NCBI GenBank assembly: GCA_027021445.1 | Contig: JALUUH010000130.1 | Location: 16,872-80,871, forward strand | Reading direction: 5' to 3' | DNA: 64,000 bases | From: Gammaproteobacteria bacterium | Lineage (GTDB): Bacteria > Pseudomonadota > Gammaproteobacteria > S012-40 | In this document: positions 1 to 64,000 of the stretch, piece by piece | How the letters are laid out: each line of letters opens with the position of its first letter | How positions within the stretch are numbered: the stretch's first letter is position 1 | Made by a program: the position numbers and the translations under genes | Notes under the pieces: generated by a model | What the model was told of the DNA's origin: nothing | What the model saw: the letters and a program-made list of their open reading frames with translations, nothing else | The model's database searches: none

Positions 1-1020
1 AAAGATACCCATCGTTATTCCTTATCACGCGGTATTCCACGACTTAGAAAAGCGATTTGCAGTTGGTATAAGGATAAATATGATGTTGATTTAGATCCTG
101 ATTCAGAAGCGATTGTGACGATTGGATCCAAAGAAGGGATTGCGCATCTTGCGTTGGCGACGCTAGGACAGGGAGATTCTGTTTTAGTACCAAATCCTAC
201 TTATCCTATTCATCCCTATGGATTTGTCATTGCGGGTGCTGATATACGGCATGTCCCAATGGTTCCTGGGGTAGATTTTTTTGTGGAATTGGAAAAGGCG
301 ATAAAAGATACCTGGCCAAAACCCAAAATGCTGGTGCTGAATTTTCCGGGCAATCCTACAACCCAATGCGTTGATCTAGGATTCTTTGAGAAAGTAGTGA
401 AAATAGCAAAAGAACATCAAATTTGGGTCATACATGATATCGCCTACGCCGAGATTGTTTTTGATGGTTATAAAGCCCCCTCAATATTGCAAGTCCCTGA
501 TGCAAGAGAAGTAGCCGTTGAATTTTATACCTTATCTAAAAGCTATAATATGCCGGGTTGGCGGGTAGGGTTTATGTGTGGTAACCCCCTTTTAGTCGGT
601 GCGCTTGCAAGAATGAAATCTTATTTGGATTACGGTATGTTTACGCCTATTCAAGTGGCGGCTATCACTGCACTAGAAGGGTCACAGGACTGCGTAAAAG
701 AAATTTGTGATATGTATTTGTCACGCCGAGATGTGCTTTGTGAGGGGCTTAACAACATCGGTTGGCAGGTCGAAAAACCACAAGCAACCATGTTTGTGTG
801 GGCACCGATTCCTGCTGCTTATAAAGAGATGGGTTCTTTGGAGTTTTCTAAGAAACTATTAAAAGAAGCAAAAGTCGCTGTTTCACCAGGCATTGGTTTC
901 GGGGAATATGGTGATGACCATGTTCGGTTTGCACTGATTGAAAATAATCATCGTACACGTCAGGCACTTCGCGGTATACGCGATATGTTTCGTCAAGATG
1001 AACAAAAAACAGGAGAATAA
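1..1020 (+). CDS. class I/II PLP-dependent aminotransferase (AlaC-like), 5' end cut by window edge
   Basis: Frame 1 is open from nt 1 ([23 protein letters not shown]...), so the ATG at 115 is internal. PLP-lysine motif [16 protein letters not shown]. Lies upstream of hom-thrC. Confidence 0.85.
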
Positions 1021-1021
1021 G

Positions 1022-2344
1022 GTGGATCCCGTAAAGGTAGGAATTTTGGGCTTGGGTACGGTGGGTGGAGGAACGGTGAATGTCTTAACCCGTAATGCCG
1101 AGGAAATCACTCGCCGTGCAGGGCGGGGTATCGAAGTTGTACAAGCTGCTGCCAGAGATCTTAGTCAACCACGTATTTGCAGTACGGATGGTATTTCATT
1201 AACGACTAAGCCTGAAGATGTAGTGAATAATCCGGATATTGACGTAGTGGTTGAATTAATTGGGGGTGATACTCTCGCGCGTAGTTTGGTCATGCAAGCC
1301 ATTCAAAATGGTAAACATGTGGTTACGGCGAATAAGGCCTTAATCGCTAAATATGGTAATGAGATTTTTGCTGAAGCCCAAAAAAAGGGGGTGATGGTTG
1401 CGTTTGAAGCAGCTGTTGCGGGCGGGATTCCCATTATCAAAGCCTTGCGAGAAGGCTTGTCGGGCAATAGTATCGAATGGCTTGCGGGAATTATAAATGG
1501 CACTGGAAATTTTATCCTGACTGAAATGCGCGACAAGGGGCGGAATTTCGAAGATGTATTGGCCGAGGCTCAGCGTCTAGGTTATGCCGAAGCTGATCCT
1601 ACGTTTGATGTCGAAGGTATTGATGCAGCGCACAAACTCACCATTCTCGCTTCCATCGCATTTGGTATCCCGCTACAGTTTGATGCCGCCTATACGGAGG
1701 GCATTAGTCAGATTACCCGCGAAGATGTTAATTACGCGGAAGAACTTGGCTATCGAATAAAACACTTAGGTGTTGCTAAAAGAACGGAGGCGGGTATTGA
1801 ATTAAGGGTACATCCAACGCTCATCCCCGAGCGCCGACTGATTGCCAGTGTTGATGGCGTTATGAATGCGGTATTGGTAAAAGGGGACGCGGTTGGTTCT
1901 ACGCTTTATTATGGCGCAGGCGCAGGCGCTGATCCGACGGCTTCTGCGGTTGTTGCCGATATCGTTGATGTCACACGTACGTTGACATCCGATCCAGAAA
2001 ACAGAGTGCCGCATTTGGCGTTTCAACCCGACGCTATTTCGCAGTCAAACATCCAAATATTACCTATTGACGAAATCCATACCGCCTATTATTTAAGAAT
2101 GGATGTTACCGATAAACCCGGCGTTTTAGCGGATTTAACGCGTATTATAGGTGATGCAGGAATAAGCATAGAGGCCTTTATTCAAAAGGAGCCCGAAACT
2201 GCGGATGCCGATGCCAGAATAATTATTCTGACGCATTTAATCGCAGAGCAACAGATGAATAAAGCTATTACCCAAATTGAGAAAATGCCAGTAATCCACG
2301 GAAAAGTGACGAGAATTCGTGTGGAATATCTTGATAAAGATTAA
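1022..2344 (+). CDS. hom: homoserine dehydrogenase
   Basis: N-terminal VKVGILGLGTVGGG Rossmann motif and C-terminal ACT-like region. GTG at 1022 lies 5 nt after AGGAGA (1011-1016). Track start 938 and ATG 998 lack an SD and add non-conserved residues. Confidence 0.9.
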   Translation: MDPVKVGILGLGTVGGGTVNVLTRNAEEITRRAGRGIEVVQAAARDLSQPRICSTDGISLTTKPEDVVNNPDIDVVVELIGGDTLARSLVMQAIQNGKHVVTANKALIAKYGNEIFAEAQKKGVMVAFEAAVAGGIPIIKALREGLSGNSIEWLAGIINGTGNFILTEMRDKGRNFEDVLAEAQRLGYAEADPTFDVEGIDAAHKLTILASIAFGIPLQFDAAYTEGISQITREDVNYAEELGYRIKHLGVAKRTEAGIELRVHPTLIPERRLIASVDGVMNAVLVKGDAVGSTLYYGAGAGADPTASAVVADIVDVTRTLTSDPENRVPHLAFQPDAISQSNIQILPIDEIHTAYYLRMDVTDKPGVLADLTRIIGDAGISIEAFIQKEPETADADARIIILTHLIAEQQMNKAITQIEKMPVIHGKVTRIRVEYLDKD

Positions 2345-2364
2345 ACATTGATAGGTTAAAATTT

Positions 2365-3444
2365 ATGCCATTTAGAGAACGTTATACTGGACTAATAAAT
2401 AAATATCGTGATCGCTTACCGATTAGCGATGATACGCGGGTGATTAGCTTAGGCGAGGGCAACACCCCGCTCATTCGATTGAATAACATTCCTCGTATGC
2501 TTGAAAAAAATGTCGATATTTATGTGAAATACGAAGGATTAAATCCTACTGGTTCTTTTAAAGATCGAGGTATGACATTAGCGGTTACTAAGGCCGTTGA
2601 AGAAGGCAGTAACGCAATCATATGTGCTTCTACCGGTAATACATCAGCCGCTGCTGCCGCCTATGCTGCAAGAGCCGGTATCACGGCTTTTGTACTGATT
2701 CCAGATGGAAAGATTGCAATGGGTAAATTAGCACAGGCAATAATGCATGGAGCGGTTGTTGTACAGATCAAAGGAAACTTTGATGAAGGCATGCAATTGG
2801 TAAAGGAAATTGGTAAAGAAGTGCCGGTAACCATTGTTAATTCAATCAATCCTTATCGGTTGCAAGGGCAGAAGACTGCGGCATTTGAAATTGTTGAAGA
2901 GCTAGAGTGCGCCCCCGACTACCACTGTTTGCCGGTAGGGAATGCAGGTAATATATCCGCGCACTGGATGGGATATTGCGAATATTTTGAGCATGGGATT
3001 GTTAATAATCGTCCTAAAATGCTGGGCTACCAAGCGGCGGGGGCGGCTCCGTTTCTGCGCAAGGAAATGGTCGACAATCCTGAGACCGTTGCTACCGCTA
3101 TACGAATTGGCCATCCGCAATCTTGGGACAAGGCGTGGAATGCACAAACAGACTCTAATGGATGGTTTGATGAGTGTAGTGATGAGCTGATCTTAGAGAC
3201 CCAAGCCTTGCTTGCAAAGCGCGAAGGAATATTTTGTGAGCCAGCTTCTGCGGCCTCTTTGGCTGGCTGTATTCGTGATGTTAAATCCGGCAAAATACCT
3301 GAAGGTAATAAAATTGTCTGTACATTAACGGGGCATGGCTTAAAAGATCCGGATACTGCGATCAGGCAAGCATCTACCGAAATTCTGACGGTCAATGCCA
3401 ATTTAGCTGAGGTTAAAAAGGCAATAATGAATAATATGGGTTAA
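2365..3444 (+). CDS. thrC: threonine synthase
   Basis: PLP-lysine motif NPTGSFKDRGMT, 359 aa, immediately downstream of hom. Confidence 0.92.
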   Translation: MPFRERYTGLINKYRDRLPISDDTRVISLGEGNTPLIRLNNIPRMLEKNVDIYVKYEGLNPTGSFKDRGMTLAVTKAVEEGSNAIICASTGNTSAAAAAYAARAGITAFVLIPDGKIAMGKLAQAIMHGAVVVQIKGNFDEGMQLVKEIGKEVPVTIVNSINPYRLQGQKTAAFEIVEELECAPDYHCLPVGNAGNISAHWMGYCEYFEHGIVNNRPKMLGYQAAGAAPFLRKEMVDNPETVATAIRIGHPQSWDKAWNAQTDSNGWFDECSDELILETQALLAKREGIFCEPASAASLAGCIRDVKSGKIPEGNKIVCTLTGHGLKDPDTAIRQASTEILTVNANLAEVKKAIMNNMG

Positions 3445-3566
3445 AGCTGCATTTTTCTTGGCTGTGAACTTGCTCGAAAAACATACGTTAACCAGGCTTG
3501 CTTTTTTGGCCTCGGATGACCTTATGCTGCGAAGTACAGGAATGTGCGAGAGTGTGCGCGACGATT

Positions 3567-3592
3567 GCTGTTCTCAGGCATAGTCTCCTATG
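3567..3592. repeat. degenerate fragment of the TGTTCTC REP-like element
   Basis: GCTGTTCTCAGGCATAGTCTCCTATG resembles the core plus right arm of the copies at 49331 and 54637 but lacks a left arm. A second right-arm fragment, CAGGCTCCTAGG, is at 3681-3692. Confidence 0.4.
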
Positions 3593-3783
3593 CATTTTAC
3601 CCTATGGGTGAGCCCATTTCAGATAAAAACTCTTTAAATATCAACGGTTAAATTATTATCGAGCGATCAACTACCGATTTCAGGCTCCTAGGTCACAGTT
3701 TTTTTAATTATTACCCATATAAAAAACATGAAATCTGACGATAACCTGATGGTAGTTAGATTGGTAATTTAACGTAGTGGGAT

Positions 3784-4062
3784 ATGGGATATAAAATGCT
3801 TGAAAAACAATTGATTATTGAGAGTGTCAATGAAGATGGTCGAAAATTTAGACCCAGCGATTGGATTGAGCGCATATCTGCTGTAATGGGTTCATTTGGT
3901 TCAGATCATCGACTGCACTATAACAAAAGTGTGCAACCAAAAATGGTCAATGGAGAAAAATGCTTGGTTGTTGATAGTTGTTTAGAGCAAGAGGATCCAG
4001 CAGGTTATAGGTATATCATCAAGTTTGCAGAAGAAAACCAACTGCGCGTATACAGGCAATAG
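3784..4062 (+). CDS. small conserved protein, DUF3579-like
   Basis: 92 aa. DGRKFRPSDWIERI ... KCLVVD ... AGYRYIIKFAEENQLRV matches my recollection of the DUF3579 pattern (GRxFRPSDWAERL). Followed by a terminator. Confidence 0.65.
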   Translation: MGYKMLEKQLIIESVNEDGRKFRPSDWIERISAVMGSFGSDHRLHYNKSVQPKMVNGEKCLVVDSCLEQEDPAGYRYIIKFAEENQLRVYRQ

Positions 4063-4105
4063 GCTTGATCGCTAGCCCCGAACAATAACACAATAGGGGA
4101 AGAAT

Positions 4106-4136
4106 AAAAAAGCCTATCATTGATAGGCTTTTTTCT
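4106..4136. terminator. bidirectional rho-independent terminator between convergent genes
   Basis: AAAAAAGCCTATCA-T-TGATAGGCTTTTTT: 9-bp perfect stem (4111-4119 / 4121-4129) flanked by an A-run and a T-run. Confidence 0.8.
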
Positions 4137-4196
4137 TAGACACCATTTAATGCCGATCTAGCACAAATATTAGAGCCAGGATTAAATTATTCCAGT

Positions 4197-4739
4197 TTAA
4201 CTTCCTACATGTTTTTCTTTGATTTCATCCAGCGTTTTGCAATCAATGCATAACGAAGCAGTCGGTCGCGCTTCTAAACGACGGATTCCAATTTCTACAC
4301 CACACTGCTCGCAAAAGCCATAATCACCATTTCCCACATTCGTTAACGACTCATCAATTTTTTTAATTAATTTCCTTTCTCTGTCACGTGCTCTAAGTTC
4401 CATCGTAAACTCAGATTCCTGAGTCGCTCTATCACTAGGGTCTGGAAAATTGGCTGCCTCATCTTGCATGTGATGCACGGTTCGGTCTACCTCTTCCATT
4501 AACTCCTTTTTCCACGCATTCAAGATGGCTTTAAAATGAACAGACTGAGCGTCGTTCATATATTCTTCATCTTCCTTTTCTACATAAGGAGCGATATCTC
4601 CAAAGGCAGTCGTCGTTGCTGCATTTTGAAGATTTGTAACCGCTGTTTTTTTTGCAGCGGACTGATCATTGGCTTCAGTAACGCTAGCCTTTGATTTAGC
4701 AGCAGTTTTTTTGGCAGACGCTTTTTTCTTTGCCGGCAT
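4197..4739 (-). CDS. dksA: RNA polymerase-binding factor DksA with Lys/Ala-rich N-terminal extension
   Basis: Core VDRTVHHMQDEAANFPDPSDRATQE and a 4-Cys zinc finger CEQCGVEIGIRRLEARPTASLCIDC. 180 aa versus about 150 for typical DksA. Confidence 0.92.
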   Translation of the reverse strand: MPAKKKASAKKTAAKSKASVTEANDQSAAKKTAVTNLQNAATTTAFGDIAPYVEKEDEEYMNDAQSVHFKAILNAWKKELMEEVDRTVHHMQDEAANFPDPSDRATQESEFTMELRARDRERKLIKKIDESLTNVGNGDYGFCEQCGVEIGIRRLEARPTASLCIDCKTLDEIKEKHVGS

Positions 4740-4872
4740 GCCTTAATCCCCCGAGTAGCTTGGTTTTTGAGAACTCGCCTTTTTACCAGAAATATTTGTG
4801 AACCGCAATAAAAAGAAAATATATTTATGGATGAGAGACTTTGTATTCAAGTGATGAGAAAATAATGGATCC

Positions 4873-4898
4873 AAGAGGCTGCCCGTGAATAGCCTCTT
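4873..4898. repeat. hairpin with REP-like arms (AAGAGGCT / AGCCTCTT)
   Basis: 8-bp perfect stem with a 10-nt loop in the dksA/HAD divergent region. The arms resemble GGAGGCTG / CAGCCTCC of the REP-like family, but the loop differs. Confidence 0.35.
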
Positions 4899-4950
4899 CA
4901 GGGGCCAGTCCGAGACAATAACAAACATTCAGCATGGAGTAATTAAATAA

Positions 4951-5709
4951 ATGAGTTTGCAGGCGTTAATCTTTGATGTAGACGGAACACTAGCAGATAC
5001 GGAGAGAGAAGGGCATAGAATAGCGTTTAATGAAGTTTTTAAAAAAAATAATCTTGATTGGTTTTGGGATGAAAAACTTTATGGCGAGTTACTTTCGGTA
5101 ACGGGCGGTAAAGAGCGCATGAAATATTATTTGGATAAATATAATACACAATTTGCCAAGCCGGAAAACTATAACGAATTTATTCAAAACTTGCATAGTG
5201 AAAAAAACACGGTATTTGTTGACTTATTGCGCAATGGGAAAATTGGCCTGCGAGTCGGCGTTAAACGAATTATCGCTGAAGCGCAAGAAGCTGGTTTACG
5301 ACTGGCTATCGCGACCACAACAAGCCCTGAAAACATCCATAACCTACTCGTGGCAACGCTAGGGAAAGAATCTCTCGCGTGGTTTGATGTTATCGCTGCA
5401 GGAGACATTGTGCCTGCTAAAAAGCCAGCACCCGATATATATACTTATACGCTTGCGCAAATGGGCATAAATGCGGATCAGGCGATAGCATTAGAGGATT
5501 CGGAAAATGGCATTAAGTCTTCTCTCGCGGCAAACTTAAAAACAGTCGTTACGGTTAACGATTACACTTTAAAACATGATTTTACCGGTGCGTCTTTGGT
5601 CGTTGATTGTTTTGGAGATGCTAGTCATGCAATGCAAGTAATAGCGGGCGAGAGTTTCGGGAAAAATATGATTGATATTGAGTTGCTAAAAAATATTGCT
5701 AACGCATGA
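4951..5709 (+). CDS. HAD-superfamily phosphatase, CbbY-like
   Basis: HAD motif I FDVDGTLADTE. N-terminal region (GHRIAFNEVF...LDWFWDEKLYGELLSVTGGKERMKYY) is typical of the CbbY family. Confidence 0.8.
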   Translation: MSLQALIFDVDGTLADTEREGHRIAFNEVFKKNNLDWFWDEKLYGELLSVTGGKERMKYYLDKYNTQFAKPENYNEFIQNLHSEKNTVFVDLLRNGKIGLRVGVKRIIAEAQEAGLRLAIATTTSPENIHNLLVATLGKESLAWFDVIAAGDIVPAKKPAPDIYTYTLAQMGINADQAIALEDSENGIKSSLAANLKTVVTVNDYTLKHDFTGASLVVDCFGDASHAMQVIAGESFGKNMIDIELLKNIANA

Positions 5710-6890
5710 GTGCTCAGTCCCCTGTTGCAGTGAGAATAGAACATATTGAGCCATTTCATGTCATGGCTCTTCTTGCACGAGCTAAGGAGTTAGAGTCACA
5801 GGGTCAGGACATTGTGCATATGGAAATCGGAGAACCTGATTTCGATTCACCGCAACCCATATTAGAAGCAGGTATCAATGCATTAAAACAGGGGCATACT
5901 CATTACTCCCCAGCACTTGGGCTTCCAGCGCTTCGATCCGCAATTGCTCATCATTATAAAAAAAATTATGGGCTAGACGTGGCGGATGAGCAGGTTATTG
6001 TTACCCCAGGTTCATCCGGCGCTTTGCAGTTGATTATGCATGTATTGATTAATCCAGGTGAAGAGGTTTTATTGGCGGATCCTTCTTATCCATGTAATCG
6101 ACATTTTATTCGATTAGTTGAAGGCCTGATTACCACCATTAATGTGGATGAAAAAACAGATTATCAGCTCTCTGAAAAACTGATAGCCGATCATTGGTCA
6201 ACAAGAACAAAGGCCGTCATGATTGCAACGCCGTCGAATCCTACGGGTACCGTGTTGAACCAGCATGAAATGCGACGAATCGCACGGCAAGTGGCTGCAA
6301 GGAATGCTTATCTTATTGTTGATGAAATCTACCATGGGATTGAATATGGAGAAGACAAACTTCAGACGGCATTTGGCATCAATAACAATATTTTTGTGGT
6401 GAATAGTTTTTCAAAATATTATGGAATGACGGGATGGCGGCTGGGTTGGATGCTAGCGCCTAAGCCCTTTGTTTCAGCAATAGATAAACTCGCGCAAAAT
6501 ATATTCCTTGCGCCATCTACGCCTGCCCAATACGCAGCGCTTGCTGCATTTTCAGATGAAACACAAGACATATTACAGCACAGAGCCGATGAATTTCGTT
6601 TACGGCGGGATTATTTGCTGGCTGCGATTACCAAACTGGGTTTTGCGGTTAAGATTAAACCAGAGGGCGCATTTTATATTTATGCAAATTGTGAAAAATA
6701 CAGCAATGATAGTTTTTCTTTTTGCCAAAAAATCTTGGAAGACATAGGGGTTGCGGTGACTCCCGGTGTAGACTTTGGACAATATCATGCAAATACTCAT
6801 TTGCGATTTGCCTATACAACATCCCTGGAACGTTTAGCAATCGGTGTAAAACGCCTTAAAAAATATTTGAGTTATATCCGTGGCATTTGA
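5706..6890 (+). CDS. class I/II PLP-dependent aminotransferase
   Basis: PLP-lysine motif NSFSKYYGMTGWRLGW. ATGA overlap (5706-5709) with the upstream HAD gene. Confidence 0.88.
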   Translation: MSAQSPVAVRIEHIEPFHVMALLARAKELESQGQDIVHMEIGEPDFDSPQPILEAGINALKQGHTHYSPALGLPALRSAIAHHYKKNYGLDVADEQVIVTPGSSGALQLIMHVLINPGEEVLLADPSYPCNRHFIRLVEGLITTINVDEKTDYQLSEKLIADHWSTRTKAVMIATPSNPTGTVLNQHEMRRIARQVAARNAYLIVDEIYHGIEYGEDKLQTAFGINNNIFVVNSFSKYYGMTGWRLGWMLAPKPFVSAIDKLAQNIFLAPSTPAQYAALAAFSDETQDILQHRADEFRLRRDYLLAAITKLGFAVKIKPEGAFYIYANCEKYSNDSFSFCQKILEDIGVAVTPGVDFGQYHANTHLRFAYTTSLERLAIGVKRLKKYLSYIRGI

Positions 6891-6898
6891 GATCTAGG

Positions 6899-7669
6899 TT
6901 ATGAAGTCACTGCAAGTTTTTCCTTGCCTATAACATCTTCTCTAAAATGATCAATATATATTAAAGTTGAGGCGACGACGGCTGAAGGAACAATAAAGAA
7001 ATTTAGGATGGGTAATAGGGTGCCGAGCATTACCGCGCCACCAAACCCAAGTATGAGCCATTTTTTGGTTTTTAATAAACTTCTTTGTTGAGCAAACAAT
7101 ATTTTTTGATTAGATAAGGGGTAATCGAGATATTGCAACGATAATATCCAAGTACCAAAAAGTATCCAAAGCATGGATGCGAGTAAATTTATTCCAGGGA
7201 TTAGCAGTAGTATTAAAAGCGGCAAGCTGCGACTTAATGAATAAAATATTTTTTGCCATTCGTCTTGCAGCGCTGGAATTATTTCTGCAAAAACACTCCC
7301 CAATGAATTATCGTTTTCTTTTTTTCCGAGCTTATAGTCTTCTACTGCTTCTGATAATATCCCATTAAAGGGCGCACTGATAATATTAGCAACAATCGTA
7401 AAGGTAAAGTAAGCAAAAAGAATAATGGAGGCGCCGAGTAAAAGCCAGATAAGCCAATCAATCCATTGTAGCCATTCAGGTAGGCCAGCAACGAGTTCTA
7501 AGATCAAGTCATTCAGCGAGCTATAGAGAAGAACTGACATGCTCGCAAAGAGCAGAATATTAATAATAAGGGGAATTAGCACAAATTTTCGTAATTCTGG
7601 TAACCGCAACATGCTAAATCCTTTGATGAGATAAAGTGCGCCTGCTAAGGGGTTGTTTCCGGTGGTCAT
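6899..7669 (-). CDS. cysZ: sulfate transporter CysZ (EI24 family)
   Basis: Collinear with E. coli CysZ: PEWLQWIDWL, SAPFNGILSE, EWQKIFYSL, LQYLDYPLSN. Multiple TM helices. Confidence 0.85.
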   Translation of the reverse strand: MTTGNNPLAGALYLIKGFSMLRLPELRKFVLIPLIINILLFASMSVLLYSSLNDLILELVAGLPEWLQWIDWLIWLLLGASIILFAYFTFTIVANIISAPFNGILSEAVEDYKLGKKENDNSLGSVFAEIIPALQDEWQKIFYSLSRSLPLLILLLIPGINLLASMLWILFGTWILSLQYLDYPLSNQKILFAQQRSLLKTKKWLILGFGGAVMLGTLLPILNFFIVPSAVVASTLIYIDHFREDVIGKEKLAVTS

Positions 7670-7711
7670 TAAATTCTCCTATCCATTTTTCTATCTCAAT
7701 ATACGATTTAG

Positions 7712-8986
7712 TTACTTGCGATTATAAACCGTGTTGTTCGTGACTGACTTTAATGCAAGTATTGCGGTGCCATAAGCAGCTTCTTCATTACTGGCTTTTT
7801 TGACGGGTATCCCCAACAGGTTTTGTCGAATTAACGTCCATTTATCATTGCTTGCTCCACCTCCGGCACTGTATACCACGCTTGGGTAAGGAGCGCCTAA
7901 CTCTGCGAGTTTTTCATACCCTTTTTTTTCGATGTGCGCTATTCCTTCTAATAATGACTGTAAAAACACACTATCTTTTTTGGGGTATTGAGGAATGCCA
8001 GAACTCATCAAGGGATTATTAACTGGGAAGCGTTCACCGGGGCTAATTAATGGATAATAAGCACGGTGTTGTGCTTGATTTGGGTTGAGTTCCTTAGAGA
8101 GTTGTTGAATTTCATCCAAGCTGAAATAATGTTTTAAAACGGCACCTCCAGAATTCGATGCTCCTCCTACTAGCCAGTTTGATCCTAATTTGTGACTATA
8201 GATACCACAATCCGTATCGAATAGCGGTTTATCGCTGACCAGCTTTAAGACTAAGGTAGACCCTAGCGAAGTGACTCCTTCTCCGACTTTAGTTGCGCCA
8301 CTTGCGATGAGTGCGGCAATGCTATCGGTCGTACCGGCGACGATGTTAACCCTGGAATCTATCCTCAGTAAATTTTTTAATCCCGTCGTTAATTGACCAA
8401 TAATGGTGCCGGGTTCTACTGAGCAGGGAAGTGTTTGATATAAACTTGGATTTAATTTTTTAATCCAACTAGGCCAAGTTTGGTGACTAACATCATAACC
8501 CATTTTAAGCGCATTGTTTTGATCAGTATAAATATAAGTGTCTGATAATTTGCCCGATATCCAACTCGCTTGGCAAAGACTGAAGGCGATTTCATGCCCA
8601 TGTTTATGCTGTAAATAAAGAAGCTTTGCGAGCGCGGAACTGGGATTGTTCACGGCGCAATCTTTAGGTGCTAGTTCAGCAATTTGTTGGGCTTGCTCAA
8701 TACAACTGCTGTCGTTATACATGAAAGCAGTATCTAGTGGTGTGCCATCGACATCCACGACTAAGACAGTACCCGATGTTCCATCCACTGAAATCGCATT
8801 AACTTTAGTTGAATCACAGTCTTGAAATAGGGATTCTAAGACAGACAAGGTGGTATTCCACCAGATATTGGGGTCTTGTATAATCCTGTTAGTCTCATTA
8901 AGCAGTGTGGGCATGCTCTGCTCAGCAAAGGCCATGATTTCACCTTGGATATTGATCGCACATGCTCGAACCCCAGATGTTCCCAC
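7712..8986 (-). CDS. FGGY-family carbohydrate kinase (substrate unknown); N-terminus uncertain
   Basis: VGTSGVRA phosphate-1 motif at the extreme N-terminus and GGGASN near the C-terminus. The conserved IGID preceding GTSG lies upstream of the only canonical start (GTG 8986). Confidence 0.8.
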   Translation of the reverse strand: MGTSGVRACAINIQGEIMAFAEQSMPTLLNETNRIIQDPNIWWNTTLSVLESLFQDCDSTKVNAISVDGTSGTVLVVDVDGTPLDTAFMYNDSSCIEQAQQIAELAPKDCAVNNPSSALAKLLYLQHKHGHEIAFSLCQASWISGKLSDTYIYTDQNNALKMGYDVSHQTWPSWIKKLNPSLYQTLPCSVEPGTIIGQLTTGLKNLLRIDSRVNIVAGTTDSIAALIASGATKVGEGVTSLGSTLVLKLVSDKPLFDTDCGIYSHKLGSNWLVGGASNSGGAVLKHYFSLDEIQQLSKELNPNQAQHRAYYPLISPGERFPVNNPLMSSGIPQYPKKDSVFLQSLLEGIAHIEKKGYEKLAELGAPYPSVVYSAGGGASNDKWTLIRQNLLGIPVKKASNEEAAYGTAILALKSVTNNTVYNRK

Positions 8987-9018
8987 ATCAATGCCGATAT
9001 AAAGTGAATGATTAGATG

Positions 9019-9408
9019 TCAGGGCAGATGTACCGAAACTAAGGGTTTCCAGTCAGAAGCCCGGTATTCGGTGACCACATCCGTATAAATGCCACCACGG
9101 ACGTAAAATTCAGCCATTACTTTCATGTATTTTGGTTTGCATGCATCGACTAAGTTTTGCAGAATTTCATTGGTAACCGCTTCGTGAAACTTTCCTTCTT
9201 CTCTAAATGACCACATATAGAGCTTAAGAGATTTTAATTCCACGCATGCTTTATCCGGGACATAGTGAATATGCATGGTTGCAAAATCTGGTTGGCCTGT
9301 TTTCGGACATAAGCATGTGAATTCTGGGATTTTTATTTTAATAGTGTAATCAGTAACCAGTTGTGGGTTTTCAAATATTTCAAGATTTTTACTTGCTTGG
9401 GTAGGCAT
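9019..9408 (-). CDS. queF: NADPH-dependent 7-cyano-7-deazaguanine reductase (type I QueF)
   Basis: Catalytic Cys context [13 protein letters not shown] and QueF motif [13 protein letters not shown]. Confidence 0.9.
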
Positions 9409-9513
9409 AAACTCATCTCTATGTTAATTTTACGGGTTCGATTCTAACTGAATCGGCCTTCAGTTGCCGAGTAGAATTATCTCTGAATCAAGTCATTGTG
9501 AGTTTTATAGAAA

Positions 9514-12500
9514 ATGCGTTTAAGCAAGATCAAGCTTTCTGGTTTTAAATCCTTTGTAGACCCAACCACTGTATATTTATCAAGCAATCTTGTAGGGGTT
9601 GTTGGACCTAATGGCAGCGGAAAATCCAATATTATAGATGCCGTACGCTGGGTCATGGGGGAAAGCTCGGCTAAACATCTTCGGGGTGGTTCTATGGCGG
9701 ATGTCATTTTTAATGGCTCGTCTTCCCGCAAACCCGTTGGGCAAGCAGCGATTGAATTAGTATTTGATAATTCAGTGGATGGTTTGGGAAGGCAGTTCGC
9801 CAATTACAATGAGATTTCCATAAAACGATTGGTGAGTAGGGATGGTCAATCGAATTATTATTTAAATGGCACAAAATGTCGTCGCCGGGATATCACGGAT
9901 ATCTTTCTTGGGACGGGGCTTGGCCCTAGAAGTTATGCGATCATTGAGCAAGGAATGATTGCGCGGATGATTGAAGCAAAGCCAGAGGACTTGCGTGTCA
10001 CTATTGAGGAAGCCGCAGGAATATCTAAATATAAGGAAAGAAGAAAAGAGACCGAGAATAGAATACGTCATACCCAGGAAAACTTATCACGTATTGCTGA
10101 TTTACGCGAAGAGCTGGGTAAGCAACTCGAAAAATTACAAAGACAATCCAAGACAGCCGAAAGGTATAAAATATTAAAAGCTGAAGAGCGAGCAATACAA
10201 GGCGAATATCTGGCGCTACAGTGGCAAGAATTTGATGCAATGGTGAAAGAAAAATCATCGATTTTAACGCGACTAGAAACCCAGCTGGAATCTGAAATTG
10301 CAACCCAACGTTCATTAGAAGCGGGTATCGAGAGGCAACGGGAAGCGCATATTGAATCGAGTGATGTTCTGAGTGAAATACAGGCGCAGTTCTATCAAGT
10401 TGGTGCTGAAATTTCGAGTAATGAGCAATTGCGGCAACACCATAAAGAACGCCAAAAACAAATAGCTGATGATCTACAGCAAATAACTATTGCATGGGAT
10501 GATGCACACAAATTATTTGACACAGATCAGCATCGATTGAGCGACTTAATACATAAGACAGCCGAGTTAGAGCCGCAATATGCATCCGCCAAGGAAAATT
10601 TCGAATTATCGAAAGAAACCCAAGAAGCGGCAGATGATGCCTTACAAAAATGGCAAACAGAATGGGATGAATTTAATACATCGGCTAATCAACCTGCCCA
10701 GGTGGCAGAAGTTGAACGCACAAAAATCACTCATTTAGAAGAGCAAAATCATCAGCTAGAAAAGCGTTTTATACGTTTGAAAAGTGAAGTGGAAACGATC
10801 GCGACCGGAAACTTGGAAAATGAGTTAGAGGCTTTGGCTGCGCAGATTACACAGCGACAAAGTGAGATTGATACGCAATTGGGTGCTTTACAAGAAAATC
10901 AAACTAGTATTGCTGAGCAACGACAGCAAAATCAAGCAAGCTCTGAATCTCTTGCCAAAATACAGAGTGAATTGCAACGAGCAAATGGACGCATGGCTTC
11001 TCTAGAAGCTTTACAAGAAGATACTTTTGGAAAAAGGGATGAAAAACTAGGTCATTGGTTGGAGCAACAGAATTTATCAGATGCAACGCGCCTAGCTGAA
11101 GTATTAGCAGTCGATGAAGGTTGGGAAAAAGCACTTGAAACGGTTCTCGGTAATCATTTGCAAGCCCTATGTGTGAGCGATATTGCGGACATTTCTGCTG
11201 CGCTTGAAAGCTTCTCAGAGGCGGCAATAAGTTTTGTTGAGGAGAATAAGGAATCAGGCTCGCAAAAAAACGCTCATCATTCTTTGCTTATTCACAAGGT
11301 CAATAATAGTTTTTCAGCAATAGACGATTTACTGGTGAATATTCATTGCGCCGAAAACTTAAATCAAGCCTTAGACTTACGGCAAAGCTTAAGTACTGGT
11401 CATTCGGTCGTTACTAAAGACGGTGTTTGGTTGGGTCGCAATTGGTTGACGATGAATCCGGGCCTAGGTAATGAAGCCGGTGTGCTAAGCCGTGAAAAAG
11501 AATTAAAAAGCTTATCTGAGGCAGTTCAACAGCAAATTATTCAACAGGAAATGCTAGAAGAACAATATAAACATGGAAAATGTGTGCTTCAGGAAATGGA
11601 AGCTCAACGTGATCTCATTCAAGATACCATCTCGCAATTAGAGAGAGGCTTAGGTGAGTCTAAGTCACAGCGTAGTGGCAAGCACGCGCGCTTAGACCAC
11701 CTAAACACGCGTAAATCCACAATTACCGAAGAGCAGCAGGAAATTCAGGAACAAATTTCCGGCCACAGAACGACAGTGCAGGCTGCACGAAGCAAACTAG
11801 AACTTGCATTAGAGCAAATGGAAGCATTGACGCTAAGACGTGAAGAATTAACGGCATTACGCGATGAATTAAAGTCTTCATCGCTTAATGCGAGGGATAG
11901 AGCTAACTCAGATCGACAGACTGTGCAAAATTTGCAAATAGAGCTTCAAGCGACGAAGACAGCGCTGGAAGGAACACAGCAGAATATTAAAAGAATTCAA
12001 CAGCAACTTGATTCTTTGCGCGTGAGAAAACAAAGCCTTGAAGAGCAAAGCCAGCAGGATGGTAACCCTCTCACCTTACTTGATGAAGAATTAGAAAAAT
12101 TTCTCGCCCAAAAACTGGAAATTGAATTACGTTTGCAGGATGCGCGTGCAAAAGTAGAAGCTATTGATGCGGAAATGCGCGAATTAAGTGAACGTAAGAT
12201 ACAAACTGAGCACCGCGTGCAACAGACCAGGGAAGTGCTGGGGCAGTGCAAGTTAGACGCTCAGACTCACAAAGTTAAGCAACAAGGTATTCAAGAGCGT
12301 ATTATCGAAAGTGATTATGATTTAAACGCTATATTTGAGAGTATGCCTGTAGATGCTACACTAGAGGCATGGCAGGAAAAAATTCGTGATCTTGAGTCTA
12401 CAATAAGCAGGCTGGGGGCGATTAATTTAGCGGCTATTGATGAATATGCCGAGCAAAAAGAACGATTGACCTATCTTGAAGATCAGACTAAGGATTTGCT

Positions 12501-13026
12501 TGATGCCTTAGAAATTTTAGATAATGCCATTCGAAAAATTGACAGAGAAACTCGTGCGAAGTTTAAAGATACCTTTGATTTTGTTAATAATGGATTAAAA
12601 CGCATGTTTCCAAAATTGTTCGGTGGTGGGCAAGCGTATCTAGAATTGACCGGAGAAGACCTTTTGGATACAGGGGTAAGCATTTTAGCGCGACCTCCTG
12701 GCAAACGAATTACCAATATTCATCTTTTATCCGGTGGAGAAAAGGCATTAACAGCTGTTGCATTAGTATTTGCAATTTTTGAGCTTAATCCTGCTCCTTT
12801 TTGTATGTTAGATGAGGTTGATGCGCCGTTGGATGAAGCGAATGTAGGTCGTTTTTGTGAGTTATTAAAAACGATGTCTGACAAGGTGCAATTTATTTTC
12901 ATTACTCATAATAAGGCTACTATGGAGATTGCAGAACATCTAAATGGCGTTACGATGCATGAGCCGGGGGTTTCAAGAATGGTTACCGTTGATGTAGAAG
13001 AAGCAAGCCAATTGGTTGCAGTATAA
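9514..13026 (+). CDS. smc: chromosome partition protein Smc
   Basis: 1170 aa. Walker A GPNGSGKSN, long coiled coils, hinge, signature LSGGEKALTAVAL, Walker B FCMLDEVDAPLD. Confidence 0.97.
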   Translation: MRLSKIKLSGFKSFVDPTTVYLSSNLVGVVGPNGSGKSNIIDAVRWVMGESSAKHLRGGSMADVIFNGSSSRKPVGQAAIELVFDNSVDGLGRQFANYNEISIKRLVSRDGQSNYYLNGTKCRRRDITDIFLGTGLGPRSYAIIEQGMIARMIEAKPEDLRVTIEEAAGISKYKERRKETENRIRHTQENLSRIADLREELGKQLEKLQRQSKTAERYKILKAEERAIQGEYLALQWQEFDAMVKEKSSILTRLETQLESEIATQRSLEAGIERQREAHIESSDVLSEIQAQFYQVGAEISSNEQLRQHHKERQKQIADDLQQITIAWDDAHKLFDTDQHRLSDLIHKTAELEPQYASAKENFELSKETQEAADDALQKWQTEWDEFNTSANQPAQVAEVERTKITHLEEQNHQLEKRFIRLKSEVETIATGNLENELEALAAQITQRQSEIDTQLGALQENQTSIAEQRQQNQASSESLAKIQSELQRANGRMASLEALQEDTFGKRDEKLGHWLEQQNLSDATRLAEVLAVDEGWEKALETVLGNHLQALCVSDIADISAALESFSEAAISFVEENKESGSQKNAHHSLLIHKVNNSFSAIDDLLVNIHCAENLNQALDLRQSLSTGHSVVTKDGVWLGRNWLTMNPGLGNEAGVLSREKELKSLSEAVQQQIIQQEMLEEQYKHGKCVLQEMEAQRDLIQDTISQLERGLGESKSQRSGKHARLDHLNTRKSTITEEQQEIQEQISGHRTTVQAARSKLELALEQMEALTLRREELTALRDELKSSSLNARDRANSDRQTVQNLQIELQATKTALEGTQQNIKRIQQQLDSLRVRKQSLEEQSQQDGNPLTLLDEELEKFLAQKLEIELRLQDARAKVEAIDAEMRELSERKIQTEHRVQQTREVLGQCKLDAQTHKVKQQGIQERIIESDYDLNAIFESMPVDATLEAWQEKIRDLESTISRLGAINLAAIDEYAEQKERLTYLEDQTKDLLDALEILDNAIRKIDRETRAKFKDTFDFVNNGLKRMFPKLFGGGQAYLELTGEDLLDTGVSILARPPGKRITNIHLLSGGEKALTAVALVFAIFELNPAPFCMLDEVDAPLDEANVGRFCELLKTMSDKVQFIFITHNKATMEIAEHLNGVTMHEPGVSRMVTVDVEEASQLVAV

Positions 13027-13027
13027 T

Positions 13028-15900
<2,873 letters not shown>

Positions 15901-15918
15901 TCAGGTTGGTGATTAGGG

Positions 15919-15957
15919 GGAGTGTTCTCAATCATTATGGCATGCTTGAGAACACCC
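15919..15957. repeat. long hairpin, TGTTCTC-containing (REP-like / terminator)
   Basis: GTGTTCTCAA (15922-15931) pairs perfectly with TTGAGAACAC (15946-15955), plus flanking GG/CC. 14-nt loop. Lies between convergent ligA and the PPIase gene. Confidence 0.7.
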
Positions 15958-15963
15958 GCTTAA

Positions 15964-15992
15964 CTAGGAGGCTGTTCTCGACAGCCTCCTAG
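15964..15992. repeat. REP-like palindrome, best copy (CTAGGAGGCTG-TTCTCGA-CAGCCTCCTAG)
   Basis: Perfect 11-bp arms with a 7-nt loop. Same family as 49331-49359 and 54637-54665. Confidence 0.8.
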
Positions 15993-16018
15993 GAAATTTG
16001 TTGCGTCGTGCCCATTCC

Positions 16019-16819
16019 TTATTTGAATTCAATACTCGCCTTGTCTCGAAGCTTTTCGAGATAGTCGTTGATGATTTTATTTTGTACTATTTTGACCAGC
16101 TGTTCTTTGACACTTTCAAAAGGTGGTGGATCTACTTTGCGTTTGTCTTCAAGATAAATGACATGCCAGCCAAAACGTGTGTTTATTGGCCGTTGAGTGT
16201 ATTTTTTTATGGCTAATTTTTTAACCGCATCAGCGAATGGTTTAACCATCTGATTTCCGGAAAACCAACCGAGATCTCCTCCTGCAGACGCGGAAGGTCC
16301 TGTAGATTTTGTTTTGGCTAGCTCCTCAAATGAAGCGCCTCCATTGAGTTCCTTAATAATGGCTTTTGCTGTTTTTTCATCATCCAATAATATGTGCCTA
16401 GCAAGGTATTCAGTCGATGTGGCCGCAACAATTTGAGCGTTGTACGCGGCTTTTAGTTGGCTATCGCTAGGAGGGTTATCCTCCGCAAGTTTATTAATTC
16501 GTGCTCGGGTAATGATGTTTTTTATTTGTTCTTTTATTTCGAGGACAATATTAGGTTGCTTATCGAGGCTCAGTGCGAGTGCATCCTGATAAATCAATTC
16601 ACGATTAACTAATTCGACAATGAGTTCCTGTAATTTTTCTTGTGGGAAGCTTTCACCGGGTGCTACACCAATTCTTTTCTGCCCATAAATAGCAAGATTA
16701 TCGCTGGTGATATGTTCTCCATTAATAACGACTATATCTCGTGCGTGCAATGCAATACTGCTGAAAGTGAGCATAAAAAATAGGCATGCGGTCAAATAAG
16801 TCTGGTAGTGGTTTTTCAT
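16019..16819 (-). CDS. periplasmic parvulin-type peptidyl-prolyl isomerase (SurA/PpiC-like)
   Basis: Signal peptide, chaperone-like N-domain, parvulin domain (ARHILL...GGDLGWF...FGWHVIYLEDKR). Confidence 0.85.
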   Translation of the reverse strand: MKNHYQTYLTACLFFMLTFSSIALHARDIVVINGEHITSDNLAIYGQKRIGVAPGESFPQEKLQELIVELVNRELIYQDALALSLDKQPNIVLEIKEQIKNIITRARINKLAEDNPPSDSQLKAAYNAQIVAATSTEYLARHILLDDEKTAKAIIKELNGGASFEELAKTKSTGPSASAGGDLGWFSGNQMVKPFADAVKKLAIKKYTQRPINTRFGWHVIYLEDKRKVDPPPFESVKEQLVKIVQNKIINDYLEKLRDKASIEFK

Positions 16820-16840
16820 AAATCCTCATTTAAATTTATT

Positions 16841-17110
16841 TTATTCAAAAGGTGTTTTAGCTTTTATACTGAGGGCATGGATTTCATTAATCATATCCTC
16901 TTCTAATACTTTATAAATCATGCGATGCCTTTTTAGAGTGCTTAGGTTTTCAAACGCATGAGAAACAATTGAGACATTGAAATGTCCACCACCGCGTGCA
17001 CTGGTATGGCCTGCGTGTTTATGGCTGTCATCTTCAATAAGCAACGACTCGGGATTAAGTTCCTCGGTGAGTTTATGTTTAATTAATGCAATTCGTTCTT
17101 CATTATTCAT
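16841..17110 (-). CDS. BolA-family protein
   Basis: 89 aa with DDSHKHAGH motif. Start overlaps the yciI stop in a TAATG junction. Confidence 0.85.
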   Translation of the reverse strand: MNNEERIALIKHKLTEELNPESLLIEDDSHKHAGHTSARGGGHFNVSIVSHAFENLSTLKRHRMIYKVLEEDMINEIHALSIKAKTPFE

Positions 17111-17409
17111 TATGGAAATACTTTTTTAAAAGGTTTAACCGATACTGATTCATAGACTCCTGCAATGCGATAAGGATCTTTATCAGCCCAATCTTGTGCT
17201 GCTTCGAGGTTTTTAAATTCCGCGACAATTAAACTCCCTGAAAATCCGTTTGCACCGGGTTCAATATTATCAATCGCAGGATGAGGGCCAGCGAGTACTA
17301 ACCGACCTTTGGCGTGCAGTGTTCGTAAGCGTTCCAGATGCTCGGGTCGTGCTGAAAGTCGTTTTTCTAAACTGTTATCACAGTCATTACAGATGATGGC
17401 GTAAAGCAT
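17110..17409 (-). CDS. yciI: YciI-family protein
   Basis: 99 aa, RPEHLERL...GPHPA...DPY pattern. TAATG overlaps with both neighbours. Confidence 0.85.
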
Positions 17410-17960
17410 TAGCTGTCACCTTCTTTTGCTTGCTCGGGTTTAATATAACGCATGAGGAAAATGCCTTGTAATATTATAAAAGCAAAGGTAAGACCCATCA
17501 TTCCAAATAGTTTAAAATTTACCCAGGTGTCAGTGTCAAAATTATACATGACATAGAGATTGGCCACTCCAGAAGCGATAAAAAATAATACCCACGCATA
17601 ATTGAGTTTTACCCAGATCACTGGGGGAAGTGTTATTACGGCTCCCATCATACGTTGAACGATATTCTTTTTACCAATGAATTGACTGCCTAAAAACACC
17701 GCTGCAAATAACCAATTAACAACCGTTGGTTTCCATTTAATAAAAAGTTCATCTTCGAGAATAAGCGTTGCACCGCCAAACACGACAATAATTGCGAGTG
17801 TGATAAGGTGCATATTTTCGACTTTTTTATTCTTGAACCAAAAATATCCCACTTGTAATACAGAGGCGATAATAGCCACCGCAGTAGCGGTATAGATGCC
17901 GTATATTTTATAGGCAATAAAAAAAAGCAATATAGGAAAAAAATCGACTAAAACTTTCAT
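17409..17960 (-). CDS. yciB: intracellular septation protein A
   Basis: Collinear with E. coli YciB ([18 protein letters not shown]..., [17 protein letters not shown]). 5 TM helices. Confidence 0.9.
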
Positions 17961-18064
17961 GAATATAAATCCAAAATTAGGGAGTGCTATTAAACCACAA
18001 AAGTGAAATATTGAGTATTTTGCTGAAGAAATCTAAGCTAAATAAATTAACCATAAAATAAGAC

Positions 18065-18093
18065 TTGATAAACAATTTTTTGATGCGTAGTAT
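18065..18093 (+). promoter_or_regulatory. candidate sigma70 promoter of the tRNA-fMet gene
   Basis: TTGATA-N17-TAGTAT followed by the GC-rich discriminator ACGCC, about 15 nt upstream of the tRNA 5' end. Confidence 0.5.
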
Positions 18094-18107
18094 ACGCCTC
18101 TTCCTGG

Positions 18108-18184
<77 letters not shown>

Positions 18185-18426
18185 ATTTAAATTAAGTTAG
18201 AACAATACGTTAGTGAACCCTATCTTTTCGTCTTCAGAAAGTGCAGTTACTCAGAATTCCCTTAGCGCAAAACCTCGAATAAAACTACACCTTTCAATCT
18301 AGAATCCTCAGTTGATCGCTATCCAGCATTGCTATGTTGCTTGTTTATAATGCAATGAGCGCTTTTATTGCACTCACTCAGAGAATGAATGTGTTACGAC
18401 ATGGGTATAGTTTGACAGAGTCCGCT

Positions 18427-18453
18427 TAAGAAAAAGCGTGACCGTTCCGCTAT
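18427..18453 (+). promoter_or_regulatory. weak candidate sigma28 (FliA) promoter upstream of the chemoreceptor gene
   Basis: TAAGAAAA-N11-TCCGCTAT versus consensus TAAAGTTT-N11-GCCGATAA (3/8 and 5/8 matches, correct spacing). Confidence 0.2.
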
Positions 18454-18549
18454 TGTCGAGAGAATAGATGATGCGAATGCCTGATTTTAATGAGGAAATT
18501 TGAAATCATTATAGCTGAATCCTGGATTAACGCTGAGGAAGAATTGAAC

Positions 18550-20376
18550 ATGTCACAAAGCCCAGACGAAAATACCGAGCAATCATTGGAATTGTCGCAA
18601 CTTCACAGTCAAATCGATGCGATTAGCAAATCACAAGCGGTCATCGAATTTAACATGGACGGTACCATTATCACTGCTAATGACAATTTCCTGAATGTCG
18701 TTGGTTATACCCTGGATGAAATCAAGGGCAAACACCATAATATGTTTGCTGAGCCTGAATACGCGAGCAGTGCGCAATACAAGCAATTCTGGGAAAAGCT
18801 GAATCGCGGCGAATACGACGCTGGTGAATACAAACGCATTGGCAAAAATAATAAAGAGGTCTGGATTCAGGCATCTTATAATCCTATGCTGGATTTAAAT
18901 GGCAAGCCCTTTAAGGTTATCAAATATGCCAGCGATGTGAGCATTCAAAAACAACAGAGTGCCGATTTTCAAGGGCAAATCGATGCGATTAGCAAATCAC
19001 AAGCGGTCATCGAATTTAACATGGACGGTACCATTATTACCGCTAATGACAATTTTCTGAGTGTCGTTGGTTATACCCTGGATGAAATCAAGGGCAAACA
19101 CCATAATATGTTTGCTGAGCCTGAATACGCGAGCAGTGCGCAATACAAGCAATTCTGGGAAAAGCTGAACCGCGGAGAATACGACGCTGGCGAATACAAA
19201 CGCATTGGCAAAAATAATAAAGAGGTCTGGATTCATGCATCTTATAATCCTATTCTGGACTTAAATGGTAAACCTTTTAAGGTGGTTAAATATGCCAACG
19301 ATATCACGGCACAAACAGATGCACTTAACCAAGTTCAACAATTGGTTGATGCTGCAATAGACGGAGATTTAAGCAAGAGTATCGATTCTGAACGTTATGA
19401 CGGATTTGTACGTCGCCTTACTGATGGCGTTAATCGGATGTTGCAGGCAGTGGTCATTCCATTGCGTGAAAGTGCGAGAGTTGCGAGTGCGATGTCGGAA
19501 GGTGATCTGAGAGAAAAAATGGAAGGTGATTTCAGCGGTGAATATGCGGTGTTACGCGATGCGATAAATACAACAGTCGACAATTTAAGAAGCATGGTTG
19601 GGCAAATTCAAGGTTCTGCGACTAACATCGTTTCTGGTGCCGCAGAAATTGCGCAAGGCAATACCGACTTGAGCCAACGTACCGAAGAACAAGCTTCTTC
19701 ACTGCAAGAAACTGCCTCCAGTATGGAAGAATTGACCAGTACCGTCAAGCAAAACGCAGATAACGCACAACAAGCAAATCAGCTTGCATCAGGCGCACGT
19801 GAGCAAGCTGAAAAAGGCGGTGAAGTGGTGCAAAACGCGGTTAAGGCAATGAGTGATATTAATACCAGTAGTAAAAAAATTGCAGACATTATTGGTGTGA
19901 TTGACGAAATTGCATTTCAGACAAACTTGCTCGCGTTAAATGCAGCCGTTGAAGCGGCGAGAGCGGGAGAGCAAGGAAGAGGATTTGCCGTGGTTGCCGG
20001 TGAAGTACGCAACCTAGCACAGCGTAGTGCGGGAGCCGCAAAAGAAATCAAGCAATTGATTCAGGACAGTGTAGAAAAAGTGGATGATGGGTCAAAACTA
20101 GTAGACATGTCAGGGCAGACTCTCGAAGAGATCGTTGCAGCCGTAAAAAAAGTAAGCGATATTATAGCCGAAATAGCCGCCGCCAGCCAAGAGCAATCAA
20201 CAGGCATTGAGCAAGTGAATAAAGCGATCACCCAAATGGATGAAGTAACCCAGCAAAATGCGGCATTAGTGGAAGAAGCTGCCGCTGCAAGCGAATCAAT
20301 GGACGAGCAAGCTAAAGGTTTAGAACAACTCATGCAATACTTTAAAACAGATGAACCTGCAACAATGCAACAATAA
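18550..20376 (+). CDS. soluble methyl-accepting chemotaxis protein with two tandem PAS domains, HAMP and MA domains
   Basis: No TM segment. Two PAS units. Signalling domain [27 protein letters not shown]...[42 protein letters not shown] 18550 preferred over track start 18490. Confidence 0.92.
18610..19311 (+). repeat. in-frame tandem duplication, 2 x 366 bp (122 codons), encoding the two PAS domains
   Basis: Unit 1 starts at 18610 and unit 2 at 18976. By eye there are about 19 mismatches over about 336 aligned nt, with perfect blocks of 62 nt and 108 nt. Confidence 0.9.
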
Positions 20377-20499
20377 AACGTAGCGCCGACTCACTGCGAA
20401 CCAGCCTGATACGGATCCATTATATTTGTATTTTCTGTTAAAAGATGTGAAAAAATATTGTAAATGATATATCCGTAGAGATTGAGGTTTACGTGAAAA

Positions 20500-21669
20500 T
20501 TACCCAATTTCCTGCGATGTCTTAATCACATGCGCTGCTTGCGTGGGCAGAAAGTAAGTATAAACCGGCACAGAATGCAGCGGGTTAGTCGCGTCATATT
20601 TTATGTCATATAAAGCATAAAACCTTATTGCATATTCCACCCGCATTTCTGTTCGCGATACGACTTCGAGTAATTTCCCATTTTCAATAATTCTATCCAG
20701 ATTATTTCCGAGTTTTTGCAGTTTTCTAATCAGTTCAACGGGTATTGATTGATTCCTTTCTGGGCGGGTAAATACTTGCAGCAGTAGTCCATCGGTATAT
20801 GCGCCGGTAGGGCTTAGGATTGATATTCCATGTTCGGTTAAGGCCTGTATCACTTCATCCAGTGGGATATCTTCTTTTTGCTGGTTAACGGTTCGTGTAG
20901 CGCGCATTGCGAGATGGTGGGCGGTATATCCATAAATGTGATTCCAATGCTGGATAATTTGATGCTTGTCATCGACATCGGATTGGTCGACAAACACTCT
21001 GAGTGCTTGGCCGTTTTCTAGCATTTTATAAACAGGGTAGGCGTTCCAACCGTCGGGAAACTGATAATGTATTTCTTCATCGACTTGGCTAGCGGTATAG
21101 CCGTGCTCGTTGATTAATAACTGGGATATTTTTTTTGAATCAGCTGTTTGATCACTGGCACAACGTATAGCAAGATGATCAAAATGTACATTCCAGCCCT
21201 TTTGCGCTGCTACTTCTAGTAGGGCAATGTCTGCTTTGCTATTGAGTAAAGACTCCACACTTTTAATCGCGCAATAGGTATCGAGATTTTTAACAAAGTT
21301 GGCGATTAATTGAATTTGATAGCAGGCCAGATCATTGGCTGACTGTAATATGTCATGTTGGAACTCAGTCGCATAGTCGGAAATATTTTCCGTGGCACCC
21401 GCTAAGTCTTCTTCAAATGTGCAACTTTCTTTAGCCGTTTGATAAGCCATGATGAGTTGCGAAGAGTTTTTAACATTAGCGAAAAATGGATAAGCAGTTA
21501 TCGGCGCAGTTTTGGCATTAAACGGCGTTAAGTCTAGACTTGCTATCGCATTTTCACCTTGTTTCGCTTGCACCTTTACTGCTTGATTAGTGGCAAGACT
21601 AAATAGCTTGTTGCGTGCTACGAGGCTTTTTGCCAAATCGGAAGCGAAGTGCTGGCTGGATTCATTCAT
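20500..21669 (-). CDS. DUF1338/HglS-like VOC-fold metalloenzyme (candidate 2-oxoadipate dioxygenase/decarboxylase)
   Basis: FDHLAIRC (H-x3-R), YTAHHLAMRA and LLEVVSR resemble the His/His/Glu plus Arg signature of DUF1338. Divergent from lysine-catabolic genes. The N-terminal ~150 aa are not recognised. Confidence 0.5.
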   Translation of the reverse strand: MNESSQHFASDLAKSLVARNKLFSLATNQAVKVQAKQGENAIASLDLTPFNAKTAPITAYPFFANVKNSSQLIMAYQTAKESCTFEEDLAGATENISDYATEFQHDILQSANDLACYQIQLIANFVKNLDTYCAIKSVESLLNSKADIALLEVAAQKGWNVHFDHLAIRCASDQTADSKKISQLLINEHGYTASQVDEEIHYQFPDGWNAYPVYKMLENGQALRVFVDQSDVDDKHQIIQHWNHIYGYTAHHLAMRATRTVNQQKEDIPLDEVIQALTEHGISILSPTGAYTDGLLLQVFTRPERNQSIPVELIRKLQKLGNNLDRIIENGKLLEVVSRTEMRVEYAIRFYALYDIKYDATNPLHSVPVYTYFLPTQAAHVIKTSQEIG

Positions 21670-21828
21670 GTTGTTTCCTCTGCAAGAATAGCGATAGCTG
21701 GCATCTAACTTGAACTATCGATGGGTATGACATCCGTATATGAAATGACTTGCAGGAATCAGGCATAGAAAAGCAGACTATAAATAAGGAATATATTTTA
21801 GTTTGACCCATTCCTTAGGAGTGAAACG

Positions 21829-22932
21829 ATGAAGAGACAAACTGTTTTGGTATTAGGGGCCGGCAAAATTGGATCTTTGATTACCTGTTTATTAGCGGAT
21901 TCAAAAGATTACGAAGTACACCTTGCCAGCCTTTACGTGCAAGAAGCTGATAAAATAGTCAGTGATTTATCCTTAGATAATGTGATGACTGCAGAACTCG
22001 ATGCGCAAGATAAAAGCAGTATGCGCACCTACTTGCAAAAAAATGCATTTAATGGGGTCATATCAGGCCTACCATATTATTGCAATATCATCGTTGCCGA
22101 CTTATGTGCGGAACTTAATCTTAATTATTTTGATTTAACCGAAGACGTTGCAGTGACTCGACATATCTTGGATATAAGCAAAGGTAAAAAAAATATATTT
22201 ATGCCGCAATGCGGCCTTGCACCAGGCTTTATTAGTATTGCGGCGAATCAGTTAATGGGTGACTTTGAAACCATAGATACGGTGAAAATGCGCGTTGGTG
22301 CATTGCCAGTGAATCCGAATAATGTTTTGAAATATTCATTAACCTGGTCTACGGATGGTTTGATTAATGAGTATGGAAATACCTGCTATGGCATTGAGAA
22401 AAAAGAGCTTGTGGCCTTACAGCCATTGGAAGGCTATGAAACTATTTCATTAGATGGGGTGCAGTACGAAGCATTCAATACTTCGGGGGGGCTAGGTACT
22501 TTAGCAGATACCTATGCCGGACGTGTTAACACCATGAACTACAAGACCATGCGTTATCCAGGTCATTGTAAAGAAATTATCTTTTTAATGAAGGACTTAA
22601 AGCTTGATGATGATAGAGACACTTTAAAGCGAATTCTAGAAAACGCGATTCCAAAAACACAGCAAGATGTGGTGTTAATTTATGTTGCGGTAACGGGCAA
22701 AAAGAACGGACATTTATTTGAACAGAATTATTTGAAAAAGGTATACCCACAAACCATAGCCGGTGCACGTTGGTCTTCCATTCAGGTCACAACTGCGGCG
22801 GGTATTTGCAGCGTTATGGATATTGTGCTTAATAATATTGATAAGTACGCTGGCTTTGTAACCCAGGAAAGCATTAGCTTAGATGAAGTACTCAATAATC
22901 GATTTGGCAAATATTATGGAGGTGATCAATGA
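21829..22932 (+). CDS. saccharopine dehydrogenase-family oxidoreductase (candidate L-lysine 6-dehydrogenase or saccharopine dehydrogenase)
   Basis: N-terminal [11 protein letters not shown] Rossmann motif, 367 aa. ATGA overlap with the downstream ALDH7 gene. Confidence 0.7.
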
Positions 22933-24455
22933 AGGAGATTTTGCAAGCCTTAAATTTGTCTGCGGATAATATTGTGACTTGCCTAGGCCCTAAGCAGTGG
23001 ATCGATAATGACAAAGCTGACCGCATTGAATCGATCAGCCCCGCAAGCAATGAAGTAATTGCTTGCGTGCAGTGTACGACGAATGAGGATTATGACGCGG
23101 TGATTGCCAATGCAAAACACGCTCAAATCGCTTGGGCGAAAGTGCCTGCGCCACAACGTGGCGAAGTAGTGCGACGGATTGGTAACGCCTTACGCGATAA
23201 AAAAGCGGCCTTAGGAAGTTTGGTTGCTTTAGAAATGGGCAAGATCAAGCAAGAGGGCGATGGCGAAGTTCAAGAAATGATTGATATGGCTGATTTAGCT
23301 GTGGGTCAATCGCGCATGCTTTATGGTCAAACCATGCATTCTGAGCGCCCTATGCACCGCATGTATGAGCAATGGCATCCACTCGGTGTGGTTGGAGTCA
23401 TTTCTGCGTTTAATTTTCCGGTAGCGGTATGGGCGTGGAATGCCTTTATTGCTGCGATTTGCGGTAACACGGTCGTATGGAAGCCTTCAGCTAAGACCGC
23501 ATTATGTGCCATTGCGGTTCAACATATTTGTAACGATGTTATGCAAGAAATGGGATATAGCGGTATTTTTTCTTTATTCTTGCCTGCCGATCATAATATT
23601 TCTGCGCGATTTATTGCTGATCGCCGCGTGGCGTTAATGTCTTTTACAGGCTCTAGCCAGGTTGGTCACTTTGTCGCAAAAACCGTCGCTGGTCGCATGG
23701 GGCGCTATCTACTCGAGTGTAGTGGTAATAATGCCATTATTGTAGACGAAACAGCTGATTTAGATTTAGCGATTCCTGCTATTGTATTTGGTGCGGTGGG
23801 AACAACAGGGCAGCGTTGCACGACCACCCGTCGTTTATTTGCCCAGCGACATATCTATGATGAATTGTTATCGCGACTAAAAAATGCTTATGCTCAAGTA
23901 GTGGTTGGCAATCCGCTAGACAGTTCGACATTAATGGGGCCGTTGATTGATGAAGCCGCAGTGCAAACGTATGAACTCGCCATTGAAAAGGCGACTTCTG
24001 AAGGTGGCAATGTTCTTCTGGGTGGAAAAAGAAAATCAGGCACCGGTTTTTTTGTAGAACCCACCTTAATTGAAGTACAACATCAAAGCGAAATCGTTTG
24101 CGATGAAACATTTGCACCTATTTTGTACATACTCAAATACCAGGATTTAGCACAAGCAATCGAAATGCAAAACGCGGTACCACAAGGTTTATCATCTGCC
24201 TTTTTTACCAACAATGTTAGCAATGCCGAAACTTTTTTATCGGTTCAGGGCAGCGACTGTGGCATTGCCAATATTAATATCGGAACTTCGGGTGCAGAAA
24301 TCGGTGGTGCTTTTGGTGGTGAGAAAGAAACCGGTGGTGGCAGAGAGGCGGGGTCTGATAGTTGGAAAGCCTATATGCGCAGACAAACCAATACGATTAA
24401 TTGGGGAAGCGATTTACCCTTGGCGCAAGGTATTCAATTTGATCTTGGAAAATAA
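22929..24455 (+). CDS. amaB: ALDH7-family aldehyde dehydrogenase (alpha-aminoadipic semialdehyde / piperideine-6-carboxylate dehydrogenase)
   Basis: [28 protein letters not shown]...[23 protein letters not shown] is collinear with the antiquitin (ALDH7A1) signature region. Catalytic Cys context ECSGNNA. Confidence 0.88.
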
Positions 24456-24583
24456 CAAGCCGCTTATCCTCATTTGCAATCGGTTGAATTAAAGACTGTG
24501 ATGCACTTCACACAAATTATACTTAGCTTCAAACAATAACACGTCGATCTTAACTCTAGGCTATTAACCAGAGTTGTCTATCG

Positions 24584-24964
24584 ATGTTGGAGAGAAAATT
24601 ACAGTTTGTTCTAATGGTTGCTGTGTTTTGTTTGCTTTCCTCAAAAGTTAACGCGGAATGGGATTGGAGTGATACAGCAGTTGAAAGCATGTACTTCGCA
24701 GCTCATATAACCGACTGGGGACAAACACGTGATATTGCACGCCAATGTGGCGAGGGTCTTTATGCTGAAACTAATCCTATTATTGGGAGATGTCCTAGTA
24801 TCGGCAGAGTTAACACTTATTTTTTCGCAACGGCTTTATTACATGCGGGTATTGCAACAATATTACCCAAAAAATACCGTAGAATGTTTCAAGTTGGTAC
24901 GCTGGGTATGCAAATCGCTTATATTTCCAATAATGCCAATATTGGACTTAAAGTGAGTTTTTAA
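24584..24964 (+). CDS. hypothetical exported/membrane protein
   Basis: Signal peptide ending KVNA-EW. Motifs HITDWGQT and ETNPIIG, one hydrophobic helix, C-terminal GLKVSF. No family recognised and no clear SD. Confidence 0.45.
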   Translation: MLERKLQFVLMVAVFCLLSSKVNAEWDWSDTAVESMYFAAHITDWGQTRDIARQCGEGLYAETNPIIGRCPSIGRVNTYFFATALLHAGIATILPKKYRRMFQVGTLGMQIAYISNNANIGLKVSF

Positions 24965-25028
24965 TTTTTCAGCTACAACACGAAGGCTAAAATAATTACG
25001 AATACCCTCCTCAGGTCTCACAAAATAT

Positions 25029-25754
25029 TTATTCCATAATTTTTATGAGCACGACAGTTATATTATCTTTTCCACCTTTTCGTTTTGCTTTAAAAATTAA
25101 ACTATCAGCAATTTCAGATAACACATCAAATTTATTAAATGAATCCAGTATAATTTGATCATCAATGAGGTCGGTGAGGCCGTCGGAACAAATTAAGAAT
25201 ATATCATTGGGTTTCCAGCGATCTGATACCACATCAACTTCACGATCTTTCATATGGCCAACTGCACGATAAATAATATTTTTGGATTCTTTGGTAGGGC
25301 TGTTGGTAAATGCGCTGTCTAAATCGATATTGATTTCAGTCGATCCTGGTTCACAGGTATGGTCTGATGTCAGTTGACGGATGGTATTATTTCTGATGAG
25401 GTATGTGCGACTATCGCCTATATGTCCGACAATATAATGATGCTCACTAAAAGTTAATAAATCAGCCGTACAGCCCATTCCTTGTGCACCGCGGTTAATC
25501 CGGGAATAATCATTAATATTGCGATTAGCGGAGACAAAACTTTGGATAAGTTTTTGCTCTTGACTGGCTTCAAGTTTTTCAAAAACGGCTTCACTGCTCT
25601 TAATGAATATATGGCTTGCAAGTTCGCCAGCAACAGCTCCTCCCATTCCATCAGCGACTACAAAATAAGGAACGTCTTTGCGCACGAGAAAATCATCTTC
25701 ATTATCATGACGCATACGCCCAAGATCAGTTTTTCCAATGGCTTCTAGATTCAC
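25029..25754 (-). CDS. PP2C-family Ser/Thr protein phosphatase
   Basis: Motifs RHDNEDDF, VADGMGG, CSDGLTD, GGKDNITV. 11 nt downstream of lpxH. Confidence 0.88.
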   Translation of the reverse strand: MNLEAIGKTDLGRMRHDNEDDFLVRKDVPYFVVADGMGGAVAGELASHIFIKSSEAVFEKLEASQEQKLIQSFVSANRNINDYSRINRGAQGMGCTADLLTFSEHHYIVGHIGDSRTYLIRNNTIRQLTSDHTCEPGSTEINIDLDSAFTNSPTKESKNIIYRAVGHMKDREVDVVSDRWKPNDIFLICSDGLTDLIDDQIILDSFNKFDVLSEIADSLIFKAKRKGGKDNITVVLIKIME

Positions 25755-25765
25755 AGTTTTTCCTC

Positions 25766-26509
25766 TTATGCGTTGACGCGTGGGTCATCTAGATGGTATT
25801 TGTTTTTAGTGACCGTTAATACGCTTATTGCATCTACCCAATCCCCTAAGACATAACGCTGGATGCTTGTATGGTTAGTGCTAATAGTGCCAATTTCTGG
25901 TCGATGTGTATGCCCATGAATAAGTTGTTTTACTCGATATTTCTCGCAATAGCTTTTTATAGTCGCTAAATTAGCGTCCATAATGATATCCGCTTTTTGT
26001 GCGGTTTGTTGCATGCTTTCAGCGCGAGTTTTTTTCGCTAATTCTATTCTTTGATTGCTAGGCAATGCAAGAAATTGTTGTTGCCATTCTGGCTGACGTA
26101 CTTGTTTTCTGAAAGCCATATAATTATGATCATCGGTACACAATAAATCACCATGTAATAATAAAGTGGGTATACCATATAATTCGATAATTATCGGATC
26201 AGCCAAAATTTCAAATCCCGTTAAGTTTGAAAATTGGGCACCGACAAGAAAGTCTCTATTTCCGGGGATAAAATACAAATTTAACTGTCGTGACAATTTC
26301 TTGAAAAGATTTAACACTGGCATATAACTGGGATGGATTAAATCATCCCCAAGCCAAACTTCAAATAAATCTCCCATTACATAAATATCAGTGATTTCAT
26401 CTCCGATCTGCTGGAGGTAATTGAGCAATAGGGTGCTGAGCTTTGGCCTGTTTTCCGATAAATGTATATCAGAAAAAAAAAGCGTAGACCCGCCTTTTTC
26501 TCGAATCAT
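25766..26509 (-). CDS. lpxH: UDP-2,3-diacylglucosamine diphosphatase
   Basis: Metallophosphoesterase motifs FFSDIHL, GDLFEVWLGDD, GNRDF, HGHTH. ppi-lpxH adjacency as in E. coli. Confidence 0.92.
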   Translation of the reverse strand: MIREKGGSTLFFSDIHLSENRPKLSTLLLNYLQQIGDEITDIYVMGDLFEVWLGDDLIHPSYMPVLNLFKKLSRQLNLYFIPGNRDFLVGAQFSNLTGFEILADPIIIELYGIPTLLLHGDLLCTDDHNYMAFRKQVRQPEWQQQFLALPSNQRIELAKKTRAESMQQTAQKADIIMDANLATIKSYCEKYRVKQLIHGHTHRPEIGTISTNHTSIQRYVLGDWVDAISVLTVTKNKYHLDDPRVNA

Positions 26510-26522
26510 AGTGGAGTTATGC

Positions 26523-27113
26523 TTATTCAGCAGTTACTAAAGATGCTTTTTCAATAATAATCGCTTTATGCGGAACATCTTTACCAAACGGCCCACCTGG
26601 CCCCGTTCGTTGCTTGCGTATTTTGTCAACGACATCCATACCGCTGATGACTTTCGCAAAGACGGTATATCCCCAACCACGGGTTGTTTGTGCACGAAAA
26701 TCGAGAAAATTATTGTCAACAACATTAATAAAAAATTGTGCAGTAGCTGAGTGCGGATCTGATGTTCTGGCCATTGCGACGGTGCCACGAGTATTTTTCA
26801 GGCGGTTATTGGCCTCGTTTTCTATTTCAGGTTTAGTTTTTTTCTTTTTAAAATCCTGGGTAAATCCCCCGCCTTGAACCATGAAGTTTGAAATAACACG
26901 GTGAAAGATTGTTCCGTCGTAAAAACCACTGTTGACATAATCCACAAAATTAGCCACTGTCTTGGGTGCTTTTTGATCGTTGAGTTCTATGATAATGTCC
27001 CCCATATTGGTTTGCAGTTTAACTTTTGTTAATGCCTCTTCAGCAAAGGCCGCTGGGATGAATGTGAATAATAGCGTGATTCCTAGTAATATCGCTCGAA
27101 TGTTTAATGACAT
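26523..27113 (-). CDS. ppiA: periplasmic cyclophilin-type peptidyl-prolyl isomerase
   Basis: Signal peptide (AAFA-EE) and cyclophilin core FHRVISNFMVQGGGF. Confidence 0.92.
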   Translation of the reverse strand: MSLNIRAILLGITLLFTFIPAAFAEEALTKVKLQTNMGDIIIELNDQKAPKTVANFVDYVNSGFYDGTIFHRVISNFMVQGGGFTQDFKKKKTKPEIENEANNRLKNTRGTVAMARTSDPHSATAQFFINVVDNNFLDFRAQTTRGWGYTVFAKVISGMDVVDKIRKQRTGPGGPFGKDVPHKAIIIEKASLVTAE

Positions 27114-27303
27114 TTTGCCTCCCTTAATTTATCGATACTTCAATCAAATACGTTGTAATATATAGGTTTTTAATGACAACAGGAAGAGTGATTATAAAGC
27201 AATATTCAGTATTTGTTTTGCTTGATTATTATACACAATTGAATCATGACAGACTTTAAGTTCAGGCTAAGTGCCAAATGGAAATCTAAGAGATTAAACG
27301 GAA

Positions 27304-29577
27304 TTGAAAGTAAAAACCATTAAAAATATAATACTATTATCTGTAGTAACAGGTGTCGTTTTTTTTCTCGTTTATCTCAATACTCTTGATCAGAAAATAC
27401 AGCGTTTATTTGACGGTGCCCGGTGGGAAGTACCCTCACGTGTTTATGCGCGGCCCTTGGAGTTGTATGAGGGAAAATCCTTATCGCGGTCAGAACTGCT
27501 GACAGAATTAAAACTGTTAAATTATCGTAAAGTCAACAGCCTGAATACTCCTGGGGAGTATTTTATCGATGGGAATAAGGTGATCATTTTTAGTCGAAAG
27601 TTTGACTATCCCGATGGTTCCGAACCTCAGCAGATTTTTCAAATTTTCTTTGAAAAATCAAAAATTACTCAAATACTGAACCGAAATGGAAAAAACTTTA
27701 AAAAATTATTACGTCTAGAGCCTGCTTTTATTGGCGGAATCTATCCAAAAAAACTGGAAGACCGGGTTTTAGTTAATATTAATAAAGTTCCCAGCTTTTT
27801 GTTAGAAACATTGATCGCTGTCGAAGACAGAAAATTTTATTCACACGCCGGTGTTTCTTTTTTATCGATTATTAGAGCCGCCATTGCAAATATTAAAGCG
27901 GGCTCTAGAGTGCAAGGTGGAAGTACCTTAACCCAGCAACTCGTAAAGAACTTTTTTCTCAGTAATGAAAAAACATTTATGCGAAAAATTAATGAAGCAT
28001 TTATGGCCATTATTTTAGAAATCAGATACGCAAAGGATGAAATATTAGAAGCCTATTTAAATGAGGTCTATCTGGGGCAACAAGGTCGATTGGCTATTCA
28101 TGGTTTTGGTTTAGCCAGTTATTTCTATTTTGCGAAACCTCTAGAAGAACTAAGTAAAGGTGAAATAGCATTTATGGTGGGGTTGGTAAAAGGTCCCTCA
28201 TATTATGACCCTAGGCGTTTCCCAGATAGAGCTAAAACGAGAAGAAATATTGTTTTGAGCACGCTCGTTGAAATTAATCTTATGAGTGATGAAGAAGCAA
28301 AAAAATATCAAATTCAAGCGATTAAAGTACAGTCGAAGAAAACGTCTGCCTTAGTGCTTTATCCTGCTTTTATTGATTTGGTCAAACGGCAGTTAAAAAG
28401 TAATTATCCCGAAGAAGTATTAAAAAGCGAAGGACTTATTATTTACACGGGCCTTGATCCCATTTTACAAAAAAATGCAGAAAAAACCTTATTAAAACAG
28501 CTAAAACACTTAGATAAAAATGTAGGGTCAATCGATGACCCCCTACAAGCTGCGATTATTATTGCGGAAAATGGTACCGGAGAAGTACAAGCCATTGTCG
28601 GTGGACGACAAACCAAATCTTTGGGTTTTAATCGCGCCTTAGATGCACGGCGTCCTATTGGTTCTTTGGTGAAACCCGCAGTATATTTGACGGCATTATC
28701 GCGCCCTGAAGAATATAATTTGGTTTCATTAATAGATGACAGTCGGTTTATCTATCGGCCTGAATTTGGCGATGAATGGGTACCTAAAAATTATGATGGT
28801 CTTTATCATGGGGAAGTACCGCTATATATTGCGTTAGCGTCCTCTTATAATGTTGCTACAGTGCGTTTAGGCTTGAATCTCGGTCTAGAAAATGTTGTGG
28901 CGACCTTGAAAAAACTGGATATTGAGATTGACAGTGAAATATATCCCTCATTATTGCTCGGATCGATCGATATTACACCGTTGGAAGTACTAAAGATGTA
29001 TCACATTATTTCTTCAGATGGATTTGATACACCTCTGCAAGCCATTCGCTGGGTAACAAATTCGGATGGTGAGGTGAAAAATAGGTATCCGGTGCACACC
29101 ATTCAAAAACTGAAACCTGAACCAGCATATTTAATTAAACAGGCTTTAAACCAAGTAGTGTCGCTAGGGACTGCTAGAAAATTGCCCCATTTATTAAAGT
29201 CTGAAGTGAGTGTTGCTGGAAAAACGGGGACCACAAATGATTTAAAAGACAGTTGGTTTGCAGGATTTACAGCCAATAAAACAGCTGTTGTTTGGATCGG
29301 TACCGATCAAAATTCGACAACCGGATTAACCGGTTCCAGCGGTGCAATGCGTGTTTGGGCAGACATTATGAATCAAACGACAATCCGGAGTATTGATTTA
29401 AAGCCTCCGCCTGGAATAATATTTTTACCGATTAATATCGAAAATGGATTGCTTTCTAAAAAAAACTGCAGCAGTGCTATGATCATTCCTATCTATAAGG
29501 ATTATTCACCTAAAAAAGAAGCTAAGTGTTTTTCGGCAAGGTCAAAAAAGAATTTCTCTAATTGGTTGAATAGATGA
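27304..29577 (+). CDS. mrcB: bifunctional penicillin-binding protein 1B
   Basis: N-terminal TM, UB2H-like region, glycosyltransferase motifs EDRKFYSHAGV and GGSTLTQQL, transpeptidase motifs SLVKP, SYN, KTGT. TTG start. Confidence 0.93.
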   Translation: MKVKTIKNIILLSVVTGVVFFLVYLNTLDQKIQRLFDGARWEVPSRVYARPLELYEGKSLSRSELLTELKLLNYRKVNSLNTPGEYFIDGNKVIIFSRKFDYPDGSEPQQIFQIFFEKSKITQILNRNGKNFKKLLRLEPAFIGGIYPKKLEDRVLVNINKVPSFLLETLIAVEDRKFYSHAGVSFLSIIRAAIANIKAGSRVQGGSTLTQQLVKNFFLSNEKTFMRKINEAFMAIILEIRYAKDEILEAYLNEVYLGQQGRLAIHGFGLASYFYFAKPLEELSKGEIAFMVGLVKGPSYYDPRRFPDRAKTRRNIVLSTLVEINLMSDEEAKKYQIQAIKVQSKKTSALVLYPAFIDLVKRQLKSNYPEEVLKSEGLIIYTGLDPILQKNAEKTLLKQLKHLDKNVGSIDDPLQAAIIIAENGTGEVQAIVGGRQTKSLGFNRALDARRPIGSLVKPAVYLTALSRPEEYNLVSLIDDSRFIYRPEFGDEWVPKNYDGLYHGEVPLYIALASSYNVATVRLGLNLGLENVVATLKKLDIEIDSEIYPSLLLGSIDITPLEVLKMYHIISSDGFDTPLQAIRWVTNSDGEVKNRYPVHTIQKLKPEPAYLIKQALNQVVSLGTARKLPHLLKSEVSVAGKTGTTNDLKDSWFAGFTANKTAVVWIGTDQNSTTGLTGSSGAMRVWADIMNQTTIRSIDLKPPPGIIFLPINIENGLLSKKNCSSAMIIPIYKDYSPKKEAKCFSARSKKNFSNWLNR

Positions 29578-29954
29578 TGAAAATAACGCTCACTATTTTA
29601 TTGCTCGTTTTATATAGCTCTTGTGCTACTCACAAACCTCAGGTATTCAAAACGGAAAAAACAGAAGAACCGGCACAGCAAATTTCTGGTTTGAGTTATT
29701 TAATCGATGAAATAGACCTGGCAATTCAGCGTAACAGGTTTGATAGAGCTGCAGAGATTGCTCAGCGAGGATTGCGAATAACACCAGATAATGCAGTGTT
29801 ATGGCAGCGTCTTGCCTTGGTTGAATTAAAATTGGGAAACTATGCACAAGCTGAGCAAAATGCATTAAGGTCGATTCGGTTTTCTTCTGAAAATCGTGAA
29901 CTGATTGGAATAAATAATCATCTAATCGCGGAAGCGAGAGCATTGTCGGACTAA
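29574..29954 (+). CDS. small TPR lipoprotein, LpoP-like candidate PBP1b activator
   Basis: Signal peptide ending LVLYSSC (lipobox-like), TPR-like helices (AVLWQRLALVELKLGNYAQAEQNALRSI). ATGA overlap with the mrcB stop. Confidence 0.6.
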   Translation: MMKITLTILLLVLYSSCATHKPQVFKTEKTEEPAQQISGLSYLIDEIDLAIQRNRFDRAAEIAQRGLRITPDNAVLWQRLALVELKLGNYAQAEQNALRSIRFSSENRELIGINNHLIAEARALSD

Positions 29955-29968
29955 ATTTAAACTTGAGT

Positions 29969-30238
29969 TCAGGTGTTTTTTCGTTTTAGCTCAATAAATT
30001 GTATGGCATCTTTTACCGCCTTACTTACTTTATCTTCTATTTCTTTGCGCTCAACCGGCGAAAGATAGAACAGCATATCGACTGCATGGCAAACATATCT
30101 TGGCGGCAAGTGGTTGAGTGCTACACATGCGATATCAGCAAAATAGTCTTGATTGTATTTTTTCGGTGATCCTAATGTTCTTTTGATTTCTTCAATGACT
30201 AATCTTTCGTAGTAATTGTGGAAGTTATCGCAGCTCAT
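29969..30238 (-). CDS. ComFB-family protein
   Basis: 89 aa. NYYERLVIEEI...DIACVALNHLPPRYV matches the ComFB ALNxLPPxY pattern. Confidence 0.7.
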   Translation of the reverse strand: MSCDNFHNYYERLVIEEIKRTLGSPKKYNQDYFADIACVALNHLPPRYVCHAVDMLFYLSPVERKEIEDKVSKAVKDAIQFIELKRKNT

Positions 30239-30425
30239 TCAAGTCTCCTTGCTCGTTGCCAATATAAATGACAACTATGGGTTTTTTCTTTCCTAGAGGG
30301 CCTCTTTATTGAGTAATAGCCCTGAAATTTCGATAAAGTTTTATATGTATTATGTTCATGGTAACGTTCTAGCTTATTCATGCCTTTAGTTTTATTACGA
30401 TTGCAAGTGATGGTTGGGTTAAAAT

Positions 30426-30893
30426 ATGGAGTTTGGAGTGAATATGAAAAAATTACCGCTTATTAAACATGTAATGACTCCATTTCCTTATTGGGTTAAC
30501 GCTGATTCTACGGTCGCAGATGCTAAAAAACTGTTGGATCAACACGGAATAGGGCACTTACCGGTTAAAGAAGGTGAGCGCCATTGCAATATTATTGGAA
30601 TTATTGCTAAGAATGACGTGAGAGTGACTGAAGAGGCTAAGTCTAAAGGTTTGGGTTCACCTATCGAGGACCTTAAGGTGGTCGACATTTGCACACTTAG
30701 TCCTTATATAGTAGATATATTAGAGCCTTTACCTAATGTATTGGTTCACATGGCTAACCATCATATAGGCTCCGCTATTGTTACTAAAGAGGGTAGGTTA
30801 GCAGGCGTATTTACCGCCCATGATGCGTGTCGAACTTTTGCCGATTATCTCAATGATCAGTTCATTATACCTTCGGGCAATGATGTCGCGTAA
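30426..30893 (+). CDS. CBS-pair domain protein
   Basis: Two CBS motifs (VMTPFPYWVNADSTVADAKKLLDQHGIGHLPV and HIGSAIVTKEGRLAGVFTAHD). Alternative start ATG 30444. Confidence 0.8.
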   Translation: MEFGVNMKKLPLIKHVMTPFPYWVNADSTVADAKKLLDQHGIGHLPVKEGERHCNIIGIIAKNDVRVTEEAKSKGLGSPIEDLKVVDICTLSPYIVDILEPLPNVLVHMANHHIGSAIVTKEGRLAGVFTAHDACRTFADYLNDQFIIPSGNDVA

Positions 30894-30912
30894 TGCTCCT
30901 AGAATTCGCAAT

Positions 30913-31908
30913 TTAGTTAAATTTTTCTTTGTTTCGAGTCGCCCATAATTTATTTGCCATATTCTGAGATTCGTTTTGACTCAGCTCTGGGTTCATTAGT
31001 TTTAAAATAATTGCAGTGGTTCCGGTAATGGAAGCTAATCCATATTCATTCTTATTTGAACCGTTCCATAGCAATTTAAGTTGGAGAATATCCATCTCAG
31101 TATCTTTGAGGTGGCGAGGCCCGTCAAACATGGGCGGCCATTCCTCTTGTGTTAACACCTTCTCGTGCACACTTTTTACTATTACCGGAGAATCTGGGTT
31201 GCGTTCAACTTCGCCGCCTTCCCCTTTAAGCACGGCCATGTGGGGGCGATCAAGCAGCAGCGCGGCTTGTTGATGAATATCACTATAAGTAGGATGAAAT
31301 ATGCCGACAATTTCATGTTTGGCTTGTAGCGGGTTTAACATGCGAGCAATGGTATGCACCGGAGACCGCAAGCCGAGTAAGGGGCGCATGTTGATAATCT
31401 CATGGATCGTTGGGCTTAGAAACTCAAGAGAGAGATAGGCAAAATTATTCGTTGCGAGCTTGTTCACCGCTGCTTTCAATGATGTGCTTTCTGCAATTCC
31501 AAGCGCTGCTAAAGTTTCACGGGTGTATAGTCGTCCCTGAGTATGGCCTTCCGTACCATGCATGAAAACTTTATATCCGTGGTCTGCAAGTAATAATGCA
31601 GAAAGTATATACCACGGCAGTTGCCTTCTTTTTCCTGCATAGGACGACCAATCAAGGTCTATATGAGGAAGCGTGCTTGGAACTTCAAGAGAGGCTTTTA
31701 TCGCGTTGACAAAACCTGCAATTTCTTCAGAAGTTTCTTCTTTTACCCGCAAGAGCATAAGAAACGCACCTAGCTGGCATGGCTCTACATCGCCTTGCAA
31801 AATCATCTGCATAGATAAATAGGCCTCAGCTTGAGTGAGTCCACGTGAGCCGCGTTTTCCTTTCCCTAATATTCGGATATAAGGGGCGAAAAGGTGTTCA
31901 GTTATCAT
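30913..31908 (-). CDS. TrpD2 / YbiB-like protein (glycosyl transferase family 3 fold, anthranilate phosphoribosyltransferase paralog)
   Basis: Collinear with E. coli YbiB (ILGKGKRGSRGLT vs IGRGKNHARDL, LRVKEETSEEIAGF, HGTEG, RSPVHTIARMLNP, LKGEGGE). Confidence 0.75.
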   Translation of the reverse strand: MITEHLFAPYIRILGKGKRGSRGLTQAEAYLSMQMILQGDVEPCQLGAFLMLLRVKEETSEEIAGFVNAIKASLEVPSTLPHIDLDWSSYAGKRRQLPWYILSALLLADHGYKVFMHGTEGHTQGRLYTRETLAALGIAESTSLKAAVNKLATNNFAYLSLEFLSPTIHEIINMRPLLGLRSPVHTIARMLNPLQAKHEIVGIFHPTYSDIHQQAALLLDRPHMAVLKGEGGEVERNPDSPVIVKSVHEKVLTQEEWPPMFDGPRHLKDTEMDILQLKLLWNGSNKNEYGLASITGTTAIILKLMNPELSQNESQNMANKLWATRNKEKFN

Positions 31909-31935
31909 TATATTCTGGCATCTTAAAACCGTGGA

Positions 31936-32376
31936 TCATGATTCCCTAATTTTTATTGCCAATACATCGCACGGTGCTCCATGTAATACAGCATTTGCGG
32001 TAGAGCCAAGTAGTCTTGAAAGCCCATGTCGTCCATGGGTTCCTAGTATGATTAAATCTATGCTATTGCTTTTAGCGGTATTTATTATTTCATGTTTGGT
32101 GGATCCAATTGTTGTTATCATTTGCACTGCGTTAATATTAAGCCGTTTTATAGTTTCTGCTTGAAAAGATTTTGAATGTTCTACAAGATTTTTTTCCATT
32201 TCTGCTGAAGCTAATGAAAATGCTTCATAAGTGTTGTCAATAATTAGAGGTTCAATGACATGGATAATAGAAAGTGTGCAGTTAAATACTTTTGCAAACG
32301 TATTAGCTTTTTTCAGTATTAAGTCAGCTTCTTTTGAAATATCTATAGCAACTAATATTTTAGTATATTCAGTCAT
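31936..32376 (-). CDS. universal stress protein (UspA family)
   Basis: 146 aa. ILVAID...IIHV...DLIILGTHGRHGLSRLLGSTANAVLHGAPCDVLA. Confidence 0.9.
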   Translation of the reverse strand: MTEYTKILVAIDISKEADLILKKANTFAKVFNCTLSIIHVIEPLIIDNTYEAFSLASAEMEKNLVEHSKSFQAETIKRLNINAVQMITTIGSTKHEIINTAKSNSIDLIILGTHGRHGLSRLLGSTANAVLHGAPCDVLAIKIRES

Positions 32377-32403
32377 AGCTAGTCCTTGCGCATAATTAAA
32401 AAG

Positions 32404-32862
32404 TTATCTATTTTCAAAAAAATGTATAACTTTATGCTGGGAGTCTCCAATTTGTCGATTTATTTTAATGACATCTTCAAGTGTGTGATTTTCTAACACC
32501 TTATTGAATTGATTCATTGCTTCCTCTAAAACAGATTTTAGCGCACAGATAGGTAGCACGGTACAGATTTGTTCATTACTTTCGTTGAAACACTCCACTA
32601 AATGAAAATTAGGTTCTGTTTGTTTAACAACGTCAGCAATTACAATATCTTTTGCAGGTTTTGAAAGTCGTATACCTCCGCCTTTTCCACGTGTGGAAAT
32701 GATAAATTTTGATTTCGATAAATTGTGCACAACCTTCACAAGGTGGTTTCGCGAAATATTATAAAAGTCTGAAATTTCACTTATCGTTGCGGGCTTTTCT
32801 CCCGCTAGGCCAAGAAATATTAATGTTCTAAGTGAATAGTCTGTATACATTGTGAGTTGCAT
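32404..32862 (-). CDS. nsrR: Rrf2-family NO-responsive repressor NsrR-like
   Basis: Collinear with E. coli NsrR (MQLTMYTDYSLRTLIFL, ISRNHLVKVVHNLSK, RGKGGGIRL). Three Cys spaced C-x8-C-x5-C. Confidence 0.8.
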   Translation of the reverse strand: MQLTMYTDYSLRTLIFLGLAGEKPATISEISDFYNISRNHLVKVVHNLSKSKFIISTRGKGGGIRLSKPAKDIVIADVVKQTEPNFHLVECFNESNEQICTVLPICALKSVLEEAMNQFNKVLENHTLEDVIKINRQIGDSQHKVIHFFENR

Positions 32863-32937
32863 ATATATTCCTCGGTTAATTGGGTTTATTAGTGTTGTTC
32901 CCTCCTATTAATTTTATAAGTTGGTGCTATCAAACAA

Positions 32938-32960
32938 AACATGTATTTTATATGAGTTTT
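32938..32960. promoter_or_regulatory. candidate NsrR operator upstream of nsrR
   Basis: AACATGTATTT-T-ATATGAGTTTT versus the 11-1-11 consensus AAGATGCATTT-n-AAATGCATCTT (9/11 and 7/11). 76-98 nt upstream of the nsrR start. Confidence 0.35.
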
Positions 32961-33099
32961 TACTTAAGCCGCCGGAAATACTTTTATAACAGTGCATTAA
33001 TAGTAACAAAAAGCCAAATTCTATGACAAAATTGCATGAAATTTCTGCAGATGCTTTTCTATATTGAACGAGTTGGATCGGAAATATACGCATCCGATT

Positions 33100-33133
33100 T
33101 GTTCTCAGTAGGTCAGTCTGTTCTCGGACAGGC
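33100..33133. repeat. two tandem degenerate TGTTCTC REP-like cores
   Basis: TGTTCTCAGTAGG followed by GTCTGTTCTCGGACAGGC. The latter matches 18/19 nt of the core of the copy at 49337-49355 but lacks the CTAGGAG arms. Confidence 0.5.
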
Positions 33134-33446
33134 ATTGTCAGAGTTTGTAACTTAATCTTAACTGTCAATCTTCATTGGCTTGTCCTCCTAATATATCTAG
33201 AAAAAGCGTCGCTGCATATAGATTGATCTATCCTGTAGAGCATTCATATCATCAGGGATAAATACCAATTTAATCTATTTTTGCTAAGTTTATACCGTTA
33301 AAAGATAATATAAAACATCATCTTATCGCTAAGTATTGAGCCAATTCACTTTCTAAGTGTGAGTAAATTAATAGTCATATGATGGTGCCGTATCTATTGT
33401 GTTGATATAATTGCTCTTTTAGCACTTTAAAGCTTAGGATTTGTAG

Positions 33447-34205
33447 TTGATAGCAAAAGGATCTTTAACAATTCGGTTATTGAATCACTTATGGGTAGAT
33501 AGACTGCTTATCTGCTTGATTTTGCTATGCTTGTTAGTATTTAATCAAGTTAATGCTGCGGAATCTTCTACCCCATTTCCAGTGGAAACAAACGACTCAG
33601 GGATTGAATATGCAAACGATCTTCTGAGCACGCATGAGACAAATTCAGACTATCGAATTGGGCCACATGATTTATTAGAGATAGAAGTTTTCAGAGTCGA
33701 TGAATTTTCTCGAACGGTTAGGGTCAACTCTCGGGGAAATATCACATTGCCTTTGTTAGGCGTAATATCTGTCCAGAATCTTAGCAGTCAAGAATTAGAA
33801 CTCGATATTGCCAATAAGCTTACCCAGCAATTTTTACAACAGCCGCATGTAAGTGTATTTATTAAAGAATACGCCAGCCAACGGATTACGGTTGAAGGCG
33901 AAGTTAAAAAGCCAGGCATATTTGCACTAACCGGACGCACCACATTATTGCAAGCTATCGCTTTAGCTGAGGGCTTGACCGATCTTGCAGATTTAGATGA
34001 TATCCAATTATTTCGTAAGTTAAAAGATGGGCAGACAAAAAATTATGTTTTGAATATCGCTGATATCCGAACGGGGGAAGCAAAAGACCCTATTCTGAGG
34101 GGTAATGATATTATTATTGTGCATCGTGCATCGGTCTTGTCATTCATTAAACGATTTACCGATACTTTAAGAGGATTTATTTACTTTGGAAGCCCATTTA
34201 GATGA
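33447..34205 (+). CDS. outer-membrane polysaccharide export protein (Wza/OPX-like, short form)
   Basis: Signal peptide (NQVNA-AE), Poly_export motif YRIGPHDLLEIEVF, SLBB-like region. The N-terminus has no ATG or GTG, so a TTG start (33447) is required. Confidence 0.82.
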   Translation: MIAKGSLTIRLLNHLWVDRLLICLILLCLLVFNQVNAAESSTPFPVETNDSGIEYANDLLSTHETNSDYRIGPHDLLEIEVFRVDEFSRTVRVNSRGNITLPLLGVISVQNLSSQELELDIANKLTQQFLQQPHVSVFIKEYASQRITVEGEVKKPGIFALTGRTTLLQAIALAEGLTDLADLDDIQLFRKLKDGQTKNYVLNIADIRTGEAKDPILRGNDIIIVHRASVLSFIKRFTDTLRGFIYFGSPFR

Positions 34206-36448
34206 CACAGCTGTTGAATAAAGATGCTGCAAATGATGAAGATCGCAGCAATAAAAGAGTTGATCGTTCGATATACGACCGGCGAAAGCTCGCAACAGGT
34301 ATCGTTGCGAATACCTATGTACATGATGAGGACGTTAATCTAAGAGATTACTGGCATATAATTATTAATCGCCGTTGGATAATATTACTATTTCTCTTTG
34401 TGGTGTTGCTCTCTACATTAGTCGCTACTTTTTTAATGACGCCGATATATCGCGCTAGTTTGTTATTACAGATTGAACGCGAGCCTGCAAAGGTATTGGA
34501 GTTTCAAGATATTAACCCTGTGGAATCATCACGGGACAAAGATTTCTATCAAACTCAGTATGAATTATTAAAAAGTCGAAGCTTGTCAAAGCGTGTTGTT
34601 GATGAGCTAGATCTTTATTCAAACCCCATTCTTAAAAAAATAGTGATTAAAAAATCAATACTGAGTTCGATGCTGATATCCTTGTCGGGTCAAACTGCGT
34701 CTACCGAGGCGATAAACGAAGAAGAATTGTGGATAAATTATTTTTTGCAACAATTGACGATAGAGCCGGTAAAAAACTCTCGCTTAGTCCGAGTACATTT
34801 TGATTCGCCAGATGTTTCTTTGAGCGCTCAGGTTATTAATACTTACGCTGATAATTTTATAAATATGAATCTTGAGCGTCGCTTTGAAGCTTCTTCTTAC
34901 GCAAAAACATTTTTAGAAGACCGGTTAGCCCAAGTACAAGCAAAACTCGAAGAATCAGAACAAAAGTTAGTAAAATTTGCCCGAGAAAACCAGATTGTAA
35001 ATATTAGCTCTAGCCAAAATATTGACAGCCAAAGATTGACTGAAATGAATGTCGCTTTATCTAAAGCGGGTCAAGATCGAATCGATGCAGAAGCAACGTA
35101 TAATCAAACAACAAATAGTGATTTTTTTGAAGTTTTATCCAGTAAAGTTGTTCAAGAGTTAAAACATACTTTGGCGAAATTAGAAGCACAGTATTCTGAT
35201 CAACTTAAAATTTATAAACCTGCCTATCCTACAATGCAGCAGCTAAAAGGACAAATTGAAAAAATTGAAAGTAAAATTATTGAAGAAATAAACAGTATTC
35301 GGGTGGCTATCAAATCTCAGTTCCAAGCTGCACTAGAGAAAGAGAAGTTACTTAAAGCCGAATTAATTATTTTGCAAGAAAATGTACTAGGTCTGCAAGA
35401 TAGGAGTATTCAATATAATATTTTACAACGAGAAGTCCAAACAAATCGCGAATTATATCAAGGTTTATTGCAAAGGATGAAAGAAGTGGGTGTAGCAGGG
35501 GGTATAAGCTCGAATAATATATTCATCGTCGATGCTGCTGTAGAGCCTGATAAAAAACACAAACCGAAGCTGGTGATCAATATGTTACTCGCATTATTAG
35601 TTGGCTTATTGGGAGGCATTGGACTCGCGTTCTTGTTTGAGCATCTTGATGATACTTTAAAGCAAGCGGATGATTTTGAGAAACTGGTTTCGCTACCTTC
35701 GCTGGGTTTAGTACCGGTGGTGAGTGAAAATGTATCAACATCTGATTTAGGGCTGTTATCGCATTATGACTCTGGCTCAATGTTAGCCGAAGCTTATCGT
35801 TCAATCAGAACTTCATTGAGTTTTGGTACCACCAAGGGTGCTCCTACCAGTTTATTAATCACTAGTCCTGGGCCTGGAGAAGGAAAAACAACTTCGGCGC
35901 TGAATATTGCGATTACGTTTACCCAATTGAATAAACAGGTTTTGCTTATTGATGGTGATTTAAGGAATCCATCTATTCATAAACTGTTACGGATCAGGAA
36001 TAATATTGGATTGAGCAATTACCTGACATCTGAAACTGGGCCAGCCGATGTGTCTCAGGATACTGAAATTGAAGGGCTTTTTGTTATGCCTGCCGGACCC
36101 GTTTGTCCAAATCCTGCAGAACTATTATCAAGTGAAAAAATGGGAGAATTGCTCACTATTGCACAGCATAAGTTTGATTATGTCATAATAGATGGCCCTC
36201 CGGTACTCGGTCTAGCTGATGCATTAATACTCAGCAAACAGGTTGTTGCGGTGGCAATGATTGCTGAGGCAGGCAGCACCAGAACAGGCATGCTAAAAAT
36301 GAGTGTAAAGCGATTAGTTAAAGCGCACGCTAATATAATGGGCGGCATATTAACAAAAATAGACGCAAAACACGGATTGTACGGTTATTATGGACAATAT
36401 TATTCCTATGAGCGAGACCAAGAAAATAGCCCAAAGCTACCTGTGTGA
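34202..36448 (+). CDS. polysaccharide co-polymerase with BY-kinase domain (Wzc-like PCP-2a)
   Basis: Wzz N-domain with TM, long coiled periplasmic region, second TM, Walker A SPGPGEGKTT, Walker B VIIDGPP, C-terminal Tyr cluster GLYGYYGQYYSY. ATGA overlap with the upstream gene. Confidence 0.9.
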   Translation: MTQLLNKDAANDEDRSNKRVDRSIYDRRKLATGIVANTYVHDEDVNLRDYWHIIINRRWIILLFLFVVLLSTLVATFLMTPIYRASLLLQIEREPAKVLEFQDINPVESSRDKDFYQTQYELLKSRSLSKRVVDELDLYSNPILKKIVIKKSILSSMLISLSGQTASTEAINEEELWINYFLQQLTIEPVKNSRLVRVHFDSPDVSLSAQVINTYADNFINMNLERRFEASSYAKTFLEDRLAQVQAKLEESEQKLVKFARENQIVNISSSQNIDSQRLTEMNVALSKAGQDRIDAEATYNQTTNSDFFEVLSSKVVQELKHTLAKLEAQYSDQLKIYKPAYPTMQQLKGQIEKIESKIIEEINSIRVAIKSQFQAALEKEKLLKAELIILQENVLGLQDRSIQYNILQREVQTNRELYQGLLQRMKEVGVAGGISSNNIFIVDAAVEPDKKHKPKLVINMLLALLVGLLGGIGLAFLFEHLDDTLKQADDFEKLVSLPSLGLVPVVSENVSTSDLGLLSHYDSGSMLAEAYRSIRTSLSFGTTKGAPTSLLITSPGPGEGKTTSALNIAITFTQLNKQVLLIDGDLRNPSIHKLLRIRNNIGLSNYLTSETGPADVSQDTEIEGLFVMPAGPVCPNPAELLSSEKMGELLTIAQHKFDYVIIDGPPVLGLADALILSKQVVAVAMIAEAGSTRTGMLKMSVKRLVKAHANIMGGILTKIDAKHGLYGYYGQYYSYERDQENSPKLPV

Positions 36449-36493
36449 AATAAATCACAAGTATTATTCAGAACTAGTGGTACAAGATAAATA

Positions 36494-36536
36494 AGTTTTT
36501 AGTTATTTTAGTTATTTTAGTTATTTTAGTTTTTAG
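36494..36536. repeat. 9-bp tandem repeat (AGTTATTTT x3 flanked by AGTTTTT variants)
   Basis: AGTTTTT AGTTATTTT AGTTATTTT AGTTATTTT AGTTTTT AGG runs directly into the SD AGGTGA (36535-36540) of the ExeA-like gene. Confidence 0.85.
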
Positions 36537-36545
36537 GTGAGCTAA

Positions 36546-39191
36546 TTGTACGAAACACATTTTGGTTTAACAGGATCTCCATTTCGACTTAGTCCTGACC
36601 CCCGTTTCTTTTTTGGGAGTAAGGGGCATAAGCGTGCGCTTGCGTATTTACGGTATGGTTTAACCCAAAGAGAAGGATTTATCGTAGTTACGGGTTCGCC
36701 CGGAACAGGGAAGACCACGCTCGCAAGAGCCTTGTTAGATGAAGTCGCTAAGAATAAAATTATTGTTTCAGAGCTAAATACCACGCACCTCGAAGCAGAT
36801 GATGTATTGCGGATGGTTGCCGCATCATTTGGCCTAGAACACGAAAACCTAACTAAAGCTTCTTTATTAAAAAGACTTGAGCGCTTTTTTCTCACCAAGT
36901 ACCGAGCTGGTTATCATTGTTTATTAGTGGTCGATGAGTCGCAAAACCTCCCGTTCGGTTCTTTAGAAGAGCTTCGCATGCTGTCCAATTTTTATGCGGG
37001 AAAGCATGCTTTGTTACAAATATTTCTCCTGGGGCAGCAACAGTTCCGAGATGCTTTGTATGACCCAAAATTAGAACAATTGCGCCAGCGAGTCGTTGCC
37101 GCAACACATCTAGATCCATTAAATGCGAAAGAAACACGTGCCTATATTATTCACCGGTTAAATCATGTTGGATGGAAACAAAACCCCACGTTTACTCAAC
37201 GGGCTTTTGCCTATATCTATACCTTAACAAAAGGTGTTCCTAGACGTATCAATACTTTTTGTGATCGATTAATGTTATTTGCTTCTTTAGAAGATATTTC
37301 TGAGATCAATGATACACACGTAAAGGACGTAGCCAAGGAATTGATGTATGAAGTGACGTCCCATAAATCTGACTCTCCAACGAAAAAGGAAACAGATTCA
37401 GCACAGACATCTCTTGAGTTGACCACGATTGAAGAACCTACGCCTTCAGAGATTATACTTATTGAAGAAGAATTTCGACAAGAAGAAGAGCTTCTTGAAT
37501 CAGATATATCGAAAACAGAAATTGTAAAAAATGCACAGTTGTCGGCACCTGATGAAATAGATACGAATACCCAGGTTCCAGTTGTTGAAATCGTTGCGCA
37601 AAATGAAAACAAGAATGAAACTATCGATGAAGAGCACCCCACTAATACAAAACCAAAAAATAAATCTAAAAAACGCAAAGGGCAAAGCAGATCTTATGCG
37701 GATGCAACAACATTTCACAAATCAAGAAATAATACTCAAATATCACCGAGAAAAAATATTGAACATAAACCCCAGTATTTAAATCAACAACCTGGGTTCT
37801 CATTAGTTGCCTTGGCTATAGACTATTACCAAAATCCTAACGAGTATAAAGAGCTGTTACGTTCATCTTCCGTTTTACCGCCGGGTATTGCCGAACTTTT
37901 TAGAGTTGCAATGGGTAAATTACATATTGATTTAGATGATTTTGAAGGGCTTACCGATTTAACCCAAGCAGATCTAAAAGAAGCAGCTCGGCGTTTCATT
38001 AAAGAAATATTGTTATCCAATGCTTCCGATTACTATCGACGACTTGGTCTAACTAAGACCGCTAGTCAAGAGCAGATTAAAGCACACTATCAAATTATGT
38101 TTAAGCTTTTTCAACCTGATCAGGAGAAAGACTCAGCGTTATGGAACGAATCTTTTGCGATAAAAATCAATCAAGCCTATGTCTCGTTAAGAGAAAAAAC
38201 AATGCGGGATGCTTACGACTATTTTCTTGACTCTTTGGAAATTGTCGAACTTGATCATGAAATACAAACAGAAAATGAGTTTGCGGACGTTCCTCGTGTT
38301 GTAGATGCCCCCCCTTTAAAACAAGCAGTAAAATCAACGGAAAAAACTTTTGGTTTAGATAAAAAAATCAAAATGATTATAGCTGTTCTGATTTCTATTA
38401 CGTTAGGTTTGATCCTTGTATTAAACCCCTCAATACTGGTATTGAATAAGGATGATTTTTTTGATTCACCCCCTATAAACTCAATTCCAGGCCTGAAGAG
38501 TGAGGATATTCCTCTTTCCTTGACCGAAGAGCATGAAATAAACCAAATAGACAATATCCTTAATAGTGATTCAGAATTTGGAGAGCCAGCGCTGCTTGAT
38601 GATGTAACAAACCCAATGTTGTCAAGTATAGATAATTCAGGGCAAAAAATTGCTAATGAACTTGTTGTTAAAAAGACCGTTGAGTCGAAAATTGATAACA
38701 TAGTGGTGAAAAATAAAGTTGCCGCTAACAATGTAGCAAAAGGGGATCAGAAACCAAAGGTGAGTTCAGTTAAAACGTCTAATGAGCTTGATTCTAATGC
38801 GGTTATCAGAAGTAATTCCATGATATCGGAAAAAGAACTTAATTCCGTAATGAGCTTGTTTTATAAAACCTATGAAGAGGGTGATTTAAAAGAGTTTATT
38901 CGATTGTTTTACAAAAATGCGATTACCAATGATAGAAAAAGCCGGATGGGAATTGCAAAAGATTATTCCCGGCTTTTTAGCTCGACAGATAGGCGAAGCA
39001 TAAGCATCAATAATCTTGAATGGAATATCGAGGAAAACAAGGCCTCGGGAATTGGTGATTTTATTGTTAGAACGGTTAAATCTGGGGAAGGCGAGACTAA
39101 AAGCTTCGAAGGTACAATAAGGTTAGTTGTGCTAAAGGAAAGGGGAAAAATAAAATTTAAAGAAATGTATCATGCTTATAGTGAGGAATAA
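36546..39191 (+). CDS. ExeA/GspA-type AAA ATPase fused to J-like domain, TM helix and periplasmic NTF2-like domain
   Basis: N-terminus MYETHFGLTGSPF, Walker A GSPGTGKTT, Walker B LLVVDESQ. J-like segment DYYRRLGLTKTASQEQIKAHYQIMFKLFQPDQ (aa ~495-560), TM aa ~608-633, C-terminal ~120 aa SnoaL/DUF4440-like. TTG start 5 nt after AGGTGA. Confidence 0.8.
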   Translation: MYETHFGLTGSPFRLSPDPRFFFGSKGHKRALAYLRYGLTQREGFIVVTGSPGTGKTTLARALLDEVAKNKIIVSELNTTHLEADDVLRMVAASFGLEHENLTKASLLKRLERFFLTKYRAGYHCLLVVDESQNLPFGSLEELRMLSNFYAGKHALLQIFLLGQQQFRDALYDPKLEQLRQRVVAATHLDPLNAKETRAYIIHRLNHVGWKQNPTFTQRAFAYIYTLTKGVPRRINTFCDRLMLFASLEDISEINDTHVKDVAKELMYEVTSHKSDSPTKKETDSAQTSLELTTIEEPTPSEIILIEEEFRQEEELLESDISKTEIVKNAQLSAPDEIDTNTQVPVVEIVAQNENKNETIDEEHPTNTKPKNKSKKRKGQSRSYADATTFHKSRNNTQISPRKNIEHKPQYLNQQPGFSLVALAIDYYQNPNEYKELLRSSSVLPPGIAELFRVAMGKLHIDLDDFEGLTDLTQADLKEAARRFIKEILLSNASDYYRRLGLTKTASQEQIKAHYQIMFKLFQPDQEKDSALWNESFAIKINQAYVSLREKTMRDAYDYFLDSLEIVELDHEIQTENEFADVPRVVDAPPLKQAVKSTEKTFGLDKKIKMIIAVLISITLGLILVLNPSILVLNKDDFFDSPPINSIPGLKSEDIPLSLTEEHEINQIDNILNSDSEFGEPALLDDVTNPMLSSIDNSGQKIANELVVKKTVESKIDNIVVKNKVAANNVAKGDQKPKVSSVKTSNELDSNAVIRSNSMISEKELNSVMSLFYKTYEEGDLKEFIRLFYKNAITNDRKSRMGIAKDYSRLFSSTDRRSISINNLEWNIEENKASGIGDFIVRTVKSGEGETKSFEGTIRLVVLKERGKIKFKEMYHAYSEE

Positions 39192-39281
39192 GGAGTGCCC
39201 ATTCCTAAGAGCGATATTTCCGTAAATTCTGTTTTATTTTTTTTCGGTGTATAAAGATAAATAGTCGTTTCGGGATTTGCT

Positions 39282-40511
39282 TTGATTAGAGCCTATCAAT
39301 CAATATTATTTCTTGTGGCTTTGGGTTTGATTTGGCGCATAATTTCTCTCGGTTTTTCTGAGTATTTTTCAACGGATGTTGCAACAAAAAATATAGACAC
39401 TGTGTTGAAGTGGAATTCTTCTAACTCACAAGCATTGTTTTCTAAGAGCCTATCGCAATTATCATCTGATACGAATTTTTTTACGTCCTCTTTAACAGAA
39501 TCTATTATTAGTAATGTTTCTGATTCTCGGGGGTTGGTCTTACTAGCCGAGCACTGGGCTGAGCAAGGTGAGGTTGCAAAAGCGAATAAAGCGATGAGAT
39601 TATTAGGAGAAATGTATCCTGCTGATGCCAAAGTAAACATCGCAGTTGCTTCCTATTTTTATAAAAATAATAACATTACTGAAGCATTCCAGCATTGGTC
39701 TCAGGCAATGACAAGGTCTCATCATTTTGATACCATTTTATTTGAATTTATATATTCTCAACTTAATAATAGAGACATGCGTGCAGCTATCCTAGACGCA
39801 GCAAAACAAGCGTCGAAGTGGTGGCCGAGATTTTTTGCTTTCGCAATCAAGCAATCTAATAAGCATGATATTGAAATAGTAGATGCCTTATATGACGCAA
39901 GACTTGACGTGAAAAATTCAGTAGAGCCTGCAATTCGTAGACAATATATAAGATACTTAGTAAAACGAGAAAACTGGCAAAAAGCTTATATGGTGTGGCT
40001 GTCTGGCTTGTCGTTAACAGAGAGAGAATCACTAGGTTATTTGTATGATGGCGGATTTGAAAATGAGTTTGATCATTATGGTTTTTACTGGCATGCCTAT
40101 AAAAACAAGGCCGCTAAAATTGATCGTGTTCGATCAAATGTCGGTGCTAGTGGAAATAAAGCCTTAAAAGTCACTTTTTTAAATAAACCGACAGCGTTTC
40201 ATCATGTTCGCCAAAAAACCCTATTAAGTGCTGGACGTTATCTTTTTAAAGGCAAAGTTAAAAAAGACGGTTTAAAGAGTAATAGAGGGGTTAGTTGGCG
40301 GATATCTTGTGGAAGAAAAGCCGTTTTAGGTGAAAGCACTCGGTTTAATGGGATGGAGCATTGGCAGTCTTTTGAGGTAGAATTCAAGGTTCCTGAGCAG
40401 AATTGCAATATGCAAGATATTTGGCTAGTGACTAAAGCTAAAAATAAGTCTGATTTTAAAATAAAAGGCAGTCTCTGGTTTGATGATTTATCGATTGTGA
40501 AACTGCATTAA
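39282..40511 (+). CDS. membrane-anchored TPR-like protein with C-terminal carbohydrate-binding (CBM4_9-like) domain
   Basis: N-terminal TM (ILFLVALGLIWRIISLGF), helical repeats, C-terminal beta-rich domain starting GGFENEF and ending LWFDDLSIVKL. TTG start, no clear SD. Confidence 0.6.
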   Translation: MIRAYQSILFLVALGLIWRIISLGFSEYFSTDVATKNIDTVLKWNSSNSQALFSKSLSQLSSDTNFFTSSLTESIISNVSDSRGLVLLAEHWAEQGEVAKANKAMRLLGEMYPADAKVNIAVASYFYKNNNITEAFQHWSQAMTRSHHFDTILFEFIYSQLNNRDMRAAILDAAKQASKWWPRFFAFAIKQSNKHDIEIVDALYDARLDVKNSVEPAIRRQYIRYLVKRENWQKAYMVWLSGLSLTERESLGYLYDGGFENEFDHYGFYWHAYKNKAAKIDRVRSNVGASGNKALKVTFLNKPTAFHHVRQKTLLSAGRYLFKGKVKKDGLKSNRGVSWRISCGRKAVLGESTRFNGMEHWQSFEVEFKVPEQNCNMQDIWLVTKAKNKSDFKIKGSLWFDDLSIVKLH

Positions 40512-40541
40512 ATAAAAACGACAATGATAAAAAGGTAAGTA

Positions 40542-41072
40542 ATGAGAAAAAACAAATGGATAGCTTTGTTCTTAATAATACTTGGACAGGTGTCAGGGAA
40601 TGTTTTTGCAGAGCAAGTAACAGTTGGTGAAATTTCAGGCATTGTTATGCTAAACAAGGATGGAGTGTTTGTTAAAGTAGGTACTGGAATGGAGCTAGAG
40701 GTTGGCGATCAAGTATATGTGCTAGAGAACTCTTCTGCTTTATTATTACAAGGAAATGACTGTGCTGCACGATTGAACTCAAATGAATTATTTAAGCTGG
40801 ATAAATCTGATCTTTGTGCTCAGAATTCAAATACAATTAATTCGCAGGGGCCTAAACTAGTTGCTGCTATTGGGTTAGATGAGCCAACTTCTGATTCGGG
40901 TGATGCTGGCTCAAATACGGAATTACCAGAAGATCAACAAAGTGGTACCGAAGGTGGTAGAGTTTTCTCAGGACTTGCAGCGAAACTGGCTGTCCCAGCA
41001 ACATTAACTGGCGCCGTGTTATTCTCAACTATTGCTGGTGGTGGTGGTGTTGGGGCTATTAGTCCTGAATAG
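40542..41072 (+). CDS. small exported FecR-domain-like protein with hydrophobic Gly-rich C-terminus
   Basis: Signal peptide (NVFA-EQ), FecR-like pattern GIVMLNKDGVFVKVGTGMELEVGDQVYVLENSSALLL, acidic S/T/G-rich linker, C-terminal LAVPATLTGAVLFSTIAGGGGVGAISPE. SD AAGGT upstream. Confidence 0.6.
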   Translation: MRKNKWIALFLIILGQVSGNVFAEQVTVGEISGIVMLNKDGVFVKVGTGMELEVGDQVYVLENSSALLLQGNDCAARLNSNELFKLDKSDLCAQNSNTINSQGPKLVAAIGLDEPTSDSGDAGSNTELPEDQQSGTEGGRVFSGLAAKLAVPATLTGAVLFSTIAGGGGVGAISPE

Positions 41073-41162
41073 TCTGTTTAGAGTGTTTCATCAGGCTGTC
41101 TTTCCCTTCTATTATACTCTTAATATGCGCACTCCAACTGCGGATTCTAGGATAATGGTGGG

Positions 41163-42653
41163 ATGATTAACAATGTGAATCCACCGACTAAACTGAGCCA
41201 AATTATTTTTGCTTTAGTGGTCATTTTGTTGGTCTTAGCACCATTGTTTCGCGGCGGTAATCGACCTATAGCACTGATGTTAATCGAGCTATTAGGTCTT
41301 GCTTTGTTATTATTGATGATATCCCAGCCGCAACGGATTTTAGTCATTCCCCGGTATTTGCGTTACTTTATTGTTATTTTTGTTTCGATACCGCTACTTT
41401 ACTTAATACCTATTCCTATCGATTGGTGGGCGGTACTACCGGGTAGAGAAGGCTATTACGAAGTACTTTCATTACTAGAACATCAAGACGTTTTATTTCA
41501 TTCTTTTTCAATAAACTCACTAGCAACCGAACTTTCTAACCTAGTTATAATCCCTATTGCGGCGATTTTTATGAGTTGCTTTTTCTTAAATCAAAAGCAA
41601 TTGTTTGATGTCATCAAGTTTCTTATTTTGTTAGGTGCGCTGCAGGCAATCATTGGACTCATGCAGTTTAGTACGAGCATTGACCACTGGATACGCTTTG
41701 GGATCGAGACTCACAGCACGAATGCGGTGGGAACTTATCCTAACCGCAATCATTTTTCTGGTTTACTAGAAATGATTTTACCATTAGCCATCGCTTATTG
41801 GGCGATTTGCTTTAATCATCGAATCAGTAAGGATTCTCGCCATCATTGGCGAACCAAGCTTGCTTATTTGGCAGATAAAGAATCTTTACTGATTGCAGGT
41901 GTAGGTGTTGTCATTTTGCTACTTATTTTGGGAGTAGTATTCTCGCGTTCTCGAACAGGTATAGCCCTCGTCATGTTATGTATTTTCTTATCCGCCATTT
42001 TGCTTACGCCTAAGCTAAATCGTAAGAGAGGCATTCGAGGTATAGTATTCTTAGTGACGCTTGTTCTGGTGATTGCAGCTCAGATTGGCTTAGCTCCTGT
42101 TTTCCAGCGCTTTGCTGATCAGGATCCTCTTACAGATAGTCGCTGGACGATTTATCGAGTTACCAGTGATGCCATTAGCCAATATTTTCCGCTCGGTAGT
42201 GGGCCTGGTACCTATGAATCCGTTTTGTTAGGTTTTCAACCAAATAATATCCAGCATTTTATTAATCACGCGCACAATGATTATTTAGAGTGGATGACTG
42301 AATTAGGCATTTTTTCTGTTATCCTATTTATCGGCTTTTTATCCATAATTAGTTGGAAGTTTATTCAACTGATGAGAAACAAAGACTGGGGTGATATTAA
42401 CTATATTCAAATGGGATGCGGTATCGGAATATTTTTAATGCTATTACATAGTCTTACTGACTATAATTTGAGAATACCCGCGAATGCACTTATTTTTGCA
42501 TTTTTATGTGGCGTATTTTTAAAATCCAACCATGAGCCGACAAAAAAAAGAGTAATACGAAATCGTAAGGCTAAAACATACTGTGAAAATAATCGAGAAG
42601 CAAAGCGCAGTTTAAACTCTCCGAGGAATCAACGAAATCCATTTCTTAATTAA
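41163..42653 (+). CDS. O-antigen ligase-like (Wzy_C family) polytopic membrane protein
   Basis: About 10-12 TM helices, Wzy_C signature loop HAHNDYLEWMTELGI, basic C-terminal tail. Confidence 0.8.
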   Translation: MINNVNPPTKLSQIIFALVVILLVLAPLFRGGNRPIALMLIELLGLALLLLMISQPQRILVIPRYLRYFIVIFVSIPLLYLIPIPIDWWAVLPGREGYYEVLSLLEHQDVLFHSFSINSLATELSNLVIIPIAAIFMSCFFLNQKQLFDVIKFLILLGALQAIIGLMQFSTSIDHWIRFGIETHSTNAVGTYPNRNHFSGLLEMILPLAIAYWAICFNHRISKDSRHHWRTKLAYLADKESLLIAGVGVVILLLILGVVFSRSRTGIALVMLCIFLSAILLTPKLNRKRGIRGIVFLVTLVLVIAAQIGLAPVFQRFADQDPLTDSRWTIYRVTSDAISQYFPLGSGPGTYESVLLGFQPNNIQHFINHAHNDYLEWMTELGIFSVILFIGFLSIISWKFIQLMRNKDWGDINYIQMGCGIGIFLMLLHSLTDYNLRIPANALIFAFLCGVFLKSNHEPTKKRVIRNRKAKTYCENNREAKRSLNSPRNQRNPFLN

Positions 42654-42660
42654 TTCTGGT

Positions 42661-44172
42661 TCATGATGAAACTTCATTATTATTTTTTTGTTCAAGGGTG
42701 AATTCAGCTTTATTGTCTTCGGTAACCGTTTCTAGCCGTACCGTAAATCCCCATAATCGTGTTAAGTGTTTCATAACTTCATCAACTGTTGAAGCAAGAG
42801 GTTTGCGATTATATTGCTCGTGGCGTAAAGTCAGTGCGCGATCACCACGTATATCAACATTATAAACTTGAATATTCGGCTCTTGGCTTCCTAGATTGTA
42901 CTGGTCTGCTAACAAGGTTCGTATTTGTTGGTATCCTTCGTTATTATGTATGGCCGATATTTCGATATTTCGATTTTTGTCATTATCGAGTACCGAAAAT
43001 AACTTTAAATCACGCATAACCTTAGGTGATAAATATTGAGAAATAAAACTTTCATCTTTAAAATTTTTCATCGCAAAATCCAGACTGTCAATCCAGTCTG
43101 TGTTAACTAAATCTGGAAACCATTCGGTATCTTCTGCGGTGGGATTTTCACAAATTCGTCGAATATCGCTCATCATTGAAAAGCCAAGAGAATAGGGATT
43201 AATCCCATTGTAATGAGGTGCGTCAAAAGGAGGTTGGTAAGTAACATTGCTATGTGATTTTAAAAATTCAATCATAAATCCATCGGTTACTAATCCTTCA
43301 TCATAAAGCTGATTTAATATAGTATAATGCCAAAATGTTGCCCACCCTTCATTCATTACTTTGGTTTGTTTTTGCGGATAAAAATACTGCGATATCTTTC
43401 TGACTATTCGCACTATTTCTCGTTGCCAGGATTCGAGTAAAGGCGCATTTTTTTCAATAAAATAGAGAATGTTCTCTTGCGGTTCGAGCGGAAAACGTTC
43501 TACTATTTTTTCTTCTTTTTCGGTCTCAAGAGTTGGTAATGTGCTCCATAGCTCATTGACTTGAGACTGCATATAAGCTTCTCTGTCTTTTAGCCTTGCG
43601 TGCTCCTCTTTCATGGAAACAGGGTGTGGACGCTTGTACCGATCAACTCCATAATTCATTAGTGCATGGCAAGAATCTAAAATTTCTTCAACGGCAACCT
43701 CGCCGTATCTCTTCTCGCAGTCAGCAACAAAATCTTTTGCAAAGACAAGATAGTCAATAATGGCATCAGCTGAAGTCCATTGTTTAAATAAGTAATTATT
43801 TTTGAAGAATGAATTATGTCCATACGCGGCATGTGCAATGACGAGTGCTTGCATCATCATTGAATTTTCCTCCATCAAGTATGAAATACAAGGATTGGAG
43901 TTTATAACTATTTCATAGGCTAATCCCATTTCCCCTCGACGATATTTTTTCTCGGTTTCCATGAATTGCTTTCCAAAAGACCAGTGATTATAACCTACCG
44001 GCATACCAACAGAGGAGTAAGCATCCATCATTTGCTCAGCAGTGATGACCTCAATTTGATTAGGATAGGTATCTAAACGAAAATTTTGGGCAATTCTCGA
44101 TATTTCTTTATCGTATTGTTCAATTAAGTCGAAAGTCCATTCGGAGGTCTCTGATATAGGCTTATTTTTCAT
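42661..44172 (-). CDS. SpoVR-family protein
   Basis: 503 aa, collinear with E. coli YcgB/SpoVR (ISYLMEENSMMMQALVIAHAAYGHNSFFKNN). Last gene of the prkA operon. Confidence 0.9.
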   Translation of the reverse strand: MKNKPISETSEWTFDLIEQYDKEISRIAQNFRLDTYPNQIEVITAEQMMDAYSSVGMPVGYNHWSFGKQFMETEKKYRRGEMGLAYEIVINSNPCISYLMEENSMMMQALVIAHAAYGHNSFFKNNYLFKQWTSADAIIDYLVFAKDFVADCEKRYGEVAVEEILDSCHALMNYGVDRYKRPHPVSMKEEHARLKDREAYMQSQVNELWSTLPTLETEKEEKIVERFPLEPQENILYFIEKNAPLLESWQREIVRIVRKISQYFYPQKQTKVMNEGWATFWHYTILNQLYDEGLVTDGFMIEFLKSHSNVTYQPPFDAPHYNGINPYSLGFSMMSDIRRICENPTAEDTEWFPDLVNTDWIDSLDFAMKNFKDESFISQYLSPKVMRDLKLFSVLDNDKNRNIEISAIHNNEGYQQIRTLLADQYNLGSQEPNIQVYNVDIRGDRALTLRHEQYNRKPLASTVDEVMKHLTRLWGFTVRLETVTEDNKAEFTLEQKNNNEVSS

Positions 44173-44180
44173 AGTCAGTT

Positions 44181-45449
44181 CTAGGTTTCTTTTTCTTTGC
44201 TAAAAAGTTCTCTGAAAACAGGATATATATCAGCGAGATCATGCAGTTGTTGCATGGCAAAATTAGGATAAGAAGATACTACTTTTTCATACTCGTACCA
44301 TAGGCTTTGATGGTTTTGCGGTGTAATTTCCACATAGGCAAAATATTGCACAAACGGCATAATCTCTTCTTCCAATAATTTTTTGCATAGTGGGGAGTCG
44401 TCATGCCAGTTATCACCATCTGAAGCTTGCGCAGCATAGATATTCCATTCATCTTCTAAATAGCGTTCTTTCGCTATCTTAATCATGAGATGGAGAGCGC
44501 TAGATACAACGGTTCCCCCCGTTTCACGCGAATAAAAAAAATCTTCTTCTGATACTTCTTTGGCAATAGTATGGTGCGAAATAAAGACAAGTTCTATTTT
44601 TTCATAATTACGATTAAGAAAAAGATACAGCAGAATAAAAAATCGTTTAGCCATGTCTTTCTTTTTTTGATCCATTGATCCCGATATGTCCATAAGGCAA
44701 AACATGACCGCTTGTGTCGTTGGTTTTTGAATATCAACTCTGTTGTTATAGCGCAAGTCAAAAGTATCTAGAAAGGGAATAGCATCACGCTTTCGTTTAA
44801 GCCCTTCAATTTCTTTTTCTAATAATAAAATAGCTGAATCATCCTTCAGAACTGCTCGTAAAAGCAATTCCAATTCTTTTTCTTTTTCTTTTATTTTTTT
44901 TCTATAGGGATTTCTCAAAGAAATTCTTCGAGCTTGAGCACTTCGCATGGAGCGAAGAATATTGATATTGCTGGGAACACCTGCGGTAGTGAACCCAGCC
45001 CTAGATTTACTTTTTTCGTAAACAGTTGCTAGTTTTGTTTTTACCAGATTGGGCAGTTCGAGATCCTCAAAGAAGAACTCCATGAACTCTTCTTTGCTAA
45101 GTTCGAAAACAAAATCATCCGAACCCTCCCCTTTATTATTCGCTTTATTTCCCGCTCCGTTCCCCTTTCCACCTCTTGGTCTAGGAATTTTGTCTCCTGG
45201 AACAAAATCATGGTTTCCCGGGTGAATGATATCTCTTCGCCCACCTTGTCCATGATAGATAGTAGGTTCTGAAATATCCTTGGACGGAATAGACACCTTT
45301 TCGCCACTATCAATATCAGTAATACTTCGACCAGCAATCGCATCAGTTACTGCTTTTTTAATCTGGCCTTTATAGCGCCTAATGAATCGCTGGCGATTTA
45401 CAGCGCTTTTATTTTTTCCATTGAGGCGGCGATCAACAAGTCTGTACAA
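44181..45449 (-). CDS. yeaH: YeaH/DUF444 protein (vWA-like)
   Basis: 422 aa, MIDAS-like [10 protein letters not shown], Gly/Lys-rich segment. 12 nt downstream of prkA. Confidence 0.9.
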
Positions 45450-45461
45450 AATGACATCCTT

Positions 45462-47384
45462 CTAAGAAGATTTGCGCACACGTAGATACCAATCGCAGAG
45501 CAAACGAACTTGTTTTGAGGTGTAGCCCTTATCGGACATACGCTGTAAGAAATCATCATGTTTTTTCTTATCCTCAGAAGAGGACTTAGCATTAAAGGAA
45601 ATGACAGGCAAGAGATCTTCGGTATTTGAAAACATTTTTTTCTCAATGACGTTTCTGAGTTTTTCGTAACTTGTCCATTTTGGATTTTTGCCTTTGTTTA
45701 CCGCCTTTGCTCTCAGTACGAAATTGACAATTTCATTGCGAAAATCTTTTGGATTACTAATTCCTGCGGGTTTCTCTGTTTTTTCCAACTCTTCATTGAG
45801 TGCCGCTCTACTAAATATTTCACCCGTATCGGGATCACGATAATCTTCATCTTGAATCCAATAATCCGCATAAGTAACATAGCGGTCAAAAATGTTCTGT
45901 CCATATTCAGAATAACTTTCTAAATATGCTGTTTGTATTTCTTTACCGATGAAACCGACATATTCTCTGGCAAGATAACCTTTGATAAATGACAAATAAC
46001 GTTCTTCAAGTTCAGCAGAAAATTGTTCCTGTTCTATTTGCTGTTCTAATACGTAGAGTAGATGTACAGGGTTTGCCGCTATCTCAGTGTTATCGTAGTT
46101 AAAAACGCGTGACAGGATCTTGAATGCAAATCGAGTGGATAATCCTGTCATTCCTTCATCAACGCCGGCAAAATCGGTATATTCTTGATATGATTTTGCA
46201 TGTGGGTCAGTGTCTTTTAAATTTTCACCATCATAGACCCGCATTTTAGAATATATATTCGAATTTTCTGGTTCTTTTAAGCGCGAAAGTATGGCAAATT
46301 GAGCCATCATTTCGAGTGTGTCTGGCGCACATGGCGCTGCTGATAAAGAGCTTTCGCGCAGCAGTTTGTTATAAATCTTTATTTCATCAGATACCCGTAA
46401 GCAGTAAGGAACTTTCACGATATAGATTCGATCAAGAAAAGCTTCGTTATTCTTGTTATTTTTAAATGTTTGCCATTCAGATTCATTGGAATGTGCTAAT
46501 ACAATTCCGTCGAAAGGTATCGCGCCTAATCCTTCGGTGCCTTTATAATTACTTTCTTGGGTTGCGGTTAGCAGCGGATGCAACACCTTTATCGGCGCTT
46601 TGAACATTTCAACAAACTCTAATAAACCTTGGTTTGCCAAACATAGGCCGCCCGAATAACTATAAGCATCAGGATCATCTTGGGCGAACTCTTCGAGCTT
46701 TCGAATATCTACTTTGCCTACCAAGCTAGAGATGTCTTGATTGTTTTCATCACCGGGTTCGGTTTTTGCGATACCCGCTTGTAATAAGATGGATGGTTTG
46801 AGTTTAACAATTTTAAATTTGGTAATATCTCCATTAAACTCATGTAATCGTTTAACCGCCCACGGTGACATGATGCCATTGAGATATCGACGAGGAATTC
46901 CATAATCTTCTTCAAGAATGTCGCCATCTTCTTCAGCAGAAAACAACCCTAAAGGCGATTCATTGACTGGTGAACCTTTGATGGCATAAAAAGGCATTAC
47001 TTCCATTAATGCTTTTAGTTTTTCTGCCAGTGAAGACTTTCCTCCACCAACCGGGCCTAATAAATATAATATTTGTTTTTTCTCTTCTAATCCTTGTGCC
47101 GAGTGTTTGAAATAAGAAACTATTTTTTCTATCGCGTCCTCCATGCCGTAAAAATCCTTAAATGCAGGATATACTCTGACCATTCGATTAGAGAATAATC
47201 GACTTAATCGTGGATCTTTTCGGGTATCGAGCATTTCTGGTTCGCCGATGGCTGCTAACATTCGTTCGGCGGCGGTGGCGTATGCAGAAACATCTGACTT
47301 GCAAATAGAAAGGTATTCTTGAATGGAAATTTCTTCTTCTTTTGATGCGTCAAAGCGTGTTTGAAAGTGATTGAATATGCTCAC
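45462..47384 (-). CDS. prkA: PrkA/YeaG serine protein kinase (AAA-like N-domain)
   Basis: 640 aa, Walker A GPVGGGKSS, conserved PrkA core. GTG start 8 nt after GGGAGG. Confidence 0.93.
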   Translation of the reverse strand: MSIFNHFQTRFDASKEEEISIQEYLSICKSDVSAYATAAERMLAAIGEPEMLDTRKDPRLSRLFSNRMVRVYPAFKDFYGMEDAIEKIVSYFKHSAQGLEEKKQILYLLGPVGGGKSSLAEKLKALMEVMPFYAIKGSPVNESPLGLFSAEEDGDILEEDYGIPRRYLNGIMSPWAVKRLHEFNGDITKFKIVKLKPSILLQAGIAKTEPGDENNQDISSLVGKVDIRKLEEFAQDDPDAYSYSGGLCLANQGLLEFVEMFKAPIKVLHPLLTATQESNYKGTEGLGAIPFDGIVLAHSNESEWQTFKNNKNNEAFLDRIYIVKVPYCLRVSDEIKIYNKLLRESSLSAAPCAPDTLEMMAQFAILSRLKEPENSNIYSKMRVYDGENLKDTDPHAKSYQEYTDFAGVDEGMTGLSTRFAFKILSRVFNYDNTEIAANPVHLLYVLEQQIEQEQFSAELEERYLSFIKGYLAREYVGFIGKEIQTAYLESYSEYGQNIFDRYVTYADYWIQDEDYRDPDTGEIFSRAALNEELEKTEKPAGISNPKDFRNEIVNFVLRAKAVNKGKNPKWTSYEKLRNVIEKKMFSNTEDLLPVISFNAKSSSEDKKKHDDFLQRMSDKGYTSKQVRLLCDWYLRVRKSS

Positions 47385-47885
47385 CAGACTTGCCTCCCAA
47401 TGAGTGTTTGCACCTTACCGTATATAGCCAAAATAAATATTTATTCTACCGTTAAGTGCATGAAAAAAAACTAAAAATCTAGTTGATAATATGGTAAATC
47501 AGTGAGCAAGATACAAGCCATAATAGATGAATAGCTCTGTAAGCTCCGCGTAATGGATTAATTTATTTAATTACATCTCTGTAATTAGTTAGTTAGAGTC
47601 ATAATACGCATTAAAATTCGAAAATATGTTGACTCTCTTCAACATAATTTACGGTTACAGCAGACAATTTAATGACGCTTGTTAATGATTATCAAGTTGA
47701 ACATACGGAATGCTAAGTAAAGAGAATGTGGTGAGTATTATTTGAATGAATAAACGAAATAGCGCCAAAAAAAATTAATGCTTATCATTAAAAAAAAGTA
47801 TTTGTATCTATAAAGGGGAGTATTATTGTAGTAGATACACCTTCAAGATTCATTGAAATGTTATTATTTATAAAGGAGATCATTA

Positions 47886-48416
47886 GTGAAGCTTCCGTTG
47901 CAAATAACAACACGAAAACTTTCCTTATCGAAATACGCATCCGATATCATCAAGCAAAAAGTCAGTAAACTTGAAACTTTTTATGACAAAATTATCGGCT
48001 GTCGTGTAATGGTAGAGGCGCCACATAAGCATAAGAATCAAGGTTCATTATATAATGTCAGTATCATAATTAGCGTTCCCGGTTCAGAGTTGATCGTCAA
48101 ACGAGAGCCTGACCAAGACATATATATCGCTATTAGGGATGCATTTGATGCTGCAAGACGACAAATACAGAACTTTGCGCGTAAAAGACGAGGAGAAATA
48201 AAAACCCACAGTACGGTGCCGATCGCGACAATAACAGAGATCTACCCACATATGGGATATGGTTTTATGGTGACTAATGATGGTCGACAAATTTATTTTC
48301 ACAGTAATAGCTTAGTAAATCATGATATTGAGCAGATAGAAATTGGTGCTTCGGTACGGTTTGCCGAAAAACAAGGAATGGATGGCCCACAAGCGAGTAC
48401 TGTTGCCTTAGTTTAA
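47886..48416 (+). CDS. HPF/RaiA (ribosomal S30AE) domain fused to a cold-shock-like domain
   Basis: The N-terminal ~105 aa fit the HPF pattern (ISVPGSELIVKREPDQDIYIAIRDAFDAARRQI). The C-terminal ~65 aa are CSD-like (GYGFMVTNDGRQIYFHSNSL...GASVRFAEKQGMDGPQASTV). GTG start 6 nt after AGGAGA. Confidence 0.75.
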   Translation: MKLPLQITTRKLSLSKYASDIIKQKVSKLETFYDKIIGCRVMVEAPHKHKNQGSLYNVSIIISVPGSELIVKREPDQDIYIAIRDAFDAARRQIQNFARKRRGEIKTHSTVPIATITEIYPHMGYGFMVTNDGRQIYFHSNSLVNHDIEQIEIGASVRFAEKQGMDGPQASTVALV

Positions 48417-48446
48417 GAGCATCAAATATAATAGAGAAACCAGGAA

Positions 48447-48476
48447 CCCTTTTGGATTAACCAAAGGGGTTTTTTT
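48447..48476 (+). terminator. rho-independent terminator
   Basis: CCCTTTTGG-ATTAA-CCAAAGGGG followed by T7. Confidence 0.8.
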
Positions 48477-48602
48477 ATAATAAACAAATAGATAAAGGGT
48501 AATATGAAAGAATAAGCTAAAGTATTACCCAGTTTATGTCGTAATGTTATTGTACAAAAAATATGCGTTCTATCCATATACGATAATAATACGGCGGTTT
48601 AT

Positions 48603-49334
48603 ATGCCTTCAAAATCTTATAAGAAATTCAAAGATGGTGAGATTTCAAATGACTTTATTAAAAATTATGCGCCACTGGTAAAGCGCATTGCTTATCATCT
48701 AATGGCTCGATTACCGGCTTCAGTTATTGTTGATGATTTAATACAGGCTGGAATGGTCGGTTTGCTTGAAGCATCGAGGAATTATAAGGCTGAGTTAGGC
48801 GCTAGTTTTGAAACCTATGCAGGTATTCGAATTCGCGGGTCAATGTTAGATGAATTACGACGCAATGACTGGGCGCCTAAGTCGGTTCACCGTAAGACTC
48901 GAGAGTTAGCTCAAGTCGTGCGTAAAATCGAGGGAGAAACGGGCAGAGATGCTCGCGACGATGAAATAGCAAAAGAACTTAATATTACGTTGGATGAGTA
49001 CTATAAGATTCTCCAAGATGCCAATACCGCCAAAATGTTTGGGTTTGAAGATTTAGGGGTAACCGAAGAGGTGCTCGATGCAGAAATCAGAGAAGGCACT
49101 CGATCTCCGTTAGATAAAATTCAAGATGAGCGCTTTAAGGAAAAACTCAAAGAAGCTATTGTTGGGTTACCTGAAAGAGAAAAAATGGTCGTTACTCTTT
49201 ATTATGACTCTGAGCTAAACCTCAGAGAAATTGGCTCTGTATTAGGAGTTAGTGAATCTAGGATCAGCCAGCTCCTTAGCCAAGCAATGATAAGATTACG
49301 CGCACGTATGAAAGAGTGGGTGATCGATTCCTAG
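48603..49334 (+). CDS. fliA: RNA polymerase sigma-28 factor FliA
   Basis: Regions 2-4 are typical of FliA (DDLIQAGMVGLLEASRNY, YAGIRIRGSMLDELRRNDW, LNLREIGSVLGVSESRISQL). No flagellar genes nearby. Confidence 0.88.
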   Translation: MPSKSYKKFKDGEISNDFIKNYAPLVKRIAYHLMARLPASVIVDDLIQAGMVGLLEASRNYKAELGASFETYAGIRIRGSMLDELRRNDWAPKSVHRKTRELAQVVRKIEGETGRDARDDEIAKELNITLDEYYKILQDANTAKMFGFEDLGVTEEVLDAEIREGTRSPLDKIQDERFKEKLKEAIVGLPEREKMVVTLYYDSELNLREIGSVLGVSESRISQLLSQAMIRLRARMKEWVIDS

Positions 49335-49359
49335 GAGTCTGTTCTCGGGCAGGCTCCAG
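49331..49359. repeat. REP-like palindrome copy (CTAGGAGTCTG-TTCTCGGG-CAGGCTCCAG)
   Basis: Shares the identical 15-nt segment CTAGGAGTCTGTTCT with the copy at 54637. Its CTAG contains the fliA stop codon (49332-49334). Confidence 0.8.
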
Positions 49360-49398
49360 CAGACGTGTAAGAAAGAAATTAGTGAATCAGGAAAAATT

Positions 49399-49842
49399 AT
49401 GTTGTTGCAGCCCCACTTAGCAAATTGTCAAAGACTCTATGAGGAAAATTATCGAAATTTACTAGCGGTAATGCCTGAACTCGTCATCAAAGAAATTCGA
49501 AATATCAACTATGAACTTCCTCAGTATGCGCTAAAAATTTGCATATTAGAGCAAACTCCCTATACTACACTGATCAAATTTTTTATTAGTCAGTCGGTTA
49601 AAAGTTCATTTATAAATCATTCAGAATTTCATGTTCGTATGTATCATGATGCGCGAGTCGCTGAAATTATTACTTATCAAGGTCAGCGATGCCAACGTGC
49701 GTATTATGCTTGCCCTAACCAACATATGTACCATAAAGATGAGAAAAAGCAACTCAATTTGTTGCTTTCCGAAGTGATAGCATTGTGTCAAGATCATGGT
49801 TTGATTATCGTTCCTAACACCTCTTCCATAGAATTATATTAG
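49399..49842 (+). CDS. DUF1249 (YqiB-like) protein
   Basis: CQRLYEENYRNLL..., VRMYHDARVAEI..., DEKKQLNLLLSEV pattern. Confidence 0.78.
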   Translation: MLLQPHLANCQRLYEENYRNLLAVMPELVIKEIRNINYELPQYALKICILEQTPYTTLIKFFISQSVKSSFINHSEFHVRMYHDARVAEIITYQGQRCQRAYYACPNQHMYHKDEKKQLNLLLSEVIALCQDHGLIIVPNTSSIELY

Positions 49843-49953
49843 CAAGAACTCATTACTTCCCCCCGATGCAAGGCATTTCATCTTGCTTATCTAAAATTTT
49901 TCTCGCATTTTTTTAATTGTTCGTAACGCTTATCTGCGGAATCTAAGATTATT

Positions 49954-49986
49954 GCGAATTAATGTGAATTAATTCACGCTTTTTTT
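49954..49986 (+). terminator. rho-independent terminator
   Basis: GCGAATTAAT-GTGA-ATTAATTC(A)CGC followed by T7. Contains the perfect 14-bp palindrome GTGAATTAATTCAC. Confidence 0.7.
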
Positions 49987-50077
49987 GGGGTTCTGAGTAA
50001 ATAAAATTCCATACCAGACGATTAACACATTACTACAGTATGTAATTTACCCAACAAAAAAGTGAAAGGTGGCAATA

Positions 50078-50281
50078 ATGGCTAGAATGATAACAAGCAC
50101 TTCGTCCGCTAGTACGGGGAAATATGAAGGAGTCAAAGATCCCATGCGCATGGATGATGCCTATAAAGAGCCAATATCTATCCAAATTGATGACGAATGG
50201 GACACAATGATGGAAGAATATTTTGACGAAATCGATGATTTTCAAGATATCGATTTTCCGAGACTCGACAACGATTATTAA
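50078..50281 (+). CDS. small highly acidic hypothetical protein (67 aa)
   Basis: ATG 50078 lies about 8 nt after AAGGTG. C-terminal half DDEWDTMMEEYFDEIDDFQDIDFPRLDNDY. Competes with an antisense 86-aa ORF that lacks an SD. No family recognised. Confidence 0.4.
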   Translation: MARMITSTSSASTGKYEGVKDPMRMDDAYKEPISIQIDDEWDTMMEEYFDEIDDFQDIDFPRLDNDY

Positions 50282-50322
50282 TCGATACCTCAAACACCGT
50301 ATTAAGCCATAGAAACTCGGTA

Positions 50323-51186
50323 TTATGACGTTTTTATTGCTATAAAAGTATTTGCAGCATTAGATAATGTTCTTTGGGCGTGGGTCACCACACCTAATTT
50401 TCTCGCAATTGCGATACCTTTTACATTAAACGCGCTTATTTCAGGGCCTAACATGGTATTTGGTAATACACTCCAACCTAATCCTACTCCCACCAACATT
50501 TTAATGGTTTCTAGATAATTAGTCGCAATGCCAGATTGTAGCTTAATCTTTTTTAACTCAAATTGGCTGTTCAAAATTCTCCTTGTATAGGTGTTTAAGC
50601 TCGTTAATATTGCGGGCTCGTTTGCTAAATCGGTGAGAGGGACTTGTTCAGCATGCGCCCATGGATGCCCTGGCTTGATCACAAAGCTTAATTTATCATG
50701 CCATAATGAAGACTGATGCAGGTTTTCAATGGGTTTATTGGGCAGAGTTACCATCGCAAATTCTAATTTTCCCGCAAGAACTTGCTCGCAGGCGGCTTCC
50801 GAATCTAAAAAAGAAATATTCACCTTCACGCCGGGATAATTCTCTGTGAAATTTTTTAATAGGGGAGGCAAATGATGTAAGCCAATATGATGACTTGTCC
50901 CGAAATTCAGGCTTCCAGAAATTTCTGTTGAAAATGTATCCACTGTTGTTTTTGCATCATCGATAGCATTTAGAATTTGCTTGGCTTTGGGCAGTAATGC
51001 TTCACCCACTGAGGTTAATTGACATGACCTGCCAATGCGATCGAACAGTTTTTGATTCAGCGAGGTTTCCAGATTCGATATTCGTTTACTGACAGCAGAC
51101 TGAGTAATAAACAATTCATGGGCTGCTTCGGAAAAGGACTCTGTCTCTGAGACAGCAACAAAAGCATGTAAATTAGCTATTTCCAT
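50323..51186 (-). CDS. LysR-family transcriptional regulator
   Basis: N-terminal HTH (FSEAAHELFITQSAVSKRISNLE) and LysR substrate domain. Divergent from leuC, as in Pseudomonas. Confidence 0.9.
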   Translation of the reverse strand: MEIANLHAFVAVSETESFSEAAHELFITQSAVSKRISNLETSLNQKLFDRIGRSCQLTSVGEALLPKAKQILNAIDDAKTTVDTFSTEISGSLNFGTSHHIGLHHLPPLLKNFTENYPGVKVNISFLDSEAACEQVLAGKLEFAMVTLPNKPIENLHQSSLWHDKLSFVIKPGHPWAHAEQVPLTDLANEPAILTSLNTYTRRILNSQFELKKIKLQSGIATNYLETIKMLVGVGLGWSVLPNTMLGPEISAFNVKGIAIARKLGVVTHAQRTLSNAANTFIAIKTS

Positions 51187-51202
51187 TAATACCTTCCTGT
51201 AA

Positions 51203-51229
51203 ATTCATTTATTCCCGCTAGGAATGAAT
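51203..51229. promoter_or_regulatory. inverted repeat, candidate LysR-type operator in the LysR/leuC divergent region
   Basis: ATTCATT-N13-AATGAAT with perfect 7-bp arms, followed by a TATAAA -10-like hexamer. Confidence 0.35.
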
Positions 51230-51343
51230 GGCATTATAAATATGAATTGCAGAAATAGAAAGATGCTCGGTAAAATAAAGCCCCTGGAGAACAAGGTCCG
51301 AATTAAAGCGCCTAAATACGGGATAAACCTGAGGAATTAGAAA

Positions 51344-52762
51344 ATGATCGCAAAAACACTCTATGATAAATTATGGGATGCTCATGTAGTACTTCAAGAA
51401 AACGATGGTACTGCCTTAATTTACATCGATAGACAGCTTATACATGAAGTGACATCTCCGCAGGCCTTTGAAGGACTCAGAACTCATAAAAGGCGACCAT
51501 GGCGGGTGGCCGCGAATTTAGCAACACCGGATCACAATGTTCCTACCACGGATAGAAGTATTGGAATAAAAGATGAAATTTCACGTATCCAAGTTGAAAC
51601 ATTGGATCAAAACTGTAATGACTTCAATATAACAGAGTTTCCGATGGATGATATTCGCCAAGGAATTGTGCATGTTGTTGGCCCGGAACAAGGCGCTACA
51701 TTGCCCGGTATGACGGTGGTGTGTGGAGACTCTCATACGGCCACACATGGAGCTTTTGGGGCCTTAGCATTTGGCATCGGCACCTCTGAGGTTGAGCATG
51801 TATTGGCAACTCAATGCTTAATCCAAGGTAAATCAAAAAACATGCAAGTTAAGGTCAATGGCAAGATTGAGGATGGCGTTAGTGCCAAAGATATCGTTTT
51901 AGCCATTATTGCTAAAATAGGTACGGCGGGCGGTACTGGATATACCATCGAGTTCGCAGGAACTGCGATTCAAGCGCTTTCCATGGAAGCTAGGATGACA
52001 GTGTGTAATATGGCCATTGAAGCCGGTGCAAGAGCGGGCATTATTGCGGTTGACCAAACGACCATTGACTATGTAAAAGGAAGACCCTTTGCACCCAAGG
52101 AAACAGATTGGCAGCAGGCCATTAGCCAATGGCAAGATTTACACAGTGATGCAAATGCGAAATTTGATAATGTAGTCGAGCTAGATGCCTCGCAAATTAA
52201 GCCTCAGGTCACTTGGGGAACATCGCCAGAAATGGTGGTTGATATCAATTCACGCGTACCTGATCCAGCACTAATTGATGATATGGTAAAACGTGAAAGC
52301 ATGGTTGCAGCGCTTAACTATATGGGGCTTGAAGCAAATATTGCCATCCAAGATATCAAACTCGACAAAATTTTTATTGGCTCGTGTACTAATTCAAGAA
52401 TTGAAGACTTACGCAGTGCCGCAGCAATAGCGAAGGGTAAAAAAGTCGCGCAAAATATTAAGCAAGCTTTAGTCGTCCCAGGTTCCGGTCTTGTTAAACA
52501 GCAAGCAGAAGAAGAGGGGCTTGATGTCATATTTAAAGCCGCAGGTTTTGAGTGGCGTGAACCCGGTTGCTCGATGTGTCTTGCCATGAATACTGATCGC
52601 CTAGAGGCAGGCGAGCGCTGCGCCTCAACATCAAATCGAAATTTTGAAGGGCGCCAGGGAAAGGGCGGAAGAACCCATCTCGTTAGTCCGGCTATGGCCG
52701 CAGCTGCTGCGATTAAGGGGCATTTTGTGGATGCACGTGCGTTGCACAGGAGTAATACCTAA
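51344..52762 (+). CDS. leuC: 3-isopropylmalate dehydratase large subunit
   Basis: 472 aa. Aconitase-family motifs [23 protein letters not shown]. Confidence 0.97.
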
Positions 52763-53406
52763 TGGAAACTTTTACGACACTGGAAGGAATTGTTATGCCG
52801 TTGGATAAGGCCAATGTTGATACCGATGCGATTATCCCCAAACAGTTTTTAAAATCAATAAAACGTTCTGGTTTTGGCCTCAATTTGTTTGATGAATGGC
52901 GTTATTTAGATCCTGGTGAGCCGGGGAAGGATGCTCGTAAACGTCAGCCAAATCCTGATTTTATTTTAAATCAAACACGTTACCGGAATTCCAGTATCTT
53001 ATTAACACGGGATAATTTTGGCTGCGGCTCCAGTAGAGAGCATGCCCCTTGGGCGCTTGAAGATTATGGTTTTCGGGTTATTATAGCGCCTAGTTTTGCG
53101 GACATTTTCTATAACAACTGTTTTAAAAATGGCATTCTTCCTATCGTTTTGGACTCTGCTATCGTTGCTGGATTATTTAATAATACGTTTGCTCAACCGG
53201 GTTATAGTCTGGTGGTTAATTTACCCGCGCAAACTATCGTTACTCGTGAAAATAAAGTTATTGAATTTGCACTAGATCCATTTAGAAAAGACTGTTTAAT
53301 AAAGGGGCTCGATGATATAGCTTTAACTTTCCGGCATATCAATGTGATTAAAAAATATGAGCTGCGCAGGAAGCAAGAAACACCCTGGTTATTTAGCGAT
53401 CTGTAA
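52762..53406 (+). CDS. leuD: 3-isopropylmalate dehydratase small subunit
   Basis: 214 aa, [13 protein letters not shown] motif. TAATG overlap with leuC. Confidence 0.96.
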
Positions 53407-53470
53407 TATGCTCAATATAGTGATAAATATTCGAGTTACCCATTAAAGTTTAAGAGTGAGTACAAGCAAC

Positions 53471-54640
53471 ATGACAAAAAAAATACTGGTATTGCCCGGT
53501 GACGGCATAGGGCCTGAAATAGTTCAAGAGGCTAGCAAGGTACTTAAATGTCTCAAACAAGAATTTGCATTAGATATTGAGCTTGAGCATGCACCTATCG
53601 GGGGGGCTGCAATCGATGCGCTAGGAAGTCCATTGCCACAGAAAACACTAGCACTCGCCAAAGAATGCGATGCGATACTACTCGGTGCGGTAGGTGGGTA
53701 CCAATGGGAATCTTTAGAAATCTCAATGAGACCGGAAAAAGGTTTGCTGGGTTTGCGTTCAGAATTAACACTCTTTGCAAATTTACGCCCTGCGATATTA
53801 TACCCACAACTTGCAGCAGCGTCGTCTTTAAAACCCGAGATCGTATCTGGACTTGATATCATGATTGTCAGAGAGCTGACAGGAGGGATATATTTCGGTC
53901 AGCCTAGAGGCATAAGGAGGCTGGAAAATGGCGAAAAAGAAGGTTTCAATACACTTGTTTATAATGAGTCCGAAATTAAACGCATTGGACGCTCTGCTTT
54001 TGCAGCCGCACAAAAAAGAAATAAGCAATTATGCTCGGTAGATAAAGCAAATGTACTGGAATGTACTGAATTATGGCGCGAGACAATGACCGAACTCGCT
54101 CTAGACTACCCGGATGTCGAATTAACCCATATGTATGTCGACAATGCGGCCATGCAGCTTGTTCGAGCCCCTAAGCAGTTTGATGTTATTGTCACTACCA
54201 ATATGTTTGGAGATATCTTATCAGACTGTGCAGCAATGCTAACGGGTTCTATTGGTATGTTACCTTCGGCTTCTCTAGATGCGAACAACAAAGGCATGTA
54301 TGAGCCGATTCATGGCTCTGCTCCTGATATCGCAGGACAAGGTATAGCAAATCCTCTGGCGACCATATTGTCAGTTGCGATGATGTTGCGCTACAGTCTC
54401 GATGCACCGGAGTTGGCCGCTAGAATTGAACGTGCGGTAGCCACGGTTTTAGATGAAAAACTACGTACCCCTGACATTCACACGGAAGAGTGTCGAAAAG
54501 TAGGCACTGAAGAAATGGGCGATGCTGTCGTAGCGTCAATAATGCGTGAGTACTGGCATGAAGCTGGAATGAATCAAAATTTAGAAAATACTGCGCATGA
54601 ATGTATAGGCAGTGGTGGCCTCAGCAATAACGCAGACTAG
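53471..54640 (+). CDS. leuB: 3-isopropylmalate dehydrogenase with about 30-aa non-conserved C-terminal extension
   Basis: [21 protein letters not shown]-type motif [23 protein letters not shown]. Alternative GTG start 53456. The stop TAG lies inside a REP-like element. Confidence 0.95.
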
Positions 54641-54665
54641 GAGTCTGTTCTTAGACAGCCTCCTC
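54637..54665. repeat. REP-like palindrome copy (CTAGGAGTCTG-TTCTTAGA-CAGCCTCCTC)
   Basis: 8-bp stem with one mismatch. Its CTAG contains the leuB stop codon (54638-54640). Confidence 0.8.
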
Positions 54666-54709
54666 TGTCGTCAATTAATATGGCCGATTAATGAAATAGG
54701 GATGAACCA

Positions 54710-55744
54710 ATGGACAATAACACAAAAAAATATGATGTAGCTGTTGTGGGAGCCACAGGTGCGGTCGGCGAAGTAATGATATCTATTTTAGAACAACGAA
54801 AATTTCCCGTGGGTAAGCTTTATCCGCTAGCAAGTAGTCGCTCGGCAGGCCGTAAAATTCAGTTTAATGGGAAAAATATTAGCGTCACTGATTTAGCCGA
54901 GTTTGATTTTTCTAAAGTACAAATTGGTTTGTTTTCAGCAGGTGGTCAGATTTCAGAAATTTATGCGCCCAAAGCAGCGAAAGCAGGATGTGTTGTTATC
55001 GATAATACATCACACTTCAGATATGATAAAAATATCCCCCTGGTGATTCCAGAAGTTAATCCCGAAGCAATTGCGGACTATACAGAGCGTGGGATTATTG
55101 CTAACCCAAATTGCTCTACCATTCAGATGTTGGTGGCATTGAAGCCTATTTATGATGCGGTCGGTATTGAGCGGATCAATGTTTCCACTTATCAAGCGGT
55201 TTCAGGTACCGGAAAAGAAGCACTAGAAGAGCTGGCAAAACAAACATCCGCACTGTTGAGTTTTAAAGATGTTAAGTCAGAAGTTTACCCAAAACAGATT
55301 GCATTTAACGTATTGCCGCAGATTGATGTATTCATGGATAACGGCTATACCAAAGAAGAAATGAAAATGGTTTGGGAGACCCAAAAAATATTTGTCGATG
55401 ATAATATCGAGGTAAATCCTACCGCTGTACGCGTGCCTGTTTTTTTTGGACACTCAGAATCACTACACATTGAAACAAAAGAAAAAATCACAACATTAAT
55501 GGCAAAAGATTTGCTTGAAAACGCACCAGGCGTAAAAGTCATGGATATTCGCGAAGATGGCGGTTATCCGACAGCAATATCTGAAGCAGCGGGGCAAGAC
55601 CCCGTGTGGGTTGGACGGATTCGTGAGGATATCTCTCATCCAAAAGGCCTCAATTTATGGGTAGTTGCTGACAATGTTCGTAAAGGTGCGGCACTGAATA
55701 GCGTTCAAATTGCCGAGGTATTAGTGGAAAAGTACTTAAAATAA
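54710..55744 (+). CDS. asd: aspartate-semialdehyde dehydrogenase
   Basis: VAVVGATGAVG, active-site NPNCSTI, 344 aa. leuB-asd-fimV synteny. Confidence 0.95.
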   Translation: MDNNTKKYDVAVVGATGAVGEVMISILEQRKFPVGKLYPLASSRSAGRKIQFNGKNISVTDLAEFDFSKVQIGLFSAGGQISEIYAPKAAKAGCVVIDNTSHFRYDKNIPLVIPEVNPEAIADYTERGIIANPNCSTIQMLVALKPIYDAVGIERINVSTYQAVSGTGKEALEELAKQTSALLSFKDVKSEVYPKQIAFNVLPQIDVFMDNGYTKEEMKMVWETQKIFVDDNIEVNPTAVRVPVFFGHSESLHIETKEKITTLMAKDLLENAPGVKVMDIREDGGYPTAISEAAGQDPVWVGRIREDISHPKGLNLWVVADNVRKGAALNSVQIAEVLVEKYLK

Positions 55745-55764
55745 AAAATCAAAGATAACTTATT

Positions 55765-58386
55765 TTGAGCGCAATGACTTTATACAATGAAGAACTAGCA
55801 GCTATTAGAAGGCTTGTTTGCAATATGGACGATTCTGGGTGGCAATTTTCTCCCGTATTACTTTACCGTTTGGGTCTAAGTAGTTGTATTACCATCCTTA
55901 GTTCATTGCTAAAAAAAGTTGTTTTTTTCGTTGCTGTGCTATTATTTTCTTTGTCCTATTCGTTTTCAGCCTCTGCTCTAGAGCTTGGAAATATGCATGT
56001 TAGTAGTTTACTCCAGCAAAAATTAGCGGCGACCATAGCCATTGAGGATGCTGACGATTCAGAACTAGCGCAACTCGAAGTAACTTTAGCAGCGGAAAGC
56101 ATTTTTAAAAGATTAGGTGTTGAACGCACAGAGCAACTTAAAAATCTCGTTTTTTCTGTTAAAAAAAATGATAAAGAACAAAGCTATATTGAAGTAACAT
56201 CAACCCATCCCATAGAATCAGAATTTTTGAATTTTCTTATCGAAGTGAACTGGCCTGGTGGACATTTACTCAGAGAGTTCACCGCATTGTTGGATCAACC
56301 GATTTTTCTTGATGAAGAACCTGAACAAGTTTCAGCGCCTGAGGCCCGCCATGTATTAGAAACCCAAGAACCTGCAATAAATCGGGATAAAAAGACAAGC
56401 GTTATACCGATGCCTGGGATCGAAAATCAAAACTCCCGAAATAAAGATTTCCAGGTATTGTACGCACCTGTTAAGAAAAATGAATCGCTGTGGAAAATCG
56501 CCGATAAAACAATGCCTGAAGGCGTGACGATAGAGCAAATGATTTATGCATTATATCTGGAAAACCCAGAAGCTTTTTATCGTCAGAATATGAACAACCT
56601 AAAAGAAGGTTCCGTTCTTAGGTTAAATAGCCGGGCGAGTATTACCGCAATTTCTCCAGACGATGCGCAGGCCGTTATGGCAAGACATCATAAAATATGG
56701 ATGAAGGAAAAACAAGAACGGCAAAGTAAAAGAGCCGCGTCGACAGGAGCCGCCATCGGTCTCAAAAATGGGAATAGTGATCCTTCATTGGCTCGTGCAC
56801 GGTTTGATCTCAATAATGAAGCACGTTTAGCATTGGTAACACCGGAGGGAGAGCCGTTTTCCGAATCCAGTACTGACAATGTCGCAAACCGTAACGACCT
56901 CAGGTCTACATTAAGTAATATGCGTCAAGAGCAGGCATTAGCTAATGAGACATTAGAAGCTGCTAAAAAAGAAAATGAAGTGTTACAAAATCGCTTGCAA
57001 TCCGTTGTAGGGCAAGTAAATTCTCTACGCAATCTCATTCAGTTAAAAGACGAGCAACTCAGACTGCTGCAAGATAACAGTGATGGTAAAATAACAGACG
57101 AAATGCTCGAGCTTGCGCTGGCATCAAGCAAAGAAAAATTATCGCGACTCAATCCTCCCGAAAAAGAAAAACCCCTGGATTCTCTCTGGAACGATCCTTT
57201 AGTTTTCGGTACAGGCTTCGGAATTATTGTATTACTCATCTCTCTTGTAATGCTCTTAACCAGGAATAGAAAAAAACGGCAAACATCTATAAACCAACCT
57301 GAAGCAATCAACGAAATAGAAGACGACACGCAGATAGTCGAGCGTGTATTCACCGATAGCGATCGATCGCATATTTCAGATGTCATTGTTACGCCAGCCA
57401 CAGCGGTTAACACCGAGACATCAGAAGAGAATACTCAAAACCTATTGAAAGACGATGAGATAAGCGCTGAGCCTAAATCATCAGAAGTCTTTGCTGGATC
57501 AATTGATCCAGCATCAGAAGCCGATGTTTATATTGCTTATGGTAAATATGACAAAGCAGAAGCAGTGGTAATGGAGGCAATTTTAAGTAATCCCGACCAA
57601 CAGCAGTTGAAGCTTAAACTCTTAGAAGTTTATGCCGCCAGTGCTAATAAAGAGTCATTTATCGCCTCAGCGGAAGAACTCTATGCGGCATTAGCAGGTG
57701 ATACAGCGCATGAATTATGGAAAAAAGCCCAGTTTTTGGCGCAAAATATATGTTCTGATCACCCCTTATTTAGTGACGCTGAAAATCATTTCGATGTCGC
57801 AGAACACATAGCAGTTGCTAACAATGAAGTTATTGAGAATAAAACAACGGAGAATGAAATAACGACGAGTATCGATGATATTTCTACCCCTGAATTTGAT
57901 ATACCTGAAAACAAGGTTCCCCCAATAGATAAGCCTAGTAATATCATCCCAGCCGTGACCAACACAATTGTTGAGGAGCAAGCAGATACCCCCCTTTCTA
58001 CTTCAGAGATTTCTCCTGCTTCTACTACCATTAATGCTTCACCCACCATGCCTGATAAAACAATGACGGAAGAAGAGCGGGCAATAAAAGAAGATATGTT
58101 AAGTTTAGCGGAATCTTTTTCCGAAGCGGAGCAAAAGAATAACTCAAGCCAACATGACGGTATCGCAGACGTTTTTTCAGATCTAGGGTATCAGCATTCT
58201 CAAGATTCTGACGACGCTTCTATGTTCCTGCTTGCAGATGAAATAGGGACTAAGTTGGATCTGGCGCGTGCTTACATCGAAATGGGCGACAAAGCAGGTG
58301 CAAAAGAGTTGCTAAGTGAAGTTGAAATTGAAGGAGATACGCTGCAAAAAACCGAAGCTAAGAAACTAATGGCACTAACGAATTAA
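55765..58386 (+). CDS. fimV: FimV-like peptidoglycan-binding pilus assembly protein (start uncertain)
   Basis: Signal/TM region then LELGNMHVSSLLQQKLAATIAIED, LysM-like segment (VKKNESLWKIADK...LKEGSVLRL), central TM, acidic repeats, C-terminal FimV motif LDLARAYIEMGDKAGAKELL. Likely starts are ATG 55825 or TTG 55906. Confidence 0.85.
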   Translation: MSAMTLYNEELAAIRRLVCNMDDSGWQFSPVLLYRLGLSSCITILSSLLKKVVFFVAVLLFSLSYSFSASALELGNMHVSSLLQQKLAATIAIEDADDSELAQLEVTLAAESIFKRLGVERTEQLKNLVFSVKKNDKEQSYIEVTSTHPIESEFLNFLIEVNWPGGHLLREFTALLDQPIFLDEEPEQVSAPEARHVLETQEPAINRDKKTSVIPMPGIENQNSRNKDFQVLYAPVKKNESLWKIADKTMPEGVTIEQMIYALYLENPEAFYRQNMNNLKEGSVLRLNSRASITAISPDDAQAVMARHHKIWMKEKQERQSKRAASTGAAIGLKNGNSDPSLARARFDLNNEARLALVTPEGEPFSESSTDNVANRNDLRSTLSNMRQEQALANETLEAAKKENEVLQNRLQSVVGQVNSLRNLIQLKDEQLRLLQDNSDGKITDEMLELALASSKEKLSRLNPPEKEKPLDSLWNDPLVFGTGFGIIVLLISLVMLLTRNRKKRQTSINQPEAINEIEDDTQIVERVFTDSDRSHISDVIVTPATAVNTETSEENTQNLLKDDEISAEPKSSEVFAGSIDPASEADVYIAYGKYDKAEAVVMEAILSNPDQQQLKLKLLEVYAASANKESFIASAEELYAALAGDTAHELWKKAQFLAQNICSDHPLFSDAENHFDVAEHIAVANNEVIENKTTENEITTSIDDISTPEFDIPENKVPPIDKPSNIIPAVTNTIVEEQADTPLSTSEISPASTTINASPTMPDKTMTEEERAIKEDMLSLAESFSEAEQKNNSSQHDGIADVFSDLGYQHSQDSDDASMFLLADEIGTKLDLARAYIEMGDKAGAKELLSEVEIEGDTLQKTEAKKLMALTN

Positions 58387-58397
58387 ATGCAAGGTGT

Positions 58398-59057
58398 TTA
58401 TCGCGCAAAAATTAAAGCCGCATATTTTGAATGTGTCTTAATGTAATTAAGAAATTTTAAATTAAAATCATTTCTCACCGAGTTTATGACCGAAGGCCTT
58501 GCAATAAGTGCTTTAGACCATGCCTGCAAGTTTGGCAACCCTTCTAACAAGCCCAGCCGCCTCCTTGTTTCCATTAGACGTAATCGTAAAAAAAACGGTG
58601 CAATGGCCGCATCCACCAGCGAAAACTTTTCGCCATTAAAAAAGGGGGAGTTCAAAATATATTTTTCGAAATTTTTCAGGCCTTGTGAAAGCTCCTGAAG
58701 AATATAAGTAAAATCTTCTTTGCTATCCGCCGTTGATAATGATGTTTGCAAGTCTATTAAACGCGAAGAAAAGCGTATCCATGAACGATTATTCGCTTTT
58801 TCCATTGAATTATTCGGGTGGATAGAAGGCGGGGCAATTTCGTCGATATATTCATTGATAACCGCAGATTCAAATAACACGCTCCCGTTATGTTTTAAAA
58901 TAGGCACCATGGCTAACGGCGATGTTTCTAAAAACCAAGTCGGAGGTCTTTCTAGATCAATATAAGTGACATCAAACTCGATGTTTTTCTCTAAAAGAGT
59001 GATAACAGAACATTGTACGAAAGGACATAAGTCATTACTAATAAGTTCGGGTTTCAT
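58398..59057 (-). CDS. glutathione S-transferase family protein
   Basis: From the internal ATG: MKPELISNDLCPFVQ...SPLAMVP...ESAVINEYI (thioredoxin-like N-domain). The upstream 56 codons of the track ORF look non-coding. Confidence 0.8.
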   Translation of the reverse strand: MKPELISNDLCPFVQCSVITLLEKNIEFDVTYIDLERPPTWFLETSPLAMVPILKHNGSVLFESAVINEYIDEIAPPSIHPNNSMEKANNRSWIRFSSRLIDLQTSLSTADSKEDFTYILQELSQGLKNFEKYILNSPFFNGEKFSLVDAAIAPFFLRLRLMETRRRLGLLEGLPNLQAWSKALIARPSVINSVRNDFNLKFLNYIKTHSKYAALIFAR

Positions 59058-59400
59058 TCCGCGCAAATCCACTGCTATTAAGCAAGTAAGGAGTAAAGTT
59101 GATTTCTTAAGTTGCAGTAATATAACAGCAAACAATAGGCATATAAAGTAGCGGGAAATAATAAATTGATAACTCTTCCAAGATTCAACATCGATGATCA
59201 CATTGAATATGAATAATAAACCCATTTTATCAAATTGCTGTATTGGATGGGAATGATGCGATTACTCGGATTCCGTCCGAAGCGGTAGAAATTTGCGACG
59301 CTTATGGGGAATATTGTTATACAAGCTATCCCTAATATACTCAAAGCGGTATGATTAGTTCTCAGTTGAGTTTTTATCTCAAGAATTAGGATCATTACCC

Positions 59401-60237
59401 ATGGTTGTTATCGGAAATATGAACACCCTCCAGATCATCAAAAAAGTTGATTTTGGTGTATACCTAGATGCTGAGAGTTTAGGCGAGATATTACTGCCAA
59501 ATAACGCATTACCTGAAGGTTATGATATTGACGATTATATCGATGTGTTCATATATTGTGATAGTGATGATGAGCTTATCGCGACGACGACTAAGCCACT
59601 AGCTAAAGTAGGCGAACTCGCCAAACTAAAAGTGGTTGCAGTCAATGAGGTCGGGGCATTCATGGAATGGGGTTTACCCAAGCAATTATTGGTGCCTTTT
59701 AAGGAACAGCTTAGCCCTATGCAGGAAGGTAAATCCTATTGGGTATATCTGTACAGAGAAAATTATACCGTGCGCATTGCCGCAACATCGAAATACGAAA
59801 AATTCATGGATTTACAAGAGCCAAAATATACCATGGGGCAAATGGTCGATTTATTACCCTATAAAGAAACAGACTTGGGCTTTAAAGCGGTCATTAATAA
59901 TCGACACACAGGCTTGATATTCAAGGCAGATATTTTTAAACCCATAAAAATGGGTGAACGCCTAAAAGGCTATATAAAAACGATACGAAAAGACAAAAAA
60001 ATTAACCTTACCCTGCAAAAACCGGGATATGATGTTAGCGATGAACTAAAAAATAAGATCATCGATTTATTGAGACAAAACAACGGTTTTATCGCATTAA
60101 CTGATCGAACTTCTCCTGAGAAAATTTACAAAATATTCGGAGTTAGTAAAAAAAAATATAAAAATGCGTTAGGCAGTCTTTATAAAAGTAAAAAAATAAT
60201 GATCAAGGAGAATGGCGTATATACCCGTAACGATTGA
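59401..60237 (+). CDS. S1-like RNA-binding protein (CvfB/YitL family)
   Basis: NTLQIIKKVDFGVYLDAESLGEILLP, repeated S1-like modules, C-terminal winged-helix-like region. Confidence 0.78.
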   Translation: MVVIGNMNTLQIIKKVDFGVYLDAESLGEILLPNNALPEGYDIDDYIDVFIYCDSDDELIATTTKPLAKVGELAKLKVVAVNEVGAFMEWGLPKQLLVPFKEQLSPMQEGKSYWVYLYRENYTVRIAATSKYEKFMDLQEPKYTMGQMVDLLPYKETDLGFKAVINNRHTGLIFKADIFKPIKMGERLKGYIKTIRKDKKINLTLQKPGYDVSDELKNKIIDLLRQNNGFIALTDRTSPEKIYKIFGVSKKKYKNALGSLYKSKKIMIKENGVYTRND

Positions 60238-60268
60238 GCCGTGAGACGTTCTCTGCATGTCGTGGCTC
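60236..60268. terminator. hairpin between convergent genes (terminator-like, no U-tract)
   Basis: GAGCCGTGA (60236-60244) pairs with TCGTGGCTC (60260-60268) including two G-U pairs. The 15-nt loop contains GTTCTC. The stem starts inside the stop codon of the S1-like gene. Confidence 0.4.
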
Positions 60269-60271
60269 GGA

Positions 60272-61000
60272 CTATATTTTTGAGGCTATTGCACCGACCC
60301 ATTCTCGTCCATCCAATCTAAACTTTTCAGGCACATCCATTCCACCTAAAAAATAAGAATTTTCTATGCTAAAACCTGCGTTAACAAGTTCTCTTGTCAA
60401 TATCATTGGATCTAATAAGTTTAATGTATTGGGTAAATTGTGCAGCAATTCCTTATCAGTGCAATATTTTGAAATATTCTGTACCAAACCCGGCCAAGCT
60501 TCCTTCGTTCTACGTCGTTTTTCGTAAACAGGTACGAATGAAGCCGTTATCGACATATAAGGTGTGTAATTAATGATAAAAACTTTGGCGCCGTGATTCA
60601 TGCAGACATTAAGTTTTTTAAAACCTTCCCTGATTTCATCACCGGATAAAAAGCCAAGCACCTGGGAGATTAATACCGCACCAACACTTTTTTTCTCAAG
60701 GTTAATATCCATAGGATAGTGACCAACCATCGTATGTAAATTTTTTTTATATGGATCTGGAGTAGAATTATAGAGTATGTCTAGATGTTGTTTCTCTAAA
60801 TCGAAAGCAATGGTTTTTATACCATTTTCCAGCAGAGGTATTGTTGCCACACCCGTCGCAGCACCAATATCTAATGCGCTACCTGGTGCGTTTTTCGCAA
60901 ATTCAATGAATGCGAGTGATATTTCGGATAAAGGATGCACAAATCCACGGTTGTTAACCGTGTCATCTAAATCATTAAAAGATTTTATGGATATACCCAT
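60272..61000 (-). CDS. class I SAM-dependent methyltransferase
   Basis: Motif I LDIGAATGVATI. ATG 61000 lies 6 nt after AGGAG; the track start 61054 adds 18 unsupported codons. Confidence 0.8.
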   Translation of the reverse strand: MGISIKSFNDLDDTVNNRGFVHPLSEISLAFIEFAKNAPGSALDIGAATGVATIPLLENGIKTIAFDLEKQHLDILYNSTPDPYKKNLHTMVGHYPMDINLEKKSVGAVLISQVLGFLSGDEIREGFKKLNVCMNHGAKVFIINYTPYMSITASFVPVYEKRRRTKEAWPGLVQNISKYCTDKELLHNLPNTLNLLDPMILTRELVNAGFSIENSYFLGGMDVPEKFRLDGREWVGAIASKI

Positions 61001-61068
61001 TTTCAACTCCTTTGAAAAGACGCGAAAACCTGTATTGCATATTTTAGTCCGCATCAGGTTAAAGAGAG

Positions 61069-61086
61069 TTATCTGGCGCCAGATAA
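61069..61086. promoter_or_regulatory. perfect 18-bp palindrome TTATCTGGCGCCAGATAA (candidate operator)
   Basis: Self-complementary over all 18 nt. Lies in the divergent region between the methyltransferase and the hybrid kinase. Confidence 0.3.
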
Positions 61087-61296
61087 GATAAGTCAGTACT
61101 CCATCAAAACTAGTTTATATGTGGTTTTATTTGATCTGTTACTTAAAAAAAAACAAAATAAGCTATTGAGTAATCGATAAAATAAACCGACATACTTCGT
61201 ATTAGCTAAGAAGTACTAAAGTCACTAGTTGATAAAATACGATGATTCCAACTTAACCCATTAACATGGATCAAGTTCAAAAACTCAGGATATTGC

Positions 61297-63117
61297 ATGT
61301 CTACATTTGATTATAAGCCTACACCAGAAGAAATTAAGTTTACCTATGAGCAAGGGCTAGAACAAATTACAGCATTAATTGACGGTCTTTGTGCGCGTTG
61401 TGAAGCACTCGATCTTTTACTCACCGAGAACAATGTTGATACGAGCAAGTTAGATATTCAAAAAACAAAGGATGTTTCTTCTCTTAAAACAGATAAAGAT
61501 CATCAGTTCTTAGATGGCGTACTGGACAGTATTACAGATGCCATCGTTGCATGTGATGAATTTGGTGCATTAACCTTGTTTAATCGGGCAACTCTGGAAA
61601 TAAGTGGTTTACCAGCGATACCTATTCCACCAGAAGAATGGGCAAATTATTATGATTTATATCATTCTGATGGAAAAACTGTCATGCAATTGGAGGAAAT
61701 ACCACTTTACCGAGCGTTAATAGAGGGGCAGGTCACTAATCTAGAAATGGTTTTAGTACCCAAGGAATTACCTACGCGGTGGTTACTCGTCAGTGGGCGT
61801 GCTATTTACAGTAAAGAAGGGAAAAAAATTGGCGCAGTTGTCTCAATGCATGATGTAACTGAACGTAAACTTGCAGAAAATGCACTGGTGGAACACCTGA
61901 ATAATTTAGAAAAAACTGTTTCCGCACGCACCGATGATCTTAAAATAGCGCATGATAAAGCATTAGAAGCAAATTTGGCAAAAACTAAATTCTTATCTAA
62001 TATGAGCCATGAAATACGTACTCCTTTAAATGGAATTGTAGGATTTGTTGAGCTACTTGCAATGACGAAGCTCGAAACCCAGCAGCGTGAATATATTGAA
62101 ATTATCAGTCATTCTGTGACCTCTTTACTGAATATTGTTAACGATATTCTCGATATAACAAAAATTGAGTCAGGTCACTATTCCATCCGAGAGTCTTCAT
62201 TTTCGTTACCAGAAACCGTCACCGAACTACAAAAACTGCTGGCTTTAAAAGCCACTAAAAAAGGCATAGGGCTGCACCTAGCTATGGATCATCAGATTCC
62301 CAATAGACTCCTTGGGGATGTGACAAAAATCAGACAAGTATTGCTTAATTTACTGGATAATGCGATAAAATTTTCTGACCAAGGTGATGTTTATCTATCG
62401 GTTGATATAGAAAAAACCAGTCCGCACTCAGTGGATCTACGGTTTGGCGTGCGGGACACGGGCATAGGGATTAGCAAAGAAAACCAACAAATGGTTTTTG
62501 GTGCGTTTGCCCAATTGGGAGAATCCGAAGATGTAAACTTCCAAGGAACGGGACTAGGTCTCGCTATCTCTAAACAACTTGTTGAGGCCCTAGGAGGTGA
62601 GTTGAAACTGGAAAGTGCTCCGCAACAAGGATCTACTTTTTATTTTACCTTGACTGTAAAAATCGACAAAAAAGCCGTTAAATTAACTGCGGTGGAAACA
62701 AGCAATATTCCCAATAAAACCATCGATAATACGAGAGTTCTTATTGTTGATGATGATGCAACAAATCGTAAATATGTATCCTATTTGCTCGATGATTTAG
62801 GTATTGATTCAGTCGAAGCCAAAGACGGGATAGAAGCTGTAGAATTAGCCACATCGCAAAAACTAGATTTCATCTTTATGGATATAAGAATGCCTAAAAT
62901 GGATGGTATTGAAGCAACTAAAAATATACGCAAAAAAGAAAAACCTGGCCAGCATATCCCAATTGTTGCATTAACCGCACATGCATTGGACGAAGAAAGA
63001 AAAGTAATATTGTCATCCGGAATCGATGAGTGCATGCTTAAACCTATACTCCCTGATGTATTGATAGCAACCCTCAATCGTTGGCTGAAAGAAGCGCTTA
63101 ACAACAAAAGTGCTTAG
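61297..63117 (+). CDS. cytoplasmic hybrid sensor histidine kinase (PAS-HisKA-HATPase-REC)
   Basis: No TM. PAS region, H-box SHEIRTPLNGI, N-box LLDNAIKFS, G-boxes DTGIGI and GTGLGLAISKQL, receiver VLIVDDD...FMDIRMPKMDG. Confidence 0.93.
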   Translation: MSTFDYKPTPEEIKFTYEQGLEQITALIDGLCARCEALDLLLTENNVDTSKLDIQKTKDVSSLKTDKDHQFLDGVLDSITDAIVACDEFGALTLFNRATLEISGLPAIPIPPEEWANYYDLYHSDGKTVMQLEEIPLYRALIEGQVTNLEMVLVPKELPTRWLLVSGRAIYSKEGKKIGAVVSMHDVTERKLAENALVEHLNNLEKTVSARTDDLKIAHDKALEANLAKTKFLSNMSHEIRTPLNGIVGFVELLAMTKLETQQREYIEIISHSVTSLLNIVNDILDITKIESGHYSIRESSFSLPETVTELQKLLALKATKKGIGLHLAMDHQIPNRLLGDVTKIRQVLLNLLDNAIKFSDQGDVYLSVDIEKTSPHSVDLRFGVRDTGIGISKENQQMVFGAFAQLGESEDVNFQGTGLGLAISKQLVEALGGELKLESAPQQGSTFYFTLTVKIDKKAVKLTAVETSNIPNKTIDNTRVLIVDDDATNRKYVSYLLDDLGIDSVEAKDGIEAVELATSQKLDFIFMDIRMPKMDGIEATKNIRKKEKPGQHIPIVALTAHALDEERKVILSSGIDECMLKPILPDVLIATLNRWLKEALNNKSA

Positions 63118-63315
63118 AAATGCTTTATTCTGATTATTCCCAATTTTTCGTTGACCCAATATACATAGACTGTCAGACTAGCTCGCATGAGAAACAAAGT
63201 ATCTATAAGCGTTATTTATTTTAAAAAAGCGGTGCTGGTGTGCTGGCGTCATCGCATATCCGTGTGCCTTGGAGTTTAATTTGAAATAATTTATAGATAA
63301 CAAATAAAAATTGAC

Positions 63316-63352
63316 AAAAAGGCCACGAATTCAAAAGATTCGTGGCCTTTTT
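63316..63352. terminator. bidirectional rho-independent terminator
   Basis: AAAAA-GGCCACGAAT-TCAAAAG-ATTCGTGGCC-TTTTT with a perfect 10-bp stem. Ends 8 nt before the SD of the downstream transporter gene. Confidence 0.8.
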
Positions 63353-63374
63353 GTGTTTTAGGAGGAGTATTACC

Positions 63375-64000
63375 GTGTCAGTGCCAATGGCATATTTAAG
63401 TGTGATTTTAATCTGGTCAACCACTCCGCTCGCCATTAAATGGAGCGGTGAAGGAGTCGGTTTTTTGTTGGGAATATCACTGAGGATGATAATTGCGCTC
63501 GCCATCTGTTTGATCATCGTTGTGTTATTGAAAAAAAAACTGCGCTGGGATCGTAGCAGTTGCTCTGTTTATCTCGCCGTCGGTATTCCATTGTATGCCG
63601 CGATGATGTGTGTATATTGGGGAGCACAATATATCAGTTCGGGTTTAATCTCGGTGGTATTTGGTTTGACACCGCTTATGACGGGTTTATTGGCTTATGC
63701 ATTTTTAAATGAGAAAGCATTTAGTGTCAATAAGCTGCTCGGTCTAGTGCTTGGCTTAACTGGCCTGGGGTTTATTTTTAAGCAAAGTTTGGTATTAGAG
63801 GATCAGGCATTTTTAGGAATTATGGGTGTTTTAGGCGCTGTATTTTTTCACTCTATTGGTACGGTCTGGGTAAAAAAAGTAGGCTTTCAAATGCCTGTGT
63901 TTTTAGCTACAACGGGGGGAATAATTGTCGCTGTATTTTGTTATTTAGTAACTTGGTTTCTTTTTGATCGAAGTATACCAAATATAATGCCTGATCATGC
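63375..64000 (+). CDS. DMT-superfamily (EamA-like) transporter, 3' end beyond window
   Basis: Open frame to the window edge, so absent from the ORF track. VSVPMAYLSVILIWSTTPLAIKW... with successive TM helices. GTG 63375 lies 9 nt after AGGAGG (63360-63365). Confidence 0.75.
   Translation, partial: MSVPMAYLSVILIWSTTPLAIKWSGEGVGFLLGISLRMIIALAICLIIVVLLKKKLRWDRSSCSVYLAVGIPLYAAMMCVYWGAQYISSGLISVVFGLTPLMTGLLAYAFLNEKAFSVNKLLGLVLGLTGLGFIFKQSLVLEDQAFLGIMGVLGAVFFHSIGTVWVKKVGFQMPVFLATTGGIIVAVFCYLVTWFLFDRSIPNIMPDH

Follow-up and report, generated by a model that had tools for sequence, protein, structure and literature searches.

A gammaproteobacterial polymerisation-and-export gene block, probably from a split exopolysaccharide pathway, with an ATPase fused to a membrane J-protein

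The window, meaning here the whole 64,000-nucleotide stretch of DNA analysed, contains at 33447-42653 six open reading frames, all on the plus strand and all at the positions originally assigned to them. They are termed P1 to P6 below, where P3 is given by domain and the neighbouring features are included.

32863..33446, no strand: upstream gene-free region, 584 bp, GC 0.325
33447..34205, plus: P1, OPX (outer-membrane polysaccharide export protein), 252 aa; Poly_export aa 64-139, one SLBB 145-225
34202..36448, plus: P2, Wzc-type PCP-2a/BY-kinase, 748 aa, two TM helices
36546..37349, plus: P3 aa 1-268, cytoplasmic P-loop ATPase of TIGR03015/ExeA(GspA) type; Walker A GSPGTGKT, Walker B VVDE
37803..38414, plus: P3 aa 420-623, conserved pre-J region, J-like domain (aa 495-558), single TM helix (aa 608-626)
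38751..39179, plus: P3 aa 736-878, periplasmic NTF2-like (SnoaL/DUF4440-like) domain
39282..40511, plus: P4, bitopic protein, 409 aa; TM anchor aa 7-25, TPR-like repeats 38-250, CBM4-like beta-sandwich 255-409
40542..41072, plus: P5, 176 aa, signal peptide; small beta domain with two conserved Cys, acidic linker
41163..42653, plus: P6, polytopic Wzy_C-domain protein, 496 aa; Wzy_C aa 250-390, AHNDY motif
42661..47384, minus: convergent spoVR-yeaH-prkA operon, a conserved syntenic neighbour outside the module

The tight co-directional spacing reported in a preliminary description is borne out: an ATGA overlap of the first two genes (34202-34205) can be read directly, as can the mere 7 nt (42654-42660) separating the block from the stop codon of spoVR, and the remaining gaps are of 97, 90, 30 and 90 nt. 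The AT-rich left-hand region is indeed gene-free; it has no Rfam match, and presumably contains the promoter of the block. The claim that the block is more AT-rich than the genes around it did not survive, since its GC of 0.379 is within one SD of that of other genes (0.401 +/- 0.031) and the difference is not significant. Neither intrinsic terminators nor above-background promoter signals were found between the six genes, which makes their co-transcription plausible. Each of the three proposed TTG starts is the first start codon following a stop, with homologue alignment backing only that of P3.

Five of the six initial domain assignments (OPX, Wzc, ATPase, TPR-CBM and Wzy_C) are upheld. For the exporter pair, profile matches are to Poly_export and SLBB in P1, and to Wzz, GNVR and AAA_31 in P2. 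P1 carries a Sec-type signal, lacks a Wza_C match, has as its top PDB match a 186-aa chain named 'Polysaccharide export protein' (9n9a_A), and ends in a conserved amphipathic tail of 24 aa (229-252, 'DTLRGF...F'). The kinase motifs of P2 are intact, with Walker A GPGEGKTT at 35870-35893, A' LLIDGDLR, B VIIDGPP, and a C-terminal Tyr cluster, LYGYYGQYYSY, at 36377-36409. An XrtA-type identity for these two proteins is not supported, the export, chain-length and kinase scores being 92, 106 and 127 bits against equivalog cut-offs of 180, 279 and 231. In P4, whose anchor is N-terminal and whose TPR-like helical repeats are periplasmic, the TPR-CBM architecture is supported by an AlphaFold model (pLDDT 87.6) with CBM4-2, CBM61 and CBM16 structures as leading PDB matches; its family has some 2,300 representative clusters, none with functional annotation. 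The FecR-like label for P5 is the one that failed: no FecR match was found at E<1, also among 22 relatives. P5 has neither Pfam nor PDB matches, and its structure model (pLDDT 36.5) is unusable. P5 also has a Gly/Ala-rich hydrophobic segment (LAVPAT...) and, at its C-terminus, a P-I-S end motif with an invariant Ser. P6 matches the Wzy_C Pfam HMM, not TIGR03097, and is a candidate Wzy polymerase, though its sequence does not discriminate between polymerase and ligase.

The block belongs to a cassette that recurs across independent metagenome loci, in the order OPX, Wzc, a membrane J-protein ('X'), the TPR-CBM protein P4, the small secreted protein P5 and the Wzy_C protein. Among loci with enough upstream sequence, Wzc was present directly upstream of P4 in 22 of 26 and the J-protein in 17 of 26; where downstream sequence sufficed, Wzy_C followed in 21 of 30 and P5 in 16 of 30. 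Of 21 loci from other organisms that are 10 kb or longer, 15 carry sugar-pathway genes, and a priming phosphoglycosyl transferase, in most cases WecA-like, is found in 11 of those 15. Besides the cassette, the complete locus L120 encodes a WecA-like priming transferase and a CpsB phosphatase, together with an epimerase, the glycosyltransferase WecG and a GT4.

The preliminary description correctly recognised in the 881-aa P3 both a TIGR03015-like secretion ATPase (AAA_22 match; 349 bits against a cut-off of 324.5) and a DnaJ domain; what it overlooked, though this is the key feature, is the relationship to the cassette J-protein. Stand-alone X consists of a J domain that passes the Pfam DnaJ threshold, a TM helix and an NTF2-like domain, and its profile aligns to P3 (E = 1e-58) over aa 420-623, homologous to its N-terminal half, and aa 736-878, homologous to its C-terminal domain. 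P3 is thus a gene fusion, in which a TIGR03015/ExeA-like ATPase is joined to the J-TM-NTF2 protein of the cassette itself. In its J-like domain QPD (38112-38120) replaces HPD. The His of HPD is kept in 18/18 J-proteins that lack the ATPase fusion, including those fused to P4 (as found in L136-L139), and in 0/106 that have it, a correlation inflated by relatedness among the sequences compared. HPD to QPD is the change in DjlA H233Q, known to be co-chaperone-dead (PMC11709261), and to judge by sequence the Hsp70-activating motif of the P3 J domain is lost.

The stated absence of glycosyltransferase, flippase and exosortase genes holds for the whole window. With jackhmmer and phmmer, seeded with sequences from related loci, and with translations read, the 64 kb gave no homologue of a glycosyltransferase, priming transferase, Wzx, XrtA, amidotransferase or epimerase; nor was a PEP-CTERM-like tail found there. 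A further 4.9 kb leftward on the source contig comprises housekeeping genes as well. The block, devoid of glycosyltransferase genes, is kept beside spoVR in relatives at 70% and at 40% identity. In three other relatives the ATPase-J fusion alone is beside spoVR, with the cassette not within 10 kb, though one of them retains an ORF of 107 aa that carries the hydrophobic motif of P5. Since the fusion is kept alone in these, the role of P3 may be independent of its cassette neighbours.

Comparison with characterised systems is pertinent. The block shares with the E. coli Wza-Wzc-Wzy machinery (Wzx/Wzy capsule, colanic acid) an OPX, a PCP-2a with fused BY-kinase and C-terminal Tyr cluster, and a polytopic Wzy_C-family protein. 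However, its OPX, at 252 aa and with a single SLBB, is short and has no detectable Wza_C helix, no LMW-PTP phosphatase, Wzx, priming transferase or glycosyltransferase is encoded nearby, and three conserved components (ATPase-J-NTF2, TPR-CBM and P5) are added. In Poly_export-SLBB content and size P1 matches the Class-3 OPX proteins of the M. xanthus OPX/porin translocons (WzaB-WzpB-WzcB), and its aromatic-rich tail resembles the Phe-Phe tail by which WzaB of Myxococcus xanthus binds its porin (PMC12819527). Against this, its signal is Sec-type and not an obvious lipoprotein signal, the conserved 24-aa tail is additional and might form a short helix in the membrane instead, and neither block nor window has a gene for a beta-barrel porin with which a Class-3-like OPX could pair. 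DjlA, which is associated with colanic-acid induction, likewise has a cytoplasmic J domain that is tethered to the membrane and linked to capsule or envelope machinery, and it works only when localised to the membrane and with its HPD active (PMC11709261). Unlike the cassette J-protein, DjlA works via the Rcs phosphorelay, is encoded outside polysaccharide loci and has no periplasmic NTF2-like domain; the J-protein of the window is, in addition, ATPase-fused, with the QPD of the dead mutant.

Of the two readings previously entertained, a detached piece of a split exopolysaccharide locus fits best, homologous cassettes adjoining priming transferases and glycosyltransferases. The parallel drawn with the accessory half of an XrtA/PEP-CTERM locus was apt as regards the order of OPX, chain-length determinant, tyrosine kinase and ATPase, as in Ectothiorhodospira shaposhnikovii (L018), and the P3 N-terminus exceeds the TIGR03015 cut-off; a long-form ATPase in another locus (L038) even adjoins PrsK/PrsR/PrsT-like regulators and a Bac_transf priming transferase. 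That the block serves a genuine XrtA system, with exosortase, substrates, stp glycosyltransferases and amidotransferase elsewhere in the genome, is nevertheless unlikely. P1 and P2 fall far below the XrtA-specific cut-offs, chain-length determinant and kinase are here fused, the ATPase has a 600-aa extension, and neither the TIGR03016 outer-membrane protein nor XrtA, stp1/stp2 or amidotransferase is in the block. P6 is without a TIGR03097 match, the window is without a PEP-CTERM tail, and the canonical loci examined are without homologues of P4, P5, P6 or X. Moreover, xrtA is within 10 kb in 36/47 canonical loci, in contrast to 0/11 long-form ATPase loci (Fisher p = 3e-6).

ExeA/GspA, the ATPase of type II secretin assembly, has a cytoplasmic P-loop ATPase, one TM helix and a periplasmic peptidoglycan-binding PF01471 domain. 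P3 shares the AAA_22-type cytoplasmic ATPase, the single TM helix and a periplasmic domain, but that domain is NTF2-like and not PF01471, and a J-like domain is inserted. One could picture a self-contained envelope machine in which P3 installs or gates the OPX channel, with the Wzy_C protein acting on a periplasmic substrate as ligase or O-glycosylase and with no dedicated repeat-unit pathway. Retention of the block at one locus down to 40% identity, survival of the ATPase fusion alone, and the inclusion of ligases and O-oligosaccharyltransferases among Wzy_C domains (Pfam description) are in its favour. It is nonetheless very unlikely: P3 lacks a peptidoglycan-binding domain, no ExeB/GspB or secretin partner and no candidate substrate gene is present, and an intact Wzc kinase with Tyr cluster is typical of polymerising systems. 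Further, the cassette elsewhere directly adjoins WecA-like priming transferases, GT4/WecG transferases and epimerases, and therefore an undecaprenyl-linked polymer pathway is indicated. Least probable of all is a decaying, non-functional remnant of a once-complete locus, notwithstanding the missing sugar genes, the loss of five of the six genes in sister lineages (one left with just the P5-motif ORF) and the decay of HPD. None of the six ORFs is disrupted or shortened in comparison with its homologues, the Walker motifs and the Tyr cluster are kept, as are the residues invariant in each family, lineages just 40% identical conserve the block, and QPD is conserved across a subfamily and not random.

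Probably, then, the block is the back end, for polymerisation and export, of a Wzx/Wzy-dependent pathway that makes an exopolysaccharide or capsule under Wzc regulation and whose genes are split between sites; its accessory layer is novel. The split itself we infer, because no glycosyltransferase, priming transferase or Wzx has been located for this organism; these genes, flippase included, would be encoded elsewhere in the genome, as probably would an outer-membrane porin, and M. xanthus offers documented examples of split clusters (PMC9603273). At the periplasmic face, P6 would polymerise repeat units linked to undecaprenyl diphosphate, P2 acting as a co-polymerase and tyrosine-autokinase ring and P1 as a periplasmic conduit leading to the outer membrane. 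From its inner-membrane anchor, P4 may present a TPR scaffold and CBM4-like glycan-binding domain to the nascent chain, with P5 a putative small envelope partner. The unfused J-protein of most cassettes, with its HPD retained, presumably brings DnaK to the machine; in the clade of the window the fused ATPase may have taken over an energy-dependent assembly or remodelling step, the J domain having decayed to QPD. More broadly, the conserved cassette is probably the core, for polymerisation and export, of a kind of bacterial exopolysaccharide locus that is widespread but undescribed.

The six genes P1 to P6 represent a Wzy-type cassette, widespread and unannotated, in a variant that has a fused ATPase and no glycosyltransferase. 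Their layout is as follows.

33447-34205, + strand: P1, OPX protein, 252 aa
34202-36448, + strand: P2, Wzc-type BY-kinase, 748 aa
36546-39191, + strand: P3, ATPase-J protein, 881 aa
39282-40511, + strand: P4, TPR-CBM protein, 409 aa
40542-41072, + strand: P5, small protein, 176 aa
41163-42653, + strand: P6, Wzy_C protein, 496 aa

All six reading frames lie exactly where the preliminary description had placed them; its six-gene finding is real and its domain calls are largely right. Direct reading of the sequence confirms that P1 and P2 overlap by ATGA at 34202-34205 and that 7 nt separate P6 from the stop codon of the convergent spoVR, the other gaps measure the 97, 90, 30 and 90 nt reported, and the 584-bp gene-free region upstream is indeed there (GC 0.325). 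The remark that the block is more AT-rich than its surroundings carries no weight, since its GC of 0.379 is within one standard deviation of that of the other window genes (0.401 +/- 0.031). Horizontal acquisition of the block as an island was considered and rejected, GC being ordinary and the flanking synteny conserved. As to the supposed TTG starts, that of P3 is backed by an alignment in which its homologues start M-Y-E at the same position, while the others are merely the first start codon after a stop. Prediction of a single operon is plausible, as a terminator scan gave no terminator-like site in any intergenic gap of the block and promoter-like matches were not commoner than in shuffled controls, which the terminator scan did not outdo either. 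The upstream gene-free region is without an Rfam match, and so without a recognizable riboswitch; the sole match in the window at the Rfam gathering threshold is a single tRNA gene (18108-18181). Elsewhere in the window, a methyl-accepting chemotaxis protein gene (18490-20376) has an internal tandem duplication in which a PAS-containing unit, some 125 aa long, is repeated almost identically, and a trio encoding a DUF1338 protein, a saccharopine dehydrogenase (both assigned by eye only) and an aldehyde dehydrogenase (20500-24455) looks like a lysine-catabolism module.

The export and kinase proteins are of recognizable type. In Pfam, P1 matches Poly_export and one SLBB domain, as expected, with no Wza_C match even at E<10, a content that fits Class-3 OPX proteins, and the best-matching PDB chain is 9n9a_A (186 aa, 'Polysaccharide export protein'). 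Class-3 OPX proteins require a porin (PMC9603273), but no porin gene is near the block. The tail of P1 is conserved: a 'DTLRGF' motif is common to the OPX tails of the cassette, which finish on an aromatic Phe or beside one (F-R in P1 itself), resembling the Phe-Phe tail by which WzaB of Myxococcus xanthus attaches to its porin (PMC12819527). Another possibility is that this 24-aa amphipathic tail of P1 crosses the outer membrane itself. P2 matches Wzz, GNVR and AAA_31, also as anticipated, and passes TIGR01007; Walker A, A' and B motifs are present, as are six tyrosines clustered at the C-terminus, and sequence and topology give a PCP with two TM helices and a cytoplasmic kinase. P1 and P2 thus match the OPX and the PCP-2a/BY-kinase with tyrosine cluster of the Wzx/Wzy-dependent pathway. 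Polytopic P6 has the Wzy_C domain proposed for it (73.5 bits); TIGR03097, proposed as well, is not matched, and with no NCBIfam match at all P6 is not a member of that family. No PDB sequence matches it, and it is a candidate Wzy polymerase or ligase, sequence alone not separating the two.

P4 and P5 are less familiar. Pfam gave no match for P4, and the 'TPR-CBM' call is supported by its AlphaFold model (from 11 sequences; pLDDT 87.6, pTM 0.77), in which a TM helix and TPR-like helices precede a C-terminal beta-sandwich. In Foldseek the best PDB matches of the sandwich are CBM4-2, CBM61, CBM16 and CBM22 (E down to 5.5e-7, target TM-score 0.69-0.75; 0.69 against 4bj0_A). The modelled fold is that of a CBM4/9-like carbohydrate-binding module, sugar binding being putative, and sequence and topology give an N-terminal anchor with both TPR and CBM domains periplasmic. 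The P4 family is large, with 2,287 members at E<=1e-30 when 1.84 billion representatives are searched with a profile; most are full length, and their names are no more informative than 'hypothetical' or 'TPR repeat protein'. One P4 homologue, SEA74147.1, belongs to the culturable Thiothrix caldifontis. The designation of P5 as 'FecR-like' is rejected, because PF04773 is unmatched at E<1 in P5 and 22 relatives, no Pfam family is matched by P5 at E<5 or by the 22 relatives, and a search of the PDB with the family profile was empty. A k-mer search gave only 3 homologues of P5, and its AlphaFold model is unusable (pLDDT 36.5). An alignment of 23 family members shows two conserved Cys, a Gly-rich hydrophobic segment and an ending P-[I/V/L]-S-x(1-2) with invariant Ser (window 41058-41069). 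A weak NCBIfam match of P5 to a LapA retention module (E = 0.0012) did not recur in relatives and was set aside.

The wider occurrence of this gene set emerges from 66 metagenome loci with a P4 homologue, collected with a 7-sequence P4 alignment, plus 2 from contig look-ups. Across these 68 loci the recurrent arrangement is OPX, Wzc, X, P4, P5, Wzy_C, where X is a stand-alone J-TM-NTF2 protein. Wzc is present in 22 and X in 17 of the 26 loci whose sequence reaches 3.2 kb or more upstream of P4, and Wzy_C in 21 and a P5 relative in 16 of the 30 that reach 2.5 kb or more downstream. Sugar-pathway genes accompany the cassette in 15 of the 21 loci of at least 10 kb, and in 11 there is a priming transferase, most often a WecA-like one right next to it. 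A complete example, locus L120, has a WecA-like transferase, CpsB phosphatase, OPX, Wzc, X, P4, P5 and Wzy_C, together with NTP_transf_5, an epimerase, a WecG-family transferase, a methyltransferase and GT4. A TIGR03015-type ATPase occurs in only 2 of the 68. Searches of the published literature for J-domains with Wzc and exopolysaccharide found nothing relevant and no description of the cassette; the epsSMASH preprint, according to which most EPS clusters are uncharacterised, leaves J-domains unmentioned.

P3 brings these two elements, ATPase and X, together. Its aa 1-268 match TIGR03015 (349.3 bits against a cut-off of 324.5) and its aa 495-558 match DnaJ (PF00226, 40.4 bits against 27.8), with J-domain matches in the PDB as well, so that both domains looked for are present. 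From sequence and topology, ATPase and J-like domain are cytoplasmic and are followed by a single TM helix and, in the periplasm, an NTF2-like domain. X has a conserved N-terminal region, J domain, TM helix, proline-rich linker and C-terminal SnoaL/DUF4440-like (NTF2-like) domain, the last lacking from shorter forms of about 200-250 aa; against Pfam DnaJ its J domain reaches 49-60 bits in five long forms and in L124, compared with 32 bits for the short form of L143. Since the X profile aligns to P3 (aa 420-623 and 736-878, E = 1e-58) and to every long-form ATPase, i.e. those with a C-terminal extension like that of P3, but to nothing in canonical XrtA loci with their short ATPase, P3 is, by profile alignment, the cassette's J-protein fused to a TIGR03015 ATPase. 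A second fusion tying cassette components together joins an HPD J domain to P4 instead, in proteins of about 660 aa (L136:4921-6900, L137:7127-9139, L138:772-2751 and L139:8960-10972). A further observation concerns L006, L008 and L009, whose ATPase-X fusions of 1,100-1,400 aa have two or three NTF2-like copies and an 'RQD' J-like remnant, and adjoin a 960-990-aa OPX and a Wzz-like protein; between the fusion's neighbours L006 has a YjbH-family beta-barrel, and L008 and L009 an ORF of about 710-720 aa at that position.

The HPD tripeptide is needed for stimulation of Hsp70 by J domains. P3 has the fold of the J-domain co-chaperones (Hsp40) but not their tripeptide, with QPD at aa 523-525 (window 38112-38120). 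The motif's His is kept in 18 of 18 J-proteins that are not ATPase-fused (16 HPD, 2 HSD) and in none of 106 that are (31 QPD, 42 RQD, the rest other variants), counts that overstate the number of independent events because the sequences are related. HPD to QPD is the classic co-chaperone-dead change, as in DjlA H233Q (PMC11709261).

Homologues of P3 number over 1,100, the best 120 being nearly all 780-1,430 aa, from uncultured Gammaproteobacteria and named 'XrtA-associated ATPase' by NCBI. Relatives at 70% and 40% identity carry all six genes in unchanged order, convergent on spoVR-yeaH-prkA, and no glycosyltransferase within 10 kb of the block. The 40% relative, L004, also has features absent from the window, namely a set of second Wzc, 245-aa TPR-like protein and Wzy_C 6 kb upstream (L004:1-2301) and a CpsB/CapC PHP tyrosine phosphatase after Wzy_C (L004:16136-16924). 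Three other relatives with the same chromosomal backbone keep only the ATPase-J gene, intact, beside spoVR. Downstream of one such solo gene, a 107-aa ORF (L089:12893-13216) that retains only the P5 hydrophobic 'LAVPAT' segment is probably what is left of a lost cassette. In a neighbour-joining tree of ATPase domains the six-gene loci are one clade nested among solo loci, which tentatively suggests cassette loss rather than gain. The same neighbourhood has a fusion of hibernation-promoting factor (Ribosomal_S30AE) to a cold-shock domain (window 47886-48416), conserved beside prkA-yeaH-spoVR, a sigma factor and DUF1249 in L001, L004, L007 and L089; L005 and L088 have the factor at the prkA-yeaH-spoVR site without a cold-shock domain.

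The claimed lack of glycosyltransferase genes in the 64 kb stands after reading of translations and searches seeded from related loci, and the same translations and seed proteins gave no priming transferase, amidotransferase, epimerase or XrtA homologue; no Wzx flippase is in the window. A regular expression for a PEP-TM-basic tail matched no window ORF, in keeping with the claimed absence of PEP-CTERM substrates, and a further 4.9 kb of the source contig to the left is likewise housekeeping. The framing of the block as the accessory half of an XrtA/PEP-CTERM locus, to which the TIGR03015 ATPase lends itself, is on this and other grounds too narrow. Most canonical loci that are long enough have the order OPX, chain-length determinant, tyrosine kinase, a gene of about 470 aa and ATPase; in Ectothiorhodospira it is TIGR03027, TIGR03007, TIGR03018, a TIGR03016 outer-membrane protein and TIGR03015, then stp1, XrtA/EpsI, stp2 and an amidotransferase, a front end collinear with P1-P2-P3. 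However, the TIGR03016 protein has no homologue in the window, TIGR03097 is missing, and P1 and P2 fail the XrtA-specific equivalogs (TIGR03027, 92 vs 180; TIGR03007, 105.6 vs 278.85; TIGR03018, 126.8 vs 230.65). The reported absence of an exosortase is borne out by a search that, among the matches listed in a genome-contig scan, found xrtA within 10 kb in 36 of 47 canonical short-ATPase loci, the control set, and in none of 11 long-form loci (p = 3e-6). The NCBI name is accordingly misleading for long-form proteins. They may yet be linked to XrtA systems elsewhere in the genome, since a 749-aa ATPase-X(part) protein in L038 adjoins PrsK/R/T-like regulators. That locus (L038:8142-13337) continues with a Sel1-repeat/SPOR (peptidoglycan-binding) protein, and upstream are a Bac_transf priming transferase and the PrsK/R/T-like proteins, namely a histidine kinase, a sigma-54 response regulator and a 948-aa TPR protein. 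Published literature on TIGR03015 or ExeA with PEP-CTERM yielded nothing relevant.

A reading of the block as a self-contained machine is unlikely. P3 has the AAA_22 domain and TM helix of ExeA/GspA, but lacks its PG_binding domain, and neither GspB nor a secretin is in the window. The priming phosphoglycosyl transferase and glycosyltransferases of the Wzx/Wzy-dependent pathway, missing here, are present beside homologous cassettes elsewhere. The other suggestion, a detached piece of a split EPS locus, fits better and has a precedent in the split polysaccharide clusters documented in M. xanthus (PMC9603273). With priming transferase, glycosyltransferases and Wzx supplied from outside the block, P6 would polymerise lipid-linked repeat units, P4 would hold the growing glycan and scaffold P6 to P2, and P2 and P1 would export the polymer. 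The J-protein would normally bring DnaK to the cytoplasmic face, a job that in the window's clade the fused ATPase would do in its place.

Wzx/Wzy capsule and EPS export is deemed understood in outline, with Wzy, Wzc, Wza and, for Class-3 OPX, a porin. To these the present locus type adds three conserved, unannotated partners spread over thousands of protein clusters: a membrane J-protein whose periplasmic domain is NTF2-like, the TPR-CBM protein, and a small protein whose C-terminal Ser is invariant. A tentative proposal, on the doubtful side, is that this Wzy-type EPS family has a dedicated inner-membrane J-protein recruiting DnaK/Hsp70 to assemble or remodel Wzc-Wzy-OPX, for which one gammaproteobacterial clade substituted a fused ExeA-like ATPase, HPD then being lost. 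The stand-alone J-proteins with HPD and the ATPase-fused ones without it are a natural experiment, and because HPD status tracks ATPase fusion, a possible role of Hsp70-type energy input in polysaccharide export is directly testable. If the proposal is true, polysaccharide polymerisation and export would have an unrecognised chaperone- or ATPase-driven step.

Follow-up and report, generated by a model that had tools for sequence, protein, structure and literature searches.

We found that an 881-aa protein encoded in a 64,000-nt stretch of gammaproteobacterial DNA (hereafter the window) combines, in a single ORF, an ExeA/GspA-like AAA ATPase module with a membrane J-protein in which the HPD tripeptide reads QPD. 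The J – TM – NTF2 block of this protein also exists as a stand-alone family without AAA. HPD was present in 100 of the 126 proteins lacking the AAA domain compared to none of the 121 AAA-bearing homologues (QPD in 32, RQD in 44, RHD in 11, other tripeptides in 34); the loss of His thus tracks the fusion without exception, in proteins that are related by descent, so that the contrast may reflect only one or two events. We give a probability of about one half to the reading, made by analogy, that the protein assists, as an accessory factor, a polysaccharide export machine of the Wzx/Wzy, Class-3-OPX kind and that its built-in ATPase replaced the recruitment of DnaK.

The features of the gene and of its cluster are collected in Table 1. 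The domain order given by an earlier, sequence-only reading of this DNA (AAA, linker, J-like, TM, periplasmic NTF2-like) was correct, and its coordinates were right to within a few residues. The one-ORF architecture is far above chance because a homologue search found it again in more than 100 homologues, i.e. in more than 100 independent database clusters. The TTG start is supported by the alignment of positions 1-268 of the TIGR03015 profile on residues 1-268. The acidic-then-basic linker, which differs in sequence and length among homologues (as seen in homologue coverage values), is likely the fusion joint. The TM segment has a Kyte-Doolittle value of 2.75 and is the sole such segment within the protein; a TM helix between the J and NTF2 domains was observed in 111 of 112 fused and in 95 of 96 stand-alone proteins. 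In both groups the positive charge is higher on the N-terminal side of the helix, which fits the predicted N-in orientation. The protein is thus predicted to be a bitopic inner-membrane protein with the AAA and J-like modules in the cytoplasm and the NTF2-like domain in the periplasm. Exact-sequence database look-ups returned no record of the window protein, and an Rfam scan gave one tRNA only, remote from the gene. A reading of the gene as part of a defence system was dropped, as PADLOC gave nothing meaningful.

Table 1. Features of the 881-aa protein gene and of the surrounding gene cluster (positions are those of the window)
Feature	Position	Strand	Residues	Basis or remark
Short Wza-like OPX (Poly_export + SLBB), Class-3 type; first cluster gene	33447..34205	+	252 aa	Domain matches
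Wzc-like PCP with tyrosine autokinase domain	34202..36448	+	748 aa	Profile matches
Shine-Dalgarno-like AGGTGA	36535..36540	+		5 nt before TTG start; read from sequence
Whole gene, AAA – linker – pseudo-J – TM – NTF2-like protein	36546..39191	+	881 aa	TTG start
AAA ATPase module, TIGR03015/AAA_22 type, ExeA/GspA-like	36546..37349	+	1-268	Profile matches
Walker A, GSPGTGKT	36693..36716	+	50-57	Intact in 119/121 fused homologues
Walker B, LLVVDESQ	36921..36944	+	126-133	Intact in 119/121 fused homologues
Acidic-then-basic low-complexity linker	37350..37820	+	269-425	Sequence; no Pfam match
Extended J module: three family-specific helices packed on J-domain fold	37821..38261	+	426-572	AF2
J-domain core	38028..38219	+	495-558	Pfam DnaJ, PDB profile, Foldseek
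QPD tripeptide in place of HPD	38112..38120	+	523-525	Codons CAA CCT GAT, read directly
Single TM helix, predicted N-in/C-out	38367..38423	+	608-626	Hydropathy
Periplasmic low-complexity linker	38424..38822	+	627-759	Sequence; no Pfam match
Periplasmic NTF2-like domain	38823..39188	+	760-881	AF2 + Foldseek
Conserved partner, N-terminal TM helix, no Pfam family	39282..40511	+	409 aa	Profile scan + sequence
Secreted protein, signal peptide, Gly-rich hydrophobic tail	40542..41072	+	176 aa	Homologues in loci L001, L011
Wzy_C (O-antigen-ligase/polymerase-like) membrane protein; last cluster gene	41163..42653	+		PF04932, 73.5 bits

The claim that the cytoplasmic insertion has a J-like fold was borne out by every comparison made. 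Pfam DnaJ matched the core with 47.6 bits when the segment was taken alone and with 40.4 bits within the full-length protein (gathering score 27.8), and a profile of the J-like segment matched PDB J domains with E = 3e-15. The AF2 model of the extended module had pLDDT 89.5 and pTM 0.82; Foldseek aligned it to J domains with target TM scores up to 0.85 and rmsd of ~2 Å, and no non-J fold was assigned. As modelled, the segment is a true J-domain fold with the helix II-III hairpin. The CAA codon reported at 38112-38114 was confirmed, and in the profile alignment with PDB J domains Q523 falls exactly on the His of HPD. The further suggestion of a very recent inactivation failed, as fixation of Q (of R in a sister branch) extends throughout the AAA-bearing family.

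The exchange of H for Q in HPD generally abolishes stimulation of Hsp70 (review, PMC13254874), and the H233Q (that is, QPD) variant of the membrane J-protein DjlA is inactive (PMC11709261). Judged from its QPD, the window protein would be classed as a type IV or pseudo-JDP and not as a functional JDP. It resembles the known members of this class, Pam16/Tim16 and DnaJB13, in having a recognisable J fold with a non-functional HPD that is kept by selection, and Pam16 likewise is a pseudo-J domain attached to a membrane translocation machine (PMC13254874). These proteins are eukaryotic, however, and Pam16 pairs with a true J-protein, Pam18 (PMC13254874), while the pseudo-J domain described here is bacterial, carries exactly QPD and is linked covalently to an ATPase other than Hsp70. 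Another likeness is to DjlA of E. coli, a membrane-tethered cytoplasmic J domain with a link to capsule production: its overproduction induces colanic-acid capsule via Rcs and requires DnaK and the J domain (PMC11709261). Unlike the window protein, DjlA has its TM helix at the N-terminus and its J domain, with HPD, at the C-terminus, together with a TerB-like domain; a periplasmic domain and an ATPase are both lacking, and it acts on signalling proteins and not from an export cluster.

The closest comparison is with the stand-alone family, uncharacterised 'J domain-containing proteins' of Wza-Wzc clusters such as P0197 of Halioglobus maricola and P0249 of Thioalkalicoccus limnaeus (the latter also without a record in the exact-sequence look-ups). 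These proteins share with the window protein the extended J module, the TM helix, the long linker, the C-terminal NTF2-like domain and the gene slot. They differ in having no AAA module and an intact HPD, and their J module is N-terminal: what is the extended J module in the window protein forms the N-terminus of the stand-alone family. In all three stand-alone loci examined (Halioglobus maricola L016, L017 and L018) the gene, with HPD, lies between Wzc and a ~430-aa gene that is followed by Wzy_C; there is no space for an AAA domain at the gene, and the flanking genes are homologous to those in the window. When the homologue search was repeated with a divergent seed, the same proteins came back in 117 of 120 cases, which indicates that the fused family was sampled near-exhaustively, and no HPD-bearing fused protein was added. 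In a neighbour-joining tree all fused proteins fell into one clade, with internal branches that are very short and carry no support values.

It is thus well supported that the fused protein arose when an AAA module was added in front of an existing membrane J-protein with the helical+J – TM – NTF2 layout, a protein still found by itself, with HPD, in this cluster slot of other Gammaproteobacteria. The earlier description of an ExeA with its periplasmic domain swapped and a J domain inserted has to be turned around, because the helical+J – TM – NTF2 block exists on its own with HPD and the AAA module was added to it.

The AAA module passed the curated TIGR03015 model with 349.3 bits (cut-off 324.5), covering positions 1-268 of 269, and matched Pfam AAA_22 (PF13401) with 90.5 bits. 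Given how widely both Walker motifs are intact among the fused proteins (Table 1), it is probably active as an ATPase. Against PDB sequences it gave only local P-loop matches (p97, KaiC, RFC) and no solved close relative. The proposed assignment to an ExeA/GspA-type module therefore stands as far as an AAA_22-type ATPase with Walker A and B is concerned, while the best match is TIGR03015, the PEP-CTERM-locus type, and not classical ExeA. As in the setting of TIGR03015 (the XrtA/PEP-CTERM system-associated ATPase), the locus is an exopolysaccharide one, with the Wza-like and Wzc-like genes directly upstream. The model, however, spans the AAA module only, and the other 613 residues, with the J-like, TM and NTF2 parts, lie outside its definition. 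No exosortase family was found among the ORFs scanned in the window or in eight related loci, and a C-terminal motif scan detected no PEP-CTERM-like tail in any window ORF; the eight loci showed none either. The database name "XrtA-associated ATPase" is therefore unsupported here.

ExeA/GspA, the assembly ATPase of type II secretion, belongs to the same class as MshM of MSHA pili; some sources call the homologues of the window protein "general secretion pathway protein A". ExeA combines its cytoplasmic ATPase with a single TM helix and a binding domain in the periplasm and is required to assemble an outer-membrane channel (PMC4098917). The window protein likewise has an AAA_22-type P-loop ATPase at its cytoplasmic N-terminus and, beyond one TM helix, a large C-terminal part in the periplasm, and is encoded beside an envelope-spanning export machine with an outer-membrane channel. 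It differs in three respects. First, it has an additional ~150-aa J module in the cytoplasmic part. Second, no ExeB/GspB partner or T2SS genes lie nearby (no T2SS family was matched among the window ORFs scanned), and the context is Wza/Wzc/Wzy_C. Third, the peptidoglycan-binding domain is missing, with no PG_binding among the Pfam matches listed for aa 567-881 even at E <= 10, and an NTF2-like domain stands in its place.

For this C-terminal domain the AF2 model (pLDDT 96.4) has the element order H-H-E-H-E-E-E-E and shows the NTF2-like alpha+beta cone, three helices on a curved antiparallel sheet. Foldseek returned NTF2-like matches with TM scores of 0.85-0.89 and E of about 2e-8, so that model and search agree with the fold first guessed from the residue pattern, and no other fold was assigned. 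Pfam was below threshold on this segment (SnoaL_4, 13.6 bits vs 24, E = 0.069); several homologues have matches to PF12680, PF14534 or PF13577, and the domain was found in 119 of 120 homologues.

The genes around the fusion form a conserved five- to six-gene block: Class-3 Wza (Class-3 OPX as defined in PMC12819527), Wzc, the fused or stand-alone gene, a ~410-aa membrane protein, in some cases a small secreted protein, and Wzy_C. Fused genes were seen within this cluster in the window and in loci L001/L002 and L011. The ~410-aa partner gene is always directly downstream of the J gene, and the 409-aa protein of the window is homologous to the 405-436-aa proteins of L011, L016, L017 and L018. 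Beyond its N-terminal helix it appears, by eye only, TPR-like and then beta-rich; the sole TPR result was a weak TIGR02917 match. The idea that this neighbour is a missing beta-barrel porin for the short OPX was dropped on inspection of the sequence alone, in which an N-terminal TM anchor and a region rich in helices were noted by eye. A longer, R-type branch of the fused family adjoins YjbH, a giant OPX and Wzz in all three loci examined. Stand-alone, Q-type and R-type genes thus each lie beside export genes, and all three sub-families share the link to polysaccharide export. On the other hand, six of about nine distinct Q-type fused loci (L005, L006, L007, L009, L010 and L012) have no cluster genes in the available flanks, so the fused protein may act on partners encoded elsewhere, or more widely. 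A locus search with a narrower alignment gave six loci in genome contigs, all from MAGs of uncultured Gammaproteobacteria/Ectothiorhodospiraceae.

In the mechanism that we favor, DnaK would be recruited and activated by the stand-alone form where the polysaccharide assembly/export machine faces the cytoplasm. For the fused protein, the nucleotide-driven step would come from the built-in ATPase, much as the ATPase of ExeA drives complex formation for secretin assembly, and the J fold, no longer stimulating Hsp70, would be kept as an interaction module toward the AAA domain or toward a cytoplasmic client, for example the kinase domain of Wzc. The NTF2-like domain would take the role that falls to ExeA's peptidoglycan-binding domain and contact a periplasmic partner, which could be the 409-aa protein, the periplasmic parts of Wzc or Wza, or the polymer. 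Overall, the protein would use ATP to assemble or gate the Class-3 OPX translocon. We know of no ExeA-type ATPase that remodels proteins as Hsp70 does, and the "replacement" of DnaK is for this reason an analogy only. A bolder version, for which we see a rather small chance, is that the J fold was rewired from Hsp70 to another ATPase class, with the pseudo-J domain (Q or R for His) regulating or coupling the attached ExeA-type AAA in cis. If true, DnaK would serve a given client of the export machine in some bacteria, and a dedicated AAA ATPase would serve that client in others; nature would thus have made a "motor swap" while conserving the adaptor, and this would be the first J fold working with a non-Hsp70 ATPase.

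Apart from His, the J-like module is strongly conserved and is among the best-conserved parts of the protein, with the DYYRRLG, INQAY and R..YD (helix III) motifs invariant or nearly so. Such conservation would also fit continued, non-stimulating binding of DnaK. The QPD domain might then still engage an Hsp70 (DnaK or a divergent one such as HscC) and, as a tether or competitor, concentrate the chaperone at the export machine or hold it back there, with a separate job for the AAA module; the QPE and QTE variants present in the family fit this explanation, and the review cited above names tether and competitor among the options open to pseudo-JDPs and states that HPE is functional with HscC (PMC13254874). 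We consider it unlikely, however. The H-to-Q exchange abolishes functional interaction with DnaK in every tested J-protein cited, including membrane-bound DjlA (PMC13254874, PMC11709261); in the RQD sister branch both H and P are replaced and the loop is further degraded; and the exact coincidence of the loss of His with the gain of the ATPase is left unexplained.

A comparable, rather small chance is given to the J-like fold being a structural or oligomerisation scaffold, with the protein an analogue of ExeA whose NTF2-like domain binds peptidoglycan or polymer and opens the path for the OPX/outer-membrane channel; the J ancestry would then be functionally irrelevant. The ATPase type and the topology, both the same as in ExeA, are consistent with such a role, and in envelope proteins such as PBP5/PBP2a (N-terminal region) and Bd1075, NTF2-like domains serve for binding or oligomerisation without being catalytic. 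The stand-alone relatives, however, keep HPD in about 80% of cases, which argues that the J domain was functional in the ancestor, and the J-like surface was conserved after the fusion beyond what would be required of a passive spacer.

A general envelope or stress factor, unrelated to polysaccharide export and adjacent to Wza/Wzc and SpoVR-YeaH-PrkA by inherited synteny, would account for the fused genes without a nearby cluster gene (for example L010, L012 and L007), two of which (L007 and L010) keep their place beside SpoVR/DUF444/PrkA though Wza, Wzc and Wzy_C are gone. We regard this as quite improbable: stand-alone HPD, Q-type fused and R-type fused genes each lie beside OPX and PCP genes in differing gene orders, and the AAA module belongs to a type that occurs in EPS loci. 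Finally, that two genes were falsely joined into the long ORF during assembly, or that QPD is a recent inactivating mutation or sequencing error (CAA is a single third-position change away from CAT/CAC), is hardly credible and, for the mutation or error, already refuted, since all 121 AAA-bearing homologues, which come from independent assemblies, have Q or R as the fixed residue, the closest of them (70% identity) likewise have QPD, and the single-ORF architecture is conserved.

We found no description of the AAA + J-like + TM + NTF2 architecture in the searchable literature, in agreement with the earlier remark that a J-like domain on an ExeA-type ATPase seemed undescribed. The automated names "XrtA-associated ATPase" and "AAA family ATPase" cover only the first third of the protein and imply an exosortase link of which none was seen in the window or in the related loci examined. 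According to a 2026 review (PMC13254874), it "remains enigmatic" whether an altered HPD in J domains is accidental or has been selected. Here, QPD, the exact textbook loss-of-function allele, is fixed throughout a clade in a bacterial family, and the nearest relatives, with their genes in this same slot, retain HPD; the only other difference between the fused and stand-alone forms is the covalently attached ATPase. The family therefore offers a natural, genetically tractable test of why "dead" J domains are kept, by Q-to-H and H-to-Q exchanges with the AAA module present or absent. The assembly and energetics of Class-3-OPX Wzx/Wzy clusters are only now being worked out (PMC12819527), and the protein would be an unrecognised, conserved cytoplasm-to-periplasm component of these clusters, occurring either as a DnaK-recruiting J-protein or in an ATPase-bearing version.

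The ATPase-J gene, encoding an AAA – linker – J-like – TM – NTF2-like protein, has 881 open codons from a TTG start, with AGGTGA located 5 nt upstream. Since positions 1-268 of the TIGR03015 profile aligned to residues 1-268 of the protein, this start is well placed. Both ATPase motifs are intact. The sequence-only reading had reported a CAA codon in QPD and a TM helix from aa ~608; we read the same codon, and the one hydrophobic segment that could serve as a TM helix begins at this residue. The linkers (aa 269-425 and 627-759) matched no Pfam family, while the last ~120 residues gave a sub-threshold Pfam match to SnoaL_4 (E = 0.069). The gap between the Wzc stop and the ribosome-binding site of the ATPase-J gene is occupied by AT-rich tandem repeats.

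Features of the ATPase-J gene, its surroundings and the related loci (nt positions in the window unless a numbered related locus, L0xx, is named)
Feature	Position	Remarks
tRNA	18108-18181	single tRNA of the window
Wza-like	33447-34205	252 aa, Poly_export + SLBB only
Wzc-like	stop at 36448	748 aa, directly before the ATPase-J gene
AT-rich repeats	36491-36535	~4 tandem copies of a 9-10-nt unit, TTTTAGTTA-like
ATPase-J gene	36546-39191 (+)	TTG start
AAA_22	aa 42-171	Pfam, 90.5 bits
Walker A; Walker B		GSPGTGKT; LLVVDESQ
DnaJ	aa 495-558	Pfam, 40.4 bits (whole protein), 47.6 bits (segment alone); gathering score 27.8
QPD	38112-38120	codons CAA CCT GAT; CAA at 38112-38114
TM helix	aa 608-626	sole TM candidate
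Protein without Pfam match	39282-40511	409 aa, after the ATPase-J gene
Secreted protein	40542-41072	176 aa
Wzy_C		496 aa, after the 176-aa gene
SpoVR – DUF444/YeaH – PrkA operon	42661-47384	minus strand, after Wzy_C
Ribosomal_S30AE – CSD	47886-48416	hibernation factor with C-terminal cold-shock domain
FimV-like	55765-58386	873 aa, FimV_N domain
Relatives of the 409-aa protein	L011 12667-13884; L016 11461-12756; L017 11632-12942
Rce1-like/CPBP protease gene	L010 8976-9422; L011 5845-6282; probably L005 3136-3582, L007 7428-7892	145-154 aa
Q-type fused, in cluster		window, L001/L002 (70% relative), L011 (40% relative); block same as in the window
Q-type fused, cluster genes absent from flanks		L005, L006, L007, L009, L010, L012
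R-type fused, longer		L013, L014, L015; then ~90-aa gene, YjbH, ~950-aa multi-SLBB OPX, Wzz
Stand-alone, HPD		L016 (Halioglobus maricola, complete genome), L017, L018; Wzc – J gene – 423-436 aa – Wzy_C

The profile of 29 homologous segments spanning aa 426-572 (alignment A1) matched solved J domains with E = 3e-15. In the HMMER alignment the family consensus "LfQPDqe" was set on "YHPDVNK" of Thermus DnaJ2, with Q exactly on the His of HPD. The AlphaFold2 model made from A1 had pLDDT 89.5 and pTM 0.82, and among the best Foldseek matches listed all were J or J-like (rmsd ~2 Å, target TM up to 0.85). The ~70 residues preceding the J core formed three extra helices for which a PDB counterpart was absent. 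The AlphaFold2 model made from 40 C-terminal domains (alignment A3) reached pLDDT 96.4 and in Foldseek matched NTF2-like proteins (TM 0.85-0.89, E ~2e-8); the A3 profile also touched ketosteroid isomerase and the N-terminal region of PBP5/PBP2a. By its modelled structure the C-terminal domain is NTF2-like, though it falls under Pfam thresholds. Both folds had been proposed from sequence, and profiles and models agree with the proposal.

A search with the ATPase-J protein produced 1,103 matches, of which the best 120 were all long (581-1,431 aa); a J-like stretch was present in 119 of these 120 and HPD in none. Among 121 AAA-bearing ("fused") proteins aligned to A1 we observed QPD (32), RQD (44), RHD (11), RQE (8), and then QPE, QTE, QPV, QPA, QPK and a few others, but never HPD. 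A second search from a divergent seed recovered 117 of the same 120 proteins; therefore, the fused family is sampled nearly fully at 90% clustering. The nearest relatives, at 70% identity, also carry QPD, and the suggestion of a very recent inactivation has to be dropped. Since CAA is one transversion from a His codon, and His is nonetheless absent across J modules with only ~30-40% identity, the pattern argues for selection rather than drift.

The A1 profile, searched against 1.84 billion representatives, had 44 matches at E <= 1e-30 and 2,226 at E <= 1e-10. Most of the best 150 were proteins of ~160-830 aa in which the AAA domain was absent and the 147-residue module was complete from about residue 12. 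In these stand-alone proteins the extended J module is followed by a single TM helix, then by a long linker of low complexity and a C-terminal NTF2-like domain as in the fused proteins, duplicated in some. Named members are the "J domain-containing protein" of H. maricola and the "DnaJ domain-containing protein" of Thioalkalicoccus limnaeus. HPD was found in 100 of 126 proteins without the AAA domain; a few of those lacking it were N-terminally truncated fragments of fused proteins. Between the J and NTF2 parts a TM helix is present in 111 of 112 fused proteins and in 95 of 96 stand-alone ones; the residues before it are more positively charged than those after it, which fits the predicted N-in/C-out topology. 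Some relatives have tandem J modules, the first degenerate and the second likewise without HPD, and others tandem NTF2-like domains (homologues P0126, P0128, P0167, P0177, P0156 and L013 12833-13672).

To our knowledge, functional J domains universally carry HPD, so the non-His state is derived. In a neighbour-joining tree of the J module and NTF2 domain (214 sequences), one clade had 77 stand-alone members, 76 with HPD, while the other contained every fused protein (59 R-type and 63 Q-type). Nested inside the fused clade were 13 proteins of the stand-alone form whose motifs are degenerate (YQD, CLD, FSD and others; P0127, P0133, P0136 and P0246 are examples); in these the AAA module may have been lost or split off secondarily. 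The tree is compatible with one fusion followed by His loss and by occasional later AAA loss; it is not taken as proof because the branches in its interior are very short and lack support values.

In the stand-alone loci L016, L017 and L018 the J gene starts within 25 nt of the Wzc end, which makes a hidden AAA domain impossible. By tblastn, the Wza, Wzc, 409-aa and Wzy_C proteins of the window were homologous to proteins of these loci (26-48% identity). The link with OPX/PCP export genes (in the window Wza-like and Wzc-like) is thus recurrent in three sub-families, and it is not obligatory as gene adjacency. In fused and stand-alone clusters alike, the J gene is always followed by a gene for a 405-436-aa protein without a Pfam family, in which we discerned by eye an N-terminal TM helix, a helix-rich TPR-like stretch and a beta-rich C-terminus. 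Its start overlaps the J gene stop in L011, L016 and L017, which suggests translational coupling and direct partnership of the two proteins. Judging from its short length and two domains, the Wza-like protein of the window is a Class-3 OPX without the outer-membrane-spanning part. Such short proteins require extra partners for the translocon and need a beta-barrel porin (PMC12819527); no obvious porin gene was seen in the window cluster.

Several neighbouring genes were also observed. The 176-aa secreted protein carries a signal peptide, and its C-terminal tail, which is hydrophobic, rich in Gly and ends in ...GGGGVGAISPE, is not PEP-CTERM; the protein is kept in L001 and L011 and weakly conserved elsewhere. 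The SpoVR – DUF444/YeaH – PrkA genes adjoin the ATPase-J gene, or the cluster around it, in the window, L007, L010 and L011, in L007 and L010 without Wza, Wzc and Wzy_C; this adjacency may be functional or a matter of synteny. In several related loci a gene for a small Rce1-like/CPBP membrane protease is found immediately upstream of the cluster or orphan fused gene, with none at the corresponding position in the window. The Ribosomal_S30AE–CSD pairing, which differs from the usual long-HPF architecture, also occurs in L001 and L011. Downstream of leuB and asd stands the FimV-like gene, an order that is usual in Gammaproteobacteria. The GC content of the window is 39.7%.

The layout of the ATPase-J protein resembles that of ExeA/GspA, but two defining features, the peptidoglycan-binding domain and the ExeB/T2SS context, are missing. 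The protein passes the TIGR03015 model, and long homologues (P0037, P0062, P0065, P0084, P0092, P0113, P0114) are named "XrtA-associated ATPase" by NCBI. No exosortase family or PEP-CTERM tail was found among the scanned ORFs of the 64-kb window or in any related locus examined, so the context does not back this name, which probably stems from TIGR03015 matching just the first ~270 residues. Having the J fold without HPD, the protein is a type IV or pseudo-JDP. A defence system was rejected for the locus, PADLOC returning nothing meaningful. The family is populous in sequence databases under automated names only. In line with the sequence-only reading, the searchable literature gave no account of a J domain joined to an ATPase of the ExeA type. 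It also gave none of J-proteins among the core genes of Wza-Wzc clusters. The kinds to which we relate the protein are already known, ExeA-like transmembrane ATPases on one side and pseudo-J-proteins on the other.

The H-to-Q change generally abolishes Hsp70 stimulation (PMC13254874) and also inactivates the membrane J-protein DjlA, whose capsule induction depends on DnaK, the J domain and membrane anchoring (PMC11709261). ExeA promotes the assembly of an outer-membrane secretin by means of an ATPase in the cytoplasm, a single TM helix and a binding domain in the periplasm (PMC4098917). We give a probability of about 0.5 to the following reading of the established architecture, predicted topology, intact ATPase motifs, fixed non-His loop and cluster context. 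On the cytoplasmic side of the export machine, the stand-alone protein would recruit DnaK; in the fused form, the built-in ATPase would have taken over the nucleotide-driven step, with the J fold retained as an interaction surface; and the NTF2-like domain would make the periplasmic contact, in the role that ExeA's peptidoglycan-binding domain has. Of its parts, we trust more in the loss of canonical DnaK stimulation with the fusion, and less in a functional replacement of DnaK by the AAA module.

Among the rivals, the fused protein could still bind DnaK without stimulating it, which accords with a J module that is strongly conserved apart from the His. The J-like fold could also be a structural scaffold alone. 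A role unrelated to polysaccharide export would suit the fused genes that have no cluster gene nearby and sits poorly with the recurrence of export genes. The particular value of the family is a paired natural contrast in one gene slot, HPD without the ATPase versus QPD/RQD with it.
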